In this document: positions 1-64,000 of the stretch, in pieces
How positions within the stretch are numbered: position 1 is the first letter of the stretch
Layout: the number at the start of each line of letters is the position of its first letter
Assembly (NCBI GenBank): GCA_963929865.1
Contig: CAWVKK010000047.1
Span: forward strand, 11,055 to 75,054
Length of the DNA stretch: 64,000 bases
Direction: 5' to 3'
Source: an uncultured Eubacteriales bacterium
Lineage (GTDB): Bacteria > Bacillota > Clostridia > Lachnospirales > Lachnospiraceae
Notes under the pieces: generated by a model
Databases searched by the model: none
The model's input: the letters and a program-made list of their open reading frames with translations, nothing else
Told to the model about the DNA's origin: nothing
Position numbers and translations under genes: made by a program

Positions 1-718
1 CGGTGATGATTCCCGGCTCCAGGGAGCCTAGGCGGATTCTTTTCACTCCTTCGATCTGGTGTACCTGCTCGATCAGCTCGATCAGGCTGCTCCCCGTGTC
101 GGTTCCATAGGAGCTTAAATGAATCCCGGTCAAAACCATCTCCTGATATCCAAGCCCGGTCAGCCTGCCGATCTCTTCCATCACCTCTTTTTCCTTTCTG
201 CTGCGCACGCGTCCCCGCGTATAGGGAATGATGCAGTAGCTGCAAAACTGGTTGCATCCGTCCTGTACTTTGATGTACGCTCTTGTATGTTCTGCTGTTT
301 TTTTGAGGGACAGCTCTTCGTATTGCCTTTCATGGGACATATCCGCCACAAACTCTTCTGGCTTTCTCCCCTCTTCCAATTCCTTCAGGATCGAAATCAG
401 GTCCTTTTTCCGGTTGTTTCCGATGATCGCGTCCACCGACCCATCGGCAAGCAGATCCTCCGCGGAAGCCTGCACATAGCATCCTGCCGCCACCACGATT
501 GCTTTGGGGTTCATCTTTCTTGCCTTGTGCAGCATCTGTCTCGATTTTCGGTCTGCCATATTCGTCACCGTGCACGTATTGATCACATACAGATCCGCTC
601 CTTTTTCAAACGGGACAATCTCATATCCGTTTTCTTCCAGCATCTGCTGCATCGCCTCTGTCTCGTATGCGTTTACTTTACAGCCTAAATTATGGAGCGC
701 CGCCTTTTTTCCCGCCAT
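1..718 (-). CDS. mtaB: tRNA methylthiotransferase MtaB (radical SAM). Only the N-terminal part is present; the C-terminus runs off the window start.
   Basis: It is absent from the ORF track because there is no in-window stop. My reverse translation from the ATG at 716-718 gives MAGKKAALHNLGCKVNAYETEAMQQ...VINTCTVT...KVQDGCNQFCSYCIIPYTRG, i.e. a methylthiotransferase N-domain plus the CxxxCxxC radical-SAM motif. Plus-strand ORFs 119-688, 252-479 and 504-821 are antisense shadows. Confidence 0.85.
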   Translation of the reverse strand, partial: MAGKKAALHNLGCKVNAYETEAMQQMLEENGYEIVPFEKGADLYVINTCTVTNMADRKSRQMLHKARKMNPKAIVVAAGCYVQASAEDLLADGSVDAIIGNNRKKDLISILKELEEGRKPEEFVADMSHERQYEELSLKKTAEHTRAYIKVQDGCNQFCSYCIIPYTRGRVRSRKEKEVMEEIGRLTGLGYQEMVLTGIHLSSYGTDTGSSLIELIEQVHQIEGVKRIRLGSLEPGIIT

Positions 719-779
719 GGTCTCTTCCTCTCTTCGTCTTTTTTGTTTTTCTCATCACTTTTGCCAAAGATCCATTCAA

Positions 780-818
780 AAGTTTGTGCGTTTTCTTAAA
801 GTTTGTACGTTTTCTTAT
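780..818. repeat. Tandem direct repeat, 2 x 19 bp (agtttgtGcgttttctta / agtttgtAcgttttctta), directly abutting a -35 box
   Basis: Read directly: units at 781-799 and 800-818 differ at about 2 positions. Confidence 0.7.
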
Positions 819-846
819 TGACTTTTCAAACTGCTGCCGTTAATAT
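818..846 (+). promoter_or_regulatory. Sigma-A-type promoter for the HPr-like gene
   Basis: TTGACT at 818-823, a 17-nt spacer, TAATAT at 841-846. GGGAGG RBS at 867-872 before the ATG at 881. Confidence 0.5.
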
Positions 847-880
847 AAAGATAATAAAACATATTCGGGAGGTAATTCCA

Positions 881-1114
881 ATGAAAACAGTTCAAATTTC
901 CCTAAATTCTATCGATAAGGTGAAATCCTTTGTAAATGACATTACAAAGTTTGACTATGACTTTGATCTGGTATCCGGAAGATACGTAATCGACGCAAAG
1001 TCCATCATGGGTATTTTCAGTCTGGATCTGTCTAAGCCTATCGATTTAAACATCCATGCTGAGGATGAGGTCAATGCCATTTTAGGGACATTAAAGCCTT
1101 ATATCATAGAATAG
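881..1114 (+). CDS. HPr-family (Crh-like) small protein lacking the His15 phosphorylation motif
   Basis: The internal ATG at 881 has a GGGAGG RBS, so the track ORF 803-1114 is over-extended. The 77-aa product contains AKSIMGIFSL, which resembles the HPr Ser46 region, but there is no GxHARPA His15 motif. Confidence 0.75.
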   Translation: MKTVQISLNSIDKVKSFVNDITKFDYDFDLVSGRYVIDAKSIMGIFSLDLSKPIDLNIHAEDEVNAILGTLKPYIIE

Positions 1115-1134
1115 ATCATCGTTTCTATCGGAGC

Positions 1135-1166
1135 AAAAGCTGTCCGTTTTTCGGACAGCCTTTTTC
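1135..1166. terminator. Bidirectional rho-independent terminator between the HPr-like gene and thiI
   Basis: Stem gctgtccg (1139-1146) pairs with cggacagc (1152-1159), flanked by an A-run and a T-run. Confidence 0.7.
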
Positions 1167-1173
1167 TTTCTCC

Positions 1174-2352
1174 CTATTCCGCCACAACCACTTCCGCGGT
1201 CTCAACCGCCGTTCTTACCAGCTCATCGATCTTTTCTGCAAGATGCGTCTCTGAACGCCTGATAATATTTAGGTTCGGCTTTGTGACCGGATGTTTTGCC
1301 ACAAAAATGGTACAGCAGTCTTCAAACGGCAGAATTGACGTCTCATATGTCTCAATCTTTTCTGAAATGTCGACAATATCCTGCTTGTCAAATCCAATCA
1401 AAGGCCGGTAGACCGGGATGGTGCAGACTTCATTCGTCACGGCAAGGCTCTGCATCGTCTGGCTTGCCACCTGTCCGATGCTCTCCCCTGTGATCAGCCC
1501 CAGAGCTCCGCACTCCTTTGCAAAGTGTTCGGCTATGCGCATCATATAGCGGCGCATAATAATCGTCAGCTCCTCGTGCGGACACTGATCGTAGATATAC
1601 AGCTGAATGTCGGTAAAGTTTACGATGTGCAGGCGGATCGGTCCTGTATAGCGGGAAATAATTTTTGCCAGATCGATGACCTTCTGTTTTGCTCTCTCAC
1701 TGGTATAGGGCGGAGCGTGAAAATAGACGGCGTCGATCTTGACTCCCCTTTTTGCAATCATATATCCGGCCACCGGGCTGTCGATTCCCCCTGAGAGCAG
1801 CAGCATTGCCTTTCCGTTTGTTCCGACCGGCATTCCCCCCGGTCCCGGTATGATCTTGGAATAGATGTAGATCTTTTCTCTGATTTCCACATTCAGCAAA
1901 ATCTCCGGATTGTGGACATCCACTTTCATCTGCGGAAAGCTTTCCAGAATTTTTTCTCCCAATGCCGCGTTTAATTCCATCGATGTCATCGGGTAATTTT
2001 TTCTGGCTCTTCTTGCGTTGACTTTAAACGTCTGGTTTTTTTCCGGATGCGCTTCGGCTATATAGGAAAGCACCGATTTTTCCAGCGCCTCCAGCCCTTC
2101 GTCTTCCGCATGGACAACCGGGCAGATTCCGACAATGCCGAACACGGTCTGAAGCGCAGCCACAGTCTCGTCAAAGTCAAACTCTCCCCCGCACTCTACA
2201 TAAATTCTTCCCTGCTGTTTGTGTACAAAAAATTCTCCTTCCACTCTCTTTAAGCTGCGGCTGATCTGGCTGACCAGCATATCTTCAAACAGATATCGGT
2301 TTTTTCCTTTGATTCCGATCTCCCCGTATTTAATCAAAAATGACTGAAACAT
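1174..2352 (-). CDS. thiI: tRNA 4-thiouridine synthase / sulfurtransferase ThiI
   Basis: MFQSFLIKYGEIGIKGKNR N-terminus, THUMP-like region and an SGGIDSPVA PP-loop motif. AGGAGAGAGG RBS. Confidence 0.9.
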   Translation of the reverse strand: MFQSFLIKYGEIGIKGKNRYLFEDMLVSQISRSLKRVEGEFFVHKQQGRIYVECGGEFDFDETVAALQTVFGIVGICPVVHAEDEGLEALEKSVLSYIAEAHPEKNQTFKVNARRARKNYPMTSMELNAALGEKILESFPQMKVDVHNPEILLNVEIREKIYIYSKIIPGPGGMPVGTNGKAMLLLSGGIDSPVAGYMIAKRGVKIDAVYFHAPPYTSERAKQKVIDLAKIISRYTGPIRLHIVNFTDIQLYIYDQCPHEELTIIMRRYMMRIAEHFAKECGALGLITGESIGQVASQTMQSLAVTNEVCTIPVYRPLIGFDKQDIVDISEKIETYETSILPFEDCCTIFVAKHPVTKPNLNIIRRSETHLAEKIDELVRTAVETAEVVVAE

Positions 2353-2373
2353 ATCCTCTCTCCTGTCTGTTCT

Positions 2374-3531
2374 CTATCTCCTTACGTAGCGGCGCAGCGC
2401 CGGCACCAGCTGCTTTAAGACTTGTGCGGCGTACGTGATCTCCTCCATGGACGTCGTCTCGCAGAAGCTGAATCGAAGCGTGCAGTCAAGGAGTTCCCTT
2501 GGCATATTGACGGCAAGCAGCGTATGGCTTGCCGTCTGCTTTTTGTTTGACGAACACGCCGAGCCTGCCGATGCGTAGACTCCTCTCTCCTCCAGCGCGT
2601 GGAGCAGCACTTCGCTTCGGACGCCTTCAAAACTGGCGCTGACGATGTGCGGCGCTCCTTCCTCCCCTGGCAGACTGTTCCATATCACGCCGTCCATCTC
2701 CTCAAGCTGTTCCATAAAATGGCGTTTCAGCTTCAAAAGGTGATTCCATGCTTCTTCCTGCGACTCATATGCCATTTTGGCGGCGACACCGATTCCCGCC
2801 GCCCCTGATACGTTGTCGGTTCCGGAACGCATTCCTCTTTGCTGTCCTCCTCCTAATATCAGAGGTCTGATCTTTGTTTTCTCATTGATGTAGAGAAAGC
2901 CGATCCCTTTTGGTCCGTGAATTTTATGACCGCTGACGGCCAGCAGATCGATCCCTGTCTTTTTCGGATAAATTCTGTATTTTCCGTAAGCCTGAATCGC
3001 GTCCACATGAAACAATATCCTTGGATTTTTCTCTCTGATGACCCTGGCCGCTTCCTCAATCGGCTCAACGGCCCCGATCTCGTTGTTGACATACATAATC
3101 GACACCAAAATGGTATCGTCCCGGATCTCTCTCTCCAGCTCTTCTACGCTGATTCTTCCATAGCGGTCCGCCTTCAGATACGTGACCGAAAAGCCCAATG
3201 TCTCCAGATATTTCATCGGTTCCAGCACGGCTGCATGTTCTACGGAGGTCGTAATGATATGTCTGCCCATCCTCTGATTGGCCAGCGCCGTCCCGATAAT
3301 TGCCCAGTTGTCCGCCTCCGTTCCTCCGGACGTAAAAAAGATTTCCTTTTCCGCCACTTTCATGGTCTTTGCAATCTGTTCTCTCGCTTCCTTTAAGTAG
3401 CGTTCCGCGTAAACTCCGACCAGATGCTTTGCGGAAGGATTGCCGAAATCTTCCATCATCGTCTTCACCACAATATCTCTGACCGGCTCTGAGCACCTTG
3501 TTGTGGCTGAATTGTCTAAGTATGCTTCCAT
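2374..3531 (-). CDS. Cysteine desulfurase (NifS/IscS class V aminotransferase)
   Basis: YLDNSATT N-terminus, SGHKIHGPKGIG PLP-lysine motif, SAGSACSS active-site Cys loop. It is paired with thiI. Confidence 0.9.
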   Translation of the reverse strand: MEAYLDNSATTRCSEPVRDIVVKTMMEDFGNPSAKHLVGVYAERYLKEAREQIAKTMKVAEKEIFFTSGGTEADNWAIIGTALANQRMGRHIITTSVEHAAVLEPMKYLETLGFSVTYLKADRYGRISVEELEREIRDDTILVSIMYVNNEIGAVEPIEEAARVIREKNPRILFHVDAIQAYGKYRIYPKKTGIDLLAVSGHKIHGPKGIGFLYINEKTKIRPLILGGGQQRGMRSGTDNVSGAAGIGVAAKMAYESQEEAWNHLLKLKRHFMEQLEEMDGVIWNSLPGEEGAPHIVSASFEGVRSEVLLHALEERGVYASAGSACSSNKKQTASHTLLAVNMPRELLDCTLRFSFCETTSMEEITYAAQVLKQLVPALRRYVRR

Positions 3532-3540
3532 CTTGTTTCC

Positions 3541-4287
3541 TCACTCTTCCGGTTCCAGGCAAAATACCAGGATCGACAAAACTGCCATCCCTGCCGTCTC
3601 GGTGCGCAGAATCCGTTTTCCCAGCGTCACTGGGAGGATTCCATTTTGCTGCGCAAGGGCGATCTCCTGCTCGTCGAATCCTCCTTCCGGACCGATAAAG
3701 ACTGCCACAGACTGTCCCGGCTTTATCGCTCCAAAAAGTTCCCTCGTCTTTTTCATGCCGCCCGCAAGCTCATAGGGAATGATTTTAACGTCCATCTCTT
3801 TCGCATAGCCGACCGCTTCTTGAAACGTCATCACCTGATGAATCTGCGGAATCCTGGTCCGCTTGCTCTGTTTGGCAGCGCTCTCTGCGATTCCCTGCCA
3901 CCGTCTCCTTTTTGTCTCTTCTTTCTTCTGATCCAGTTTGACGACCGCCCTTTTCGTAGCTACCGGAATAATTTCATACACCCCAAGCTCTGCCGTCTTT
4001 TGAATAATCCAGTCCATCTTATCACTCTTTGGCAGTCCCTGAAACAGGTAAATTTTGTTCGGCAGCTCCATCCCGACTTCTTCTGCCCACATAATCTTTG
4101 CGCACACCTTTTCGTCTGAGAGCGATGTGATCTCACACCGGTATTCCCTGTTGTCACACCCGGTGCCCACGCAGATCTGTTCTCCTTTCTGCATACGGAG
4201 AACATTTTTCATATGGTTGACGTCTTTTCCTGTGATCACAATGTCTTTTTCTTTGATCTGTTCCGGATTTACAAAAAAATGATGCAT
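3541..4287 (-). CDS. rsmE: 16S rRNA (uracil1498-N3)-methyltransferase RsmE
   Basis: MHHFFV start, a C-terminal IGPEGGF...E motif and LGKRILRTETA, all typical of RsmE. Confidence 0.9.
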   Translation of the reverse strand: MHHFFVNPEQIKEKDIVITGKDVNHMKNVLRMQKGEQICVGTGCDNREYRCEITSLSDEKVCAKIMWAEEVGMELPNKIYLFQGLPKSDKMDWIIQKTAELGVYEIIPVATKRAVVKLDQKKEETKRRRWQGIAESAAKQSKRTRIPQIHQVMTFQEAVGYAKEMDVKIIPYELAGGMKKTRELFGAIKPGQSVAVFIGPEGGFDEQEIALAQQNGILPVTLGKRILRTETAGMAVLSILVFCLEPEE

Positions 4288-4296
4288 CGTATTCTC

Positions 4297-5250
4297 CTAG
4301 TTCTTTCTCGCCGTTACGGACACCCATTCTCCCTGACGGGTAATCTCTAACACTTCCATCCCCGCTTTTTTGACTGCTTCCGTCACCGTCTCCTCCTTCT
4401 CTGCGAGGATTCCCGACGTGATATAGATGCCGCCTTTTTTCATCTGATGGCGGATGACGGGAGTCAGAGCCACTAAGACGTCGGCGAGAATATTTGCCGT
4501 TACGATATCGTACCTTTCATATCCGACCTGCTCTTGAACTTTCTCATCGTCGATAATATTTCCGATCAGGACGTCCATGCTTCCAGGCGCGATCTGATTT
4601 GCCTCCAGATTCTCTTTTGCAGCGGAGATGGCGCACGGATCCAGATCGGTTCCCACCGCATGTTTTGCCCCCATCTTCAGCGCCGCGATCGACAGGATTC
4701 CGCTCCCTGTCCCCACGTCGAGAAGCATCGTCTGCTCTGTCACATATTTTTTCAGCTGCCGCAGGCAAAGCTGGGTCGTCTCGTGCATACCTGTTCCAAA
4801 AGCCGTCCCCGGATCAATATGAATGATCATTTTGTTTTCATCTTCTTTTTTTACTTCTTCCCATGAAGGAATGATCAAGATGTCATCCACATAAAACTGA
4901 TGGAAATACTGTTTCCAGTTGTTGATCCAGTCCTTATCTTCCGTCTGCGACTGTGTAATCGTTCCTTCTCCGATATCCATGAAGCCGCGCAGCTCTTCCA
5001 GCGCCTCTTTCACCCTTTCGAGGACCGCTTCTGTGTCCTCTCCTTCTTCCAGATAAAAATTCAGATACGCGGTTCCGTCGTCTTGCGGACCCTCCGGCAG
5101 AATGTCGACAAACATCTGTTTTTTATCTTCCTCTGTCAGAGGTACGTTGTCCTCGATCTCCACTCCTTCTACGCCCGCCTCGGATAAGGCGGCAATCACC
5201 ATATCCTCAGCCTCCGCCACGGTCTTTAATCTAAATTTATTCCATCTCAT
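4297..5250 (-). CDS. prmA: Ribosomal protein L11 methyltransferase PrmA
   Basis: MRWNKFRLKT start at the internal ATG 5250; the track ORF reaching 5409 is over-extended. GTAFGTGMHETT and LLDVGTGSGILSIAA SAM-binding motifs. Confidence 0.9.
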   Translation of the reverse strand: MRWNKFRLKTVAEAEDMVIAALSEAGVEGVEIEDNVPLTEEDKKQMFVDILPEGPQDDGTAYLNFYLEEGEDTEAVLERVKEALEELRGFMDIGEGTITQSQTEDKDWINNWKQYFHQFYVDDILIIPSWEEVKKEDENKMIIHIDPGTAFGTGMHETTQLCLRQLKKYVTEQTMLLDVGTGSGILSIAALKMGAKHAVGTDLDPCAISAAKENLEANQIAPGSMDVLIGNIIDDEKVQEQVGYERYDIVTANILADVLVALTPVIRHQMKKGGIYITSGILAEKEETVTEAVKKAGMEVLEITRQGEWVSVTARKN

Positions 5251-5412
5251 TTTTTCTTTTACCTCATCTGTTTTTTCTGACCTGTTAGTCTTTTCCGCCG
5301 CCGGACCGGCTCCTGACCGGAGCGTTTCTGCGCAGAGCCGCAGCTGTCCTGCCGTAAGGAAGCAAAAGACTAATTTTGTTATTATATCACAAAATATCTG
5401 ATGGATCAATTT

Positions 5413-6795
5413 TTAATTTGGATCAATCAGAACTGCCATCTGTCCGAGCTGCCGATAAATCTCCTCAAAGCGGTCGGCGTCGCGCTCTACGATTCCTTCC
5501 AGCGGATCGTTGACGGTCACTGTATTCGTCTGGGTGTTGTAGCCGCACAATACGACGCAGTGTTCTCTGCGGAACCAGTAATACGCAGTCCCCTCATAGA
5601 CATACGTCTGATCTGTCTGTTCCAGATCGGAGAGATACATGCTGTTCCACACAATCACCGGCGTCCCGTTTGCCACGTAAGGGTACAGATCCTCTAGCTC
5701 TGTCCCTGTGAGGTTGGTGACTGTCATGTCGGATCCGTGCGCCGCCAAAAATGTCTCCGCCGCTTTTGTGATGGCCGGCGCAAAACATCCTGCTCCGCTC
5801 TCCGTATGGGGATTTCCCACATAGGCGGACACAAAATCCGTATCGCTGTATTCCAGATATTCGTCTGCAATTGTCGTCTTCTCCAGTTCAAATCCGTAAT
5901 GGCGCAGAACGATCGTAAGCGCCACCGACTCGCACCCTGTCGGAAGCTCCGGATTTTGCATCAGTTCCTCCATCGGGATGGAAAACTGATCCGGGATCTC
6001 GCATCTGCCGTTTTCGTCAATGCGGATATCTCCGATTGTCACGCCTTTTACCATTTTTCCGCTCTGAAGGTGGAACAGATAGCGGTTCCCGTTTACAATC
6101 TGCCATCCGGTCTGCATCGTTCCGTCTGTGCCCATGTAGTATTCTTCTCCGTCCACCGCAATCAGCCCGGTCGTCATCCTGCCATTCTGGTCAAAATAAT
6201 AGGTCTCCCTCCCAATATCCACGAATTCGTCCCTGACCGCTGCTCCGTCTTCCCCGACATAGCAGACGCCGTTTTCCACCTCCACGATCTGGTTTTTCTG
6301 CATGGCTGCGTCGGCGCCAAAAGCGTAATACACCCCCTCTATCTCGACCGCTTCTGCCTGGTATGCTTCCCCGGTTTCCCCGAAAAAGTACCGGTTTTCT
6401 CCCACATCTTTCCAGCAGTTTGTCTCCATTTTTCCGTTTTCGTCAAAAAAGTAGCGATACTCTCCGATTTTTTGAAATCCTGTCAAAATTTCGTTTCCGG
6501 CTTTATAGTAGAAGTCTCCGTTTAATTCCAGCCATCCTTCCGCCTTATATCCCTGCCCCTGCAGACGGTACAGCTCTATCAGGATATTCGTCAGTTCTCC
6601 ATTCTTGCTTTCAATCCGGGTATATCCGCCCTTCTTCTCATCTTGCTTTTCCTCCGGTTCAAAAGAATTGTGAATGTCTTCCAGCACCAGATCTGCTTTT
6701 GTTTCTATGCCGCTATAAAAAAAGGAAGTACAGACTGCCATCCACGCGATCATAGTTCCTGCCTTTATGTGTCTTTTTTTCATAGCATCTCCCAT
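5413..6795 (-). CDS. Secreted protein with about eight cell-wall-binding (choline-binding-type) repeats and a C-terminal C39-like cysteine peptidase domain
   Basis: N-terminal hydrophobic signal. Repeated GW/YYF/DxNG ~20-aa units (GEYRYFFDENGKM, GENRYFFGETGEA, RETYYFDQNGRM and others). The C-terminus has PELPTGCESVAL...REHCVVLCGY (Cys/His pair). The start could be 6783 (MKKRH). Confidence 0.75.
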   Translation of the reverse strand: MGDAMKKRHIKAGTMIAWMAVCTSFFYSGIETKADLVLEDIHNSFEPEEKQDEKKGGYTRIESKNGELTNILIELYRLQGQGYKAEGWLELNGDFYYKAGNEILTGFQKIGEYRYFFDENGKMETNCWKDVGENRYFFGETGEAYQAEAVEIEGVYYAFGADAAMQKNQIVEVENGVCYVGEDGAAVRDEFVDIGRETYYFDQNGRMTTGLIAVDGEEYYMGTDGTMQTGWQIVNGNRYLFHLQSGKMVKGVTIGDIRIDENGRCEIPDQFSIPMEELMQNPELPTGCESVALTIVLRHYGFELEKTTIADEYLEYSDTDFVSAYVGNPHTESGAGCFAPAITKAAETFLAAHGSDMTVTNLTGTELEDLYPYVANGTPVIVWNSMYLSDLEQTDQTYVYEGTAYYWFRREHCVVLCGYNTQTNTVTVNDPLEGIVERDADRFEEIYRQLGQMAVLIDPN

Positions 6796-6847
6796 TCGTT
6801 TTTCCTTTTGTTTTTGTCATGTCCTGCTCAGGACAGGGTGCTTTCCT

Positions 6848-9793
6848 TTATCTCTTCTTCGCCTTCTTTTTTGTGATCAGTCCCACTGTCATGCAGACTG
6901 CGACTAAAAAAACAGCGGCACCTGCGAACAGGAAAATTCCTATATAATCGCTTTTTCTTTCTTCCTGCACATCAAGCGCTATTCCGTGGATCTCTCCGAC
7001 GCCCGAAGCTTTGACTGCCGCCTGGTCGGCGCCCATCAAAAACGTTCCCAGCTCATTTGCCTGAATCGAAATCTTTCCTTCCTCCACAACTGCGCTGTAT
7101 CTCTCCAGCGTGCCGTTTACCGTCAGCTGAAGAACCGTCACTTCTTCGCCGTTCATCCTCTCATCCAGGTCAAATGTTACCCGCAGCGTGCCGTCCGGCT
7201 CTCCTCCGCTGACGGAGAGGCGGTATCCTGCCAAAACTGTTTTTCCCTGCATTTCTTCCCGGCGGCACATTGAATCGTACGTCGTGTTTCCTTTCTTGAT
7301 CTGCTCTACTCTCAGCTCAGGCAGCGCTGTAAAAAATCCGTTCACGGAAATCCCGTACCATTCATTCTTAAGGGTAGTCCGGCTTGAGCCTGCCGCTCTT
7401 TTTTTCCATCTGGCATATACCGTCTTATCCCCTTTTTCTTTCGCCGTGATTTCCGTCACCCTGTTTCCGCCTGTCTGGCTGTCATACCATCCCTCAAACG
7501 CATATCCGTCTTTTGTGTAGGGTGCCTGCACCGGGAGGGTAATCCCCGTGCCGTAGGCATATTCTGAGGCTGCTTCATAGGCGCTGTCCAGCTCTTCTAT
7601 TTCCGCCCCGTCGTCATCCAGATAATAAATCTGATACGTTGTCTTTTCCGTCTCGGACGCCTTGGCAAACTCTACCGCGATCGTATGGCTCTCCTGGATG
7701 GGCTGGAAAGAATAGCTGTTTTTCTCCCGTACTCTCCTTAGAGCGATCTGTGAAATTTCTTCCCCGTCAATCCGTACTGCGCGGATCTCGTATCCCTCAT
7801 CCGGGAAGATAGAAAACGTGATCGTCTGCCCCGCCGTCACCTTCTGCTGCCCAAGAGGATTGATGTCTCCATGTCCTCCTGCGCTGGAGGTGACGACATA
7901 AAAGGTTTCCTCCGGCTCTTTTTTTGTAAACGCCGCGCTGATCTGATGGTCAGCGCTCACCTGATAAAAGGTATAGGAGAGCGTCGTCTTTAACAGCTCC
8001 AGCTCTGTCTCTGCGACAGCCGTTCCGTCAATGCTCAGCTGTGCCAGCTCATATCCCTGGTCGGGAATGATCTGAAAAATAACGTCAGATCCCGCCTGTA
8101 CCGTGACAGAACCGCTTCCGTCTCCGCTCATATCCAGGACGGGCTGAAGACTTCCCCCTTCGCCTGCTGAGAAAGAAATCTGACACGAACTTTTGGAAAA
8201 GATAACTTCCAGGGTGTGATTTCCCTGAATCTGCGCAAACGTATAGCTCTGCGACGCCTTTACGCCTGCCAGTTCTTCGTTTGAAATACTCGCCCCGTCG
8301 ACCAGAATCTGTGAGATCTCGTATCCGGTATCCGGGATGACAAAAAGCTGGCATGTCTGTCCCAATTCCGCGGGGACGCTCATGGTTCCGTTTGTCACGC
8401 CGTTGAGCCAGTCCTGCGTATAGACAGTCCCTCCTGTTCCCGCCGTCACAGAAATCGTACTCTTCTGGGATGCGTCCGTTCCAAAGGAGGCATAAACGCT
8501 GTGGTCCGCCTGCACCTGCCACAGGGTAAAGCTGTTTGTATTCCTTGCCGACTGCAGCTCCTGATCGGAAATCGGAGCGCCGTCAACCCAGATTTGCTGC
8601 AGCTGATATCCCTCATACGGATAGAAAAACAGACTTACGCTCTGCCCCTGCGGCACATAGACGACGCCGTCCTCTGACGTTGTAAGTCCCGGAGAAGTCT
8701 CCACTGTTCCGCCTCCTTCAACCGTGACGGATACCCGATGCGTCTCTTCATTCTGCCCGGCGGCTGCAAATTCTACATAGATGCTGTGATCCTGCGTGGT
8801 ATCCCAAAGCCAAAAGCCTCCAAGCTCGATTGCGTTCTTCTTATTTTCTCCTGTCGCCGCCACCCCGTCAATATAAATGTCCTGTATCTCATATCCTGCA
8901 TCCGGAACAATGGAAAAAAATGCTGTTTGTCCTTCGGGTATCTGAACCACGCCCTGGTTTGTAATCCATGCCGTTTCCGGAGGCACTACAGTGCCTCCCT
9001 GTGAATATCCCACTGTTACCTGATGGTATGTCTGCCAGGAGGACGCTTCGTCCATGCTTCTTTCCTTGTGAGAATGGTCTTTTTCTTCCTGGAAGCTGAC
9101 CGCAGCGCCTGCGTTTTCCGTCCCGGCGTCCGACTCAAGTGTCTGTGCGTACTGCGCGGTAATCTCTCCCTTTGCCTCATCGAACAGGATTTCCAGCGTT
9201 CCTCCGTCCTTTGCGATTTCAACCCCGACTGGTTCCTGCGTTCCTTCCATTCCATATATATTTGTCCAGCTGTGATCCTGCGCAACCCAAAATTCATAAT
9301 ACCCTGCGCTTACGTTCTCATAAACCGCTTTAAAATTTCCTTCTTCTGTCTGCCGCATATCGTTCCAGACAGCTCCGGGATCCTGCTCCGTCCCGCAAAG
9401 CGCTTCCGATCCGAATACGGTATACGTGTGGCTGCCTGATTTCTTCTCCGCGCAGAAAATCACATCCATAGATGTATTGGAATAAATTCCTCTCAGGGAA
9501 TAGCTCTGTGTCTGTATCACTTCTTCTAACTGCGCGTCCCTCAGCCTTACCCCGTTGACGCTGACTGACGACACCTCGTATCCTTCATCCGGCACAATCT
9601 GCAACGTGATCTTTTCGCCGGGCCATGCGCTCAGCTCTCCGTCCGGCGAAACACTTCCATGACCTTTGCTTTTAACGGTCACAATACACGTTCCCGAATA
9701 CATCTGTGCAAAAGCAGGCATGGGTATCAAGATCAGAAGCGCCGTCATCAGAACCATTCCTATCACGATTTTGTTCTGTCTCCACTTCATCAA
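6848..9793 (-). CDS. 981-aa membrane-anchored surface protein with six InlB-B-repeat-like modules, a Listeria-Bacteroides-type repeat and a C-terminal TM anchor
   Basis: Signal peptide ...PMPAFA. Six ~90-aa modules each carry the motif P[DY]xGY[EQ]x...[IV][DN]G. GYAFEGWYDSQTGGNRV...TVYARWKK is present. The C-terminus is IGIFLFAGAAVFLVAVCMTVGLI followed by KKKAKKR. Confidence 0.75.
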   Translation of the reverse strand: MMKWRQNKIVIGMVLMTALLILIPMPAFAQMYSGTCIVTVKSKGHGSVSPDGELSAWPGEKITLQIVPDEGYEVSSVSVNGVRLRDAQLEEVIQTQSYSLRGIYSNTSMDVIFCAEKKSGSHTYTVFGSEALCGTEQDPGAVWNDMRQTEEGNFKAVYENVSAGYYEFWVAQDHSWTNIYGMEGTQEPVGVEIAKDGGTLEILFDEAKGEITAQYAQTLESDAGTENAGAAVSFQEEKDHSHKERSMDEASSWQTYHQVTVGYSQGGTVVPPETAWITNQGVVQIPEGQTAFFSIVPDAGYEIQDIYIDGVAATGENKKNAIELGGFWLWDTTQDHSIYVEFAAAGQNEETHRVSVTVEGGGTVETSPGLTTSEDGVVYVPQGQSVSLFFYPYEGYQLQQIWVDGAPISDQELQSARNTNSFTLWQVQADHSVYASFGTDASQKSTISVTAGTGGTVYTQDWLNGVTNGTMSVPAELGQTCQLFVIPDTGYEISQILVDGASISNEELAGVKASQSYTFAQIQGNHTLEVIFSKSSCQISFSAGEGGSLQPVLDMSGDGSGSVTVQAGSDVIFQIIPDQGYELAQLSIDGTAVAETELELLKTTLSYTFYQVSADHQISAAFTKKEPEETFYVVTSSAGGHGDINPLGQQKVTAGQTITFSIFPDEGYEIRAVRIDGEEISQIALRRVREKNSYSFQPIQESHTIAVEFAKASETEKTTYQIYYLDDDGAEIEELDSAYEAASEYAYGTGITLPVQAPYTKDGYAFEGWYDSQTGGNRVTEITAKEKGDKTVYARWKKRAAGSSRTTLKNEWYGISVNGFFTALPELRVEQIKKGNTTYDSMCRREEMQGKTVLAGYRLSVSGGEPDGTLRVTFDLDERMNGEEVTVLQLTVNGTLERYSAVVEEGKISIQANELGTFLMGADQAAVKASGVGEIHGIALDVQEERKSDYIGIFLFAGAAVFLVAVCMTVGLITKKKAKKR

Positions 9794-9876
9794 AAATTCC
9801 TACTTTCTTTTACTTTTTTCTTTACTTTATCACATATGCTTCCCTCATGCCAACATTTATCATTTCGATTGATTCT

Positions 9877-9904
9877 ATTGTACAGCTTTTTGCAGAAAAG
9901 TCAA
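9877..9904 (-). promoter_or_regulatory. Candidate sigma-A promoter for the 981-aa surface protein gene
   Basis: On the minus strand: TTGACT (9899-9904), a 16-nt spacer, TACAAT (9877-9882). Confidence 0.4.
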
Positions 9905-9944
9905 CGCTGTGTATTTTGCGGGGTTCTTTTCTTTGCGGCACGAC

Positions 9945-9981
9945 AAAAAAAACCAGATCAAAAGAATTTCTCTGATCTGGT
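9945..9981 (-). terminator. Rho-independent terminator of the dnaK operon
   Basis: Stem ccagatca (9953-9960) pairs with tgatctgg (9973-9980). The A8 run at 9945-9952 is the U-tract in minus sense, about 17 nt after the dnaJ stop. Confidence 0.75.
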
Positions 9982-9997
9982 CTTACCGCGCGGATAT

Positions 9998-11170
9998 TTA
10001 ATCCTCGAACTGCTCTTTGAGTTTATCCATAAAACCTTTCTTTTTCGGTTTTTCCGGCGGCTCTTTTTTCTGATTCAGGCTGTTTCCGGTCGCCATGTCA
10101 AATTCACGCAGAGCGCGCTTTGCTTCCTCGTTCATCTTTGTCGGAACCTGCACGACGAGCGTCACATAGTGATCTCCGCGGACAGATTTGTTGCGCAGAG
10201 ACGGAACGCCCTTGCCTTTTAAGCGTACTTTTGTGTCCGTCTGCGTTCCCGGCTTCACTTCATATACGACGTCTCCGTCCACCGTGCTGATGCGCACCTC
10301 TCCGCCCAGCGCTGCCTGTGCGAACGTGATCGGCGCCGTCGAAAAAATATTCATATCCTGTCTCTGGAAGATCGGATGCCTTGAGACATTGACTTCCACT
10401 AACAGATCTCCTCTCGGACCTCCGTTGACGCCTGGTTCGCCCTTGTCGCGGATCCGGATGCTCTGTCCGTTGTCAATACCCGCCGGTATCGTAACCTGAA
10501 TCTTTTTGCGGCTCGCAATATATCCGGTTCCCCGGCAGTCCGGACATTTTTCCTTTACAATCTTTCCGGTTCCGTTACAGTCCGGACACGTCTGCACATT
10601 GCGCACCATGCCGAACAGAGACTGCTGCGTATAGACAACCTGTCCTTTTCCGCCGCATTTTGGACATGTTTCCGGATTTGTTCCTGGTTTTGCTCCCGTC
10701 GCGTGGCATGTTTTGCATTCATCCTTTAAGGTCAGTTCCAGCTCTTTTTCACATCCAAAGACTGCTTCCTCAAAAGAAATCCGTACGCTTGCACGGATAT
10801 TCGCGCCCTTCATAGGGCTGCTGCCTGCGGAAGAACGTCTTCTGCCTCCGCCAAAAAAGTCTCCGAAGATATCTCCAAAGATGTCTCCCATATCGCCGCC
10901 GTTAAAGTCGAATCCGCCGAATCCGCCTCCTCCGGCTCCCTGATCAAATGCGGCATGACCAAACTGGTCATACTGTCTTCTCTTTTCTGGATCACTCAGT
11001 ACAGAATACGCCTCAGAAGCCTCTTTAAACTTTTTTTCAGCTTCCTTATCTCCCGGATTCATATCAGGGTGATACTTTTTGGCCAGCTGCCGATATGCTT
11101 TTTTGATTGTCGCTTCATCGGCTCCGCGATCCACTCCCAGAACCTCGTAGTAATCTCTTTTTTCTGCCAT
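9998..11170 (-). CDS. dnaJ: Chaperone DnaJ
   Basis: J-domain (YYEVLGV...HPD), G/F-rich linker and four CxxCxGxG zinc-finger repeats. The start MAEKRDYY at 11170 has a GGAAGGGG RBS. Confidence 0.95.
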
Positions 11171-11272
11171 TGTATTCCCCTTCCTAGACATGCCACAAGC
11201 GGGGCCGCCACGCCTGCTGTCCGAAAACCTCTGTCCGCGAAAGCCCCACCTGCTTCTATCTATTGCGATTTA

Positions 11273-13877
<2,605 letters not shown>

Positions 13878-13878
13878 C

Positions 13879-14910
13879 TTACGATTCCTTTCGGTGATAA
13901 ATGTGGTCCAACTGTACCATTAAAGTCTTCAGAGTGCTGACCACTTTATCGTAATCCATTCTCTTCGGACCTACAATTCCGATTGTTCCCTGCATTCCAT
14001 CTCCTAAATCATACGTAGCGGTGACGACGCTGCAGTCTTTCATTGTCTGCACCGGAGTTTCATTTCCGATGTAGACTTGAATTCCTGTCTCCTGCCGCTC
14101 ATTCCGTTCATTCACAAGAGCGGCAAGCTGTTTCTTTTCTTCAAATGTGCTGATCAGTTCACTTGCCCTTTCGCTGTCGCTCAACTCCGGATATTTAAAG
14201 AAGTTTGTCGCTCCACTCGTGTAGATCTCAATATCCTCTTCCATCTGGATCGCCTCTGCCACAGCGTCCAGAACGCTGTTGACAATCTCGCTGTGAATTC
14301 CTGCCTGAATTTTGAGTTTGGCGATCGTAGACAGGTTAATCTCTTCAATCGTCAGTCCGTCCAGGCTGCTGTTCAATAAAATATTCAGCTTTAAAATCGT
14401 CTCGTTATCCAGATTGTGTACAATCCGGAGGATTTTATTCTTAATCACATTTCCTTCCGCTACCACCACGACCAGGATCTGTTCTTCGTTTACCAAAGAC
14501 AATTGAATAAATTTCAATTTTGTCCTGCGGTACTGAGGAGTGGTAATCATCGTCGCATAGTTCGTGTTCGCCGCGAGAACCTTAGCCGCCTCCTTCAAAA
14601 CAAGATCCATCTTATCCTGTCTTTGGATCATCATTTCTTTTATCTCAGTTACTTCTTTGTCTTTTTCTTCCATCATCTGATCCACATAGAGACGGTATCC
14701 CCTGTCGGATGGGATTCTCCCCGCCGAAGTGTGAGGCTGCAGAATGTATCCCAGCTCTTCCAGATCTGACATTTCATTGCGGATCGTTGCGGAACTTAAA
14801 TTCAAATCTGCATATTTGGAAATGGTTCTGGATCCCACAGGCTCTCCTGTTTCCAGATAGGTTTTGATAATCGCCTTTAAAATTTTCCATTTTCTTTCAT
14901 CCAGCTGCAT
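13879..14910 (-). CDS. hrcA: Heat-inducible transcription repressor HrcA
   Basis: MQLDERKWKILKAIIKTYLETGEPVGSRTI. The internal ATG at 14910 has a GGAAGGAGAA RBS, so the track ORF reaching 15009 runs through the CIRCE operator. Confidence 0.95.
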   Translation of the reverse strand: MQLDERKWKILKAIIKTYLETGEPVGSRTISKYADLNLSSATIRNEMSDLEELGYILQPHTSAGRIPSDRGYRLYVDQMMEEKDKEVTEIKEMMIQRQDKMDLVLKEAAKVLAANTNYATMITTPQYRRTKLKFIQLSLVNEEQILVVVVAEGNVIKNKILRIVHNLDNETILKLNILLNSSLDGLTIEEINLSTIAKLKIQAGIHSEIVNSVLDAVAEAIQMEEDIEIYTSGATNFFKYPELSDSERASELISTFEEKKQLAALVNERNERQETGIQVYIGNETPVQTMKDCSVVTATYDLGDGMQGTIGIVGPKRMDYDKVVSTLKTLMVQLDHIYHRKES

Positions 14911-15002
14911 CTCGAATTTCTCCTTCCGCTTTGACAGAAAACATCGTGGCTTCTTTCTGATGTTTTGCCCATCGTATTTTAAATGGCTTTCCATCCAGGT
15001 TG

Positions 15003-15029
15003 TTAGCACTCATCTTAGTGGAGTGCTAA
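15003..15029. promoter_or_regulatory. CIRCE operator (HrcA binding site)
   Basis: Perfect consensus TTAGCACTC (15003-15011), N9, GAGTGCTAA (15021-15029). Confidence 0.95.
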
Positions 15030-15042
15030 CATCCATGTACCT

Positions 15043-15071
15043 AACATATCACTACCCTATAATTTTGTCAA
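15043..15071 (-). promoter_or_regulatory. Sigma-A promoter of the hrcA-grpE-dnaK-dnaJ operon
   Basis: On the minus strand: TTGACA (15066-15071), a 17-nt spacer, TATGTT (15043-15048), immediately upstream of CIRCE. Confidence 0.55.
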
Positions 15072-15100
15072 TAGGAATTTTAAATTTTTTTCTTTTTCTT

Positions 15101-15571
15101 TTATTCGACCGGTTTGCACACGTCTATCCATCCTGCCGCCCCGGAACACGTCTCAAGCTCCTGGCATGTCAGCTCTATCGCGCTGTTGCTGCTCCCCGCC
15201 GCCGGAAAGACCGTCTCAAACCGCTTCAGCGATTCATCTAAATACACCTCTATGCCCTTGGGAACAGCGAACGGACACACTCCTCCTATGGCGTGACCAG
15301 TCAGCTGGATCACCTCGGCGGCGCTCAGCATCTTTGCCTTCATCCCAAATGTCTTCTTAAATTTCGGATTGTCTATCTTCTGGTCGCCGGCTGTCACAAT
15401 CAAAAGACAGCTGTCTTCCTTTTTAAAAGACAGCGTCTTCGCGATTCTCGCCGGGATGACGCCCACCGCGTGCGCGGCGAGCTCTACCGTAGCGCTCGAC
15501 TCCTCAAATTCCTGAACTCTCCCATCTACCCCGTATGGTTTTAAATACTCTCTTACTTTTTCTACTGACAT
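15101..15571 (-). CDS. YbaK/ProX-family aminoacyl-tRNA deacylase (editing domain protein)
   Basis: The 156-aa product has LLIVTAGDQKIDNPKFKK...LTGHAIGGVCPF, typical of the YbaK/EbsC family. Confidence 0.8.
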   Translation of the reverse strand: MSVEKVREYLKPYGVDGRVQEFEESSATVELAAHAVGVIPARIAKTLSFKKEDSCLLIVTAGDQKIDNPKFKKTFGMKAKMLSAAEVIQLTGHAIGGVCPFAVPKGIEVYLDESLKRFETVFPAAGSSNSAIELTCQELETCSGAAGWIDVCKPVE

Positions 15572-15623
15572 TTTTATGTTTCCTTTCTTTTTTTATTTTC
15601 GGGCATTTTCCGATCGGAAAAAC

Positions 15624-16772
15624 CTACTGCAAAAACTGCGCCAGCACATAATTGCTGACGTCGATGCCAAACTCCGACAGCCGGTACACCGACGCTTCCC
15701 GCTCGATCAGCTTTTCTCTGATCAGCTTTTCCAGCACGGCTCCGTACGTACTCTCCAGCGATACGCCAAACTGTCTTAAAAACTCTTCCGAGCAGATCCC
15801 CTTCATCATGCGCAGTCCCAAAAACAGAAATTCCTCCATCTGCGCCCTGACATCCAGCTTTTCCTCTTCTCGTTCCCACTCTCCGCTCAGGTACGCTTTT
15901 AAATCTTCTGTGTTCTTTGACCGCACGTTGTCGATGCATCCTGCCGCTCCCAGCCCGAATCCGGCATAATCCTTTCTCTCCCAATACGTCCGGTTGTGGC
16001 GGCATTCATATCCCTCTTTTGCATAGTTGGAAATCTCATACCGGAGATATCCGTTTTGTTCGAGGATTGTCTTTGTGTCGTGGTACATCTGGCGCTCTTC
16101 TTCCTCCGACGGCAGAAGAAAGCACTCCTCTCCTGCCTCCCGGCGTCTTACATCCTCCCCGTACACGTCGTAAAACGGCGTCCCCGGTTCTATGATCAGG
16201 CTGTACGCAGAGATATGCTCCGGCTCCAGCGCCGCGACGCTTTTAAGCGTTTTCCACAGACTCGCCGCCGTCTGCCCCGGCAGCGCGGACATCACATCGA
16301 TATTGATGTTTTGAAATCCGCATGACCTCGCCGCCTCATAGCTCTCCAAAAACATCTCATAGGTATGGATTCTCCCGAGCAGCTTGAGTTCTTGTGCGTC
16401 TGCCGACTGCAGTCCGAAGCTGAGCCGGTTGATTCCTGCCTCCGCGTAGGCGCACAGTTTCTGCGCGTCCACAGTCCCCGGATTGCACTCGATCGAGATC
16501 TCTGCCTCCGGCGCCACCTGAAATTCCCGGCGGATCGTCTCCATCACCGAGACAATCTGATCCGCCGCAGGCAGAGACGGCGTGCCGCCGCCGAAAAAGA
16601 CGGTCTTTACACTCCAGTCTTCTTTGCGCGGAAAGCTTTTGATTTCTTCCTTCAGCTTCTGCGCATACTGTCTGTGCGTCTTTTCCTCTGCGTAAAAGGA
16701 GAGGAAATCACAGTAGCGGCATTTTCGCCTGCAAAACGGAATGTGTATATAAAGGCTTAAATCCTTCTCCAC
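15624..16772 (-). CDS. hemW: Radical SAM heme chaperone HemW (HemN-like coproporphyrinogen III oxidase family)
   Basis: LYIHIPFCRRKCRYCDF (CxxxCxxC), GGGTPS, and the position between lepA and hrcA as in Bacillus. Confidence 0.9.
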   Translation of the reverse strand: MEKDLSLYIHIPFCRRKCRYCDFLSFYAEEKTHRQYAQKLKEEIKSFPRKEDWSVKTVFFGGGTPSLPAADQIVSVMETIRREFQVAPEAEISIECNPGTVDAQKLCAYAEAGINRLSFGLQSADAQELKLLGRIHTYEMFLESYEAARSCGFQNINIDVMSALPGQTAASLWKTLKSVAALEPEHISAYSLIIEPGTPFYDVYGEDVRRREAGEECFLLPSEEEERQMYHDTKTILEQNGYLRYEISNYAKEGYECRHNRTYWERKDYAGFGLGAAGCIDNVRSKNTEDLKAYLSGEWEREEEKLDVRAQMEEFLFLGLRMMKGICSEEFLRQFGVSLESTYGAVLEKLIREKLIEREASVYRLSEFGIDVSNYVLAQFLQ

Positions 16773-16860
16773 TTTTTGTCTTCTCCCTTCCTGCTGTGTT
16801 TTTGCCGTCCTTTATTATATCACGTTTTTCGCGGAGGCACGGAATTTCTTTTTCGCTTTA

Positions 16861-16889
16861 TTGACTTTTTTGGTTTTTTTTGATATGAT
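16861..16889 (+). promoter_or_regulatory. Sigma-A promoter with extended -10 for the SPFH/Arc-like pair
   Basis: TTGACT at 16861-16866, a 17-nt spacer, TGaTATGAT with the hexamer at 16884-16889. Confidence 0.6.
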
Positions 16890-16910
16890 TTTAATATCAA
16901 AATCATGTCA
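16881..16910. promoter_or_regulatory. Near-perfect palindrome overlapping the -10 box (candidate operator)
   Basis: tgatatgatttt (16881-16892), a 6-nt centre, aaaatcatgtca (16899-16910); 11 of 12 positions are complementary. Confidence 0.5.
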
Positions 16911-16931
16911 GTATAAAAGGAGGTATCCGTT

Positions 16932-17888
16932 ATGAGTCAACAAGAAACTGCTGTAAAGAAGATCCAGGAGGAAAAGATCCTGCATCCGTTCTCGGGACTG
17001 ACCGCTTTGTGCCTGCTGCTTTTGAGCCTCTTCATCTGCATTGGTCTGGCAATCGCAGGCATCGCTGTGATCGGAGGCGCAGCGGGCGCCGCCATCTTTA
17101 TTATCTTCTGCGTCCTATTTTTTGTCCCCTGTATTGCGCTTGCGGGCTTAAAGGTCGTCAATCCCAACGAAGCGCTCGTGCTTGTCCTGTTTGGAAATTA
17201 CTACGGCACAATCAAGCATGAGGGGTTTTTCTGGGTGAACCCGTTCTGCACTGCGGTCAACCCCACGGTAAAGCCGTCGCCCTCCAGCCCTGGTCTCAAT
17301 AAGCGCATCTCGCTGAAGACCGAAACGCTCGACAACAATAAGCAGAAGGTAAACGATGAGCTTGGAAATCCGATTGAAATCGGCGCTATTGTGATCTGGA
17401 AGGTGGAAAACCCTACCAAAGCCGTCTTCAACGTCCAGAATTACAAAACGTATCTCTCCATCCAGTGCGACGCCGTCATCCGAAATACGGCGAGAAAGTA
17501 TCCGTACGACACGAGCGAAAACGGGGATGAGCGTTCCCTGCGCGGAAGCAGCCAGGAAATCGCTGATATCATGCAGGCTGAGCTCCAGGAAAAGGTACTC
17601 GACGCCGGAATCCAGATTATCGACGTCCGGATTACGCATCTGTCGTATTCGCCCGAGATCGCCTCGGCCATGCTCCAGAGGCAGCAGGCGGCCGCCATCA
17701 TCGACGCGCGCCAGAAGATTGTGGAGGGCGCAGTCAGCATGGTCCAGATGGCGCTTGAGAAGCTCAGCGAGAATCAGATCGTAGAACTCGACGAGGAGCG
17801 CAAGGCAGCGATGGTCAGCAATCTGCTCGTTGTCCTGTGCGGAAACAAAGACGCACAGCCGATCGTAAACAGCGGATCTATCTATTAA
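16932..17888 (+). CDS. SPFH/band-7 (stomatin/prohibitin-like) membrane protein
   Basis: Two N-terminal hydrophobic helices, then LKVVNPNEALVLVLFGNYYGTIKHEGFFWVNPF and a C-terminal coiled region. AAGGAGG RBS. Confidence 0.85.
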   Translation: MSQQETAVKKIQEEKILHPFSGLTALCLLLLSLFICIGLAIAGIAVIGGAAGAAIFIIFCVLFFVPCIALAGLKVVNPNEALVLVLFGNYYGTIKHEGFFWVNPFCTAVNPTVKPSPSSPGLNKRISLKTETLDNNKQKVNDELGNPIEIGAIVIWKVENPTKAVFNVQNYKTYLSIQCDAVIRNTARKYPYDTSENGDERSLRGSSQEIADIMQAELQEKVLDAGIQIIDVRITHLSYSPEIASAMLQRQQAAAIIDARQKIVEGAVSMVQMALEKLSENQIVELDEERKAAMVSNLLVVLCGNKDAQPIVNSGSIY

Positions 17889-17954
17889 TCTGATGAATCG
17901 CTTTCTTTCTCAGAAAAGAGAAAACGGTTTGTAACAGGGAAGGTCTGACAGATT

Positions 17955-18137
17955 ATGGAAGAAAAGAAAAAAGAAAACAAAAAAAAGCAAGTTCCGCTCC
18001 GCCTCTCAGTCGGACTTTGGAATGAGCTTGCCCAGTGGGCGGAGGATGATTTCCGCTCTCTAAACGGGCAGATTGAATATCTTCTGACTGAATGCGTCAA
18101 ACGCCGCAAAAAGCAGAAGCTTTCCGATGACAAATAA
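17955..18137 (+). CDS. Arc/MetJ-type ribbon-helix-helix DNA-binding protein
   Basis: The 60-aa product has VPLRLSVGLWNELAQWAEDDFRSLNGQIEYLL, matching the Arc-like pattern of a beta-strand followed by the RSxNxEI helix. Confidence 0.7.
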   Translation: MEEKKKENKKKQVPLRLSVGLWNELAQWAEDDFRSLNGQIEYLLTECVKRRKKQKLSDDK

Positions 18138-18196
18138 AAACAGATGCTGCGGCGCCGGTATTTTGAAAAAGCCTGACTGCCGCAGCATCTGTTTTA
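18136..18196. terminator. Bidirectional terminator shared by the Arc-like gene and lepA
   Basis: A 12-bp perfect stem: cagatgctgcgg (18141-18152) pairs with ccgcagcatctg (18180-18191), flanked by an A-run and a T-run. Confidence 0.75.
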
Positions 18197-20008
18197 TTTA
18201 TCGTCTAATTTCAGCACGCTCATAAACGCTTTCTGCGGAATCTCCACATTTCCGATCTGGCGCATCCGCTTCTTTCCCTCTTTCTGCTTTTCCAGCAGCT
18301 TTCGCTTGCGGCTGATATCGCCGCCGTAGCATTTTGCCAGCACGTCCTTTCTCATTGCCTTTACGGTTTCTCTGGCTATGATTTTGCTGCCGACCGCTGC
18401 CTGAATCGGGATCTCAAACAGCTGTCTGGGGATCTCCTCCTTCAATTTTTCGCACATTTTGCGCCCTCTCTCGTAGGCGGTCTGCGCCGGCACAATAAAC
18501 GAAAGCGCGTCCACCTCCTCGCGGTTGACCAGGATATCAAGTTTTACGAGTTCGGACCTTGAGTATCCCTTCATCTCATAGTCGAAGGAGGCATATCCTC
18601 TTGAGCGGGATTTCAGGGCGTCGAAAAAGTCATAGATAATCTCATTTAGCGGCAGCTCGTATCGCAGCAGCGCTCTCGTCGCCTCCATGTATTCCATCCC
18701 CAGATAGGTTCCTCGCCTCTCCTGACACAGCTCCATAATCGAGCCGATGAACTCCGTCGTCACCATAATCTCGGCGCTGACGATGGGCTCCTCCATATAG
18801 TCGATCTCGGTGGGGTCCGGAAGGTTTGCCGGGTTTGTCAGATCTACGACCTCCCCGTTTGTCTTGTGAATTTTATAGACAACTCCAGGCGCCGTTGTCA
18901 CCAGGTCGAGGTTGTACTCTCTCTCGAGGCGCTCCTGGATAATCTCCAGATGGAGCAGCCCTAAAAAGCCGCAGCGGAAGCCGAAGCCCAGCGCAATCGA
19001 CGTCTCCGGCTCAAACTGCAAAGAAGCGTCGTTTAACTGCAGCTTCTCCAGCGCGTCCCGCAGATCCGGATATTTTGCCCCGTCTGCCGGATAGATTCCG
19101 CAGTATACCATCGGGTTTACTTTTTTGTATCCCGGCAGAGGCTCTGCGCAGGGGCGGTTGGCGTCTGTCACCGTGTCTCCGACTCTCGTATCCTTCACGT
19201 TTTTCAGACTTGCCGTCAGATAGCCGACCATGCCGGCGCTTAGCTCGTCGCACGGGATAAACTGTCCCGCGCCGAAATACCCGACCTCCACGACGTCCGC
19301 CACCGTCTTGGTTGCCATCATTTTGATCGTCGTCCCTTTTTTTACGGTCCCCTCCATCAGCCTGCAAAAGACGATGACGCCTTTGTAAGAGTCATAGATG
19401 GAATCAAAAATCAACGCTTTTAACGGCGCGTCCGAATCTCCCGTCGGCGCCGGTATTTTCTCTATGATCTGCTCCAGCACCTGGTCAATGTTGATCCCCA
19501 TTTTCGCAGAGATCAGAGGTGCGTCCTGGGCCTCGATTCCGATCACATCCTCAATCTCATTGATCACGCGCTCCGGCTCTGCGCTGGGAAGGTCGATTTT
19601 GTTGATGACCGGCATAACGTCCAGATTGTGGTCCAGAGCCAGGTACACGTTTGCCAGCGTCTGCGCCTCGATTCCCTGCGCCGCGTCCACGACCAGGATC
19701 GCTCCGTCACATGCGGCGAGGCTTCGCGAGACTTCATAGTTAAAATCCACATGTCCAGGGGTGTCGATCAGGTTGAAGATATACTCCTCCCCGTTTTTCG
19801 CCTGATACACCGTGCGCACCGCCTGCGCCTTGATCGTAATGCCTCTCTCTCTCTCCAGGTCCATATTGTCGAGCACCTGCGCCTGCATCTCGCGGCTTGT
19901 CAAAAGCCCTGTCTGTTCGATAATCCGGTCCGCCAGCGTAGATTTGCCATGATCGATATGAGCGATAATACAAAAATTTCTGATATGATTCTGATCTATA
20001 CCTGCCAC
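18194..20008 (-). CDS. lepA: Elongation factor 4 (LepA)
   Basis: [33 protein letters not shown], and the LepA-specific C-terminus. Confidence 0.97.
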
Positions 20009-20133
20009 GTTTTTTCCTCCAGTTTATGATTCGCTTTTCTTTCAGTATTTACTTTATATCGTAGCAAGTGTATCACAAGTCTTAGCCTCTTGTCTAGTGC
20101 GCAGCGCATTTCTCCTGCGCGGCGCCGGATCTT

Positions 20134-21420
20134 CTATCTTCCGCTTAAGACCTGGTCTAAAAGATCCGCAAAATATTTCATCGCATTTTTTTCTTCCTGC
20201 AGCGTATTTAGCTGAGTCCCTGCCTCGACGAGGAGAGAGCGCGGGCGCACATGGAGGTTGTAGCGGGCTCCTCTCAGATACATCGGGCGCATCAGCTCCG
20301 GATAATACTGTTTTGCCTTCAGATAAATCTGAAAAGAAAACGCCAGATTGTCTTCCAGATAAGGATTCGGCAGATACTCGATCGCTTCTCCCTCCGGCGT
20401 CCTGCTTAACCCGTTAAAGAGCATCACCGGCGCTGTCGCTTCCCCGTCAATCTCTGTCACCAATTTTTTGCCGTCCACTCCATCGCGGTGCAGGTCAATC
20501 ACCACTTCGATGCTCGGGTATTGGGCGAGAATCTGTTCTACCGCCTCCAGAGAATAGTCGTATGCCGCCTCGCGGTCCAGTACCCCGTCGATCAGATCGT
20601 ACACGCCGCGGTCGTGAATGACCTGATATCCATATGTTGTCTCTAAAAGTTCCGTCAGATAGTCTCCAACTCCTACGATCGTCGTCGTGTCGTCTCCCGG
20701 TATCGAATCGACAAACTCCTCCTGGGAATGCGTATGATAAATCAGAATCTGCGGCTTTGACGGGTCTTTCGTTATGCGGAAATCTTTTTCGATAAATTGA
20801 TCGCCGTTTAAAATAGTCTCATCGATTGATGTTGAGGTGTCTACAATGTAGTACTGGCTCAGAACAAACTGAAAATCTCCCAGCTGATCATACGGAATCT
20901 CCGCGACAGGATCCCTCTTTGTCAGCCCCTGCGCCGTCACAGCCACATTGTCCGTTTCCTGCTGCTGTGTTTCCTGCGCCGTCTCTGGGGACTGCTGGGG
21001 AGTCTGCGTATCTGCTTCTGTCTGAGCCGGCGTCTGAGGTTCTTCCGCTTCCTCCGTCTCTTTGCGCGCGTCTGCCTGAGTGGATACCTTGTCTTCTCTT
21101 TTTGAGGTGTCTTCTGTCTGGCTTGCGTTTTGGGACGCGATCTGCCGCTGTGCGACCTGATAAAGAGGCATTTCTGTCTTTGCCAGCTCTATCATCCAGT
21201 TTTCCTCCTGTCCTTTTTGATATGCCTCATACGTCAGCCCCGGCACCCACACAGACGCCGCTTTCTCTTCGACTGAGCGCTGAATGAAAGATGGAAAACC
21301 CATATTTCTAAAAAATGGGCTTTCCATCACAATTCCCGCTCCGCGGTATAAAATATATAATCCAAGCGCTCCGATTACGCTGCCGGCAAGCATCTGCATC
21401 CACTTTTGAAAATCTTTCAA
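20134..21420 (-). CDS. spoIIP: Stage II sporulation protein P
   Basis: N-terminal TM, a low-complexity Q/T/E linker, then ILIYHTHSQEEF...VIDLHRDGV, typical of SpoIIP. Confidence 0.9.
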   Translation of the reverse strand: MKDFQKWMQMLAGSVIGALGLYILYRGAGIVMESPFFRNMGFPSFIQRSVEEKAASVWVPGLTYEAYQKGQEENWMIELAKTEMPLYQVAQRQIASQNASQTEDTSKREDKVSTQADARKETEEAEEPQTPAQTEADTQTPQQSPETAQETQQQETDNVAVTAQGLTKRDPVAEIPYDQLGDFQFVLSQYYIVDTSTSIDETILNGDQFIEKDFRITKDPSKPQILIYHTHSQEEFVDSIPGDDTTTIVGVGDYLTELLETTYGYQVIHDRGVYDLIDGVLDREAAYDYSLEAVEQILAQYPSIEVVIDLHRDGVDGKKLVTEIDGEATAPVMLFNGLSRTPEGEAIEYLPNPYLEDNLAFSFQIYLKAKQYYPELMRPMYLRGARYNLHVRPRSLLVEAGTQLNTLQEEKNAMKYFADLLDQVLSGR

Positions 21421-21502
21421 TCCCTTCGCCTCACAATCAGATTCGACTGGTCCCTGTTCCTAATATATGAAGCTTCAGGAAAAATTATGATTGTTTTTTC
21501 TT

Positions 21503-22447
21503 TTATGCAAATGCAAGATTAATGCCTTCTGAAATCGTAAAGCTGATTCTTTTTACTGTCTCATCGATGTCCTTTGGCGTTACAAACATCGTATTTAAAT
21601 TCGGCGTCAGCAATTCCCGGATAATCTGATATTTTTCTTCCCTGTTCAGAGTCTTCAGCGTTCCTCCCAGCTCCTTTAGATGTTCCGACTCATCCATTGC
21701 CTCTACCAGGTTAAACATCGTATCGTTTACAATCGTTGCGGCGTCCACAACGGTAGGCACTCCTACTGCGATCACGGGAATGCCGATTGTCTGCCTGTTA
21801 ATCCCGCTTCTGTGGTTTCCCACCCCGGAGCCTGGATGAATGCCCGCGTCTGTAATCTGAATCGTGCGGTTAAGCCGTTTTGTGCTTCTTGCCGCCAGCG
21901 CGTCCACAACAATGATCAGATCCGGATGCGTCTCCTCTACCACCCCTCGGATGATCTCTGAAGTCTCCATTCCCGTCTGCGCCATCACTCCAGGCGTCAG
22001 AGAACTGATTTCACGGATTTCTTTCCCTTTTAAGAGAAGCTGACCATATTCCCTCACTACATGGCGTGTGATGCGGAGGTTGCCGACAACCTCCGGTCCC
22101 AGAGCGTCGGGCGTCACCTCTTTGTTTCCCAGACCCACAATCAGAATGGATTTTTCTTCTCTGGTCAGTCTTTTTAGGTGGCGCGCCACTTCCTTTGAGA
22201 TCTCCCGATGATATCCTTCATCCGGAATCGAAAGGTTCGGCGCTTCTATCGTAATATACGTTCCTACCGGCTTTCCCATCGCCTTTGCTCCATTTTCTGT
22301 CTCAATCCTGACTGTCGTCGTAAAAATTTCTCTTTTTTCATCTCTTTCTTCTTTCACATGGACTCCGCGCACGGAAACCTTCTGCGCGTCACAGTCTTCT
22401 TTCGCTTCCAGTGCAAGGTCTGTCCTCACATTAAAATTCCCCAGCAT
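21503..22447 (-). CDS. gpr: Germination protease GPR
   Basis: MLGNFNVRTDLALEA start at 22447 with a GAAAGGAG RBS; the track ORF is 17 codons longer. Also GLGN...TPDALGP and DALAA. Confidence 0.9.
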   Translation of the reverse strand: MLGNFNVRTDLALEAKEDCDAQKVSVRGVHVKEERDEKREIFTTTVRIETENGAKAMGKPVGTYITIEAPNLSIPDEGYHREISKEVARHLKRLTREEKSILIVGLGNKEVTPDALGPEVVGNLRITRHVVREYGQLLLKGKEIREISSLTPGVMAQTGMETSEIIRGVVEETHPDLIIVVDALAARSTKRLNRTIQITDAGIHPGSGVGNHRSGINRQTIGIPVIAVGVPTVVDAATIVNDTMFNLVEAMDESEHLKELGGTLKTLNREEKYQIIRELLTPNLNTMFVTPKDIDETVKRISFTISEGINLAFA

Positions 22448-22553
22448 ACATACTCCTTTCGTCAATCCCTGTCCCGTTTTTTGTCCCTTCTCGTGCAAAA
22501 GCCGGACTGCTTTTCATTTCTACTATTTTCTGCAAGTTTTTCGGAAATATGTA

Positions 22554-22582
22554 TTGACAGATAAAAAAGTATGTTTTAGAAT
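22554..22582 (+). promoter_or_regulatory. Sigma-A promoter of rpsT
   Basis: TTGACA at 22554-22559, a 17-nt spacer, TAGAAT at 22577-22582. Confidence 0.65.
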
Positions 22583-22673
22583 GTATAAGTGTGTTTACAT
22601 TAGAACGTCCGTGTCCGGCTTTAATGAAACAAATACAAATAACAATCAATCATGAAATTTGGAGGTGTACGGA

Positions 22674-22937
22674 TTGGCTAACATTAAGTCTGCAAAAAAG
22701 AGAATCTTAGTTAACAGAACAAAAGCCGAGAGAAACAAATCGATTAAATCTGGAGTAAAAACTGCCATCAAAAAAGTGGAAGCTGCAGTTGCGACAAATG
22801 ACAAGGAAGCTGCTAACACAGCTCTGCTCGCTGCGATCTCCACGATCGACAAAGCTGCTACAAAAGGCGTTTACCACAAGAACAACGCAGCTAGAAAAGT
22901 TTCTCGCTTGACAAAAGCCGTTAACGGAATTGCTTAA
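22674..22937 (+). CDS. rpsT: 30S ribosomal protein S20
   Basis: (M)ANIKSAKKRILVNRTKAERNK. The likely start is TTG at 22674, 8 nt after GGAGG (22661-22665). The track ORF begins at an upstream TTG (22659) that overlaps the RBS. Confidence 0.93.
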   Translation: MANIKSAKKRILVNRTKAERNKSIKSGVKTAIKKVEAAVATNDKEAANTALLAAISTIDKAATKGVYHKNNAARKVSRLTKAVNGIA

Positions 22938-22950
22938 TTATAAATGATAA

Positions 22951-22987
22951 AAAGCTTTCGATCCCGTCAGTCGAAAGCTTTTTTTTG
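22951..22987. terminator. Bidirectional terminator between rpsT and holA
   Basis: An 11-bp stem: aaagctttcga (22951-22961) pairs with tcgaaagcttt (22971-22981), followed by a T-run. Confidence 0.8.
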
Positions 22988-23959
22988 GCTGTATTTCACA
23001 ATCAGCAGCTCTACGCTCAGCGCATCCTGCATTTTTCCCGTCTTGACTGATTCTTCCGCCTCCACGCAGTCTTTTACCGCCTGTTTTAATTCTTCCGCTG
23101 AAAAAAGAGCCGCCTGCCTGATATAATTTTTGGCAATGAAACTGTGAAGCCCTGTCTGTTCTGCGATCTGTCTGCAGTCATATCCCTGGCGCTCCAGTTC
23201 TTTTACCTGCATCAGGAGGTGAAACTGCCGCGAAATCAAGAACAAAATTCTCATCGGCGGTTCCTTTAGCGCAAGCAGGTCATAGTAAAGGTCAAATGCT
23301 TCTTTCTGTCTTTTCTCAGCGATAGCGCGGATCATCTCAAAAATTTTGTTTACAGTCCGGTCCGATGTAATCTGCGCGACGTCCTCCTCGCTGATCACTT
23401 CCCGTCCCATCGTATAGCAGAGTAGTTTTTCCAGCTCTGCCGCAATATTTTCCATATCGTTTCCTGTCTTTTCCAGAAACAGCTCCATCGTCTGCTGCGT
23501 AATCCTTTTTTCTTCCTTTTTCAGGAGACTCAAGATCCATTTTGTCAGCGTTTTTTCATCCTGACGGGCAAATTCAACGGCACGTCCTACATTTTTTACA
23601 GCTTTATAGAGCTTATTTCTCTTGTCGACCTCATCTTCCACAAATAAAAAAATCGTTTCCCTCGGTATCTGCTTCAGATATCTTGCCATCTGCTCGTTTG
23701 CCGATTTAAAAAATCTGCTGTCCTCTATCACGATCAATCGGTAATCTGCAAAAAAAGGCAGCGTATCCGCCTGGTCAATCACAGCTTGCACGTCGATGTC
23801 TCTTCCGGCATAGCGGTTCAGGTTCATCGTGTCTTCGCCCCCGGAGATTGCCTGTTCAAGCTTTTTTTTATACTGTCGTTTTAGATACGTCTCTTCCCCG
23901 TATAATAAATATGCGTTTTTAAACTCTCGTCTTTTGATATCTTCCGCTAAATCTTTCAT
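22967..23959 (-). CDS. holA: DNA polymerase III delta subunit
   Basis: A 330-aa protein with a YLLYGEETYL N-terminus and the delta-subunit domain order. Its position next to rpsT matches Bacillus. Confidence 0.88.
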   Translation of the reverse strand: MKDLAEDIKRREFKNAYLLYGEETYLKRQYKKKLEQAISGGEDTMNLNRYAGRDIDVQAVIDQADTLPFFADYRLIVIEDSRFFKSANEQMARYLKQIPRETIFLFVEDEVDKRNKLYKAVKNVGRAVEFARQDEKTLTKWILSLLKKEEKRITQQTMELFLEKTGNDMENIAAELEKLLCYTMGREVISEEDVAQITSDRTVNKIFEMIRAIAEKRQKEAFDLYYDLLALKEPPMRILFLISRQFHLLMQVKELERQGYDCRQIAEQTGLHSFIAKNYIRQAALFSAEELKQAVKDCVEAEESVKTGKMQDALSVELLIVKYSQKKAFD

Positions 23960-24023
23960 TTGTCTTTTTCCTTACCTGTCCTTTTTCTTCTTTATTGATG
24001 ACGCTGTTATGTTTTCTATTTTA

Positions 24024-24236
24024 TCACAGCTTGTTTTTGTGTTCCATCTCTTCTTTCTCTTTCATCCGTTTTCTTTTTGTCATCAAACCGCCGATGCGCC
24101 CTGTCTCTTTCGCTGACAGTGATCTCCATCCCTCCTGCTCTACACGTTCAAGCAGTCCAAGCTCCTGCGCGATTTCATATTTCAGTTTTTCATCTGACGT
24201 CAAGTCTGTCTTATTTTCCTTTTTTCCCATAGACAA
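24024..24236 (-). CDS. Small acid-soluble spore protein, alpha/beta type
   Basis: KYEIAQELGL...LSAKETGRIGGLMTKR matches the alpha/beta SASP signature. The start is either TTG at 24236 or ATG at 24230. Confidence 0.8.
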   Translation of the reverse strand: MSMGKKENKTDLTSDEKLKYEIAQELGLLERVEQEGWRSLSAKETGRIGGLMTKRKRMKEKEEMEHKNKL

Positions 24237-24261
24237 AGACCATACTCCTTTCTTTTTTTTG

Positions 24262-24290
24262 AAGTATGGTCTGTTTTTTCTCTTCTATGC
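24262..24290 (-). promoter_or_regulatory. Candidate forespore (sigma-G/F-type) promoter for the SASP gene
   Basis: On the minus strand: GCATA (24286-24290), a 17-nt spacer, CATACTT (24262-24268), compared with the consensus GHATR-N17/18-CATxHTA. Confidence 0.4.
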
Positions 24291-24366
24291 AAGGTTCCCG
24301 CAAAATCTTCTGCTATTTTCCCGGAGTATTCTTCATCCCCCGTCCCCTTGGAAGTCCTCACGCTCT

Positions 24367-25647
24367 CTATCGTTTCATAAAAGCTTCTATCACGCCTAAC
24401 GCTTCTTCGAGATCTTTTCTTGTGTGGGCTGCTGAGAGGAACATTGCCTCAAACTGAGACGGTCCTAAGTGAATCTGATGATCCAGCATATAGTGGAAAT
24501 ATTCCGCAAATTTTGCCGTATCCGATGTCTTAGCGCTGGCATAATCATCAACGCGCTGACCGGTAAAGAAAATACATCCCAGGGAGCCCACATGGTTTAC
24601 CTGCCATGGTTTGCCCGCATCTTCTATAATCTGTCTGACTTTCCCGAAAAACCAATCGCCTTTTTCATTCAGCTCCTGGTAAATCTCGGGATGATCCTTC
24701 AAAATCGTAAGCTGCGCAATGCCCGCCGCCATCGCGACAGGATTGCCGCTGAGCGTTCCAGCCTGGTACACCCTGCCGACCGGAGAAACCTGGCGCATAA
24801 TCTCTTTTTTTCCTCCATACGCGCCGACCGGCATCCCGGCTCCGATAATTTTTCCAAACGTCGTCAGATCGGACTGTACTCCGTAATATCCCTGTGCCCC
24901 GTCAATGCCCAGGCGAAATCCTGTGATGACCTCGTCAAAAATCAGCAGCGCTTTGTACTGGGTGCAGATTTCTCTCAACCCTTCCAGAAATCCGGGCTTT
25001 GGAGGCACAACTCCCATGTTGGCTCCGACCGGCTCTACAATCACAGCCGCGATCTCCTGACCGAACTCTGAGAACAATGCCTCCACGCTGTCCAGATCGT
25101 TATAGACTGCCGAGAGCGTGTCTTCCGTGCAGCCTTTCGGCACTCCCGCGCTGTCCGGGATTCCGCTCGTCATCACGCCTGACCCGGCTTTGACCAGCAT
25201 CGCGTCGGAATGACCGTGGTAGCATCCCATAAATTTTACAATTTTATTTCTCCCAGTATATCCCCTCGCCACACGGACTGCGCTCATCACAGCCTCCGTT
25301 CCGGAATTGACCATGCGCACCATCTCGATGGAAGGAACGATCTGGCAGATCAGTTTTGCCATAATCACTTCTTTCTCAGTCGCCGCGCCGTAGCTGAGTC
25401 CTTTTTTGCACGCTTCCTCCACACATTTTAAAATTTCAGGGTGGTTATGTCCCAAAATCATCGGTCCCCACGAACCGATAAAATCAAGGTATGTAATCCC
25501 GTCCACATCCGTCATATACGCTCCCTGTGCATGGTCGATAAACCGCGGCGTGCCTCCGATGGATCCGAAAGCGCGCACCGGACTGTTGACTCCTCCCGGA
25601 ATCCATTCTACCGCTTCGCGAAACAGCTCTTCTGACTTTGTCATCAT
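24367..25647 (-). CDS. hemL: Glutamate-1-semialdehyde 2,1-aminomutase
   Basis: PGGVNSPVRAF, FDEVITGFR and full-length HemL similarity. Confidence 0.95.
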   Translation of the reverse strand: MMTKSEELFREAVEWIPGGVNSPVRAFGSIGGTPRFIDHAQGAYMTDVDGITYLDFIGSWGPMILGHNHPEILKCVEEACKKGLSYGAATEKEVIMAKLICQIVPSIEMVRMVNSGTEAVMSAVRVARGYTGRNKIVKFMGCYHGHSDAMLVKAGSGVMTSGIPDSAGVPKGCTEDTLSAVYNDLDSVEALFSEFGQEIAAVIVEPVGANMGVVPPKPGFLEGLREICTQYKALLIFDEVITGFRLGIDGAQGYYGVQSDLTTFGKIIGAGMPVGAYGGKKEIMRQVSPVGRVYQAGTLSGNPVAMAAGIAQLTILKDHPEIYQELNEKGDWFFGKVRQIIEDAGKPWQVNHVGSLGCIFFTGQRVDDYASAKTSDTAKFAEYFHYMLDHQIHLGPSQFEAMFLSAAHTRKDLEEALGVIEAFMKR

Positions 25648-26627
25648 CCAATTCTCCCTTCGTCCATAAATTTTGCCAGCTCTTTTGCAAAATAAGTGAT
25701 ATAGATGTCTGCCCCGGCGCGGTATACGCCCGCCGCCATCTCGCAGATAATTTTTTCCTCTTCAATCCATCCCATTTTTGCGGCTGCTTTTACCATCGCG
25801 TATTCGCCGCTGACACTGTATGCCGCAACCGGCACATGAACTATATTTGCCACTTCATTTACCACATCCAGATAAGACATCGCCGGTTTTACCATGACGA
25901 TATCCGCTCCCTCTTCTATGTCAAGAAGCGCCTCCTTTAATCCTTCTCTTTTGTTGTGGTAATCCATCTGGTACGATTTCCGATCCCCGAAAGCCGGCGC
26001 AGAGCCTGCCGCCTCGCGGAACGGTCCATAAAAAGCAGACGCGTATTTAACAGCATACGACATAATCGGCGTCTCCTTATGTCCGGCGCGGTCGAGACAT
26101 GTGCGGATTGCACGGACTCTGCCGTCCATCATGTCAGACGGGGCTACCATATCTGCCCCTGCTTCCACATGCGACAGCGCTGTTTTTGCAAGCAGCTTGA
26201 GCGTTTCGTCGTTCTCCACCTCATGACCGCAAAGTACGCCGCAGTGACCGTGCGACGTGTATTCGCACATACATACATCCGTCACATAGTACAGATCCGG
26301 AAATCTCTTCTTTGCCTCGCGCAGCGCTTTTTGGACAATTCCGTTTTCATCGTAAGCTCCGCTTCCCATCTCATCTTTTTGAGCTGGAATTCCAAATAAA
26401 ATTACAGAAGAAACACCGGCTTTTTCTAACCGTTCCAGTTCAAACATCATCCGGTCAGTGCTGTAGCGGTATTGTCCTTCCATAGACGGAATCGGATCCT
26501 CCAGGTTTTTTCCTTCCTGCACAAAAATCGGATAAATCAAAGAAGATTTGTCCATTCTCGTCTCTCTTACCATCTTTCTGAGTACTTCACTGCCTCTGAG
26601 TCTTCTTGGTCTGATTGTCATATCCAT
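25644..26627 (-). CDS. hemB: Porphobilinogen synthase (ALA dehydratase)
   Basis: RPRRLR, DVCMCEYTSHGHCG (zinc Cys cluster), VKPAMSYLD (Schiff-base Lys). There is a 4-nt overlap with hemL. Confidence 0.95.
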   Translation of the reverse strand: MDMTIRPRRLRGSEVLRKMVRETRMDKSSLIYPIFVQEGKNLEDPIPSMEGQYRYSTDRMMFELERLEKAGVSSVILFGIPAQKDEMGSGAYDENGIVQKALREAKKRFPDLYYVTDVCMCEYTSHGHCGVLCGHEVENDETLKLLAKTALSHVEAGADMVAPSDMMDGRVRAIRTCLDRAGHKETPIMSYAVKYASAFYGPFREAAGSAPAFGDRKSYQMDYHNKREGLKEALLDIEEGADIVMVKPAMSYLDVVNEVANIVHVPVAAYSVSGEYAMVKAAAKMGWIEEEKIICEMAAGVYRAGADIYITYFAKELAKFMDEGRIG

Positions 26628-26642
26628 TTTTCTTTCCTCCTG

Positions 26643-28154
26643 TTATCGCTTTTGCGCCCGGCACAACTGTTCTGTCAGCGCAATGACACTGTCAATAGAA
26701 GCTTTTTCCGAGACATACGTCTCCATTCCCAGTTGCTCTGCTTCTGCCTGAGTCTGTTTTCCGATACAGACTGCTTTTACTTTAGAGAAATCGATCTCTC
26801 CGACTGCCCGGGCGAATCCTCTGACGGTGGAGGCGCTGGTAAAGACCGCATAGTCGATCTCTCCGTTTTCAAACTCTTCTTTTTCGCGGATCACCTCTGA
26901 TTTTTCGTAGACGGTGTCATAGGTGGCTACCTCATCTGCTGTCAGTCCTTCTTTCTTTTTCAGTTCTTCTATCAGCGCTTCCGTCCCCATCGACGCCCGC
27001 GGAATGAGAATCCGTTCTGTGCCGACGCACAGCTTTGCCAGCTCTCTTCCGAGCGTTTCTCCATTATAGACGGTCGGCATAAAATCCGGATAGATGCCTT
27101 TTTCTTCCAGGGCTTTCTTCGTTCCCTCTCCGATCACTGCCACTTTAATATTCCAAAGCCGTCTGATATCTATCTTTTGTTTCTCCATCACTTTAAAAAA
27201 GACTTTCACTCCGGAAGGGCTGGTGAAAACCAGCCATTGATACGAATCTATCTCTTTTAATTTTTCTAAGAGAAGACTCTGATCCTCGCGCATAACGGTC
27301 CGGATTGCAGGCAGTTCCAGGACCTCTGCCCCCTTTTCTCTCAATCGTTTCGCCATACGCGACACAAGCTCTTTTGGTCGCGTCACCACAATCTTTTTCC
27401 CGAACAGAGGCATTTTTTCCCGCCATCCGAATTTTTCCGCCAGCGCGCATACTTGTCCCACCACGATGACTGCCGGCGTCTCGACGCCCTGCTTTTGCGC
27501 CTCTTCCGGCAGATCAGCGACCGTGGCCAAAATTCTTTTCTGCTGCGCTGTCGTTCCTTTTTGCAGGACAGCAGCCGGCGTAAAGGGATCCATGCCGGCT
27601 CTGAGAAGTCCCGCGCAGATACTGTCTAGAGCCGCCGCGCCCATCAAAAAAACAAGCGTGCCTTTTGTCCTGACAAGCGCCTCAAAGTCAATGTCATACT
27701 CCTCTCCTTTTTTCTTATGCCCCGTAATAATGTGAACAGAGGAGCAGAAATCCCGGTGCGTAACCGGAATCCCATTGTATGCCGGGACAGAAAGCGCGGA
27801 TGTCACCCCTGGGACAACTTCATACGGAATCTGATGCTGTGCCAGCAGTTCCAGCTCTTCCCCTCCGCGTCCAAACAAAAAAGGGTCTCCCCCTTTTAGG
27901 CGCACTACCTTTTTTCCCCGCTGCGCTTCTCTTAGAAGAACTTCATTAATCTGTTCCTGGGGCATCGTATGATTTCCGGCCCGTTTTCCCACATCAATCA
28001 GCTCTGCCGTCTCCGGAATCATATTTAGCACGCCGTCTCCGACCAGTCTGTCATAGACTACGACTTCTGCCTGTTCCAGCACCTCTTTTCCTTTCAGAGT
28101 AAAAAGTCCAGGATCCGACGGTCCTGCTCCTATCAGCCATACCTTTCCCGCCAT
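26643..28154 (-). CDS. Bifunctional uroporphyrinogen-III C-methyltransferase / uroporphyrinogen-III synthase (CobA-HemD fusion)
   Basis: The N-terminal half has [18 protein letters not shown]...[16 protein letters not shown] (SUMT). The C-terminal half has [10 protein letters not shown]...LVFTSPSGV (HemD). Probable start is MAGKVW at 28154. Confidence 0.92.
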
Positions 28155-28159
28155 ATCGT

Positions 28160-29056
28160 CTATCTCCTTCCTTTCTGTGCGATTCCCCTCAATTTTTCTG
28201 CCAGGCGGATTCCGATCGCCTCGGCGTGACCGCACTCTCCGCTTTCTTCTCCTTTGCAGAATACCCCGCTTTCTTCATCGCAGTAAAGTCCTCTCAGCGT
28301 AATTCTGCCCGCCTCCACAGTGGCATATGCCGCGATGGGCGAAGAGCATCCCCCGTTGAGCGTCCTGACAAAGGACCTCTCGCACAGCGCAGCGTATGAG
28401 GCATTTTCTTCGCAGATCTCTTTCAGGTAAGCATAATCTTCGCCTTTTCTTCCCTGGATTGCCAAAATCCCCTGACCTGCCGCCGGAATCATCTCCTCCG
28501 GCTCTAAATATCTGCCGATACGGTTCTTAAGCCCAAGTCTTTTTAATCCTGCCGCTGCCAGAACCAGCGCGCCGTATTCTCCCTCGTCCAGCTTTCTCAG
28601 TCTCGTCAGCACATTCCCTCTGACCGGCGCAAAGGAGGCGTCCGGAAAAATCTCCTTTAGCTGCAAAATCCTTCTCTGGCTTGAGCAGCCGATCGGACGC
28701 TTGGGGTCCCTGCAGACGCTTCCCTGCGGATAGACGAGAACGTCTCTGGGATCTTCTCTCTTTGAAAATCCCACAATGGGAAGATCGTCTGCGGTCTCCA
28801 TGGGCATATCTTTTAGGCTGTGCACCGAGAGATCCGTTCTTCCCTCTCTGAGCGCCCTGTCCAGTTCTTTTACAAACAGCCCTTTTCCCCCGATCTTGTC
28901 GAGGGTCCGGTCTAAAATTATGTCTCCCGTCGTTTTCATTGTAATAAGCTGTGTCTCTATCTCAGGATGAAACTGCTCGATTGCTTTCATCACAAGCTCG
29001 CTCTGGATAACAGCCAGTCTGCTTTCTCTGCTGCCAATTCGTATGTTTCTTTTCAT
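28160..29056 (-). CDS. hemC: Hydroxymethylbilane synthase (porphobilinogen deaminase)
   Basis: MKRNIRIGSRESRLAVIQ start at 29056. TTGD...GKGLFVKELD and RGNVLTRLRKL. The track ORF is 20 codons longer. Confidence 0.93.
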   Translation of the reverse strand: MKRNIRIGSRESRLAVIQSELVMKAIEQFHPEIETQLITMKTTGDIILDRTLDKIGGKGLFVKELDRALREGRTDLSVHSLKDMPMETADDLPIVGFSKREDPRDVLVYPQGSVCRDPKRPIGCSSQRRILQLKEIFPDASFAPVRGNVLTRLRKLDEGEYGALVLAAAGLKRLGLKNRIGRYLEPEEMIPAAGQGILAIQGRKGEDYAYLKEICEENASYAALCERSFVRTLNGGCSSPIAAYATVEAGRITLRGLYCDEESGVFCKGEESGECGHAEAIGIRLAEKLRGIAQKGRR

Positions 29057-29198
29057 GTGTCTTCTCCTGGTCTTTCTGCCGCTTGTGGCTGTGCTTAAAT
29101 CTACTTCGCACATCAAGAAGCGGTGATCGTTCTTCGTTGTTTGCTGCCACTATGGCCGTATGAAACGTTATGGTGTGTTTCATTGTCTCGCTCTGTCC

Positions 29199-29228
29199 AT
29201 GATATCACATAATAATCGCAGGTGTAAA
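29199..29228 (-). promoter_or_regulatory. Candidate promoter upstream of hemC
   Basis: On the minus strand: TTTACA (29223-29228), an 18-nt spacer, TGaTATCAT (hexamer at 29199-29204). Confidence 0.35.
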
Positions 29229-29253
29229 GCACACATTCCATCTGTCTTTTTCT

Positions 29254-32200
29254 TTATGTCTTTTTTCTTTTCCGCCATTTCTGCGCGGCGGTGATCACAG
29301 TCAGCGCGCCTCCCAGTATCAGCGCTCCCCCTGTCCATTTTGGGAAACTGTTCCAAAATTGAATCCAGGAGTCTTCGCAGATCAAGACGTTGCGGATCGT
29401 ATAGACCGACTCATTTCCGGCAAGATCTTTCAGTTTCACACAAAAATTCTGTCTCGTATCTTTCTCTTTCACCCATACCTGTGCCTTCTCTTTCCAGCTC
29501 TCCTGATCCCATTTCTTCCACAGTGCCCCGTCTAAAAATACGGCTATTTCTTTTATTCCTATATTGTCTGCCGCATCGATCCAGACGCTGCGCTTTTTCT
29601 CCTTGTATCTGCCGTTTTCTTCTATTCCGGATATGACGGCGGTCGGACTGGAATGATCGATGACAAACATGATTTCTTCTCCGTTTTTTCCATTGTCTGA
29701 ATAATTTCCCGCCTGATCCTTCGACATCAGAGTCAGCTGGTAAACGCCCTCCTGCGCAAAATTTTCTGGCGAGATCTCATAGATGTACTGCTTCCAGCTG
29801 CCTTTTTCTCCCCGAATGCCAACCTGGTAGTCCGTTCCTTTTTTCATCTGCTTTGTCTCCCCGTCTCTGCTGCAGAAAATCTCGTTTTCTTCCAGAGAGT
29901 CTACGTTGGTCTCTAAAATTTTCAGCGTCTTTGCCTCTTTTTGATAGTATCCTTCTAAAAACTGCTTTGTCTCTGTGTCAAATGTATAGACTGAGCCAAA
30001 TCGGTTGACAGAAAAGCAGATTTTTTTTCCTGCCAGATTTCCAGCCAGATCACGGATTCTGATTTGAACTGTGTAGAGGTCATCTTGTTCTTTTTCGTGC
30101 GGGAAATCGCAGACGCTTACTTTTTTTCTTTTGTGCTCATCCGAAATCGTATACGTCAGCTTTTTCTCTCCCCATTTTTCACCCGTACAGGAAATTTCCA
30201 GGCTGTCCAGATCCAGATAAGGATCCTCCAGGTAAATCACGGGTTCCACTTTCCCTTTATTCGCGGAATATTCTTCAATCTCCTCTATCGTAATTTCCGG
30301 AACGGTCTTGTCAATCATAAAATCATCCGGACCGTATTCCCGGCTTCGGTTCCCTGCAAGATCTTCGCACTGCAGATAAAGCAGATAACGCCCTTCTTTT
30401 TCCACGCTTTTGCTGCTTTGATATCCTCCCTCGACACGCTCCCACGTCTCCTTCCACTCTTCCTGCCATGTTTTTCCGTCTTCGCTGGTTCCTGAAAGCT
30501 CTAAAAAGATTCCCTGTGGGTCAAAGTTTTTTTCCTCTATAAAAATGGTAATCTCTCCTCCGCCTCGATAAAAGGAATCTGTTTTTCCTTTTTTGAGTTC
30601 CTTCTTTACCGCAATCTCCGGTTTTGTACAGTCAAGTGTAAACGCTTCCTCCTCTGTCTTTGCCTGATTCCCGGACAAATCTTCTGCAGATACGGTCATG
30701 CGATACGTATCCTCTTTCTCAAATAAGGCGGTACATACCGCCGTCCTTTTTCCGTCTTGTTCTTTGATCTCCCATTCGCTCTGCCTGACAGGCTTGCCCT
30801 GCGCGCTGTCTATCTCAAGCAGTAATGTCTCATCATCCAGATTCTTGTCTGAAACGGTAATCTGTGCCGTGCGCGGTGTCCGGTCAAAGCTTCCTTTTCC
30901 CTCTCCTCTCTCATAGACTATATTGATGACCGGGGCTTGTGAGTCCAGAAGATATCGTCTTATCTGCGCTGTGCGGTATCCGCTGTTTGTCTCCATCTCC
31001 ACTTCTACTGTGATGCTCTCTTCTCCAAAAAGCTCCTGCGTCAGCTCCAGTCTTTTGTTTGCCTCAAAAACCCGTTCTTCTTTTTGTGTGTATGTTTCCG
31101 AACTCCAGACTTTTCCGTTTACCAGGCACTGCAGCCTTTTGATTCCGCTTACCTTGTCCTGCGCATGGATCAGGACAGAGACGTCTCCCGGATAATACCG
31201 GATTCCATCCTTTTCCCGGCTTGCGTCTTTTTCTTGTGTAATTTCCAAAATACTGCTTTTTGCTGCCTGCTGTGTTGTCTGGATCAGCACGGCGTCTAAC
31301 TTTTCTTTTTCCCCGATGACGCCCTCTCCATCGACCGCCTGGACCCAGATTTCTCCCGAAAAGCCCACAGGCACCTCAATCATGCACCTCATCTCGTCGA
31401 TGCCTTTTTCTATCTGCTGCGCCTCTGTCCAGATCTGATTGTCTGCATGTGCAAGCTGAAAGCGGACTGTTTTGACGCCGCTGATGCCGTCGCGCGCTTT
31501 TAAAAAAATATGAATTTTCTGATCGCTGAAATATGGATAATCTCTATACGCATACCGCTCCAGCACAGTCTGATCCTCTTTTTTGTACTGTGTCTCTTCG
31601 CTCAGAAAAACCGGCGCCGTCTGATCGATCGTAAAAGAGACTTGATAGGATTCTCTGCTTTTTTGTTCTCCTTCATTTTTAAATACCGCACTGTTGTCTG
31701 AAAAGTCTTTCATCTGTATGGTTACGGTATAATTCGCCTCATCCTTCAGCGTCCATTGCGTCTCATACCAATTTCCTTTTTCCCACCCCTCTTTTTCTCT
31801 TTGCCGCGCCGTCCACGTCCGGCACGCCTCATTTGCGCGGATCACGCTTTTTTCCTGCGACGTCTGTGTCTCTCCCTTCTTATCGCACGCGTACATCTGA
31901 AAATTCCACTGAGACGGATCAAAGTTTTCCTCCTGAATCCGAATCTTTATGGTGAGCTGTCCTTTGCTGATTTTATTGTCTCTTTGCCACTGCTCTATCG
32001 CAATCGGCTTGCCCTGATCTGTATAGAAAAAAATCTCTACGCTGGGCGGTGTGCGGTCAATCACAAGATTTTTGGAGACGATTCCTTCTTCTGTCTCCTG
32101 AAAATCCCGTATCGTCCCGCCGACGCTCAAGCTGTTTCCTGCCAGATCCCGCGCCGCAATCATCAGCCGGGTACTTCCTTCTTTTGGCTCTGCTTCAAAC

Positions 32201-33984
32201 TCTATGATTTTTTCCTCTTCCCTCCACACCGCTGCGATCGGCTTCCACTCTTCTCCTTCTCTTTTTTCAAACATATTCCATTCTTTTAAGTTTCCTTTTT
32301 CTTCAATAGAGATACATCCCTTGACGCCAGTCTGAAAATACAAATTTCCATTGTTTTCTCCTCTTTTTTCCTGCCATTCTATGCGGAATATTTCAGGCGC
32401 TGTATGGTCTACCGTCACAGATCCTTCCAGCAAAATTCTTTTTTGTTCTGTCTGAGAGGCAATCGGGTTGCCCGATAAGTCTGTCCCCTCTATCTCAAAG
32501 CAGTACGTATCTTCCTGCTGTATTTCTTCTGTCTCAAAGCTGCCGACTGCCTCTGCTGTCTGCTCATTCCAGTCCCATTTTACCGTTATCCTCCGCTCTT
32601 CTTTCGTTTTCTGACCGCTCATAAATAAGCTCATCCGCTCTGGTGCAAACCAGCTTTCTTTTATTTTTATGGTTCCTCTTATTTTTCCCGTGCAGGTGTA
32701 CCAGTTTCCCTCCTCATCATTTCCGTCCGCCTCTATCTCATAGCCCAGCAGGATAGGCGGCGTGCGGTCAATCACAATCTTTTGGACGGCCGTCCTGTCC
32801 ATTTTGTTTCCGGAATGGTCAAACACCGGCCCGATTTCTATGGAATAGATGCCCTCTTTTTCCAGAATAATCCGGTTCTGATACTGATCCTGCGCTGTTT
32901 TCTCCCAGCTTCCGCCTGCAAAGTCCGCTTCTTGCCCGTTGATAAAAATCGGCACATCCTGTTCTCTCCAGTATTTTTCCTGAATTTTTACCGTGATTTC
33001 GGCACGGTCGGAAAAAAAGAGGACGCCCTCTTTTTCCTGTGCCTCGCTAAAGGCAAACGGCAGGCACACCGGCGCATCTTGATCGACTACAATATCAGCC
33101 TGCGCTTCTCCTAAGAGCAGCGTCTCATTTCCCGCATGATCGATCAGGCGGATCCCTGTGACGGCTCCCTCAAATGGGGCGGTATATCGGATCTGATATG
33201 CGTCATACCGTTTCCCTTCAATCTCCACCGGCTCTGCCTTGGCTGCCTCCACCCATACTTCTCCGCTCAGGATATGGATCTGTGCGATTCCAGACATCGA
33301 ATCCCTTGCCATGCACGCAATATTGACTTCTTTTTGAAAATAGAGGGGGGCTGAGCGATATCCCCATTTTTCCCAAACCGCATTTTCTCCTTCCTGATAA
33401 GAGAGAAATACTTCCGGCTCTGGAGGCTTTCGGTCAATTTTTATCTGCCATTCCTGCCTGCACTGGATCTCCTCTCCTGTCACTGCCGCAATCTGCATCC
33501 TGCCTTCCATTTCTTCCGTCTCCAGTACCATCTGATATTCCCAGCAGTTTTCTTCTTCCCTGTATGGTTCCTGGCATTCTTCTTTTCTCTCCGTCTCCCC
33601 TTCTTTCCACCATGCGCAGATTTTGTCCGGCTTTTTCCCTCTTACCCGGACGAAAATCATATAAGCTTCGCTTCCCCGAAACCATTCTCCGCTTGGCGCT
33701 GAGGCGGTAATCTCCATCGTCTGTTCTGCCTCCTGTGCCTTCGCCTGCGCCGCCTGTTCTCCGCTCAGAAATCCTCCCGCCGCCATCAAAGTGATAAGCA
33801 GGATTCCCGCCTTTTTTTTCTTTCTCATTTTCTTTCGCTCATTTTTTAGCGTTCGAACCGTCGTCCACAGCTTTCCTCTTATCAGCAAAAAAACGGCTGC
33901 CAAAAAACATGCGGTAAAAGAAACGCTTCCTATCCTTTTTAACTGCTCGTACCATTGTATGATCTCTTGTGCGGTCTCTCCCAT
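29254..33984 (-). CDS. 1576-aa membrane-anchored protein built from about 10 Ig-like modules; last gene of the T7SS-like operon
   Basis: AAAGGAGAG RBS 7 nt before the ATG at 33984. There are N-terminal hydrophobic segments (VSFTACFLAAVFLLI and AGILLITLMAAGGFL) and a C-terminal TM (GGALILGGALTVITAA followed by KWRKRKKT). The module-boundary motif [IVL]D-x-x-x-P occurs ten times (IDRKPP, VDQDAP, IDRTPP x2, VDHTAP, IDQTAP, LDSQAP, LDCTKP, IDKTVP, IDHSSP). Confidence 0.7.
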   Translation of the reverse strand: MGETAQEIIQWYEQLKRIGSVSFTACFLAAVFLLIRGKLWTTVRTLKNERKKMRKKKKAGILLITLMAAGGFLSGEQAAQAKAQEAEQTMEITASAPSGEWFRGSEAYMIFVRVRGKKPDKICAWWKEGETERKEECQEPYREEENCWEYQMVLETEEMEGRMQIAAVTGEEIQCRQEWQIKIDRKPPEPEVFLSYQEGENAVWEKWGYRSAPLYFQKEVNIACMARDSMSGIAQIHILSGEVWVEAAKAEPVEIEGKRYDAYQIRYTAPFEGAVTGIRLIDHAGNETLLLGEAQADIVVDQDAPVCLPFAFSEAQEKEGVLFFSDRAEITVKIQEKYWREQDVPIFINGQEADFAGGSWEKTAQDQYQNRIILEKEGIYSIEIGPVFDHSGNKMDRTAVQKIVIDRTPPILLGYEIEADGNDEEGNWYTCTGKIRGTIKIKESWFAPERMSLFMSGQKTKEERRITVKWDWNEQTAEAVGSFETEEIQQEDTYCFEIEGTDLSGNPIASQTEQKRILLEGSVTVDHTAPEIFRIEWQEKRGENNGNLYFQTGVKGCISIEEKGNLKEWNMFEKREGEEWKPIAAVWREEEKIIEFEAEPKEGSTRLMIAARDLAGNSLSVGGTIRDFQETEEGIVSKNLVIDRTPPSVEIFFYTDQGKPIAIEQWQRDNKISKGQLTIKIRIQEENFDPSQWNFQMYACDKKGETQTSQEKSVIRANEACRTWTARQREKEGWEKGNWYETQWTLKDEANYTVTIQMKDFSDNSAVFKNEGEQKSRESYQVSFTIDQTAPVFLSEETQYKKEDQTVLERYAYRDYPYFSDQKIHIFLKARDGISGVKTVRFQLAHADNQIWTEAQQIEKGIDEMRCMIEVPVGFSGEIWVQAVDGEGVIGEKEKLDAVLIQTTQQAAKSSILEITQEKDASREKDGIRYYPGDVSVLIHAQDKVSGIKRLQCLVNGKVWSSETYTQKEERVFEANKRLELTQELFGEESITVEVEMETNSGYRTAQIRRYLLDSQAPVINIVYERGEGKGSFDRTPRTAQITVSDKNLDDETLLLEIDSAQGKPVRQSEWEIKEQDGKRTAVCTALFEKEDTYRMTVSAEDLSGNQAKTEEEAFTLDCTKPEIAVKKELKKGKTDSFYRGGGEITIFIEEKNFDPQGIFLELSGTSEDGKTWQEEWKETWERVEGGYQSSKSVEKEGRYLLYLQCEDLAGNRSREYGPDDFMIDKTVPEITIEEIEEYSANKGKVEPVIYLEDPYLDLDSLEISCTGEKWGEKKLTYTISDEHKRKKVSVCDFPHEKEQDDLYTVQIRIRDLAGNLAGKKICFSVNRFGSVYTFDTETKQFLEGYYQKEAKTLKILETNVDSLEENEIFCSRDGETKQMKKGTDYQVGIRGEKGSWKQYIYEISPENFAQEGVYQLTLMSKDQAGNYSDNGKNGEEIMFVIDHSSPTAVISGIEENGRYKEKKRSVWIDAADNIGIKEIAVFLDGALWKKWDQESWKEKAQVWVKEKDTRQNFCVKLKDLAGNESVYTIRNVLICEDSWIQFWNSFPKWTGGALILGGALTVITAAQKWRKRKKT

Positions 33985-34005
33985 CGTTTCTCTCCTTTTA
34001 TCGTC

Positions 34006-35685
34006 TTACTCTTTTGTCACATTGTCCGATAGCTTCTGTCTTGCCTGTTCGATTTCTCTCTCTATCATCCGTACCATCTCCTGATTTTCAAAGCCGGCAT
34101 TTTCTTTTGCCGAAAAAAGCGCTTTCTCTGCCTGTTCCAGAACGCCTGTGATTTCTTCTGTCTCGATCCCGTCCCTTTTCATTTCTTCACTGTACTGCAA
34201 AATCTGCATGACCATTTCCTGGCATACCTTCAATTTCATAATTTCATTTTCTCCGTATTTTTTCTGCATTTGATACAGCTCTTCTAAATCTCTGAGATAG
34301 GCGGCATGTGAAATTTTGAAATCCCCTGTCTTCTCTCTTTTTCCCATATCCTTCCAATAACGACTGATTCTCTCGCAAACTGCCGCTCTTGTTTTTTCCG
34401 ACTGTGTCAAAAACTGCGCCTGCCTGGCAATTTCAAACCATTTCAGACTTCTCTCTTTATTTCCTGTCTCTTCATAAAAGAAAAAATAGGCGATTCCTAT
34501 CTCATAAGCCAGTTTTTCATAGCCCGCCTGGTTTGCTTTTATCTTCATCTCATAGGTCTCTTCTTTTCCCTGTGTCTCGTTTAAGATTTCGCGCAAGCTG
34601 ATATCCTCTTCCCTTGAGAAATTGTCATCTTCCAAAAATGCTTCCAAAAGCTTTAAATATCCTTCTTCCTCTGTGGGATTGACCGAAATCGCCTTCTTTA
34701 GCAGCTGTATTTTTCCCTCTCCCTCCTGGTTTGAGGCCATCTGCATACAGAGCTGATAGCTTTCTTTTCTCATCTCCATAATCTGAATTCCGCAAAAGCA
34801 GCGCAGTCCAAGTGAAAGAAAAGACACCGCAAAAAATCCCCCGCACAGGAACAGTTTTCTTTTTTGACTTTTCATTCTTTTGCTGTCAAGTTCTTGATAG
34901 TGTTCCAGGGCAAACCACACTTCTCTGCATGACTGATACCGTTTCCCCGGATCTTTTTGCAGACATTTTTCTATGATTTGTCCCAGCCCGTCTGAAACCT
35001 CCGGGCGTACCGCGCGCACCGGCAAAAATTCTGATCCGTGTCTCTTTTTTGGGGTTTCTCCCGTTATCATATCGTGGAGCGTTGCTCCCAGCCCGTAGAT
35101 ATCCGTTCTCTCATCGCTTTGCCCCGCCCCGAACTGTTCGGGGGCAGCATACCCTTTTGTCCCAAGACATACCGTGTCCTGCGTGTCTTCCTCGCAGAAT
35201 TCTCTTGAAATTCCAAAGTCTATCAGCATCAGATCCCCGTTCGGTCTGAGCATAATATTGGAGGGCTTCATATCGCGGTAGATCACAGCCGGAACTCTGT
35301 TGTGAAGGTAAGACAGCACCTGGCACAGCTGTTTTGCCCATTCGATCACGTATTCTTCTTTCTGCGCTCCCTCCTCCTCCAGCACTTTTCCCAGCGTTCT
35401 TCCCTCAATATAATCCATCACAATAAAAATTGCTTCCTCTTCCTCGATGACATCGCAGATTTTCGGGATCATCGGATGATTGAGGCAGCGCAGCAATTCC
35501 ATCTCCCGCACGATTCCCTGCCTCATCAGCGCAAAGTTATACGGTCTGTCTTTTCGGATCTCTTTTACTGCCCACTGTCTGTTTGCTTTTTCATTCATGG
35601 CAAGGTAGACCGTACTCATGCCGCCGGCGCCAATCTGATTGAGAATCTTATATTTTCCGTCTAATATACTTCCTATGGCAATCAT
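34006..35685 (-). CDS. Transmembrane Hanks-type Ser/Thr protein kinase with a helical (TPR-like) C-terminal domain, in an EssB-equivalent position in the operon
   Basis: GAGGMSTVYLA (Gly loop), WAVKEI (Lys), YRDMKPSN (catalytic loop), IDFGIS (DFG), GYAAPEQ (APE), then the TM segment LFLCGGFFAVSFLSLGL. Best start is ATG 35685 with a GGGAGG RBS; the track ORF extends to 35766. Confidence 0.85.
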   Translation of the reverse strand: MIAIGSILDGKYKILNQIGAGGMSTVYLAMNEKANRQWAVKEIRKDRPYNFALMRQGIVREMELLRCLNHPMIPKICDVIEEEEAIFIVMDYIEGRTLGKVLEEEGAQKEEYVIEWAKQLCQVLSYLHNRVPAVIYRDMKPSNIMLRPNGDLMLIDFGISREFCEEDTQDTVCLGTKGYAAPEQFGAGQSDERTDIYGLGATLHDMITGETPKKRHGSEFLPVRAVRPEVSDGLGQIIEKCLQKDPGKRYQSCREVWFALEHYQELDSKRMKSQKRKLFLCGGFFAVSFLSLGLRCFCGIQIMEMRKESYQLCMQMASNQEGEGKIQLLKKAISVNPTEEEGYLKLLEAFLEDDNFSREEDISLREILNETQGKEETYEMKIKANQAGYEKLAYEIGIAYFFFYEETGNKERSLKWFEIARQAQFLTQSEKTRAAVCERISRYWKDMGKREKTGDFKISHAAYLRDLEELYQMQKKYGENEIMKLKVCQEMVMQILQYSEEMKRDGIETEEITGVLEQAEKALFSAKENAGFENQEMVRMIEREIEQARQKLSDNVTKE

Positions 35686-35781
35686 GTTCTGCCTCCCTGC
35701 CTTGCTTTTGCTTTCTTTTCCAGTCATCCGTCTCCGTCTTTTTCGGAGAGAAAGCCTTTGCCTCATCCGCCGCGTATTGTC

Positions 35782-37269
35782 TTATCCTTGCACAAGCCCG
35801 GTCAGCCGCTTTCTTTTTTCTTTTAAGTTTTCATTTTCCTGTCTGATTTTCTGCCCGTATGCCTGATCGATGGAAAAGACCTCCTGAAAAATTTTTTCAA
35901 TCTCTTCTGTGCCAGCGTCGTTTAAATCAATCAGCTTTCGGTAATATTCTTCCACATGGTTGACATACACGCTTAAGTTCAGTCCAACGCTTTGCTGCTC
36001 CAGCCGATACCAGCAGTCCCATCTGCTGATTTTCCAGAAGGGTTCTCTCTCCACTTCTCTTGCGGCCTTAAGCATCCTCTCTTTTGTCTCCTGCGAGAAA
36101 TCGCGGATCACAATCTGGTTTTCAATCTCTCTTGTCATGTTAAAGACAGCTGCAAATACATGTTTGTTTTCCGCATACCCTGCCGCAAAGGGGAGGAGTA
36201 TCTTTGCCGTATCCGAAATTCCTGCAAACTCTCCCAATATATTCATCAAAGACGTGAGCTGTCTGTCATATTCTCTTATGTCATCTGCCTTCTTGCTTTT
36301 TAAAAAAGCGCGCAGATAAATGAGCAGATCCCTCCCCGCGTCCAGCCCGATTGTTTTTAAAATATCATTTCGGTATTCCCCTTTTCCGACTATTCTCTGC
36401 ATGATATCTCCCAGAAAACTGAGCATTTGAATCCGCTCTCCCTTTGGAACTTTTTCCATAAAATAGACCGTAAAATCTTGGATCATATCCATGGCGGGCT
36501 CCCTTGCTCCCTCCTGAGCCAATTCATATAAAATTTTCCCATTTTCATGCAGAAACAGGGCGTCCGGACAGTGATAGCCGCCGAATCCGAGCTCATCTTC
36601 TGCAATTCCGCCGTCATTTTTCAAAAAAATAGTTGTCCCTGCAATCGGATATAAAAGGCAGCTTACAAAATCTCTGTAATTGGCGTACAGTGTGATGTTT
36701 TCTTTTCGTTCCTGAATTTGTCTCTCATATTTTCTGCAGAACTCTTTGGAAAAGCCTTCCCCGTCAAAGGCAATGCATATCGGTTCTTTCTCACTGCGCA
36801 CCGCGATGTACATTGCCTTATTGCCGCCTTTTGAATGTCCGCTGACAGTCACGTTTTCATAGGGCAAAGCCTCAAACCATTCCAGCGCATCCAGCTGCTG
36901 CCTGCTGTCCTCCTGCGCTCCGGCAACCACGTCGTCCCTCCATTCGTTATAGCCGGTGCCTGCAAACACAACAATCGCTTCTTTCTCTTCTTCACAGTAA
37001 AAGCAAAGCGCCTTTGCCCCGGTTTTCCTGTCATTTTGCCTGTGCGCGATGCGCAGGCTGCAAAGCTGCTCATCTTCCTTTGCCAGGGCAATCAGGTTGT
37101 CCCACTCTTCTTTTGTCGTCCCAGGTCCCGGTATGCCTTCCTGTTTCCGGTAGGCGTCCGTATCTATAAAGTCAAGCAGCTCTCCCACTGAAAATGCTTC
37201 CGCCCCGTCCGAGGTAAAAACAGGATCATAGATCAGATTGTTCAGCATTAAAATTTGTACCTCTGTCAT
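35782..37269 (-). CDS. DUF2974/Mbeg1-like alpha/beta-hydrolase (lipase/esterase-like) with a C-terminal helical domain and no signal peptide; candidate T7SS effector
   Basis: Nucleophile elbow VTVSGHSKGGNKAMY (GHSKG encoded at 36826-36840). VVFAGTGYNEW lies upstream of it. The C-terminal ~200 aa look helical by eye (EEYYRKLIDLNDAGTEEIEKIFQEVF...ENLKEKRKRLTGLVQG). Confidence 0.7.
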   Translation of the reverse strand: MTEVQILMLNNLIYDPVFTSDGAEAFSVGELLDFIDTDAYRKQEGIPGPGTTKEEWDNLIALAKEDEQLCSLRIAHRQNDRKTGAKALCFYCEEEKEAIVVFAGTGYNEWRDDVVAGAQEDSRQQLDALEWFEALPYENVTVSGHSKGGNKAMYIAVRSEKEPICIAFDGEGFSKEFCRKYERQIQERKENITLYANYRDFVSCLLYPIAGTTIFLKNDGGIAEDELGFGGYHCPDALFLHENGKILYELAQEGAREPAMDMIQDFTVYFMEKVPKGERIQMLSFLGDIMQRIVGKGEYRNDILKTIGLDAGRDLLIYLRAFLKSKKADDIREYDRQLTSLMNILGEFAGISDTAKILLPFAAGYAENKHVFAAVFNMTREIENQIVIRDFSQETKERMLKAAREVEREPFWKISRWDCWYRLEQQSVGLNLSVYVNHVEEYYRKLIDLNDAGTEEIEKIFQEVFSIDQAYGQKIRQENENLKEKRKRLTGLVQG

Positions 37270-37326
37270 ACTTCTCTTGTCTTTGTCCTTTCTCTGGGAA
37301 TCCTATATCTTTGTACACGGTCCGCG

Positions 37327-38037
37327 CTAAGGCAAATCATACCTGATTTCCCAGCCGGCGCTGCATACCTCTCTGTCCAGATAGCAGCCCTTTTTTACGA
37401 TGATATCCGCAGTATCCCTCTCAATCGTCTGAAAAACCTCTTCCCTCGTCAGAAAGACTACAATCAGACTTTCCATATTTTCTTCTGCCCAAAGCGTTTC
37501 AAACTGTTTTGCCTTTTGCGGGAAATCCTCTTCTTCTCTGACAAACATCCAGCTGATCGCCCGAATTCTTTCTCCTTTTTCCTGCAGCCTTTCCAGGCTG
37601 TTCTCGGCATCCTGCGAAAATTCACATTCCTGCGTAAAGGAAAAGACCTTCACTTTTGAAAAAACCATCTGTGCCGTCTCTTTCATCTTCGTCTCATATT
37701 CATCCCGGATGCAAAGCCCCAGATAGCTGTCCGTAAAAACAATCTCCCCGCTTTTTTCATACCGTCTGACCCAGCATGTCTCTTCTCTTTTCTGTGCCGG
37801 TATCCGCAGGTTCATCTGGTCGTACGGCTGATTCCAGAATTTCCAGATGACCCCTGTCACCTCATATTCGATATCTCCATATTTCTTTCTAAAATACTGC
37901 TCCATTTCATTTTGTCTTTGCTGAAATTCCTCTTTTTGTATCACGCGGTCGACGCCGTCTGTCTTTTGCTGCGCGCATCCTCCAAGTCCGAGAATCATTC
38001 CTGCCGCCACCGCAGCCATTTTCCTTCTTTTTTTCAT
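37327..38037 (-). CDS. Lipoprotein (candidate immunity protein)
   Basis: MKKRRKMAAVAAGMILGLGGCAQQK has a positive N-region, a hydrophobic core and an LGGC lipobox. Confidence 0.75.
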   Translation of the reverse strand: MKKRRKMAAVAAGMILGLGGCAQQKTDGVDRVIQKEEFQQRQNEMEQYFRKKYGDIEYEVTGVIWKFWNQPYDQMNLRIPAQKREETCWVRRYEKSGEIVFTDSYLGLCIRDEYETKMKETAQMVFSKVKVFSFTQECEFSQDAENSLERLQEKGERIRAISWMFVREEEDFPQKAKQFETLWAEENMESLIVVFLTREEVFQTIERDTADIIVKKGCYLDREVCSAGWEIRYDLP

Positions 38038-38052
38038 GTCCTAACCTTCCGA

Positions 38053-38343
38053 TTAAGTTCCAAGCGCCTGATCGGTATCTGAAATGCTTTGTTTTTCTGC
38101 CCCCTCAAACCTTTCTTTTGCCATCTCCAGCCAGTCGGCGGTATCTCTTATCACCTGCTGCAGGATTTGTTCTGTCCCGCATAGAATTTCATACGTTTCA
38201 TTTAACGCCGAACACGTCTCTCCTTCGCTCTCATTTAACAGCTCTGTCGTCACAAATCTTCGGTCTTCCAGATACCCCGACAGATTTCTAAACGCCCTTG
38301 CATAATCGTCCAGGCTTCGATATTGTACATAAATCTGTGTCAT
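38053..38343 (-). CDS. Small (96 aa) helical protein, candidate T7SS effector chaperone/targeting partner
   Basis: It matches WXG100-size partners in length and helical character and has no TM. It overlaps the upstream gene by 4 nt. Confidence 0.5.
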   Translation of the reverse strand: MTQIYVQYRSLDDYARAFRNLSGYLEDRRFVTTELLNESEGETCSALNETYEILCGTEQILQQVIRDTADWLEMAKERFEGAEKQSISDTDQALGT

Positions 38344-38633
38344 ATTGTTTTTCCGTATAAAAATTGATCAGCCCGGTCGATTTCTTCTACAAATTCCAGC
38401 GCATCCTGACCGATCCGGTCGGTAATATCTTTGATTTCCTGCTTCAGCGCCGCAATTTCTTCTATCCTGCCAGACAGCGCTTTGCAGATTTCCTCATCCT
38501 GGATCGCCTGTCCGCACACCTCCTGCAAAAGCCGCTCATAGACTTCCATATAGAAGAACAGAAAGTTCCCGTAATTTCGAATCCGGTTCGAAGCGAGGCG
38601 AAAATTTTCATCCGTGACAATGACGTCTCTCAT
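38340..38633 (-). CDS. Small (97 aa) helical protein, candidate T7SS effector chaperone/targeting partner
   Basis: Helical heptad-like sequence (RIEEIAALKQEIKDITDRIGQDALEFVEEIDRADQFLY). It is translationally coupled to its neighbours. Confidence 0.5.
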   Translation of the reverse strand: MRDVIVTDENFRLASNRIRNYGNFLFFYMEVYERLLQEVCGQAIQDEEICKALSGRIEEIAALKQEIKDITDRIGQDALEFVEEIDRADQFLYGKTI

Positions 38634-38647
38634 TCTATCTCTCCTTT

Positions 38648-39061
38648 TCAGCTCAGCAATCTTTCCAGCGCCAGGATTTCCTCTTCCAGCCGATCGATTT
38701 TCTCCTCTCTAAAGCGGATCTCTTCCGACAGCTTTGCCTTTTCCTTCTCGATCTCTTTTCCAAACGACTCTACGTCTTCCGCGGCGGTCTCATAGTCTTG
38801 ACCGTACAGCTCTTCTCTTAGGCAGCTGGAAAAGGTCTGCGCAAAGCAGGGAGGATGGGTGCACTCCGCAATCATCCCCGCCCGCGCTCTCCTTGCGGCA
38901 ATCAGCTGCTGAAACTCTTCCTTCTTTTTTTCAAAGCATCCCTGTGCTTCTTCCATATCCCGATACTGCAAAAGGAGCTGTGAATTTTCGTTTTTGAGGC
39001 TGTCTTTTTGCGCTTTCAGCTGCAGAATCCTTTGGCGTACTCCGTCTTTTCCCTCTATCAT
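38648..39061 (-). CDS. 137-aa coiled-coil protein with a central Cys-containing segment; T7SS accessory protein of unknown family
   Basis: Heptad-rich arms (ILQLKAQKDSLKNENSQLLLQY and KLSEEIRFREEKIDRLEEEILALERL) flank ECTHPPCFAQTFSSC. There is a 4-nt overlap with the WXG100 gene. Confidence 0.5.
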   Translation of the reverse strand: MIEGKDGVRQRILQLKAQKDSLKNENSQLLLQYRDMEEAQGCFEKKKEEFQQLIAARRARAGMIAECTHPPCFAQTFSSCLREELYGQDYETAAEDVESFGKEIEKEKAKLSEEIRFREEKIDRLEEEILALERLLS

Positions 39062-39351
39062 CCGATAAACTGCCCCGCAATTTCTAAGTCTGTCTGTTCC
39101 AGTGTATCTGCTGTCCGGATCAGAACCTTTTCGATTTCCCGGATTAGTTCCTCCGCTTTTTTAAATCCAGGCTTAAGCTGCTCGTATCGGACCGCATAGG
39201 AATCGCTTGCCGCTCCCTCCCATTCTTCCTGGAGGCGAAGCAGAAGCTGCTCCATATTTTCAATCACGCTCTGCAGTTCATCCGCCTGTACGCCATATTC
39301 TCTTGCTCTCTCTCTCAATTTTTCCGGTGTGATTCTAATCTGTCCGTTCAT
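39058..39351 (-). CDS. esxA: WXG100-family protein (EsxA-like)
   Basis: A 97-aa protein: MNGQIRITPEKLRERA..., a central W-E-G (LQEEWEGAASDSY), and a helix-turn-helix hairpin layout. It sits immediately downstream of essC. Confidence 0.85.
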   Translation of the reverse strand: MNGQIRITPEKLRERAREYGVQADELQSVIENMEQLLLRLQEEWEGAASDSYAVRYEQLKPGFKKAEELIREIEKVLIRTADTLEQTDLEIAGQFIG

Positions 39352-39355
39352 GTTT

Positions 39356-42300
39356 TTATTCCTTTCTGCTTTTTTGTTCTTCTGTGTTTTCTTCCTGGAC
39401 GGCGGCTATCTTGCATTTTTCCAGATGCGTGCCATCCCAGAAAAAAATTTCTGACGAATCTTTTCGCTCTTTACATTTTTTTAATTCTCCAAACGGTATC
39501 TCAACTGCTTTGATCTGCGTTTTTTCTCCAAAAAACAGAAGCTGTCCCCGTTCTCGGATTTCCTGGAGGAATTCGCAGCTGTGATACCGTATCGCTTTGT
39601 TTTCGAGATTTGCGCAAAGGATCAAAATCTCTTTTCTAAGTTCTCTTAAAAGCTCACGCTGTTCCTTGTCTCTTGAAAGAGCTTCCAACACTTCGCTGCC
39701 GTTTAAGAGCAGCAAAATCTCTTCCTCTCTTTTGCTCTGCGCGCATTCTTTTACATCTTGGAGAAGCGCTTTGCTGTCGGTAAAATAACGCCATTCTCCT
39801 TTTTTGTTCAGAATCTGCAGTCTGCGCTTTTCGTCATCCAAAATAAAGCATTTCATTCTTTCCTGAAAAATCCTGCATGTCTGTGGAATCTGAGAAAGCC
39901 ACTCCATCTGTTCTTCCCCGCATACGCCGGTAATCTTGTTCTTCCACTCTCCAAAAAAGACAGGCTTTAAACGGCGAAATTGAACCGCTGCCGGAACGTC
40001 CCCTTTTTTTCGGCAGATCGGATATATCTCCCATGACAGCCTCTGAGGAATGACAGGAATCTTTCTGGCTTCTTTTTCTGCTCTCCTGCTGCATTTCCAG
40101 ATCCAATCCTCCATCCGGAGCGTCTGTTCTTGTGTCGTTGCCCCCTGAAACGCCTGATACACCTGCATCTGATAGACCTCGTTCTTCCACGGGAAAAAGG
40201 CGCGCCCGGCAATTTTAGGAAGCTTTCCTCTCATCTCATCCATCAGCTGCCGGTATGCCGACGCATCCTGGTGAAACAGAGAAATCCGGCATCCGAACAT
40301 TTCCACAGTCCCTCCGTGAATTCCTCTTAACTCTTCCTGAAATACAACCGTATAGATCTCCCACCTGTTCCCCTCTCTCCAGACCGCACTGATGCGTTCC
40401 TCTAAATCGGGATACCTTTTTTTCCATTCCAGATATGAAAACCACACAAAGATTACCGGAGACCGCCTGATCTTATCTTGCTCTCCCTCCCATGCTGCCT
40501 GCCTCTTTCGAAATTCCATTTCTTCCCTTGCCATCTCGACCAGATTTTCCAGTTTTTCCTCCTCTGACGCGCGGACAATTCCGCCGACCTGCGGAAGCCT
40601 TTCGAGCGCCTGCGGAAGACGTCCTTCAAAATCTGCGACATAGATTTCTATCTCTTGCGCGTATTGTGCAATCCAGCCCCTCAGCAGAACAAAGAAAAGA
40701 TTTTGTTTTCCAAATCCCATGCTCCCTGTGACCAGCAGATTTTTCCCCCGCATTTCAAAGACAGCTTCCGGCTGCCGCTGCATTTTAGGATCATCCAAAA
40801 TTCCAATCGGGATCTGTCCTCTTGGCAGCTCATTCTGTCTCTTGGTTGGATATGGAATGTTTTCTCTTAAAGGCGCAAGGCATACAACCGGCAGTTTTCT
40901 GATATATTTTTTATGCCATTGTTCCACTATCCGCTGCCTGACCGCTTCCGCCTCAGTCCATCCTTCTTGTGCGTACCCTTTTTTTTCGTAGAGCAGCCGC
41001 CTCTCTCCTCCTAACAAAATGCGGAAGATCTGAAATCCCTGCGTCTTCTCCTGCTTTATTTTCTCTGAGCTGTATGCCGACTGAAACAAGAAAAACTGTT
41101 CGTTGTTTCCCACCTGAAAGTATGCCCTTCCAGGTTCCAAAATCTGTGCGGCAAGCCCAGACCGCAGCACTTCTCTGCTGTCATTTTCCGACTGCACTTT
41201 CAGGCAGAGCCGAAATTTCGCGTTGCTCCAGATCTGTTCGCTTACCTGACCGGAAGGTTTCTGTGTTGCCAAAATCAGGTGAACGCCCAGGCTTCGCCCT
41301 ATTCTGGATGCGCTGATCAGCTCTTTCATAAATTCCGGCTGTTCTGCTCTCAGCTCTGCAAATTCATCCACAATCAGAATCAAATGCGGCATTGCCTCTA
41401 ATTGCGCCGGTCTTTTCCGGTACCTCTGTTCATACTCATCCACATGCGCGCATCCGTTTTCCGCTAACATTCTCTGTCTCTTTTTTAGTTCCGCGCGGAT
41501 AAACATCAGAGATCGCTCGAGCAAAGCCTCATCCAGATTCGTGATCGTCCCAGCCAGGTGCGGCAGATCTTTCAGATGGTTGGCAAGACCTCCGCCTTTG
41601 AAATCTATCAGCAGAAACTGCAGCCTCCACGGCGCAAACGACAAAGCGGCGCACAGAAGATAGCTCAAAATCATCTCACTTTTTCCGGATCCTGTCGTTC
41701 CCGCGACAAGACCGTGCGGTCCATGCGCCTTTTCATGCAGGTCCAGAAAAAAAGTGCTTCCATCCTCCGCTGTCCCGAGCGCCACAGGAAGCGTCTCCTG
41801 TTCTTCCTCCCACATCCGTTCCCATCGTTCCTTTCCTTCTTTTTCCAGCAGTTCAAACAGCGTCAATTTTTTCGGAAGCTTCTGTTTTTCTAAAAATGTC
41901 TTCTTTTTCGCGCAGGCAATGGCTGCGCTTGTCTCAAGCAGACTCTCCTTGGTCGGAAGCTCAAAGAAAAACGGGATGCTTTCTTTCGATTCATTTAAAA
42001 ACCATTCTCCTTTTCCCTCTCTTATGCAGATCTTTCCCCGGCAGCCTCTTGGCAGTTTTCTTTCCTCTTCTGTCAGAAAAATCGAGTAGATTCCATACTC
42101 CGCCGCTTTTTCAATCTGTTCCGTAAAATACAGCTGCTCTTTTGTTTCTTCTAAAAAGCATACAACCCAGGAGACGCCTTTTTTCGCCTTCATCTGCCGC
42201 AGAGAAAGTTCTCTCTCTAAGAGTCCTTCAAGGCGTCCTCTGCTTTTGGAATCCCATCCAATTCTTCTCTCGCCCTGTTCTGTCCGGACATGCGGGAGCG

Positions 42301-43678
42301 TGCGAACCCACGCTATTTTTTTTACGGCGCTTTCTTCCCCCAGGATAAAAATTCTGGTCTCTTCTTCACCGTGGCTGCATATCAGCTCCAGCAAAAGCAT
42401 TTCCAGGAAACGGATCCGTTCTCCCTCTTCCCCTACGATGCCAATATTCCCGCATTCCGGAAGCCTAAGCACAACTGGAGCGTTCTGCATTTTGCTCTGC
42501 CTTGCGATCATCTCCTGCGCTTCTCTCCAGAGAGTGTGGGTTTGCGCAAAGTCCTCTCTCTTTTGGAATTCTACGCTCACGTTCGGCGCAATGGTTCCAT
42601 TTCCAAGTCTCAGCCACAGAAAATCCCAGTCTTTTCCTGTCTTTTCAAATAAGTTCCAGGAGCGGATCTTCGCTTCGTGCGCCAGTGTTTTCCAGTCTCT
42701 CTCATACTGTTCTAAAAATCTGCGCTCCCGTTCTGTTGCCTGTACGATTTCCCCTTCTTTTTCTGTGAGATAGGCGCGGTAGCGCTCCCTATACTTTCTT
42801 TGTTTTTTCCGGATATGGAGTTTTCCATACAGCCATGTCACGACCGCGGTCGCCATTCCCATTCCTCCAAGGACAAGGCGGTACCATCCTCCCCCAAATC
42901 CGCCGCGGCTTTGCAGCATCACTGCCGCCGCAAGGATTCCTGCGCTTGAAAGCAGCGATAACAGCAGTCTGCTTTCCTGCTTTTCAGGATAATTCGCCGG
43001 CGCTGCGATCCGGATACATTCCTGTGGAGTTTCTGTTCTCCATCTGGCTCTGCAGACATAATCAGGATAATCAGATCTCTCGCTTTGCGCTTTCTGGACG
43101 TGGATTCCGTGGCATACCATATTTTTTGCAAGGTCAAACCAGATCTTTTCTTCCCGCATATAGAACCGGTATCCGCCCAGCTCCACAAAATCGTGTTCTC
43201 TAAGCTGCGCCTTTGCCTGCACCATCATGCCGTTTTTTGCAATCTCCCATGTGCTGCTCCAAACCCAGAACGCATTCTCTTTCCATCTGATTTCCATCCA
43301 TTTCTGTCTCAGAAAAATATCCTGAATGTGAATGTGGCAAAACGTTTCTCCTCCGATATACAGCGGCTTTTCTCTTTTCAGGCAGACTGCGTACCCATAC
43401 GACGCTTTCTTTTTTTTCTTCCATCTCTGAAGAAAAATGCGGTAAAGGCACAGACCGGAATCTTCCTCGTGCATCTCGATTTCGGCTCCGTGCTCAAATG
43501 GAATCCATCCCTTCTTCATCACGGTATCGCCTGTCAGGTAATAGCCCTCTTCCGTCTCAAGATACCACTGCTCTTGTCTTTTTGCCGCATAAATCCCATA
43601 GGAATTCGATGGCTTTTGCAGCTCCTGCGTTCTTTCCTCGTATCTTCCCCGTGAAAAAATCCATATTTTCCATTCCAC
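39356..43678 (-). CDS. essC: Type VII secretion FtsK/SpoIIIE-family ATPase EssC
   Basis: GTG start. The N-terminal ~200 aa are FHA-like. Two TM helices lie at about aa 237-285. Canonical Walker A VAGTTGSGKSE (41678-41710) and Walker B LILIVDEF. Further P-loop-like domains are degenerate (GSMGFGKQ; GVCGEEQM). Confidence 0.92.
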   Translation of the reverse strand: MEWKIWIFSRGRYEERTQELQKPSNSYGIYAAKRQEQWYLETEEGYYLTGDTVMKKGWIPFEHGAEIEMHEEDSGLCLYRIFLQRWKKKKKASYGYAVCLKREKPLYIGGETFCHIHIQDIFLRQKWMEIRWKENAFWVWSSTWEIAKNGMMVQAKAQLREHDFVELGGYRFYMREEKIWFDLAKNMVCHGIHVQKAQSERSDYPDYVCRARWRTETPQECIRIAAPANYPEKQESRLLLSLLSSAGILAAAVMLQSRGGFGGGWYRLVLGGMGMATAVVTWLYGKLHIRKKQRKYRERYRAYLTEKEGEIVQATERERRFLEQYERDWKTLAHEAKIRSWNLFEKTGKDWDFLWLRLGNGTIAPNVSVEFQKREDFAQTHTLWREAQEMIARQSKMQNAPVVLRLPECGNIGIVGEEGERIRFLEMLLLELICSHGEEETRIFILGEESAVKKIAWVRTLPHVRTEQGERRIGWDSKSRGRLEGLLERELSLRQMKAKKGVSWVVCFLEETKEQLYFTEQIEKAAEYGIYSIFLTEEERKLPRGCRGKICIREGKGEWFLNESKESIPFFFELPTKESLLETSAAIACAKKKTFLEKQKLPKKLTLFELLEKEGKERWERMWEEEQETLPVALGTAEDGSTFFLDLHEKAHGPHGLVAGTTGSGKSEMILSYLLCAALSFAPWRLQFLLIDFKGGGLANHLKDLPHLAGTITNLDEALLERSLMFIRAELKKRQRMLAENGCAHVDEYEQRYRKRPAQLEAMPHLILIVDEFAELRAEQPEFMKELISASRIGRSLGVHLILATQKPSGQVSEQIWSNAKFRLCLKVQSENDSREVLRSGLAAQILEPGRAYFQVGNNEQFFLFQSAYSSEKIKQEKTQGFQIFRILLGGERRLLYEKKGYAQEGWTEAEAVRQRIVEQWHKKYIRKLPVVCLAPLRENIPYPTKRQNELPRGQIPIGILDDPKMQRQPEAVFEMRGKNLLVTGSMGFGKQNLFFVLLRGWIAQYAQEIEIYVADFEGRLPQALERLPQVGGIVRASEEEKLENLVEMAREEMEFRKRQAAWEGEQDKIRRSPVIFVWFSYLEWKKRYPDLEERISAVWREGNRWEIYTVVFQEELRGIHGGTVEMFGCRISLFHQDASAYRQLMDEMRGKLPKIAGRAFFPWKNEVYQMQVYQAFQGATTQEQTLRMEDWIWKCSRRAEKEARKIPVIPQRLSWEIYPICRKKGDVPAAVQFRRLKPVFFGEWKNKITGVCGEEQMEWLSQIPQTCRIFQERMKCFILDDEKRRLQILNKKGEWRYFTDSKALLQDVKECAQSKREEEILLLLNGSEVLEALSRDKEQRELLRELRKEILILCANLENKAIRYHSCEFLQEIRERGQLLFFGEKTQIKAVEIPFGELKKCKERKDSSEIFFWDGTHLEKCKIAAVQEENTEEQKSRKE

Positions 43679-43690
43679 TTCGATATCCCG

Positions 43691-43981
43691 CTACCTCTTC
43701 TTGCCTTCTCTATCCCTTTCTTCTTCGGGGAAGCGGAAAAAAAGCGCGCTCCCGTCTCTTAAACGGGCTTGTTCCAGAGAATCGCTCCCTTTTAAAAGCG
43801 CAGTCGGATTTTCTGCCCTTATATACCACTGTCGGATTTTCCGGCTTTCTATTCCCCAGCCCATTCCTTCATTTAACCCTTCCAATAATTCTTCTGCCGT
43901 AATCGCTGCCGGAAGATCCAGGTCAATCTCTTCTCCGTCTTCCAGGTGCAGCACGGCAAAAATCCGTTTCTCCTCACTCAT
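43691..43981 (-). CDS. esaB: YukD/EsaB-like ubiquitin-fold (beta-grasp) protein
   Basis: A 96-aa protein with IDLDLPAAITAEELLEGL...LEQARLRDGSALFF, the pattern typical of YukD. It sits directly upstream of essC. Confidence 0.7.
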   Translation of the reverse strand: MSEEKRIFAVLHLEDGEEIDLDLPAAITAEELLEGLNEGMGWGIESRKIRQWYIRAENPTALLKGSDSLEQARLRDGSALFFRFPEEERDREGKKR

Positions 43982-44987
43982 CTAACACATCTCCCAAAGT
44001 TTTCCTCCATTCCTGCCATTCCTGCTGCGTGCCTCCATGTCTTTTTAAAAAAATCTGCATATCCCATCCCCAATGCTTTGCCTGCTGCTCCTGTTCGCCG
44101 ATATCGCGGCAGAAATTGTAAAGAAAGCAGAATTTTTCTCTCGGGAATATAGAAATGCTGTTTTTTATGACCGGTATCATCTGTTTCCATTTTTCTCCCG
44201 GTCGGATTACGATCATGATTTTCTCCGCGTCCGCCATCCATCCTGTCAGATTTTTATGGTACGCGTGATCGGTTTCCGCCACAATCCAGTCGTATTTTTC
44301 GGTCTGTTTAATCTCTTTTTCCATCTCGCGGAAAAGTTCGCAAGAAATGTCAAGGCACGGGTATGATCTGGAAAACGGAGGAAGAACGTCGATTTTTCCG
44401 TGCCGGATCCATCCGCTCCACTTTGAAAATTCATGCGGCCGCCGCGACACGAAAAACATTTCCGCCTCCCTCTCCAGAGTTTGCGCAGTGAAGCGGCGAT
44501 AATCCTGCCATGTATCCGCCCCGAGAAAAAAAACCTTTTTCCCGCGCTCTGCCAGATAGTGCGCGCTTTCCCACGCAACGGAGGAAACCCCGCTTCCGCC
44601 GATCGGTGAATATACCAGCATTGTTTTTGTCTTGTACGTTTCCTTTGTTTTTTCTCTCTGAACCCTTTTTAATTCTCTGCAGATTTTTTCCCGTATTTTT
44701 TTCTCGTCCCAGCTTTTTTGCAGTACGGGAATCCGCTCCTCTTCCTGCGTCTCCCCGATCAAAAAAAGATTGCGGTTTTGCGTCTGCCTCCATAGTTCCT
44801 CTCCCCATGGTCTCCACACAAATAACAGCGCTTCCTCTTCCAGCAGATTCGTATATTTCTGAAAATAGGAAAAATCACTGATTAAAATGATCTCCGCCTG
44901 CATTCCCAGTTCCGGCACAACCATCCCTTCTAAAAACTGGAGATATTCTCTGTCAGGATCTGCAAATATGATTTTTTCTTTTTTCAT
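43974..44987 (-). CDS. TadZ/CpaE-like protein: receiver-like N-domain plus a ParA/MinD-fold domain with a degenerate P-loop
   Basis: KIIFADPDREYLQFLEG...EIILISD is receiver-like. MLVYSPIGGSGVSSVA (44577-44612) aligns to the SPKGGVGKTT deviant Walker A but lacks the Lys. DWIVAETDH occupies the Walker B position. Confidence 0.5.
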   Translation of the reverse strand: MKKEKIIFADPDREYLQFLEGMVVPELGMQAEIILISDFSYFQKYTNLLEEEALLFVWRPWGEELWRQTQNRNLFLIGETQEEERIPVLQKSWDEKKIREKICRELKRVQREKTKETYKTKTMLVYSPIGGSGVSSVAWESAHYLAERGKKVFFLGADTWQDYRRFTAQTLEREAEMFFVSRRPHEFSKWSGWIRHGKIDVLPPFSRSYPCLDISCELFREMEKEIKQTEKYDWIVAETDHAYHKNLTGWMADAEKIMIVIRPGEKWKQMIPVIKNSISIFPREKFCFLYNFCRDIGEQEQQAKHWGWDMQIFLKRHGGTQQEWQEWRKTLGDVLDE

Positions 44988-45880
44988 CCCCTCTTCCGGG
45001 CCTCTCTTGGCGCGCTCTCCACCTGCCTTTCCTTTTCTCCGAAACAGCCGTAAAGCATGCAGAATTCACAGTCTGCCGCTAAAATCCGGTCTCCTGGTTT
45101 GATGACGTACCATTGCTTTGGAATCAGTCTTGTCTTATTCAAAAATGTTCCGTTTCTGCTGTCTAAATCCATAATCCACCACTGCCCCGCATTCCGCAGA
45201 ATTTTACAATGTTTTCTGCTCAAAGCCCTGCTGTCCTGAATGAGGCACTGCACGTCCTCTCTCTGTTTTCCGATCACAAAGCCTTTTTCGTTCAGCGTCC
45301 ACTTTTCCCTGCTGACAGAATCGAGTCTTTGAAGCACAAAGATTCCTGTGTCTTTTTGATACTTTTCCTGTAAAATTTCTAATTTTTTTTGAATTTCCTG
45401 TTCAAGAATCTGAACTGAGACTGCCTGATCTTCCTGATAGACAGGCAGATAGATAAGATAAATCTGGTTGTCCGCAACGTCGAGATAAATTTTTTCTTCC
45501 TCCAGCTCCAGCTGTCCGAACTGAAGATAAGACCTGATTTTCAGCTGCTGCACGGTATCGGAAAGCTGTTCCGCAATGTGATTTCTCTGTTTTTGCGTCA
45601 TGGTTTTCTCTGCCTCGCACAGCGTCATCTTTTTTTCCGTACAGTAAATCAGCTTTATTTTGCCGTTGTAGCAAATCTTATGGCACGGAAGAAAGAAACG
45701 GTATCCGCTCTTCTTCATCCGGTCATATCCTGCATGGGAAAAGTGAACCGGTCCGTCCAGCAGATAGGAGCGGACTCTTCTGTCACAATACTCGGAAAGT
45801 CCTTCCACTTTCTCACCTGCTTTCGCTGTTTCTAAAATCATCATAGTGTCTTTTCGCAACTTTGTCAAGTATCTTTTCAC
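44984..45880 (-). CDS. FHA-domain protein with an uncharacterised N-terminal domain; first gene of the T7SS-like operon
   Basis: The C-terminus has FVIGKQREDVQCLIQDSRALSRKHCKILRNAGQWWIMDLDSRNGTFLN...GDRI, the FHA signature (G-R...S-x-x-H...N-G). The start is uncertain: GTG at 45880 or ATG at 45844. Confidence 0.8.
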   Translation of the reverse strand: MKRYLTKLRKDTMMILETAKAGEKVEGLSEYCDRRVRSYLLDGPVHFSHAGYDRMKKSGYRFFLPCHKICYNGKIKLIYCTEKKMTLCEAEKTMTQKQRNHIAEQLSDTVQQLKIRSYLQFGQLELEEEKIYLDVADNQIYLIYLPVYQEDQAVSVQILEQEIQKKLEILQEKYQKDTGIFVLQRLDSVSREKWTLNEKGFVIGKQREDVQCLIQDSRALSRKHCKILRNAGQWWIMDLDSRNGTFLNKTRLIPKQWYVIKPGDRILAADCEFCMLYGCFGEKERQVESAPREARKRG

Positions 45881-45984
45881 ATTTTCTAAACTTTTTTGTA
45901 ATTTTTTTGTTCCTTTTCTCTACTTTATCACATTTTCATCATACTTCCATGATAAATTTTAGAAAAAACTTAAGGAGAATTTCT

Positions 45985-46347
45985 ATGAATTTTGCAAATA
46001 ATTTAAAAAATCTTCGTCAAAGCCGTCATTTGACGCAGGAAGCTCTCGCGCGTTATTTAAACGTCACACGTCCGACTATTGCCGGATATGAGACAAAAAA
46101 TAAGCAGCCCGACTACGATAAGCTGCAAAAAATTGCGGAATATTTCGACGTGTCCATCGACTATCTTTTAACTGGAAACGAAAACACGGTTCTTTTAGAA
46201 AACGCAAAGCTGAGCGACCCTTCCTTGTCTTTGCAGTTTGAGAAAAATCTTATGAAATATTTTTCTCAGTTAAGCCCCTCCTCTAAGCAGGAACTTGTCA
46301 ATTTCAGCAAGTTTTTATATTTGCAGGAGCATGGCCGTCTAAGATAG
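45985..46347 (+). CDS. XRE-family helix-turn-helix transcriptional regulator
   Basis: MNFANNLKNLRQSRHLTQEALARYLNVTRPTIAGYETKNKQPDYDKLQKIAEYFDVSIDYLL. AAGGAG RBS at 45972-45977. The track ORF starting at 45862 is over-extended. Confidence 0.88.
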   Translation: MNFANNLKNLRQSRHLTQEALARYLNVTRPTIAGYETKNKQPDYDKLQKIAEYFDVSIDYLLTGNENTVLLENAKLSDPSLSLQFEKNLMKYFSQLSPSSKQELVNFSKFLYLQEHGRLR

Positions 46348-46403
46348 CCGAACCGGCGCACGCTTCCTGTCTTTCTGACCGCTCTGCGCGCGCCCTTGCT
46401 TCT

Positions 46404-47030
46404 CTACATCTGATATAAAATGGCGTTGCAGATGCAAGCCGCGATATTGCTTCCCCCTTTTCGTCCTCTTGCCACGATGTAAGGGACGGAGGTTTCCATA
46501 ATCAGCTCTTTTGACTGTACGACATTGACAAAGCCAACCGGCGCTCCGATAATCAGTTCCGGTTTTATGCCGTCTTCTCGGATCAATTCATAGAGGCGCA
46601 CCAGAGCGGTAGGCGCGTTTCCGATTGCGAAGATCAGCGGCTTTTTAAGACGCGCCGCTTTTTCCATGCACACGGTCGCTCTTGTCGTTCCGCGTTTTTT
46701 CGCCTCCTGTGCCACGTCCTCGTCCGACATAAAGCAGTACACCTCTCCTCCGTATCTCGAGAGCACGCGCTTGTTGATGCCGGCTTTTGCCATCTGCGTA
46801 TCGGTCACAATGCACGCCCCTTTTCTGACCGCGTCCATCGCCTTTTGCACGGCATGTTCGGAAAAGCAGAGGCTGTCTGCATACTCAAAATCTGCGCTTG
46901 TGTGGATGCAGCGTTTTATAATCATTTCCTGATCCTTTGCGAACGTGCGCCCTCCCAGTTCCTGTGAAATAATCTCAAAGCTTCTTTTTTCGATTTCTTT
47001 TGGCTCTACTCTTTCTAATTCTACTCTCAT
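46404..47030 (-). CDS. cbiC: Cobalt-precorrin-8 methylmutase
   Basis: EIEKRSFEIISQELG...IKRCIHTSADFEY...FAIGNAPTAL. Start is MRVELE at 47030. Confidence 0.92.
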   Translation of the reverse strand: MRVELERVEPKEIEKRSFEIISQELGGRTFAKDQEMIIKRCIHTSADFEYADSLCFSEHAVQKAMDAVRKGACIVTDTQMAKAGINKRVLSRYGGEVYCFMSDEDVAQEAKKRGTTRATVCMEKAARLKKPLIFAIGNAPTALVRLYELIREDGIKPELIIGAPVGFVNVVQSKELIMETSVPYIVARGRKGGSNIAACICNAILYQM

Positions 47031-47034
47031 TTTT

Positions 47035-48546
47035 TCACCCTTTCGCATTTAAAATGCGGTAAATTGCCTCCATGTCCAGATGCTTCCTCATCTCTTCTGC
47101 CAGACGGTCATACTGCATCTCTTTAAAGACTGCAAAGTCCATCCCTGTCATCTGTGCCGTATCGAGTCCTTTTCTTTTTCCAAGCGCCGTCACAATTCCT
47201 TTTGCCACAGCCTCACGGTCAAAAATTCCATGCACATAGCTGCCATAGACGTTTCCCGCCTGCGCTCCTTCTGTCTTCTCCTGTGAAGATCCCGTGCCGT
47301 CCTGTATCGCCGTCAGTTTCTTGGCGCCCTCTTCCAGTTTAGAACTGCCCATGTGAATTTCATATCCTTCCAAAGCGACTCCGCTCAGCCCGCAGAGCGC
47401 TCCCTCCACATCCTGAAAGCTTCCGCTTACTCTTGTCCTTGTCTTATCTTTTTCAAAGACTGTATCCATCGGGAGCAGTCCCATCCCTTTCATCTCTCCT
47501 CCTGCTTCCACATGATAGGGATCCTTTAATGTTTTTCCAAGCATCTGGTATCCTCCGCACACGCCGTAAATGACCTTTCCCGCCGCAGCCGCTTTCAGGA
47601 CGGCCGCCTCCAGTCCGTTTTGGCGCATCCATAAAAGATCCTCCATCGTATTTTTTGTTCCCGGAAGAATGATCATATCCGGATCTTTCAGCTCCGAAAC
47701 GCTGTGTACATACCGGAGCGAGACTCCCTTTATATTCTCGAACGGATTAAAATCGGTAAAATTTGAAATTCTCGGAACGCGGATCACCGCAATGTCAATG
47801 AGATCCGCCTCCCTCTTTTGATCGAGGCGTTCCGTCAGGCTGTCCTCGTCTTCTAATTCTATGTGCAGATACGGCGTCACTCCCACGACGGGAATGCCGC
47901 AGCGTTTCTCCAGCATTTCGATTCCCGGATCCAAAATGGTTTTATCTCCGCGGAATTTATTGATAATCAGCCCTTTGATCCGCGCTCTCTCTTCCTCCTC
48001 TAAGAGCATGACCGTTCCGACAAGCTGTGCAAAAACGCCGCCCCTGTCGATATCGCCCACAAGGAGAACGGGCGCGTCTGCCATCTGCGCCATTCCCATA
48101 TTGACGATGTCCTCTGACTTTAAGTTGATTTCCGCTGGACTTCCCGCCCCTTCTATCACAATGATGTCGCTGCTCTCTTCGAGCTTGCGGTATGCGCGCC
48201 GGATATCGGGAATCAGTTTTTTCTTGTAGGCAAAATATTCCCGCGCGCTCATGTTCCCGATCACCTCGCCGTTGACGATCACCTGGGATCCGACGTCATT
48301 CGTTGGTTTGAGCAGAATGGGATTCATCAGGACAGACGGCTTGATTCCTGCGGCCTCAGCCTGCATGACCTGCGCTCTTCCCATTTCTAACCCCTCTTCT
48401 GTGATAAAAGAATTCAGGGCCATATTCTGGGACTTAAACGGCGCCACCCGGTATCCGTCCTGTTTAAAAATTCTGCACAGCCCTGCCGCAAGCAGACTTT
48501 TCCCTGCATTTGACATCGTTCCCTGAATCATAATTGACTTTGCCAT
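47035..48546 (-). CDS. cbiP: Cobyric acid synthase
   Basis: [13 protein letters not shown]...[12 protein letters not shown] and a C-terminal GATase (CGGYQMLG). Start MAKSIM at 48546 lies 10 nt after AGGAGG. Confidence 0.95.
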
Positions 48547-48560
48547 TTTTCCCATGCCTC

Positions 48561-49604
48561 CTATTCGTTTTTTGCTGCTTCCATACAGGCGATCAGCTTT
48601 TCGTTTTCCTCATGCCTGCGCACCGCGGCCCGGTAATATCCGGGCTGCAGTCCCTCATAATTGCTGCAGTCCCGAATAAGCATGCCCTGTTTTTTGCAGA
48701 TCTGCGCCAGGTCTGCCGGACCTTTAAAAAAAAGATAATTGGCCTTGGAGCCAAACACCTGCATACCCATCTGCTCGATCTGCCGTCTCATCCATTTCTT
48801 CTCTTCGCTGATCCATCTTCTCGTCTGCTCGACGAAAGCGTCCTCCTCCAGCGCCGCTGCCCCGGCAAACTGTGCCGGAACGGAGATGTTCCACGGCTGC
48901 ACGATCTCTCCCATCTTTTCAATCAGCGCCTCATTCGAACAGACCCCATATCCCAGGCGCAGACCAGGCATAGCGTAAATTTTTGTGAAGGCCTTTAAAA
49001 TCATCAGATTGTCATATTCCCTTACCTTTGGAAGCATTGTGTAGCGCTGCGGATCATCCAGAAATTCATTAAAACATTCATCCAGCACTACAAACGTCCC
49101 ATACTTTCGGCACCTGTTTAAAATCTCTTCTAAAAGCTCCGGTTCCGTCAGCTGTCCGGTCGGATTGTTTGGATTGCATAAAAATACAAGATCTGTATCC
49201 GGACCGATCCGGTCCAGGTACGCTGTCCCAATCTGAAATTCCTTTTTTTCCTCAAGAAGATAAGATTCCGCCGCTCCTCCGAATACCTGGACAGCATGTT
49301 CATATTCTGCAAATCCCGGAGCCGTCACCAATGTTTTTGCCGGCTTGAGCGCGTGGACGACAGAGAAGATGACTTCTGCGGCTCCATTGCCGAAAATCAG
49401 ATATTCTTTTGGCATCTGTATTTTTTCTGAGAGCTTCTTCTTTAAATCTCTGCACGAAATATCGGGATAGCTGACAGCAGCCTCCACTCCGTCGCACGCC
49501 GCTTTTTTTACGCTCTGCGGCATCCCAAAAGGATTGATATTCGCCGAAAAATCGATCTTGCACGGCTCTGAATAAATATCTCCTCCATGTTTATGCATCT
49601 GCAT
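48561..49604 (-). CDS. cobD: Threonine-phosphate decarboxylase (CobD, aminotransferase class I/II family)
   Basis: HGGDIY...[37 protein letters not shown] (PLP Lys). Confidence 0.85.
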
Positions 49605-49656
49605 GTTCTTTCCCTCTCTTTACCTGATCATTTTGCACGCGGTACCGGAGCCGAGG

Positions 49657-50628
49657 CTAGCGGAGCGCAAAAAAAATACAAAATCGGACGGCTCCAAATA
49701 CGAGCAGCGTCAAAAAGGATGTCACATAGAGCAGCCGGTTGGCGCGCCGGATATCTTCGTTTTCGACCGGGCGGTCCGGATCTCCTATCGTTTTCTTTTT
49801 GTGAAGCTTTCCAAAATACCATGCGTCCCCCGCCAGCTGAACGTGGAGCGCTCCTGCCATCACCGCCTCTGTGTGCGCAGAATTGGGACTGGCATGGTTT
49901 GCGCGGTCTCTTTTGTAAATCCGATGCGCTTCTTTGGCGTCAAGCCCTGCCGGCGCAGCGGAAAGGATCATCATCCACGCTGAAATTCTTGCCGGAATAT
50001 AATTGAGTACGTCGTCGAGTCTGGCGGCTGCGCGCCCGAAATAGAGATATCGGTCATTTTTGTATCCCACCATGGAATCCATCGTATTGACTGCTTTGTA
50101 AAAAAATCCCAGCACCGGTCCGCCGATCAGCATAAAGAGCATCGGCGCCAGAATGCCGTCCGACGTGTTTTCCGCCACCGTCTCCACCGCCGCCTTTATC
50201 ACTCCTGTCTCATCCAGGTTTTGAGTGTCCCGCCCCACTATCATGGAAACGGCGCGGCGTCCTCCCTCCAGATCGTTTTCTTTCAGCCGCCGATACACCT
50301 TCATGCTTTCCTCTTTTAATGATTTTGTCGCTAAAAGCTGATAGCACATGACGGCTTCCAGCGCAAGCCTTACCGCAGGATGTATGAGAGATGCCAGATA
50401 CAGCAGTCCCGCCGCCGCTGCCGCAGTGATTCCTGACGTCAAAATTACAAGGACGGCTCCAGCTGCAAGCTCTGCCTTGTGTGTCTTTGGAAAAATCAAG
50501 CGCAGTCTCTTTTCCAGAAAACTGATCAGATTTCCCACCAGCCGGACCGGATGATACAGCCAGTGCGGGTCTCCGATGAGAAGATCCAGTGCGTATCCCG
50601 CTGTCAGTGCAAGTAAAATTTCATCCAT
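49657..50628 (-). CDS. cbiB: Adenosylcobinamide-phosphate synthase
   Basis: LLIGDPHWLYHPVRLVG, a polytopic membrane protein. Probable start is MDEILL at 50628. Confidence 0.92.
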   Translation of the reverse strand: MDEILLALTAGYALDLLIGDPHWLYHPVRLVGNLISFLEKRLRLIFPKTHKAELAAGAVLVILTSGITAAAAAGLLYLASLIHPAVRLALEAVMCYQLLATKSLKEESMKVYRRLKENDLEGGRRAVSMIVGRDTQNLDETGVIKAAVETVAENTSDGILAPMLFMLIGGPVLGFFYKAVNTMDSMVGYKNDRYLYFGRAAARLDDVLNYIPARISAWMMILSAAPAGLDAKEAHRIYKRDRANHASPNSAHTEAVMAGALHVQLAGDAWYFGKLHKKKTIGDPDRPVENEDIRRANRLLYVTSFLTLLVFGAVRFCIFFALR

Positions 50629-51997
50629 TCTCCTTTTTTCCTTTCTGAAAGTTTTCACACGCTCTTAAAAATCTCTGCGCAGCTTTGGGGTTGGAATAGT
50701 AATAGAGGTGGGGAAAGCCTGCGATCATGGATTCCTCGCCGTGAATGCAGCTCCATTCCTTGCCTCTTAGCGGTTTTCTCGCAAAAAAATAGTCGCCGCA
50801 CGACGTGCTGTCAAAATAGTGAAACTCATGTGCCGCAATTGTCCCGACGTCTCTTCCGAGCATCTGTTCTTTTTGGGGCTGTATCTCAACGTATCCAAAT
50901 CTTGAGAGTTTCTTTGTCCGGTATGCCCTTCCTTCTATCACAGAAGCCATTTCCCAGGCTCTCCCCTCCATGTCCTCCATACTCTGATGCAGGTACATAA
51001 ATCCGCCGCACTCTGCCATGCAGGGCATTCCTGAGCGCACAGCCAGGCGGATATTCTCCCGCATCGTTTTGTTCTGACTCAGCTTTTGCGCAGCCAGCTC
51101 CGGATACCCTCCATATAAGAGCAGTCCGTCTGCCTTCTCTGGCAGCCGTGCGTCATGGATCGGAGAAAAGAAAGTCAAAACAGCTCCCATTTTTTCTAGC
51201 AATTCCAGATTTTCCCGGTATAAAAAGCAAAACGCTTCATCCCTCGCCACGGCTATCACAGGCTTTGATTTCAGATAGGGCAGCTCCATCCGGATCTCTT
51301 CTAATTCCTCCGCCTGTCCGGCAAGGGAAAGGATTCCGTCTAAATCAAGCGTCTCTTCGAGTTTCTCCGCCAGTTTTTCCAGCTTTTCATTGAGACTTTC
51401 AATTTCCTGCGGCATCACAAGACCTAAGTGCCTGCTCTCAAAAAAAAGCTCTTCCATCCTCGGCACATAGCCAAAGACAGAAATCGAAAGCTCTTCTTCT
51501 ATCTTTTTTTTCAGCTGCGGATACAGCATCGGAGAAATCTGGTTCAAAATAACGCCGCAGATGCCGCTGTCTTTTTTGTATTCGAGAAATCCTTTCAGAT
51601 AGGGGATCACAGACAGACTCATGCCTTTTGTGTTGACGACAAAAATAACCGGCGTCTTTGTCACTCTCGCCACATCGTAGGTGCTCGCCTTTGTATCCGT
51701 TCCTCCCAGCCCGTCATAATATCCCATCACGCCTTCGATCACGGAGATCTCCGTCCCTGCGGCATTTTGCTCCAGCAGATACCGTGTCGTCTCCTCCCCT
51801 GTAAAAAAGGTGTCAAGGTTTCTCGCCTTTGTCCCGATGACTCTCGCGTGAAACATAGGGTCGATGTAATCCGGTCCGCACTTAAACGACGAAACCTTTT
51901 TCCCCCGTCTGCACAGCGCTTTTAAAATCCCGCAGGTAATCAGCGTCTTTCCGCTTCCGCTTGCACCTGCCGCGATCAGAAATCTCGGTATTTTCAC
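50621..51997 (-). CDS. cbiA: Cobyrinate a,c-diamide synthase
   Basis: (V)KIPRFLIAAGASGSGKT, FKCGPDYIDP, and a C-terminal GATase (AECGGFMYL). The GTG start at 51995-51997 follows GGGAGGTGG and forms a GTGA overlap with the upstream stop. Confidence 0.92.
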   Translation of the reverse strand: MKIPRFLIAAGASGSGKTLITCGILKALCRRGKKVSSFKCGPDYIDPMFHARVIGTKARNLDTFFTGEETTRYLLEQNAAGTEISVIEGVMGYYDGLGGTDTKASTYDVARVTKTPVIFVVNTKGMSLSVIPYLKGFLEYKKDSGICGVILNQISPMLYPQLKKKIEEELSISVFGYVPRMEELFFESRHLGLVMPQEIESLNEKLEKLAEKLEETLDLDGILSLAGQAEELEEIRMELPYLKSKPVIAVARDEAFCFLYRENLELLEKMGAVLTFFSPIHDARLPEKADGLLLYGGYPELAAQKLSQNKTMRENIRLAVRSGMPCMAECGGFMYLHQSMEDMEGRAWEMASVIEGRAYRTKKLSRFGYVEIQPQKEQMLGRDVGTIAAHEFHYFDSTSCGDYFFARKPLRGKEWSCIHGEESMIAGFPHLYYYSNPKAAQRFLRACENFQKGKKENG

Positions 51998-53967
51998 GCT
52001 TGTCCACCTCCCGTGAAGGAGAAGATAAACACAGGGTTTAATCCTGTCATCATATGATAGCTGCCCGCCTTTTTTGACTTTCCAATGCACGCCTGCACAA
52101 TCTCTTCCTCTGAAAGCGGAAGCTCTTTGAGACACGTTATCACTTCCGCGATGGTCTCCGCCGCGATGGCGTTGACGACAATCCGGATTTTTTCATTTTT
52201 TTCCAGAAGCATTGTCAAGATTTCTTTCATATTTCCCGAAGAGCCTCCGATAAAGGCATGGGTCGGAACCGGGAGAGCGCGGAGAGCTTCCGGCGCCAGC
52301 CCTTCAATCACTTCGAGATTGTCCGCCGCAAACTTCTTTTTATTTTTTAAGATCAGCTCCACCGCCTCTTTTTTCTTTTCGACGGCGTATACTTTTCCTT
52401 CCCTCGCCTGGAGCGCCATCTCCACGGAAACAGAGCCTGTTCCGGCTCCGATATCATAGATCACGGAATCTTTTCTCAGTCTGAGCTTAGATAAAGAGAT
52501 ACTCCGGATTTCTTCTTTTGTCATAGGCACTTTTTCTCTGAGAAATTCTTCATCTGAAATTCCGTGCGTGACTGTCAGGTCTTCTTTTTTTCTCTCAAGC
52601 AGCATTGCGCTGAGCGGCGCAAATTCCATTTCCGCCAGCTCCTGCGGACTTCCCGACACAATCCGTTCTTCCGGGTAAGACAGATATTCTCCGACCGAAA
52701 TCTTCGTGTCCTTCATCCCATAATCCAGCAGTTTTTTACAGACCTCTGAGACGGTGTCTTTTGTCCCGCTCAGCGCAAACACCTTTCCATATTCCTGCAA
52801 AGCCGGGATAATATTCTGCTGTGTGCCGTGGAGGCTGAGCAGTCTGGCGTCATCCCACGGCGTTTTGAGCCGGGCGCACAGCGCCGCCACGGACGAGATT
52901 CCCGGATACGTGCGGATTGTGTGTCCCTTCAGGCAGTCAAACAGCCGCTTTGCCCCGCTGTAAAATCCCAGGTCGCCCGACAGAAGAACAGCCGCATTCT
53001 CATATTCGGGATGGCTCTCGATATATCCAGTGATCGCTTCTGCCCGGTATTCGCGAAAAACCGGTTTCTCCAGATCGCAAAACGTCTCCACCATCCTCCC
53101 CGCGCCGATCAGGACGTCAGATGCTTTCACCGCTTCCAGCGCTTCCAGCGTTATATTTTTTCTGCCGCCCATCCCGATTCCCACAAGAGAAATCTGATGT
53201 CTGACTTTCTTTCCCGCTTTTTCCACAATCATCTTTTTTACCTGCTCAAGCAGCAGACCTTCCTCTTCTCTTGGCCGCCCGATCAGCACTGTCTTTGCGC
53301 CTGCTTTTTTTGCCGCGCGGATCTTTTCTTGAAATCCACCTGCTTTTCCGGACTCTTTTGTGACGAGATACGCAGCGTTTACCTGCCGCATCATCGCCAC
53401 ATTCATTTCTTCGCTGAAAGGTCCCTGCATACCGATCAGATGACGCCCTGTGATTCCCATCTGCGCGCACGCCGCTATGACGTCGGGGGCGGAGAGCACT
53501 CTCGCATAGATCCTCTCCCGATACCCTTCGATTCCTGTAAATTTAGATAATTCCTTGCTCCCCGTCGTGACCAGGATATTGCCGCTTGTCGTCTTGAGAA
53601 ATTCCGCCGCTGCCTCCACAGAATCTGTGACGATAACATCCTCTTTGTCGTCGATGGAGATAGAGGAGCGCAGCAGTCTCTGGCAGAAGACATTTCTATT
53701 TTTGCATGCCCATGCAATATTCTCCGACACTTCCACCGCATACGGATGCGTCGCGTCTACCACAAAATCGATGTTTTCTCTTTTCATCAGTTCTTCCATC
53801 TCATCCGCCGTCAGACGCCCTGTGTGAATCGTCAGATACCCGCTGGGTTCTATCAGCTCTTCCCCGTACTCCGTCGCCACGCAGACGTGGCAAAAAATCT
53901 GCTGTCTTCCAAGATATTGCGCCAGGCTGCGTCCTTCCGTCGTCCCGGCAAAAATCAGAATGTTCAT
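51994..53967 (-). CDS. Triple fusion CbiJ (cobalt-precorrin-6A reductase), CbiE and CbiT (cobalt-precorrin-6B/7 methyltransferases, decarboxylating)
   Basis: aa 1 to about 250: MNILIFAGTTEGR (CbiJ/CobK). aa about 258-455: ISLVGIGMGG...VLIGAGR (CbiE). aa about 466-657: PMTKEEIRSISLSKLRL...DIGAGTGSVSVE (CbiT). Confidence 0.9.
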   Translation of the reverse strand: MNILIFAGTTEGRSLAQYLGRQQIFCHVCVATEYGEELIEPSGYLTIHTGRLTADEMEELMKRENIDFVVDATHPYAVEVSENIAWACKNRNVFCQRLLRSSISIDDKEDVIVTDSVEAAAEFLKTTSGNILVTTGSKELSKFTGIEGYRERIYARVLSAPDVIAACAQMGITGRHLIGMQGPFSEEMNVAMMRQVNAAYLVTKESGKAGGFQEKIRAAKKAGAKTVLIGRPREEEGLLLEQVKKMIVEKAGKKVRHQISLVGIGMGGRKNITLEALEAVKASDVLIGAGRMVETFCDLEKPVFREYRAEAITGYIESHPEYENAAVLLSGDLGFYSGAKRLFDCLKGHTIRTYPGISSVAALCARLKTPWDDARLLSLHGTQQNIIPALQEYGKVFALSGTKDTVSEVCKKLLDYGMKDTKISVGEYLSYPEERIVSGSPQELAEMEFAPLSAMLLERKKEDLTVTHGISDEEFLREKVPMTKEEIRSISLSKLRLRKDSVIYDIGAGTGSVSVEMALQAREGKVYAVEKKKEAVELILKNKKKFAADNLEVIEGLAPEALRALPVPTHAFIGGSSGNMKEILTMLLEKNEKIRIVVNAIAAETIAEVITCLKELPLSEEEIVQACIGKSKKAGSYHMMTGLNPVFIFSFTGGGQA

Positions 53968-53980
53968 CTACGCTTCCTCT

Positions 53981-54718
53981 CTATTCTCTCTCGTATGTGT
54001 ATCCCCTTGGCGTAACCATTTTTCCTCTGACTGATTTTGTCTGAGAGTTCCCCACAAAGACAGTCGTAAACATGTCGACCTGCGTATCGCGCAGCTCTTT
54101 TAAGGTCATGACCTTTCGCTCCTCTTTATCGCGCCCGATATTTTTTACAAGCGCGCACACTGTTTCCGGCGCCTTTTTCTGCATAATCAGATCACACGCT
54201 TTCTGCAGATAATCGTGCCGCTTTTTGCTTGAAGGATTGTAAAGGCAGATGACAAAATCCGCCTCCGCTGCAAGGAGCAGGCGTCTTTCAATTTTCTCCC
54301 ATGGCGTCATGAGATCGCTCAGGCTGATCAGGGCAAAATCGTGAATCAGCGGAGCGCCCAAAACAGCCGCTCCTGCGACCGCTGCCGTCACGCCCGGCAC
54401 CATCTCCACTTCAATCTCCGGATAGCGTTCGCCGATCTCAAGCATCAGCCCTGACATGCCGTATACTCCTGCGTCGCCGCTGCAGATCATGGCCACTGTT
54501 TTCCCTTTTTTTGCCTCCTCAAACGCAAGGATACACCGGTCTGTCTCCTTTTTCATCGGTGTTGTCAGAAATTCTTTTCCCGCAAAATGTTCCTTTACGA
54601 GATCTACATATACCGTATATCCCACAATCACGTCGCATCGGTTCAAAGTATCGGCTGCGCGTATCGTCATCTGGTCATACGCTCCGGGACCGATTCCTAC
54701 TACATAAATTTTACTCAA
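53981..54718 (-). CDS. cbiH: Cobalt-factor III / precorrin-3B C17-methyltransferase
   Basis: (M)SKIYVVGIGPGAYDQMT, SGDAGVYGM. The likely TTG start at 54718 forms a TTGA overlap with the cbiG stop and follows a GGAG RBS. The track start is 54733. Confidence 0.9.
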   Translation of the reverse strand: MSKIYVVGIGPGAYDQMTIRAADTLNRCDVIVGYTVYVDLVKEHFAGKEFLTTPMKKETDRCILAFEEAKKGKTVAMICSGDAGVYGMSGLMLEIGERYPEIEVEMVPGVTAAVAGAAVLGAPLIHDFALISLSDLMTPWEKIERRLLLAAEADFVICLYNPSSKKRHDYLQKACDLIMQKKAPETVCALVKNIGRDKEERKVMTLKELRDTQVDMFTTVFVGNSQTKSVRGKMVTPRGYTYERE

Positions 54719-55779
54719 AATTCCACACTCCAATCTTTTACTGCCGCGGCAACTGTCACGCCGTCTTTTGCCTTTTTTCTCAGGATCAGTCTTCCCCCGC
54801 CGCTTCCAAGGACAGCGCTCCTCTCACATACGTTTGAGACGCCCGCAACTTTTTTTACAAATTCCGACTCAGAAAACTCTCCTTTTGCCTGTTCCAGCTC
54901 TTCCTTTGAAAAAACCTCAAACGGAATCTGCCGTTTTCTGCAGAACTGCAGGATGCCTTCTTCCTCTTTTTTCAGCTCAATGCTGCATACCCTTTCGACG
55001 CTTTCCGGCGCAATTTTTTGTATGCTCAGCGCCTCCTCCACAGCACTTTCAATGTCCTGTTCCGGGATTCCTCTGCGGCATCCGATTCCCAAAACCACTG
55101 TCTTCGGGATCAGATGCAGCGTCTTTTTAAACGGTCTTGTATCCGTGTAAATCGTCACATGAATCCCGTGCGGGATCGTCTCCCGTCCTTGCCCGCCGTC
55201 TTCTCTTTTTTGCTGCGTCAATTCCGCCGGAATGTTTCCTTTTACCGGAAAATCTGATAAAAACCCTACTGTTTTTCCGTCGAGAAAGTCCGCCGCTATT
55301 TTTTTTGCCAGCGCCATTTCTTTGATTTCCATATGATTTTTTACGGCAAAGACATCGACGGCAAGCTTTCTGTTTAAGTCTGTCGCCGTCGTCACGACGG
55401 GGATGCTCCCTAAATGCTCTGCCATCAAAAGCGTCCATTCATTTGCTCCTCCGATGTGGCCTGACAGAAGAGAGATCACAAAGGCTGCCTTCTCATCGAC
55501 AACCACAACGGCAGGATCTGTCTTTTTGTCCTTCACAAACGGAGCGATGCTTCTGACGGCAATCCCTGCAGCGCCTACAAAAACAAGGAGATCCGCCTCT
55601 TTAAACTTCTCTTTTGTCCATTCCCCAAGCGGTCTGTCAAGCGGCTCGATTCCGCTTTTTTCTGCGTACCGCGCCACCGCGTACGCTTCTGTGCGCACCC
55701 CTTGTTTTTCCAGAAATTCCGCTGTCTTTTTGCAGATGCCGCTTCCGTTTCCGGAAAAGGCAATACAAGCCGCTCTCAT
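54715..55779 (-). CDS. cbiG: Cobalt-precorrin-5A hydrolase
   Basis: Domain order typical of CbiG: IAVRSIAPFVKDK, then VLGIGCRRG...VCSIELKK. Confidence 0.9.
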   Translation of the reverse strand: MRAACIAFSGNGSGICKKTAEFLEKQGVRTEAYAVARYAEKSGIEPLDRPLGEWTKEKFKEADLLVFVGAAGIAVRSIAPFVKDKKTDPAVVVVDEKAAFVISLLSGHIGGANEWTLLMAEHLGSIPVVTTATDLNRKLAVDVFAVKNHMEIKEMALAKKIAADFLDGKTVGFLSDFPVKGNIPAELTQQKREDGGQGRETIPHGIHVTIYTDTRPFKKTLHLIPKTVVLGIGCRRGIPEQDIESAVEEALSIQKIAPESVERVCSIELKKEEEGILQFCRKRQIPFEVFSKEELEQAKGEFSESEFVKKVAGVSNVCERSAVLGSGGGRLILRKKAKDGVTVAAAVKDWSVEF

Positions 55780-55780
55780 C

Positions 55781-56539
55781 CTATTTCACAGCCTCTCGAA
55801 ATTCTGTCGCAAAGGCGGGGTGGTACAAGTCAGAACGCCGATAATGGCTGTGGTTTACGACGTCCCCGACAATAATCAGAGCCGTCTTTTTGATATTGTT
55901 TTCCTGCGCGCACTGCGCCAATGTCCCGACTGTGCAGACCACTGTCTTTTCATCCTCCCACGTCGCCTTATACACAATGGCCGCCGGCGTGTCTTCTCCA
56001 TACCCGCCTGCGCTCAGCCGTCTGCTAAGTTCAGGGAGCATACCGGTACTCAAAAAAATGACCATAGTTGCCTGGTGGGAGGCCAGCTTTGCGATCTCTT
56101 CTTTTTCCGGTACCGGCGTTCTCCCCGCCATTCTCGTTATGATGACGCTCTGGGAGACGTCCGGCAGCGTATATTCCAGATTCAGCGCGGATGCCGCTCC
56201 GCAAAACGAGCTGACTCCCGGACAGTAATCATAGGCAATCTCTTTTTTGTCCAAAATATCCATCTGCTCCCGGATTGCCCCGTAAAGGCACGGGTCTCCG
56301 GTGTGGAGCCGCACCGTCGTCTCATTCTTTTTTTCGGCATTTTCTATGACTGCTATCACTTCCTCCAGTGTCATATATGCGCTGTTGTGAACCTCGCATC
56401 CTTCTTTTTTATATTCCAAAAGCTGCGGGTTTACCAAAGATCCCGCGTAGATAATGACGTCTGCCTCCTCCAGAAGCTTTTTTCCTCTCACTGTGATTAA
56501 GTCTGCCGCTCCTGAGCCGGCTCCTACAAAATGTACCAT
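55781..56539 (-). CDS. cbiF: Cobalt-precorrin-4 C11-methyltransferase
   Basis: MVHFVGAGSGAADLITVRG, RLHTGDPCLYGA. The start at 56539 has an AAGGAAGG RBS. Confidence 0.93.
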   Translation of the reverse strand: MVHFVGAGSGAADLITVRGKKLLEEADVIIYAGSLVNPQLLEYKKEGCEVHNSAYMTLEEVIAVIENAEKKNETTVRLHTGDPCLYGAIREQMDILDKKEIAYDYCPGVSSFCGAASALNLEYTLPDVSQSVIITRMAGRTPVPEKEEIAKLASHQATMVIFLSTGMLPELSRRLSAGGYGEDTPAAIVYKATWEDEKTVVCTVGTLAQCAQENNIKKTALIIVGDVVNHSHYRRSDLYHPAFATEFREAVK

Positions 56540-56540
56540 A

Positions 56541-57227
56541 TTATTTTCCTTCCTTTGCAATGACAAGTGAATAGTATCCGGCTTCGTCCGGAAATTCGTC
56601 CGGGCTGGAAAAAATTTTTTCTCCCGGCATTCCGCAGTTTTCTATCATGACAGCATCGGCATTTCTCTCTTTGAGCAGCTGCCGCAGCTTTTGACTTCGC
56701 TTTCCCACCTTCATAAAAACCTTGGTTCCCCGTTGTTCCATTCCTTCTTCAATCTGATAGACAGCCGGGATTACATGCAGTTCCTCTGCCTTTTCCGCCA
56801 GACTGATTCCCATCTTCGCCGCCACGGCGCAGAACGAAGGGATTCCGCTTACGATTTCCGCTTCCAGCCCTCTCTTGACAATCTTTTTGTGGATATAGAT
56901 ATAGGTCGAATACACCGTCGGATCTCCGAGCGTCAAAAAGACGCACGTCTTTCCCGCCCTCAGATACGCCTCCACTGTCTGCGCTCCTTTTTCATGCGTT
57001 TCCTCAAGCAGGATCGGATCTTTTGTCATTGGCATCGCGACCGCGATCACCTCTTTTTCCTCCAGCTGCGGAACCGCCTGCACGGCAATCTTGTATGCCA
57101 CCGTCTCTTTTGGGCTGTTCCCCGGCACAAAGACAACGTCGCTCTCTCTGATGAGGCGCACTGCCTTTAAGGTCAAAAGTTCCGGATCTCCCGGTCCGAT
57201 TCCCACTCCATACAGCTTTCCTTCCAT
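56541..57227 (-). CDS. cbiL: Cobalt-factor II (precorrin-2) C20-methyltransferase
   Basis: KLYGVGIGPGDPELLTLKA, TLGDPTVYSTY. Confidence 0.92.
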   Translation of the reverse strand: MEGKLYGVGIGPGDPELLTLKAVRLIRESDVVFVPGNSPKETVAYKIAVQAVPQLEEKEVIAVAMPMTKDPILLEETHEKGAQTVEAYLRAGKTCVFLTLGDPTVYSTYIYIHKKIVKRGLEAEIVSGIPSFCAVAAKMGISLAEKAEELHVIPAVYQIEEGMEQRGTKVFMKVGKRSQKLRQLLKERNADAVMIENCGMPGEKIFSSPDEFPDEAGYYSLVIAKEGK

Positions 57228-57267
57228 AAAGAAGTCCTCCTTTTATTCTGTTCCATTTTTTGTTTTC

Positions 57268-58458
57268 TCATTTGTTTTGTCCGGGATCGCCCTGCTCGGT
57301 CTGACGCCCGCCTTTTATCTTTTCTATCATCTGCCGCGCGCCTTGCGTCTGTGCCAGAAAGCCATGCTCGTTTGAGAAGAGGACCGCCTCCGTCTCCAGC
57401 GCGCAATACGCTCTGTTTTGCAGATAAAAATGTATCCGCTTCACAATCTGCGCCATGGTCTGCTCTCTTAAATTTTCCTCGTCTAAGAGCGCGACGGCTT
57501 CCTCTGTCGTAACCGTCTCTAAAAGTTTTCTGGTCAATTCGATCGGCGCGCCTGCCCGCACTGCGTTTGCCGCCATAATCTCAGCGCGCCCGTCCGCGAA
57601 ACGGGAATGCGTATTCATAATGCCGGCCGCCACTTTAATGAATTTGCCGATATGCGCCGCAAACAAAATCCCTTTTATTTCCATGGAAAGCGCCATGTCG
57701 ATCGTCTCGCCCACATAGTTGCTGCATTTGATTGCGCGCTCCGGATCCAGCTTTAAGAAGTCCCGGCAAAAAGCAGCTCCGTAATTTCCGGGCGTAATCA
57801 AAAGATACTCCGCCCCCTGCGCTCTTTTCATCTCCATTTCCAGGCGAATGCTGGCAATCAGAGCTTCCTCGCTCATCGGGACGACGATTCCGCTTGTGCC
57901 CAATACTGAGATGCCGCCCATAATCCCCAGTTTCGGGTTAAAGGTCTTCTTTGCAATTTTTTCTCCCTCTGGGATTGAGATCGTCACGGCGATGCCCCCG
58001 TCATACCCGAAGGCTTCGCATACCTTGCGCACCTCGTCCGTAATCATCGCGCGCGGTACCCGGTTAATCGCCGCCGCGCCCACTGGCTGCTCCAGCCCTT
58101 TTTTTGTCACTCTTCCAACTCCCTTGCCGCCGTCAATGGCGATTTCCTTTTTCTGAATTTTCTTTACGGAGGCAAAGATTAAAATCCCGTGCGTGGCGTC
58201 CGGATCGTCGCCCCCGTCCTTTCTGACCGCACAGGAGACCTCCCCTTCTTTTCTCGAGATTTCTTCAACTGAAAGGAAAAGCCGGATTCCTTTTGGAGTC
58301 ATCAGATCAACTTGTGTTGTCGCTTGCCCTGACAGCAGCATCTGCACGGCCGCCTTCGATGCCGCCGCTGCGCAGGAGCCGGTCGTATACCCATAGCGCA
58401 GCTTTCTGTTATTTTTTAAGATAAAAAATTCTTCGAGACCCGTCTTTCTCTTTTCCAT
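57268..58458 (-). CDS. cbiD: Cobalt-precorrin-5B C1-methyltransferase
   Basis: LRYGYTTGSCAAAASKAA. The ATG at 58458 has a GAGGATGGAG RBS. The track ORF extension to 58722 runs through the riboswitch and is not coding. Confidence 0.93.
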   Translation of the reverse strand: MEKRKTGLEEFFILKNNRKLRYGYTTGSCAAAASKAAVQMLLSGQATTQVDLMTPKGIRLFLSVEEISRKEGEVSCAVRKDGGDDPDATHGILIFASVKKIQKKEIAIDGGKGVGRVTKKGLEQPVGAAAINRVPRAMITDEVRKVCEAFGYDGGIAVTISIPEGEKIAKKTFNPKLGIMGGISVLGTSGIVVPMSEEALIASIRLEMEMKRAQGAEYLLITPGNYGAAFCRDFLKLDPERAIKCSNYVGETIDMALSMEIKGILFAAHIGKFIKVAAGIMNTHSRFADGRAEIMAANAVRAGAPIELTRKLLETVTTEEAVALLDEENLREQTMAQIVKRIHFYLQNRAYCALETEAVLFSNEHGFLAQTQGARQMIEKIKGGRQTEQGDPGQNK

Positions 58459-58536
58459 GCTCCATCCTCTGTTCTTTCTGCCCGCGTTTTCTTTTTCCTC
58501 CTGAAAAACGCCGCGCATGTCTGCCGCGATAAAGTG

Positions 58537-58745
58537 AAAAAAACGCTGTCGCCGCAAGGCAGACAACGCTTCTCTTCTTTCTCGTTTTGTCTTTGCCGTA
58601 TCTCCCGGTTGCCGCAGAAAAATACCGCACGAAAGCGCCGCTTTCCAAAAACTGAGCAGGTATCTGACTTTTACAGTAACGGACTTGTGCAGGATTTTCA
58701 CCTGGCTTCCCTTTTTCATCAACTCAGTCTCCGGACAATCTATTT
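58537..58745 (-). promoter_or_regulatory. Cobalamin (B12) riboswitch with expression-platform terminator, leader of the cbi operon
   Basis: On the minus strand: AAAAGGGAAGCCAGGTGAAAATCCTGCACAAGTCCG (conserved core), the B12 box AGTCAGATACCTGC (58656-58669), then a hairpin ggcagacaacg / cgctgtcgcc (58544-58568) followed by U7 (58537-58543). Confidence 0.85.
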
Positions 58746-58747
58746 AG

Positions 58748-58776
58748 ATTATAGTAGGTTCGGTTTTTTCTGTCAA
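58748..58776 (-). promoter_or_regulatory. Consensus sigma-A promoter of the riboswitch and cbi operon
   Basis: On the minus strand: TTGACA (58771-58776), a 17-nt spacer, TATAAT (58748-58753). Confidence 0.75.
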
Positions 58777-58840
58777 CCTCTCCTGTCTTTTTGTGTGCAT
58801 TCCTCTCTAGCTGCCGCGCCGTCTGGGCTTTTCTGCCCTC

Positions 58841-58889
58841 AAAAAAGGATCGCCGTTCTCCGGTTTTCGGTTATGGCGATCCTTTTTTC
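58841..58889. terminator. Bidirectional rho-independent terminator downstream of Fn3-repeat gene A
   Basis: Stem aaggatcgcc (58845-58854) pairs with ggcgatcctt (58875-58884), flanked by an A-run and a T-run. Confidence 0.75.
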
Positions 58890-58960
58890 TCAGATGCGGC
58901 GTCCCGCTCTCGTCCGCGGAGACGTCTGCGTCCGATCCGGCTTATGGAGCCGGAAATTTT

Positions 58961-60403
58961 TTATCTCACATAGGCTCTGTACTGTCTTGGAGCCAGAACA
59001 GAAGAAACAGATGAGAAGTAGCTCTCGTCGATTGCGACAAACTGATAAATGTCTACTTTTCCTCCTGAAAATCCGACGAATACGATCTGCGGATCAGTGT
59101 TGTGGACAAACACTTCATACCCCTGACTGTTTTGTCCGCCGTCAATAAATCCTGCCGTCTTTAATTTTGCCGACGCGCTCTGCTGCGTATCCCCAACCTT
59201 CATTCCGTGGAATGTCACCTTAGGATCAATCGTCTCGATTATCAGGTTATAGTATCCCTGCGCCATGTCCACATTGCGGCTGAGATAAATGCCTGTATTC
59301 TGGCTTTCCAAAACGTAATAAAATCCGCTTACGCTGATCGGGGACAGTCCTCCGATGGCTTTTGCCAGCCTGTCGACGTCGCTTCGCGCCGTCGCCTCAT
59401 TATACCCTTTTATATAATCTGTAATCTCTATGTTTTTGCTTGCCACCTGTTTTACCGGAGAAAAGGCTCCATACGTAAACTGTCCGTTGGAAAGCTGCTT
59501 GAACGCCCGGATACGGAAATATGCCGTTTCTCCGGCGCTGATGCTGCCCGTCCAGGATACGGTGCTGCCGCTTTGGATCGTCTTGATCTTTTTGTACGTT
59601 CCAGACGCCGAATTGCTCTTTTGGATCACATATCCCTGAGCGCCGGCAACGCTCGTCCACTTCAGCGTCACCTGGTCATTGCCGTTAAGCTGAATGCTTG
59701 TGATGGTTGTTCCGCCCAGGGAAGCTTTTCCCGCAATTCCTTTTGTGTTATACGGGCTTAAATACAGCGTTCCGTCCCATGAGCAAGTCGCTCTGACCGT
59801 ATAGTAATACTGTTTTCCCGGTTCTGCGGTAGAGTCAATGCAGTAATATTTGTTTTCTCCCGATATTCTGCGCACCAGCTTCCATCCGCTTCCCGATTCC
59901 TTGCGGTAAATCCGGTATCCCTGCGCGTTTGTCACAGGAGTCCAGACTACTTTAATCTGGTTGTACGTCACCGAAGTAGCCGATTTTAGCCCCGGCGTCT
60001 TCAAATGGGTCACAGCCGTCACAGGATTCGTCCCTTTTGTGCTGTAGTAGACTTTTCCGTCTACCTTGCAGAATGACTGCACCGTATAAGTATATTTTGT
60101 CCCCGGCTCCAGCTTTATGTTGGAATAGTAGCTTTTCGACTGTCCGGCAACCTTTTTGATCCTCTCCCAGGACGTGCTGCCCGGGTCCTTGCGGTAAATA
60201 ATGTATCCGTCCGCGCGTTCCACCGGCTGCCACGTCACGCGCAGCGCTGTCGTAATGTCCGAAGCGGCGCCGACTGATACAATCTTGGGCTCCTTTAGCT
60301 GTATCTCGGCAGCCTCTGCTTTTTCCATGTTTCCGACCAGGGAAATGACCATCAGTAGGCAGATCATGGCGCAGCCATACAGCCATTTTTTCATTTTTCT
60401 CAT
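58961..60403 (-). CDS. Secreted protein with three fibronectin-III-like repeats and an uncharacterised C-terminal domain (paralog A)
   Basis: Signal peptide ...GNMEKAEA. Three repeats of the pattern V-W-x-x-V-x-x-A-x-GY-x-IYRK...YYYTV. Confidence 0.75.
   Translation of the reverse strand: MRKMKKWLYGCAMICLLMVISLVGNMEKAEAAEIQLKEPKIVSVGAASDITTALRVTWQPVERADGYIIYRKDPGSTSWERIKKVAGQSKSYYSNIKLEPGTKYTYTVQSFCKVDGKVYYSTKGTNPVTAVTHLKTPGLKSATSVTYNQIKVVWTPVTNAQGYRIYRKESGSGWKLVRRISGENKYYCIDSTAEPGKQYYYTVRATCSWDGTLYLSPYNTKGIAGKASLGGTTITSIQLNGNDQVTLKWTSVAGAQGYVIQKSNSASGTYKKIKTIQSGSTVSWTGSISAGETAYFRIRAFKQLSNGQFTYGAFSPVKQVASKNIEITDYIKGYNEATARSDVDRLAKAIGGLSPISVSGFYYVLESQNTGIYLSRNVDMAQGYYNLIIETIDPKVTFHGMKVGDTQQSASAKLKTAGFIDGGQNSQGYEVFVHNTDPQIVFVGFSGGKVDIYQFVAIDESYFSSVSSVLAPRQYRAYVR
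59700..60290. repeat. Copy 1 of a ~0.6 kb direct repeat shared by the two Fn3 paralogs
   Basis: Long runs are identical to 61170-61750, e.g. tattttgtccccggctccagctttatgtt and ggtaaatccggtatccctgcgcgtttgtcacaggagtccagactac. Boundaries are approximate and were set by eye. Confidence 0.7.
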
Positions 60404-60430
60404 TTTCCTTCCTCCTTCTTTCTCTTTCTT

Positions 60431-61903
60431 TTATTCGCCCATCAATTTTCTCCACACATCCATCGCAGAGACTACGGAAGAAGAAGAATTATAGTAGATC
60501 GACGGATCCAGCTGTGACATTTTATAAGCGGTCATTCTGCCGGATGCAATTTTAACTCCAATTGCGGAAGTGCCGTCGCGGTAGAGGAATCCATAGTTGA
60601 AGACGCCGCCTGTCGCTCCCAGCTCCGAATATCCGGCCGCCTGAAGTTTTGTCTTGATCGTGGCGTAGGTGTCTCCCACGCGGATTCCGTGGAGCGTCAC
60701 ACCGTCGTTTCCGCCGTTTTGGATGATCAGATTCACCTCGTCGTCCGCCGGAGTGTTCGTCTGCTGAATCAAAATCTTTTCGCCGTCTAACTGATAGATA
60801 TGTCCGAAATATCCGCGGTTCATTTCTCCGATTGCAGAAGCCATCCTGTTGAGATCGCTTACGATCGTCTGGCTGTTATACCGCATCGAGATATAGTCCA
60901 TAATCTCTACCAGCTGTTTTGACGCTGATTTTACGGCCGAGAATCCGCCGTAGACGAACTTGCCGTCCACCTGCTTAAAGGCGCGCACTTTATAGTAGTA
61001 TGTGGTTCCGCCCGTCATGTTCTTATCTGTCCATGAGGTGTCGTTCACTCCCTGGGCTGTTCTTACTTTTTTGTAAGTGCCGTTTGAGGCAGTGCTTCTC
61101 ATCACTACGTATCCCTGGGCTCCCGGAATCTGCTTCCAGGTCAGAACAGCTTTTCCGCCGTCCATTTTGATGGAGGTAATCGCTGAGGTTCCAAGGTTGG
61201 CTCTTCCGGCGATTCCCTTTGTATGGTATCCGCTTAAATACAGCGCTCCGTCCCATGAACACGTTGCTCTGACGGTATAGTAATACTGTCTTCCGGTTTC
61301 CGCCGTAGAGTCAATGCAGTAATATTTCTGTTCTCCCGGTATTCTCCGGATCAGTCTCCACCCGCTTCCGGCTTCTTTGCGGTAAATCCGGTATCCCTGC
61401 GCGTTTGTCACAGGAGTCCAGACTACTTTTACCTGGTTATAAGAGACGGAAGTCGCCGACTTTAACCCCGGCGTCTTTAAATGTGTGACCGCCGATACGG
61501 GTCTTGTACCCTTTGGGCTGTAGTACACCTTTCCGTTTATCTGGCAAAAAGACTGAACCGTGTATGTATATTTTGTCCCCGGCTCCAGCTTTATGTTCGA
61601 ATAGTAGCTTTTCGACTGTCCGGCAACCTTTTTGATTCTCTCCCAGGACGTGCTGCCCGGGTCTTTGCGGTAAATAATGTATCCGTCCGCGTTGTCCACC
61701 GGCTGCCACGTCACGCGCAGCGCCGTCGTCACATCTGCCGGCGCGTTCACAGAGACAATTTTCGGCTCTTTCATAGAAACAGCCGCTTTCGATTCTGCCG
61801 CCTGTGTTTTTACCCCTAAAACGCAGATGGCGCACAATGCGCACACGCTGACAAGCCATTTTGCCATGCTCCAAATTTTTTTTGTGTTTTCCTTCATTTT
61901 CAC
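60431..61903 (-). CDS. Secreted protein with three fibronectin-III-like repeats and an uncharacterised C-terminal domain (paralog B)
   Basis: Signal peptide ...GVKTQAAES. It has the same repeat architecture as the downstream paralog, with a near-identical N-terminal half. Confidence 0.75.
   Translation of the reverse strand: MKMKENTKKIWSMAKWLVSVCALCAICVLGVKTQAAESKAAVSMKEPKIVSVNAPADVTTALRVTWQPVDNADGYIIYRKDPGSTSWERIKKVAGQSKSYYSNIKLEPGTKYTYTVQSFCQINGKVYYSPKGTRPVSAVTHLKTPGLKSATSVSYNQVKVVWTPVTNAQGYRIYRKEAGSGWRLIRRIPGEQKYYCIDSTAETGRQYYYTVRATCSWDGALYLSGYHTKGIAGRANLGTSAITSIKMDGGKAVLTWKQIPGAQGYVVMRSTASNGTYKKVRTAQGVNDTSWTDKNMTGGTTYYYKVRAFKQVDGKFVYGGFSAVKSASKQLVEIMDYISMRYNSQTIVSDLNRMASAIGEMNRGYFGHIYQLDGEKILIQQTNTPADDEVNLIIQNGGNDGVTLHGIRVGDTYATIKTKLQAAGYSELGATGGVFNYGFLYRDGTSAIGVKIASGRMTAYKMSQLDPSIYYNSSSSVVSAMDVWRKLMGE
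61170..61750. repeat. Copy 2 of the ~0.6 kb direct repeat shared by the two Fn3 paralogs
   Basis: See copy 1. The offset is about 1.47 kb. Confidence 0.7.
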
Positions 61904-62139
61904 TCCTTCTTTCCCATGTTTTGCGCTTTTTTCCTCACAGAATCCACACGTTTTTTTTTACATTCTTTCAAAAGATCCCTTCCTGTGTTTGTTCTGCCCG
62001 CCTTATAGAAAGCATGTTTATTATAGCACTTCTGCCTGCGCTTTTCCAACCTTTCTTGGCGGACCCGGACAGATTTCCAAAGCAGATTCCAGCTCTTTCC
62101 CGTATCTGCTTCAGAGTTCCGCCAACTTGCAAATATTTC

Positions 62140-62496
62140 TTATTTTTTCATCTTCGGGTCAAAGATCAGACTTGCCCCATATCCGAAAAGAAGCGCCGCG
62201 GAAATTCCGACTGCACTTGCCCGAAAGCCTCCTATAAACAGCCCCAAAAAGCCCTCTTCCCTCACGGCTTCTTTCACTCCGTTCCAGAGCAGATTTCCAA
62301 ATCCAAGCAGAGGTACCGTCGCCCCTGCGCCTGCAAATTCTGCAAACGGATCATAAATGCCGACCGCTCCCAGTACCGCCCCGCTGCACACCAGCAGCAC
62401 CATAATTCTTCCCGGCATCAGCTTTGTCCGTTCCATCAAAATCTGAATCAGGGCGCAGATCAGACCGCCTACCCAAAAAGCATTCCAGTATTCCAC
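62140..62496 (-). CDS. spoVAE: Stage V sporulation protein AE
   Basis: A 118-aa membrane protein with FAGAGATVPLLGFGN, typical of the SpoVAE/SpoVAC family. It follows spoVAD. Confidence 0.88.
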   Translation of the reverse strand: MEYWNAFWVGGLICALIQILMERTKLMPGRIMVLLVCSGAVLGAVGIYDPFAEFAGAGATVPLLGFGNLLWNGVKEAVREEGFLGLFIGGFRASAVGISAALLFGYGASLIFDPKMKK

Positions 62497-62508
62497 GTTT
62501 TCCTCCTT

Positions 62509-63543
62509 TCAGGCATGTTCCAAGACCACGCCGTAGGCAATTCCGGGAACACTTTGTCCTTCATTAAAGCTGACGGTGGAAAGCATAGCGCCTGTCGGGA
62601 CAAATAAAACCCGTTTCCACGTTCCCTTTTCAATCTCCGGCAGGATGTAAGACGCCAGAACCACTGCAGAACAGCCGCATCCGCTTCCGCCTGAGTGCGT
62701 GTCCTGCGTTTCACAGTCAAAAATCTCTATTCCGCAGTCCATATGCTGCTTTTCTATCCCATATCCTTTTTCTTCCAGAAGGTCGAGCAGAATTTTCTGC
62801 CCCACATAGCCCAGATCTCCCGTCACAATTTTGTCATAGTCTTGCGGCGTTCTCCCAAAGTCCCAAAAATTGTGCAAAATTGTATCGCAGGCGGCCGGAG
62901 CCATGCACGCTCCCATATTCATGGAATCTTTGATGCCGAAATCGACGATTTTTCCGGCAGTCATTCCCGTGATCTTCACATGGCGCAGCGTTCCCTTCTG
63001 CCCGCTTTCTCTCTCTTTGGAGACGATAAACGCTCCGCTCCCCGTCACTGTCCAGGTCGCGGCGAGCGGTCTTTGGCTGGCATATTCCAGCGGAAACCGG
63101 AACTGTTTTTCCGCGCTGGCAAAATGGCTTGACGTCAGAGCCATAACGCGGTCGGCATATCCTGCGCTGACCGTCATCGCGGCGAGAGACAGAGATTCTC
63201 CGCTTGTGGAGCAGGCACCGTAGAGCCCGTACATAGGAATCTCCATTCCTCCGGCGCCAAATGACGTGGCCGTCAGCTGACCGAGAAGATCTCCGCAGAA
63301 GAGGCAGCGGATATCCTCCGCGCACAGCCCTGCTTTTTCCAGAACCAGCTGCACCGCTTTTTTCTGCATCTGGCTTTCTGCTTTCTCCCAGGTGTCTTCT
63401 CCAAATTTCGAATCCCCGCAGATTTCATCGAACCGTGATCCAAGAGGTCCTTCTCCTTCTTTTTTTCCCACGATCGATGATGACGCTGTCAGATAAGGCG
63501 GATTTTCAAACTGTACGCTTTGTTTTCCGATCATCTGATTCAT
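62509..63543 (-). CDS. spoVAD: Stage V sporulation protein AD (thiolase-fold)
   Basis: MNQMIGKQSVQFENPPYL...VGKKEGEGPLG. The start at 63543 forms an ATGA overlap with the spoVAC stop. The track ORF is 35 codons longer. Confidence 0.92.
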   Translation of the reverse strand: MNQMIGKQSVQFENPPYLTASSSIVGKKEGEGPLGSRFDEICGDSKFGEDTWEKAESQMQKKAVQLVLEKAGLCAEDIRCLFCGDLLGQLTATSFGAGGMEIPMYGLYGACSTSGESLSLAAMTVSAGYADRVMALTSSHFASAEKQFRFPLEYASQRPLAATWTVTGSGAFIVSKERESGQKGTLRHVKITGMTAGKIVDFGIKDSMNMGACMAPAACDTILHNFWDFGRTPQDYDKIVTGDLGYVGQKILLDLLEEKGYGIEKQHMDCGIEIFDCETQDTHSGGSGCGCSAVVLASYILPEIEKGTWKRVLFVPTGAMLSTVSFNEGQSVPGIAYGVVLEHA

Positions 63544-63998
63544 CCGGCTACCCCCGTCATTCTCAAAATATAATACGCCAGTCCCAGCAGCCAGCTCGCC
63601 GCAATCCCGTACAAGATGACAGGACCTGCAATCGTAAAAATCTTGCACCCTATCCCAAAGATCTGTCCTTCTTTTTTAAATTCGATCGCAGGCGCAGCTA
63701 CAGAATTGGCAAACCCGGTAATCGGGACGAGCGCCCCTGCTCCTCCGAATTTTGCAATCGAAGGATAAAGATTGAGTCCGGTTAAAAGGGCGCTGGAAAA
63801 TATTAAAATCAGAGAACACCAGCTTCCCGCCGTTTGCTGGTCCAGCCCTCTCTCCCATGCCGTATGCAGGATAATCTGTCCGATCAGACAGATGCTTCCT
63901 CCTGTCACAAAAGCTTTGAGCATGTTCAAAGGCAGGTTATGCTTTGGCGTAATCCGCTCTACGTACTCTTCATACTGCTGTTTTTTTTCCTGTGCCAT
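63540..63998 (-). CDS. spoVAC: Stage V sporulation protein AC
   Basis: ITPKHNLPLNMLKAFVTGGSICLIGQ...GGAGALVPITGFANS. Confidence 0.9.
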   Translation of the reverse strand: MAQEKKQQYEEYVERITPKHNLPLNMLKAFVTGGSICLIGQIILHTAWERGLDQQTAGSWCSLILIFSSALLTGLNLYPSIAKFGGAGALVPITGFANSVAAPAIEFKKEGQIFGIGCKIFTIAGPVILYGIAASWLLGLAYYILRMTGVAG

Positions 63999-64000
63999 CT

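What the first reader, a model, noticed from the sequence alone, without database searches (positions are those of the whole stretch)
43974..44987. TadZ/CpaE-like pseudo-ATPase embedded in a T7SS operon
The 337-aa product has a receiver-like N-domain (KIIFADPDREYL...EIILISD) and a ParA/MinD-fold domain. The deviant Walker A is degenerate: VYSPIGGSGVSSVA compared with SPKGGVGKTT, so the signature Lys is lost. In Tad pili, TadZ/CpaE acts as a localisation hub for the secretion ATPase. A nucleotide-independent version sits here between an FHA protein and YukD/EssC. That placement suggests a positioning or assembly scaffold, which I do not know as part of described T7SSs.
Basis: inference. Interest (0 to 1): 0.65.

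Follow-up and report, generated by a model that had tools for sequence, protein, structure and literature searches.

The report
TadZ-like scaffold protein in T7SS operon
This gene encodes a TadZ-like two-domain protein (dead receiver domain plus ParA/MinD-fold domain with a lysine-less P-loop) that is a conserved part of a clostridial type VII secretion operon; such a component (TsfV) was already described by bioinformatics in 2024, so it is a divergent variant of a known but untested part, not a new kind of thing.

Summary
The ORF 43974-44987, on the minus strand, encodes 337 aa with a receiver-like N-domain and a ParA/MinD-fold domain. Its Walker A is GGSGVS, with no lysine. It is translationally coupled to a DUF6382-FHA gene upstream and to YukD/EssC downstream.

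The TadZ reading is supported. The best solved relative by sequence profile (E=1.3e-35) and by fold (E=1.2e-11) is Eubacterium rectale TadZ (3FKQ).

The novelty claim is not supported. Garrett, Higginson & Palmer (2024) described TsfV, a TadZ-like ARD plus P-loop protein in T7SSf. The target is a divergent member of that family (hhalign 99.9%; 195 bits against a TsfV-only HMM, 73 bits against Tad-locus TadZ).

The lysine-less P-loop is not decay. It is invariant in nine proteins from about five species (51-74% identity, dN/dS 0.08-0.21), all with the same synteny. However, 18% of other TsfV proteins also lack the lysine. ErTadZ lacks both lysines and reportedly still hydrolyses ATP. "Nucleotide-independent" is therefore unproven.

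New here: TsxJ (DUF6382-FHA) and TsxV are both parts of clostridial Tad pilus loci, including one in this genome. The pair looks like a shared two-gene module.

Other reports of this scan reached similar links on other DNA.

The parts
43974..44987 (-). Target gene: 337-aa TsfV-type (TadZ-like) protein, here called TsxV
   Evidence: ORF. Member of a ~350-aa family with 899 50%-identity clusters. hhalign against canonical TsfV: 99.9%, E=2e-37. AF2 pLDDT 84.4. Foldseek top hit is 3FKQ TadZ. dN/dS 0.08-0.21.
44712..44987 (-). Atypical receiver domain (ARD), aa 1-92
   Evidence: Strands at 4-9, 31-36, 54-58, 74-78 and 88-90 with intervening helices. Aligns to the ARD of 3FKQ (residues 21 onward) in the family profile. 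D10 and D12 are conserved, but W58/K59 replace the phospho-acceptor Asp.
44637..44705 (-). Long linker helix, aa 95-117, ending in a low-confidence hinge (aa 115-118)
   Evidence: AF2 secondary structure and pLDDT.
43977..44630 (-). ParA/MinD-fold domain, aa 120-337
   Evidence: Foldseek hits to ParA, FlhG, FleN, MinD and Soj at E 1e-8 to 1e-6. Profile hits to MinD 4V03 at 1e-20 and FlhG at 5.6e-14.
44580..44609 (-). Degenerate deviant Walker A, S127-P-I-G-G-S-G-V-S-S136
   Evidence: G130, G131, S132, G133, V134 and S135 are invariant in 9 orthologues. The family consensus is GGxGKT[TS]: Lys at this position in 135 of 173 proteins, and a signature Lys at the residue before GG in only 2 listed P-loops (P0072, P0109).
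44265..44288 (-). Walker B region, W234-I-V-A-E238-T-D-H241, with Glu in place of the Walker B Asp
   Evidence: E238 is invariant in the subclade. The same column is Asp in 154 of 161 other TsfV proteins and 18 of 24 Tad-linked TadZ proteins.
44984..45880 (-). TsxJ: DUF6382 + FHA protein, first gene of the operon, 4-nt overlap with the target
   Evidence: Pfam FHA 6.6e-15 and DUF6382 1.1e-7. The AF2 and Foldseek results confirm the FHA domain. No hydrophobic segment is visible in the sequence.
43691..43981 (-). YukD/EsaB-like ubiquitin-fold protein (TsxB), 8-nt overlap with the target
   Evidence: Pfam YukD 4e-9. Overlap shown.
39356..43678 (-). EssC/TsxC FtsK-like secretion ATPase, 1440 aa
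   Evidence: TIGR03928 T7_EssCb_Firm at 2.3e-219 and Pfam FtsK_SpoIIIE. It is the only EssC found in the genome.
39058..39351 (-). WXG100 protein (TsxA)
   Evidence: Pfam WXG100 1.3e-18.
34006..35766 (-). Hanks-type Ser/Thr kinase (TsxD-like), probable upstream regulator of the FHA protein
   Evidence: Pfam Pkinase 2.2e-51. Conserved in every orthologous locus that reaches that far.
29254..33984 (-). 1576-aa Ig-like repeat protein (TsxI-like), last gene of the island
   Evidence: Pfam Big_13 and Big_3_3. Present in orthologous loci.

Best explanation
The gene encodes a divergent member of the TsfV family. TsfV is the TadZ-like cytoplasmic component of clostridial type VII secretion variants.

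Shown:
- It has a TadZ-type atypical receiver domain and a ParA/MinD-fold domain.
- It is homologous over its full length to T7SS-linked TsfV proteins.
- It is under purifying selection.
- It is translationally coupled to a DUF6382-FHA protein (TsxJ) and to YukD/EssC.
- Both the J and V types are also standard parts of clostridial Tad pilus loci, including the Tad locus of this genome.

Inferred:
- V works like TadZ/CpaE does for the Tad motor. It would be a dimeric cytoplasmic hub that docks at the membrane machine and organises or positions the hexameric secretion ATPase, here EssC.
- It would act together with its partner J, whose FHA domain reads phospho-threonine marks written by the locus kinase.
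- In this subclade the P-loop Lys is Val and the Walker B Asp is Glu. The whole family also lacks the signature Lys that fires hydrolysis across a ParA/MinD dimer. V is therefore most likely a slow or non-hydrolysing scaffold.
- Regulation has probably moved from a nucleotide cycle to the kinase-FHA branch. The locus has a dedicated kinase and no PP2C.
For: Fold and homology:
- 3FKQ TadZ is the best hit by profile (E=1.3e-35, residues 3-310 against 21-338) and by structure (E=1.2e-11).
- hhalign of the subclade against canonical TsfV gives 99.9% and E=2e-37.
- The target scores 195 bits against a TsfV-only HMM and 73 bits against a Tad-TadZ HMM.
- On the tree, Tad-linked proteins form a separate clade with SH-like support 99, and the target lies on the TsfV side.

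Context:
- The subclade shows identical synteny in all loci from about 5 species-level genomes.
- 7 of 7 other TsfV-side proteins checked are T7SS-linked.
- 21 of 21 Tad-clade proteins are next to TadA.
- J lies directly upstream of V in the subclade and in L008, L050, L051 and L052. In L009 a PP2C gene sits between them.

J-V pairing:
- This genome has exactly two DUF6382 proteins and two ARD-MinD proteins: one pair in the T7SS locus and one pair in the Tad locus.
- A DUF6382-FHA protein is present in 16 of 20 Tad loci.

Selection and motifs:
- dN/dS is 0.08-0.21.
- GGSGVS and E238 are invariant in the subclade.
- The Lys state changed at least 21 times across the family tree, so the core function tolerates loss of the lysine.

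Literature:
- TsfV is described as a T7SSf component.
Against: - No experiment exists for any TsfV protein.
- No interaction data or multimer model could be obtained here.
- ErTadZ lacks both lysines yet reportedly has ATPase activity. Loss of the lysines therefore does not prove loss of nucleotide binding.
- The P-loop glycines, S135, the switch-I-like GADTWQD motif and N291 are invariant. This fits a pocket that still binds a ligand.
- The subclade lacks the conserved hydrophobic C-terminal tail of canonical TsfV. Its mode of docking may therefore differ.
- Placement of the subclade inside TsfV rests on a long branch. Its join to the L033 protein has support of only 24.
Confidence: 0.6

Rival explanations
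1. It is still a nucleotide-binding switch. As in E. rectale TadZ, a residue outside the P-loop substitutes for the missing lysines. ATP binding or slow hydrolysis would then control dimerisation and engagement with EssC, and the protein would not be nucleotide-independent.
For: - ErTadZ (GGVGTS) lost both lysines but keeps intrinsic ATPase activity through a lysine from an adjacent helix.
- In the subclade the GG-x-G glycines, S135, GADTWQD, D240 and N291 are invariant.
- An invariant subclade-specific G264-E-K266-W motif replaces the family's Q-D-x-x-S at the start of the helix after strand 256-261. This is a possible compensating lysine. That is my speculation, and no distances were measured.
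Against: - Val at the Lys position combined with Walker B Asp-to-Glu is a double change. Among 161 other TsfV proteins, Glu occupies the Walker B position in only 6.
Confidence: 0.3
2. It is mainly a regulator of EssC activity or of operon expression, not a positioning or assembly hub. The analogues would be FleN/FlhG acting on FleQ, or EspI throttling ESX-1 secretion.
For: - FleN and FlhG are among the best structural matches.
- EspI is a peripheral P-loop NTPase that down-regulates ESX-1 when ATP is low.
- A divergent XRE regulator lies next to the operon.
Against: - The closest relatives by far are TadZ proteins. The full-length match includes the ARD, which FleN, FlhG and EspI lack.
- There is no DNA-binding partner domain.
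- The tight translational coupling to structural genes suggests a stoichiometric machine part.
Confidence: 0.15
3. It is a decaying or functionless remnant of a TsfV gene, or a spare TadZ that really serves the Tad pilus encoded elsewhere in the genome.
For: - No Pfam model reaches threshold.
- Catalytic residues are lost.
- The genome does carry a Tad locus.
Against: - The ORF is intact in every orthologue, with dN/dS of 0.08-0.21.
- About 30% of columns are invariant across nine proteins at 51-74% identity, including the altered motifs.
- It is always embedded in the T7SS operon with start/stop overlaps.
- The Tad locus has its own TadZ-like gene next to tadA.
Confidence: 0.03

Closest known systems
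TsfV of the T7SSf variant (Garrett, Higginson & Palmer 2024, Microlife 5:uqae013, PMC11217815)
   Same: [quoted passage not shown]
- Position: between the DUF6382-FHA protein (TsxJ) and YukD/EssC/WXG100.
- Sequence: homologous over the full length.
- A metagenomic locus (L009) with exactly the published T7SSf order J-F-V-B-C-A carries a family member.
   Different: - Only 18-25% identical to canonical members.
- Walker A Lys is Val and Walker B Asp is Glu.
- It lacks the conserved hydrophobic C-terminal tail G[IL][QK][KR][LI]A[YF][LM]...
- No Pfam hit reaches threshold.
- The locus has no PP2C (TsfF). It has a Hanks kinase and an Ig-repeat giant, as in T7SSe/j, and its J protein has no visible TM segment.
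Eubacterium rectale TadZ, PDB 3FKQ (Xu et al. 2012), and clostridial Tad-locus TadZ
   Same: - Best solved relative by sequence profile and by fold, over both domains.
- It also lacks both Walker A lysines (GGVGTS).
- Clostridial Tad loci also carry a DUF6382-FHA partner.
   Different: - Tad-linked TadZ proteins form a separate clade and always sit next to tadA.
- The target scores only 73 bits against their HMM.
- The target sits next to EssC, and no Tad gene lies in the island.
Proteobacterial TadZ/CpaE
   Same: A ParA/MinD-like protein with an ARD that is implicated in polar placement and assembly of a secretion-type ATPase machine.
   Different: - Its Walker A consensus K/RGGxGxS/T keeps the signature Lys. 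The target and all but a handful of TsfV proteins lack it.
- The machine it serves is different.
MinD / FlhG / FleN / ParA-Soj deviant Walker A ATPases
   Same: The fold of aa 120-337 and the GG-x-G-x-[ST] P-loop backbone.
   Different: - No signature Lys, no P-loop Lys and a Glu at Walker B.
- An extra N-terminal ARD.
- No demonstrated membrane-targeting helix.
EspI (Rv3876) of mycobacterial ESX-1
   Same: A peripheral, non-membrane P-loop NTPase encoded in a T7SS locus that modulates secretion.
   Different: - Unrelated architecture: a long disordered region and no ARD.
- It depends on its Walker A Lys425 for ATP binding.
- Homology to the target was not tested here.

Membership tests
TsfV (T7SSf component, Garrett et al. 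2024) | [quoted passage not shown] | tested here: met
   The family profile aligns from residue 3 to residue 21 of 3FKQ. The AF2 model has a (beta-alpha)5 N-domain. The Foldseek alignment to 3FKQ spans 375 columns. Pfam PF21194 itself is not hit by the target, and only at E~0.1 by canonical members.
TsfV (T7SSf component, Garrett et al. 2024) | C-terminal P-loop NTPase domain | tested here: inconclusive
   The fold is present, but the P-loop lacks Lys (GGSGVS) and Walker B is Glu. 29 of 164 other family members also lack the Lys.
TsfV (T7SSf component, Garrett et al. 2024) | Gene flanked by T7SS genes (TsxJ upstream; TsxB/TsxC/TsxA downstream) | tested here: met
   for this window. The same order is found in orthologues.
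TsfV (T7SSf component, Garrett et al. 2024) | Sequence homology to proteins in T7SSf-type loci | tested here: met
   hhalign 99.9%, E=2e-37. 195 bits against a TsfV-only HMM. The reference proteins were taken from loci that match the published gene order, not from the paper's accessions, which could not be fetched.
T7SSf locus type | PPM/PP2C phosphatase TsfF present, no associated kinase, TsfJ with two TM helices | tested here: not met
   No PP2C lies in the island; two PP2C genes lie elsewhere in the genome. A Hanks kinase and an Ig-repeat protein are present. J shows no hydrophobic segment. The locus is a mosaic of T7SSf-like and T7SSe/j-like parts.
TadZ/CpaE (Tad pilus) | Encoded in a tad locus next to tadA/cpaF | tested here: not met
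   No T2SSE or T2SSF gene lies in the island. The genome's Tad locus on another contig has its own TadZ-like gene.
TadZ/CpaE (Tad pilus) | ARD + atypical ParA/MinD ATPase architecture | tested here: met
TadZ/CpaE (Tad pilus) | Groups with Tad-linked TadZ in phylogeny | tested here: not met
   The Tad-linked clade of 24 proteins is separated with SH-like support 99, and the target lies on the other side. This is a FastTree result and the target sits on a long branch.
ParA/MinD deviant Walker A ATPases | Deviant Walker A KGGxGK[ST] with signature and P-loop lysines | tested here: not met
   I129 and V134 occupy the two lysine positions. This state is invariant in orthologues.
ParA/MinD deviant Walker A ATPases | Walker B aspartate after the hydrophobic strand | tested here: not met
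   E238 is invariant in the subclade. The rest of the family has Asp at this column in 154 of 161 proteins.
ParA/MinD deviant Walker A ATPases | ATP-dependent dimerisation and hydrolysis | not testable with these tools
   Needs biochemistry.
Response-regulator receiver domains | Phospho-acceptor Asp at the end of beta3 | tested here: not met
   W58/K59 in the subclade; S-E in TsfV and in Tad TadZ.

The most novel reading that the evidence does not exclude
TsxJ (DUF6382-FHA) and TsxV (TadZ-like) form a portable two-protein, phospho-threonine-responsive assembly or positioning module. Clostridia would plug this module into two unrelated hexameric-ATPase machines: the Tad pilus (TadA) and the type VII secretion system (EssC). 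In this Lachnospiraceae subclade V has become a nucleotide-independent scaffold, and control has passed entirely to a dedicated Hanks kinase acting through J.
Probability: 0.3. Interest if true: 0.6.

Novelty: new variant of a known kind. Interest (0 to 1): 0.4.

Why it matters
Nothing is known experimentally about how the non-canonical clostridial T7SS variants are assembled or switched on. TsfV has only been named from gene neighbourhoods.

This analysis adds four points:
- TsfV is a large family, with 899 clusters at 50% identity in the library searched. It is sister to clostridial Tad-locus TadZ.
- Its usual partner, the DUF6382-FHA protein, is also a Tad-locus protein. The two probably work as a pair on different secretion ATPases.
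- The P-loop lysine has been lost many times, and it is fixed as Val in this subclade. This gives a natural set of "dead" and "live" variants for testing whether a nucleotide cycle matters.
- This locus mixes T7SSf-type and T7SSe/j-type parts.

These points make concrete experiments possible, but they do not overturn current views.

Tried and rejected
- Single-sequence Pfam, NCBIfam and PDB searches gave only sub-threshold ParA, NifH and 3FKQ hits. Profiles were needed.
Only the narrow A1 scan ran. Named T7SSf genomes such as C. acetobutylicum could therefore not be fetched. TsfV membership rests on loci that match the published gene order.
- Xu et al. 2012 (PMID 22211578, PMC3272108) is not held. 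Its findings are cited second-hand from PMC10482377.
- Folding TsxJ (pLDDT 72.6) and searching PDB returned only FHA-domain matches. The fold of DUF6382 stays unassigned here. Garrett's supplement lists kinase-like Foldseek hits for TsfJ; I did not reproduce this.
- I considered T120, just before strand 1 of the ATPase-like domain, as a phospho-site for the FHA partner. It is Thr in 9 of 9 subclade, 117 of 161 TsfV and 13 of 24 Tad proteins. It is not invariant and is probably partly buried, so I leave it as speculation.
- I considered a MinD-like membrane-targeting helix. Canonical TsfV has a conserved hydrophobic C-terminal tail, but the target does not.
- The decay/pseudogene reading is rejected on dN/dS and synteny.
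Full report
**Observation**

The ORF at 43974-44987 is real but lies on the minus strand (ATG start, 337 aa). The plus strand of these coordinates is full of stops. Its ATG overlaps the stop of the upstream gene by 4 nt (GGATGA). Its own stop overlaps the start of the YukD-like gene by 8 nt (ATGAGTGA). The three genes are therefore translationally coupled.

The operon runs on the minus strand in this order:
- DUF6382+FHA protein (45880-44984)
- the target
- YukD (43981-43691)
- EssC (43678-39356; TIGR03928, E=2.3e-219)
- WXG100 (39351-39058)
- three small helical ORFs
- a putative lipoprotein
- an Mbeg1-like lipase
- a Hanks Ser/Thr kinase (35766-34006)
- a 1576-aa Ig-repeat protein (33984-29254)

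The island sits between hemC and cbiC of a cobalamin/haem cluster. A divergent XRE regulator lies at its head.

**What the protein is**

On its own the sequence gives only sub-threshold hits. These are NifH and ParA at E 0.02-0.05 over aa 121-171, and PDB 3FKQ at E=0.02.

A profile of nine orthologues was searched against 1.84 billion representatives. It found 899 clusters at E<=1e-3 and 399 at E<=1e-10. Nearly all are ~350-aa proteins matched from residue 1 to about residue 300. Members of this family carry precomputed Pfam CbiA and AAA_31 (ParA/MinD-type) domains.

The family profile was then searched against PDB. It hits E. rectale TadZ (3FKQ) at E=1.3e-35 across both domains (profile 3-310, chain 21-338). 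MinD (1e-20), FlhG, Soj and FleN match the second domain only.

An AF2 model of the target (29-sequence alignment, pLDDT 84.4, pTM 0.65) shows three parts:
- a (beta-alpha)5 N-domain (aa 1-92)
- a long linker helix (aa 95-117)
- a Rossmann-like domain (aa 120-337)

Foldseek against PDB ranks 3FKQ first (E=1.2e-11, 375 aligned columns). ParA, FlhG, FleN, MinD and Soj follow.

The N-domain keeps D10 and D12. It has W58/K59 where a receiver's phospho-acceptor Asp would be. It is therefore an atypical receiver domain, as in TadZ.

**Already described**

Garrett, Higginson & Palmer (2024, PMC11217815) defined T7SS variants c to j. [quoted passage not shown] Their supplement lists TadZ as its Foldseek match and ParA-family BLAST hits. 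T7SSf also has TsfJ (DUF6382+FHA), TsfF (PP2C), TsfB, TsfC and TsfA.

I checked the gene context of the ~350-aa family found here. Seven proteins on the non-Tad side of the tree were examined (P0166, P0169, P0171, P0163, P0160, P0084 and the L033 protein). All seven sit next to YukD/EssC/WXG100. Most have a DUF6382(-FHA) gene directly upstream. L009 reproduces the published J-F-V-B-C-A order.

The target subclade aligns to these proteins with hhalign probability 99.9% and E=2e-37. Against an HMM built without the subclade it scores 195 bits. Against an HMM of Tad-linked TadZ proteins it scores 73 bits.

So the target is a TsfV-type protein. The claim that such a component is unknown in described T7SSs is out of date. 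No paper in the library reports any experiment on TsfV or DUF6382.

**The degenerate P-loop**

Nine proteins of the subclade (51-74% identical to the target) come from about five species-level MAGs. NCBI labels them Lachnospiraceae, "Robinsoniella sp.", Clostridiales and Eubacteriales. All have G130-G-S-G-V-S135, and all have E238 at the Walker B position.

Every locus has the same gene order, down to the insertion site between cbiC and hemC. Pairwise dN/dS is 0.08-0.21; for example, L022 against L023 gives dN 0.077 and dS 0.51. This is a fixed, selected state and not a decayed allele.

Three observations weaken the label "pseudo-ATPase, nucleotide-independent":
- The signature Lys is almost never present in the family. 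The position before GG is mostly I, S, V or A, and only 2 listed P-loops read KGG.
- The P-loop Lys is absent in 29 of 164 other members (T, V, C, Q, N, S or A). The tree requires at least 21 changes of this state. Lys-less members such as P0163 and P0169 still sit in T7SS operons.
- ErTadZ itself reads GGVGTS. It is reported to keep intrinsic ATPase activity despite losing both lysines, with a lysine from an adjacent helix compensating (citing Xu et al. 2012, which I could not read directly).

In the target the glycines, S135, the GADTWQD switch-I-like motif, D240 and N291 are all invariant. This fits a pocket that still binds something.

The combination of Val at the Lys position and Glu at Walker B is unusual. 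Only 6 of 161 other TsfV proteins have Glu there. I therefore favour a slow or non-hydrolysing scaffold, but ligand binding remains open.

**New point: J and V are both Tad-locus parts**

The window's genome is a MAG of 2.44 Mb, 83% complete. It has one EssC, exactly two ARD-MinD proteins and exactly two DUF6382 proteins. One V/J pair is in the T7SS operon.

The other pair is in a Tad locus on another contig (L020). That locus carries a TadZ-like gene, TadA (T2SSE), TadB/C, DUF5702 and a DUF6382+FHA protein at the distal end.

I then sampled 150 Clostridia genomes evenly and fetched 20 of the 21 full-length two-domain matches outside the window's own genome:
- 19 lie directly upstream of tadA, and one (L033) lies in a T7SS locus.
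- 15 of the 19 Tad loci, plus the genome's own, have a DUF6382+FHA gene a few kb downstream. Three of the four exceptions are cut by contig ends.

On a FastTree phylogeny of 194 sequences the Tad-linked proteins form one clade (SH-like support 99). The clade also captured P0174-P0177, and P0177 was then confirmed to sit in a Tad locus.

Thus TsfV is the T7SS-associated sister of clostridial TadZ. Its partner TsxJ has a Tad counterpart too. The simplest reading is a two-gene module used with two different hexameric secretion ATPases.

Other follow-up reports of this scan reached related conclusions on other DNA. I saw them only after my own analysis.

**Mechanism**

Shown: the fold, family, context, coupling, selection and J-V pairing.

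- V is a cytoplasmic hub that organises or positions EssC at the membrane.
- J's FHA domain couples this hub to threonine phosphorylation by the locus kinase. The SxxH and NG motifs are present, and GK replaces GR.

This locus has a kinase and no PP2C in the island. Published T7SSf has a PP2C and no kinase. It also has the Ig-repeat protein typical of T7SSd/e/j. It is therefore a mosaic that matches none of the named types.

Canonical TsfV ends in a conserved hydrophobic tail, G[IL][QK][KR][LI]A[YF][LM][LFI][LIM]-COOH, in 144 of 161 sequences. Tad-linked TadZ lacks it. The target subclade replaces it with EW..WRK.LGE.L.E. Whether this tail is a membrane anchor or a docking peptide is unknown.

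**Limits**
- No multimer modelling and no access to model coordinates.
- Trees are FastTree-level, with long branches.
- TsfV reference sequences were identified by matching the published gene order, not by accession.

**Verdict**

The protein is a divergent, lysine-less variant of the published but uncharacterised TsfV component. The added finding is that TsxJ and TsxV form a module shared with Tad pili. Interest is moderate.

Noticed in passing
L020:8602-9927 (G000 contig C79), same genome: The genome's Tad-locus TadZ-like protein has a different odd P-loop, YSPVRRCGKTG: the two glycines are replaced by Arg-Arg and the Lys is kept. The annotated ORF has a ~110-aa N-terminal extension that is probably not translated.
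   Followed up: partly
L020:16781-18097; L030-L049 (Tad loci of sampled Clostridia genomes): A DUF6382+FHA protein (400-520 aa) sits at the distal end of clostridial Tad pilus loci in 16 of 20 loci examined. Pfam confirmed it in 7 of them. In the papers searched, the only mentions of DUF6382 are in T7SS loci.
   Followed up: yes
L032:10490-14648 (G011:C46): One Tad locus has a 706-aa Ser/Thr kinase, a 222-aa FHA protein and a PP2C/Big_2 protein directly upstream of its TadZ. This is a full phospho-switch set attached to a pilus locus.
   Followed up: partly
L033 (G097:C19, same family as the window's genome) and L050:142-1797: These T7SS loci carry a Trypsin_2+FHA fusion protein. In L033 the TsfV-like gene lies downstream of EssC, after a plain FHA protein, so the gene order differs from the usual one.
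   Followed up: no
L051 (context of P0160): This T7SS locus combines a TPR-tailed Hanks kinase (like TsjD), two small FHA proteins, J, V, B, C, A and an RHS toxin. It shows that V also co-occurs with kinases outside the target subclade.
   Followed up: no
C-termini of 161 TsfV-family proteins (P0011-P0173): A conserved hydrophobic C-terminal tail, G[IL][QK][KR][LI]A[YF][LM][LFI][LIM]-COOH, is present in 144 of 161 proteins. It is absent from Tad-linked TadZ and from the target subclade. It is a candidate membrane-targeting or docking peptide.
   Followed up: partly
window 28160-29116 and 46404-47048: The whole 16.6-kb T7SS island sits between hemC and cbiC of a cobalamin/haem biosynthesis cluster. 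On the cbiC side, the only side covered by the fetched loci, this flank is the same in every orthologous locus that reaches beyond the island (about five species).
   Followed up: partly
All orthologues are in frame.
   Followed up: no
window 39356-43678: No Pfam FHA domain is detected in the first ~200 aa of this EssC. EssC proteins of canonical TsfV loci show faint or weak FHA hits.
   Followed up: no
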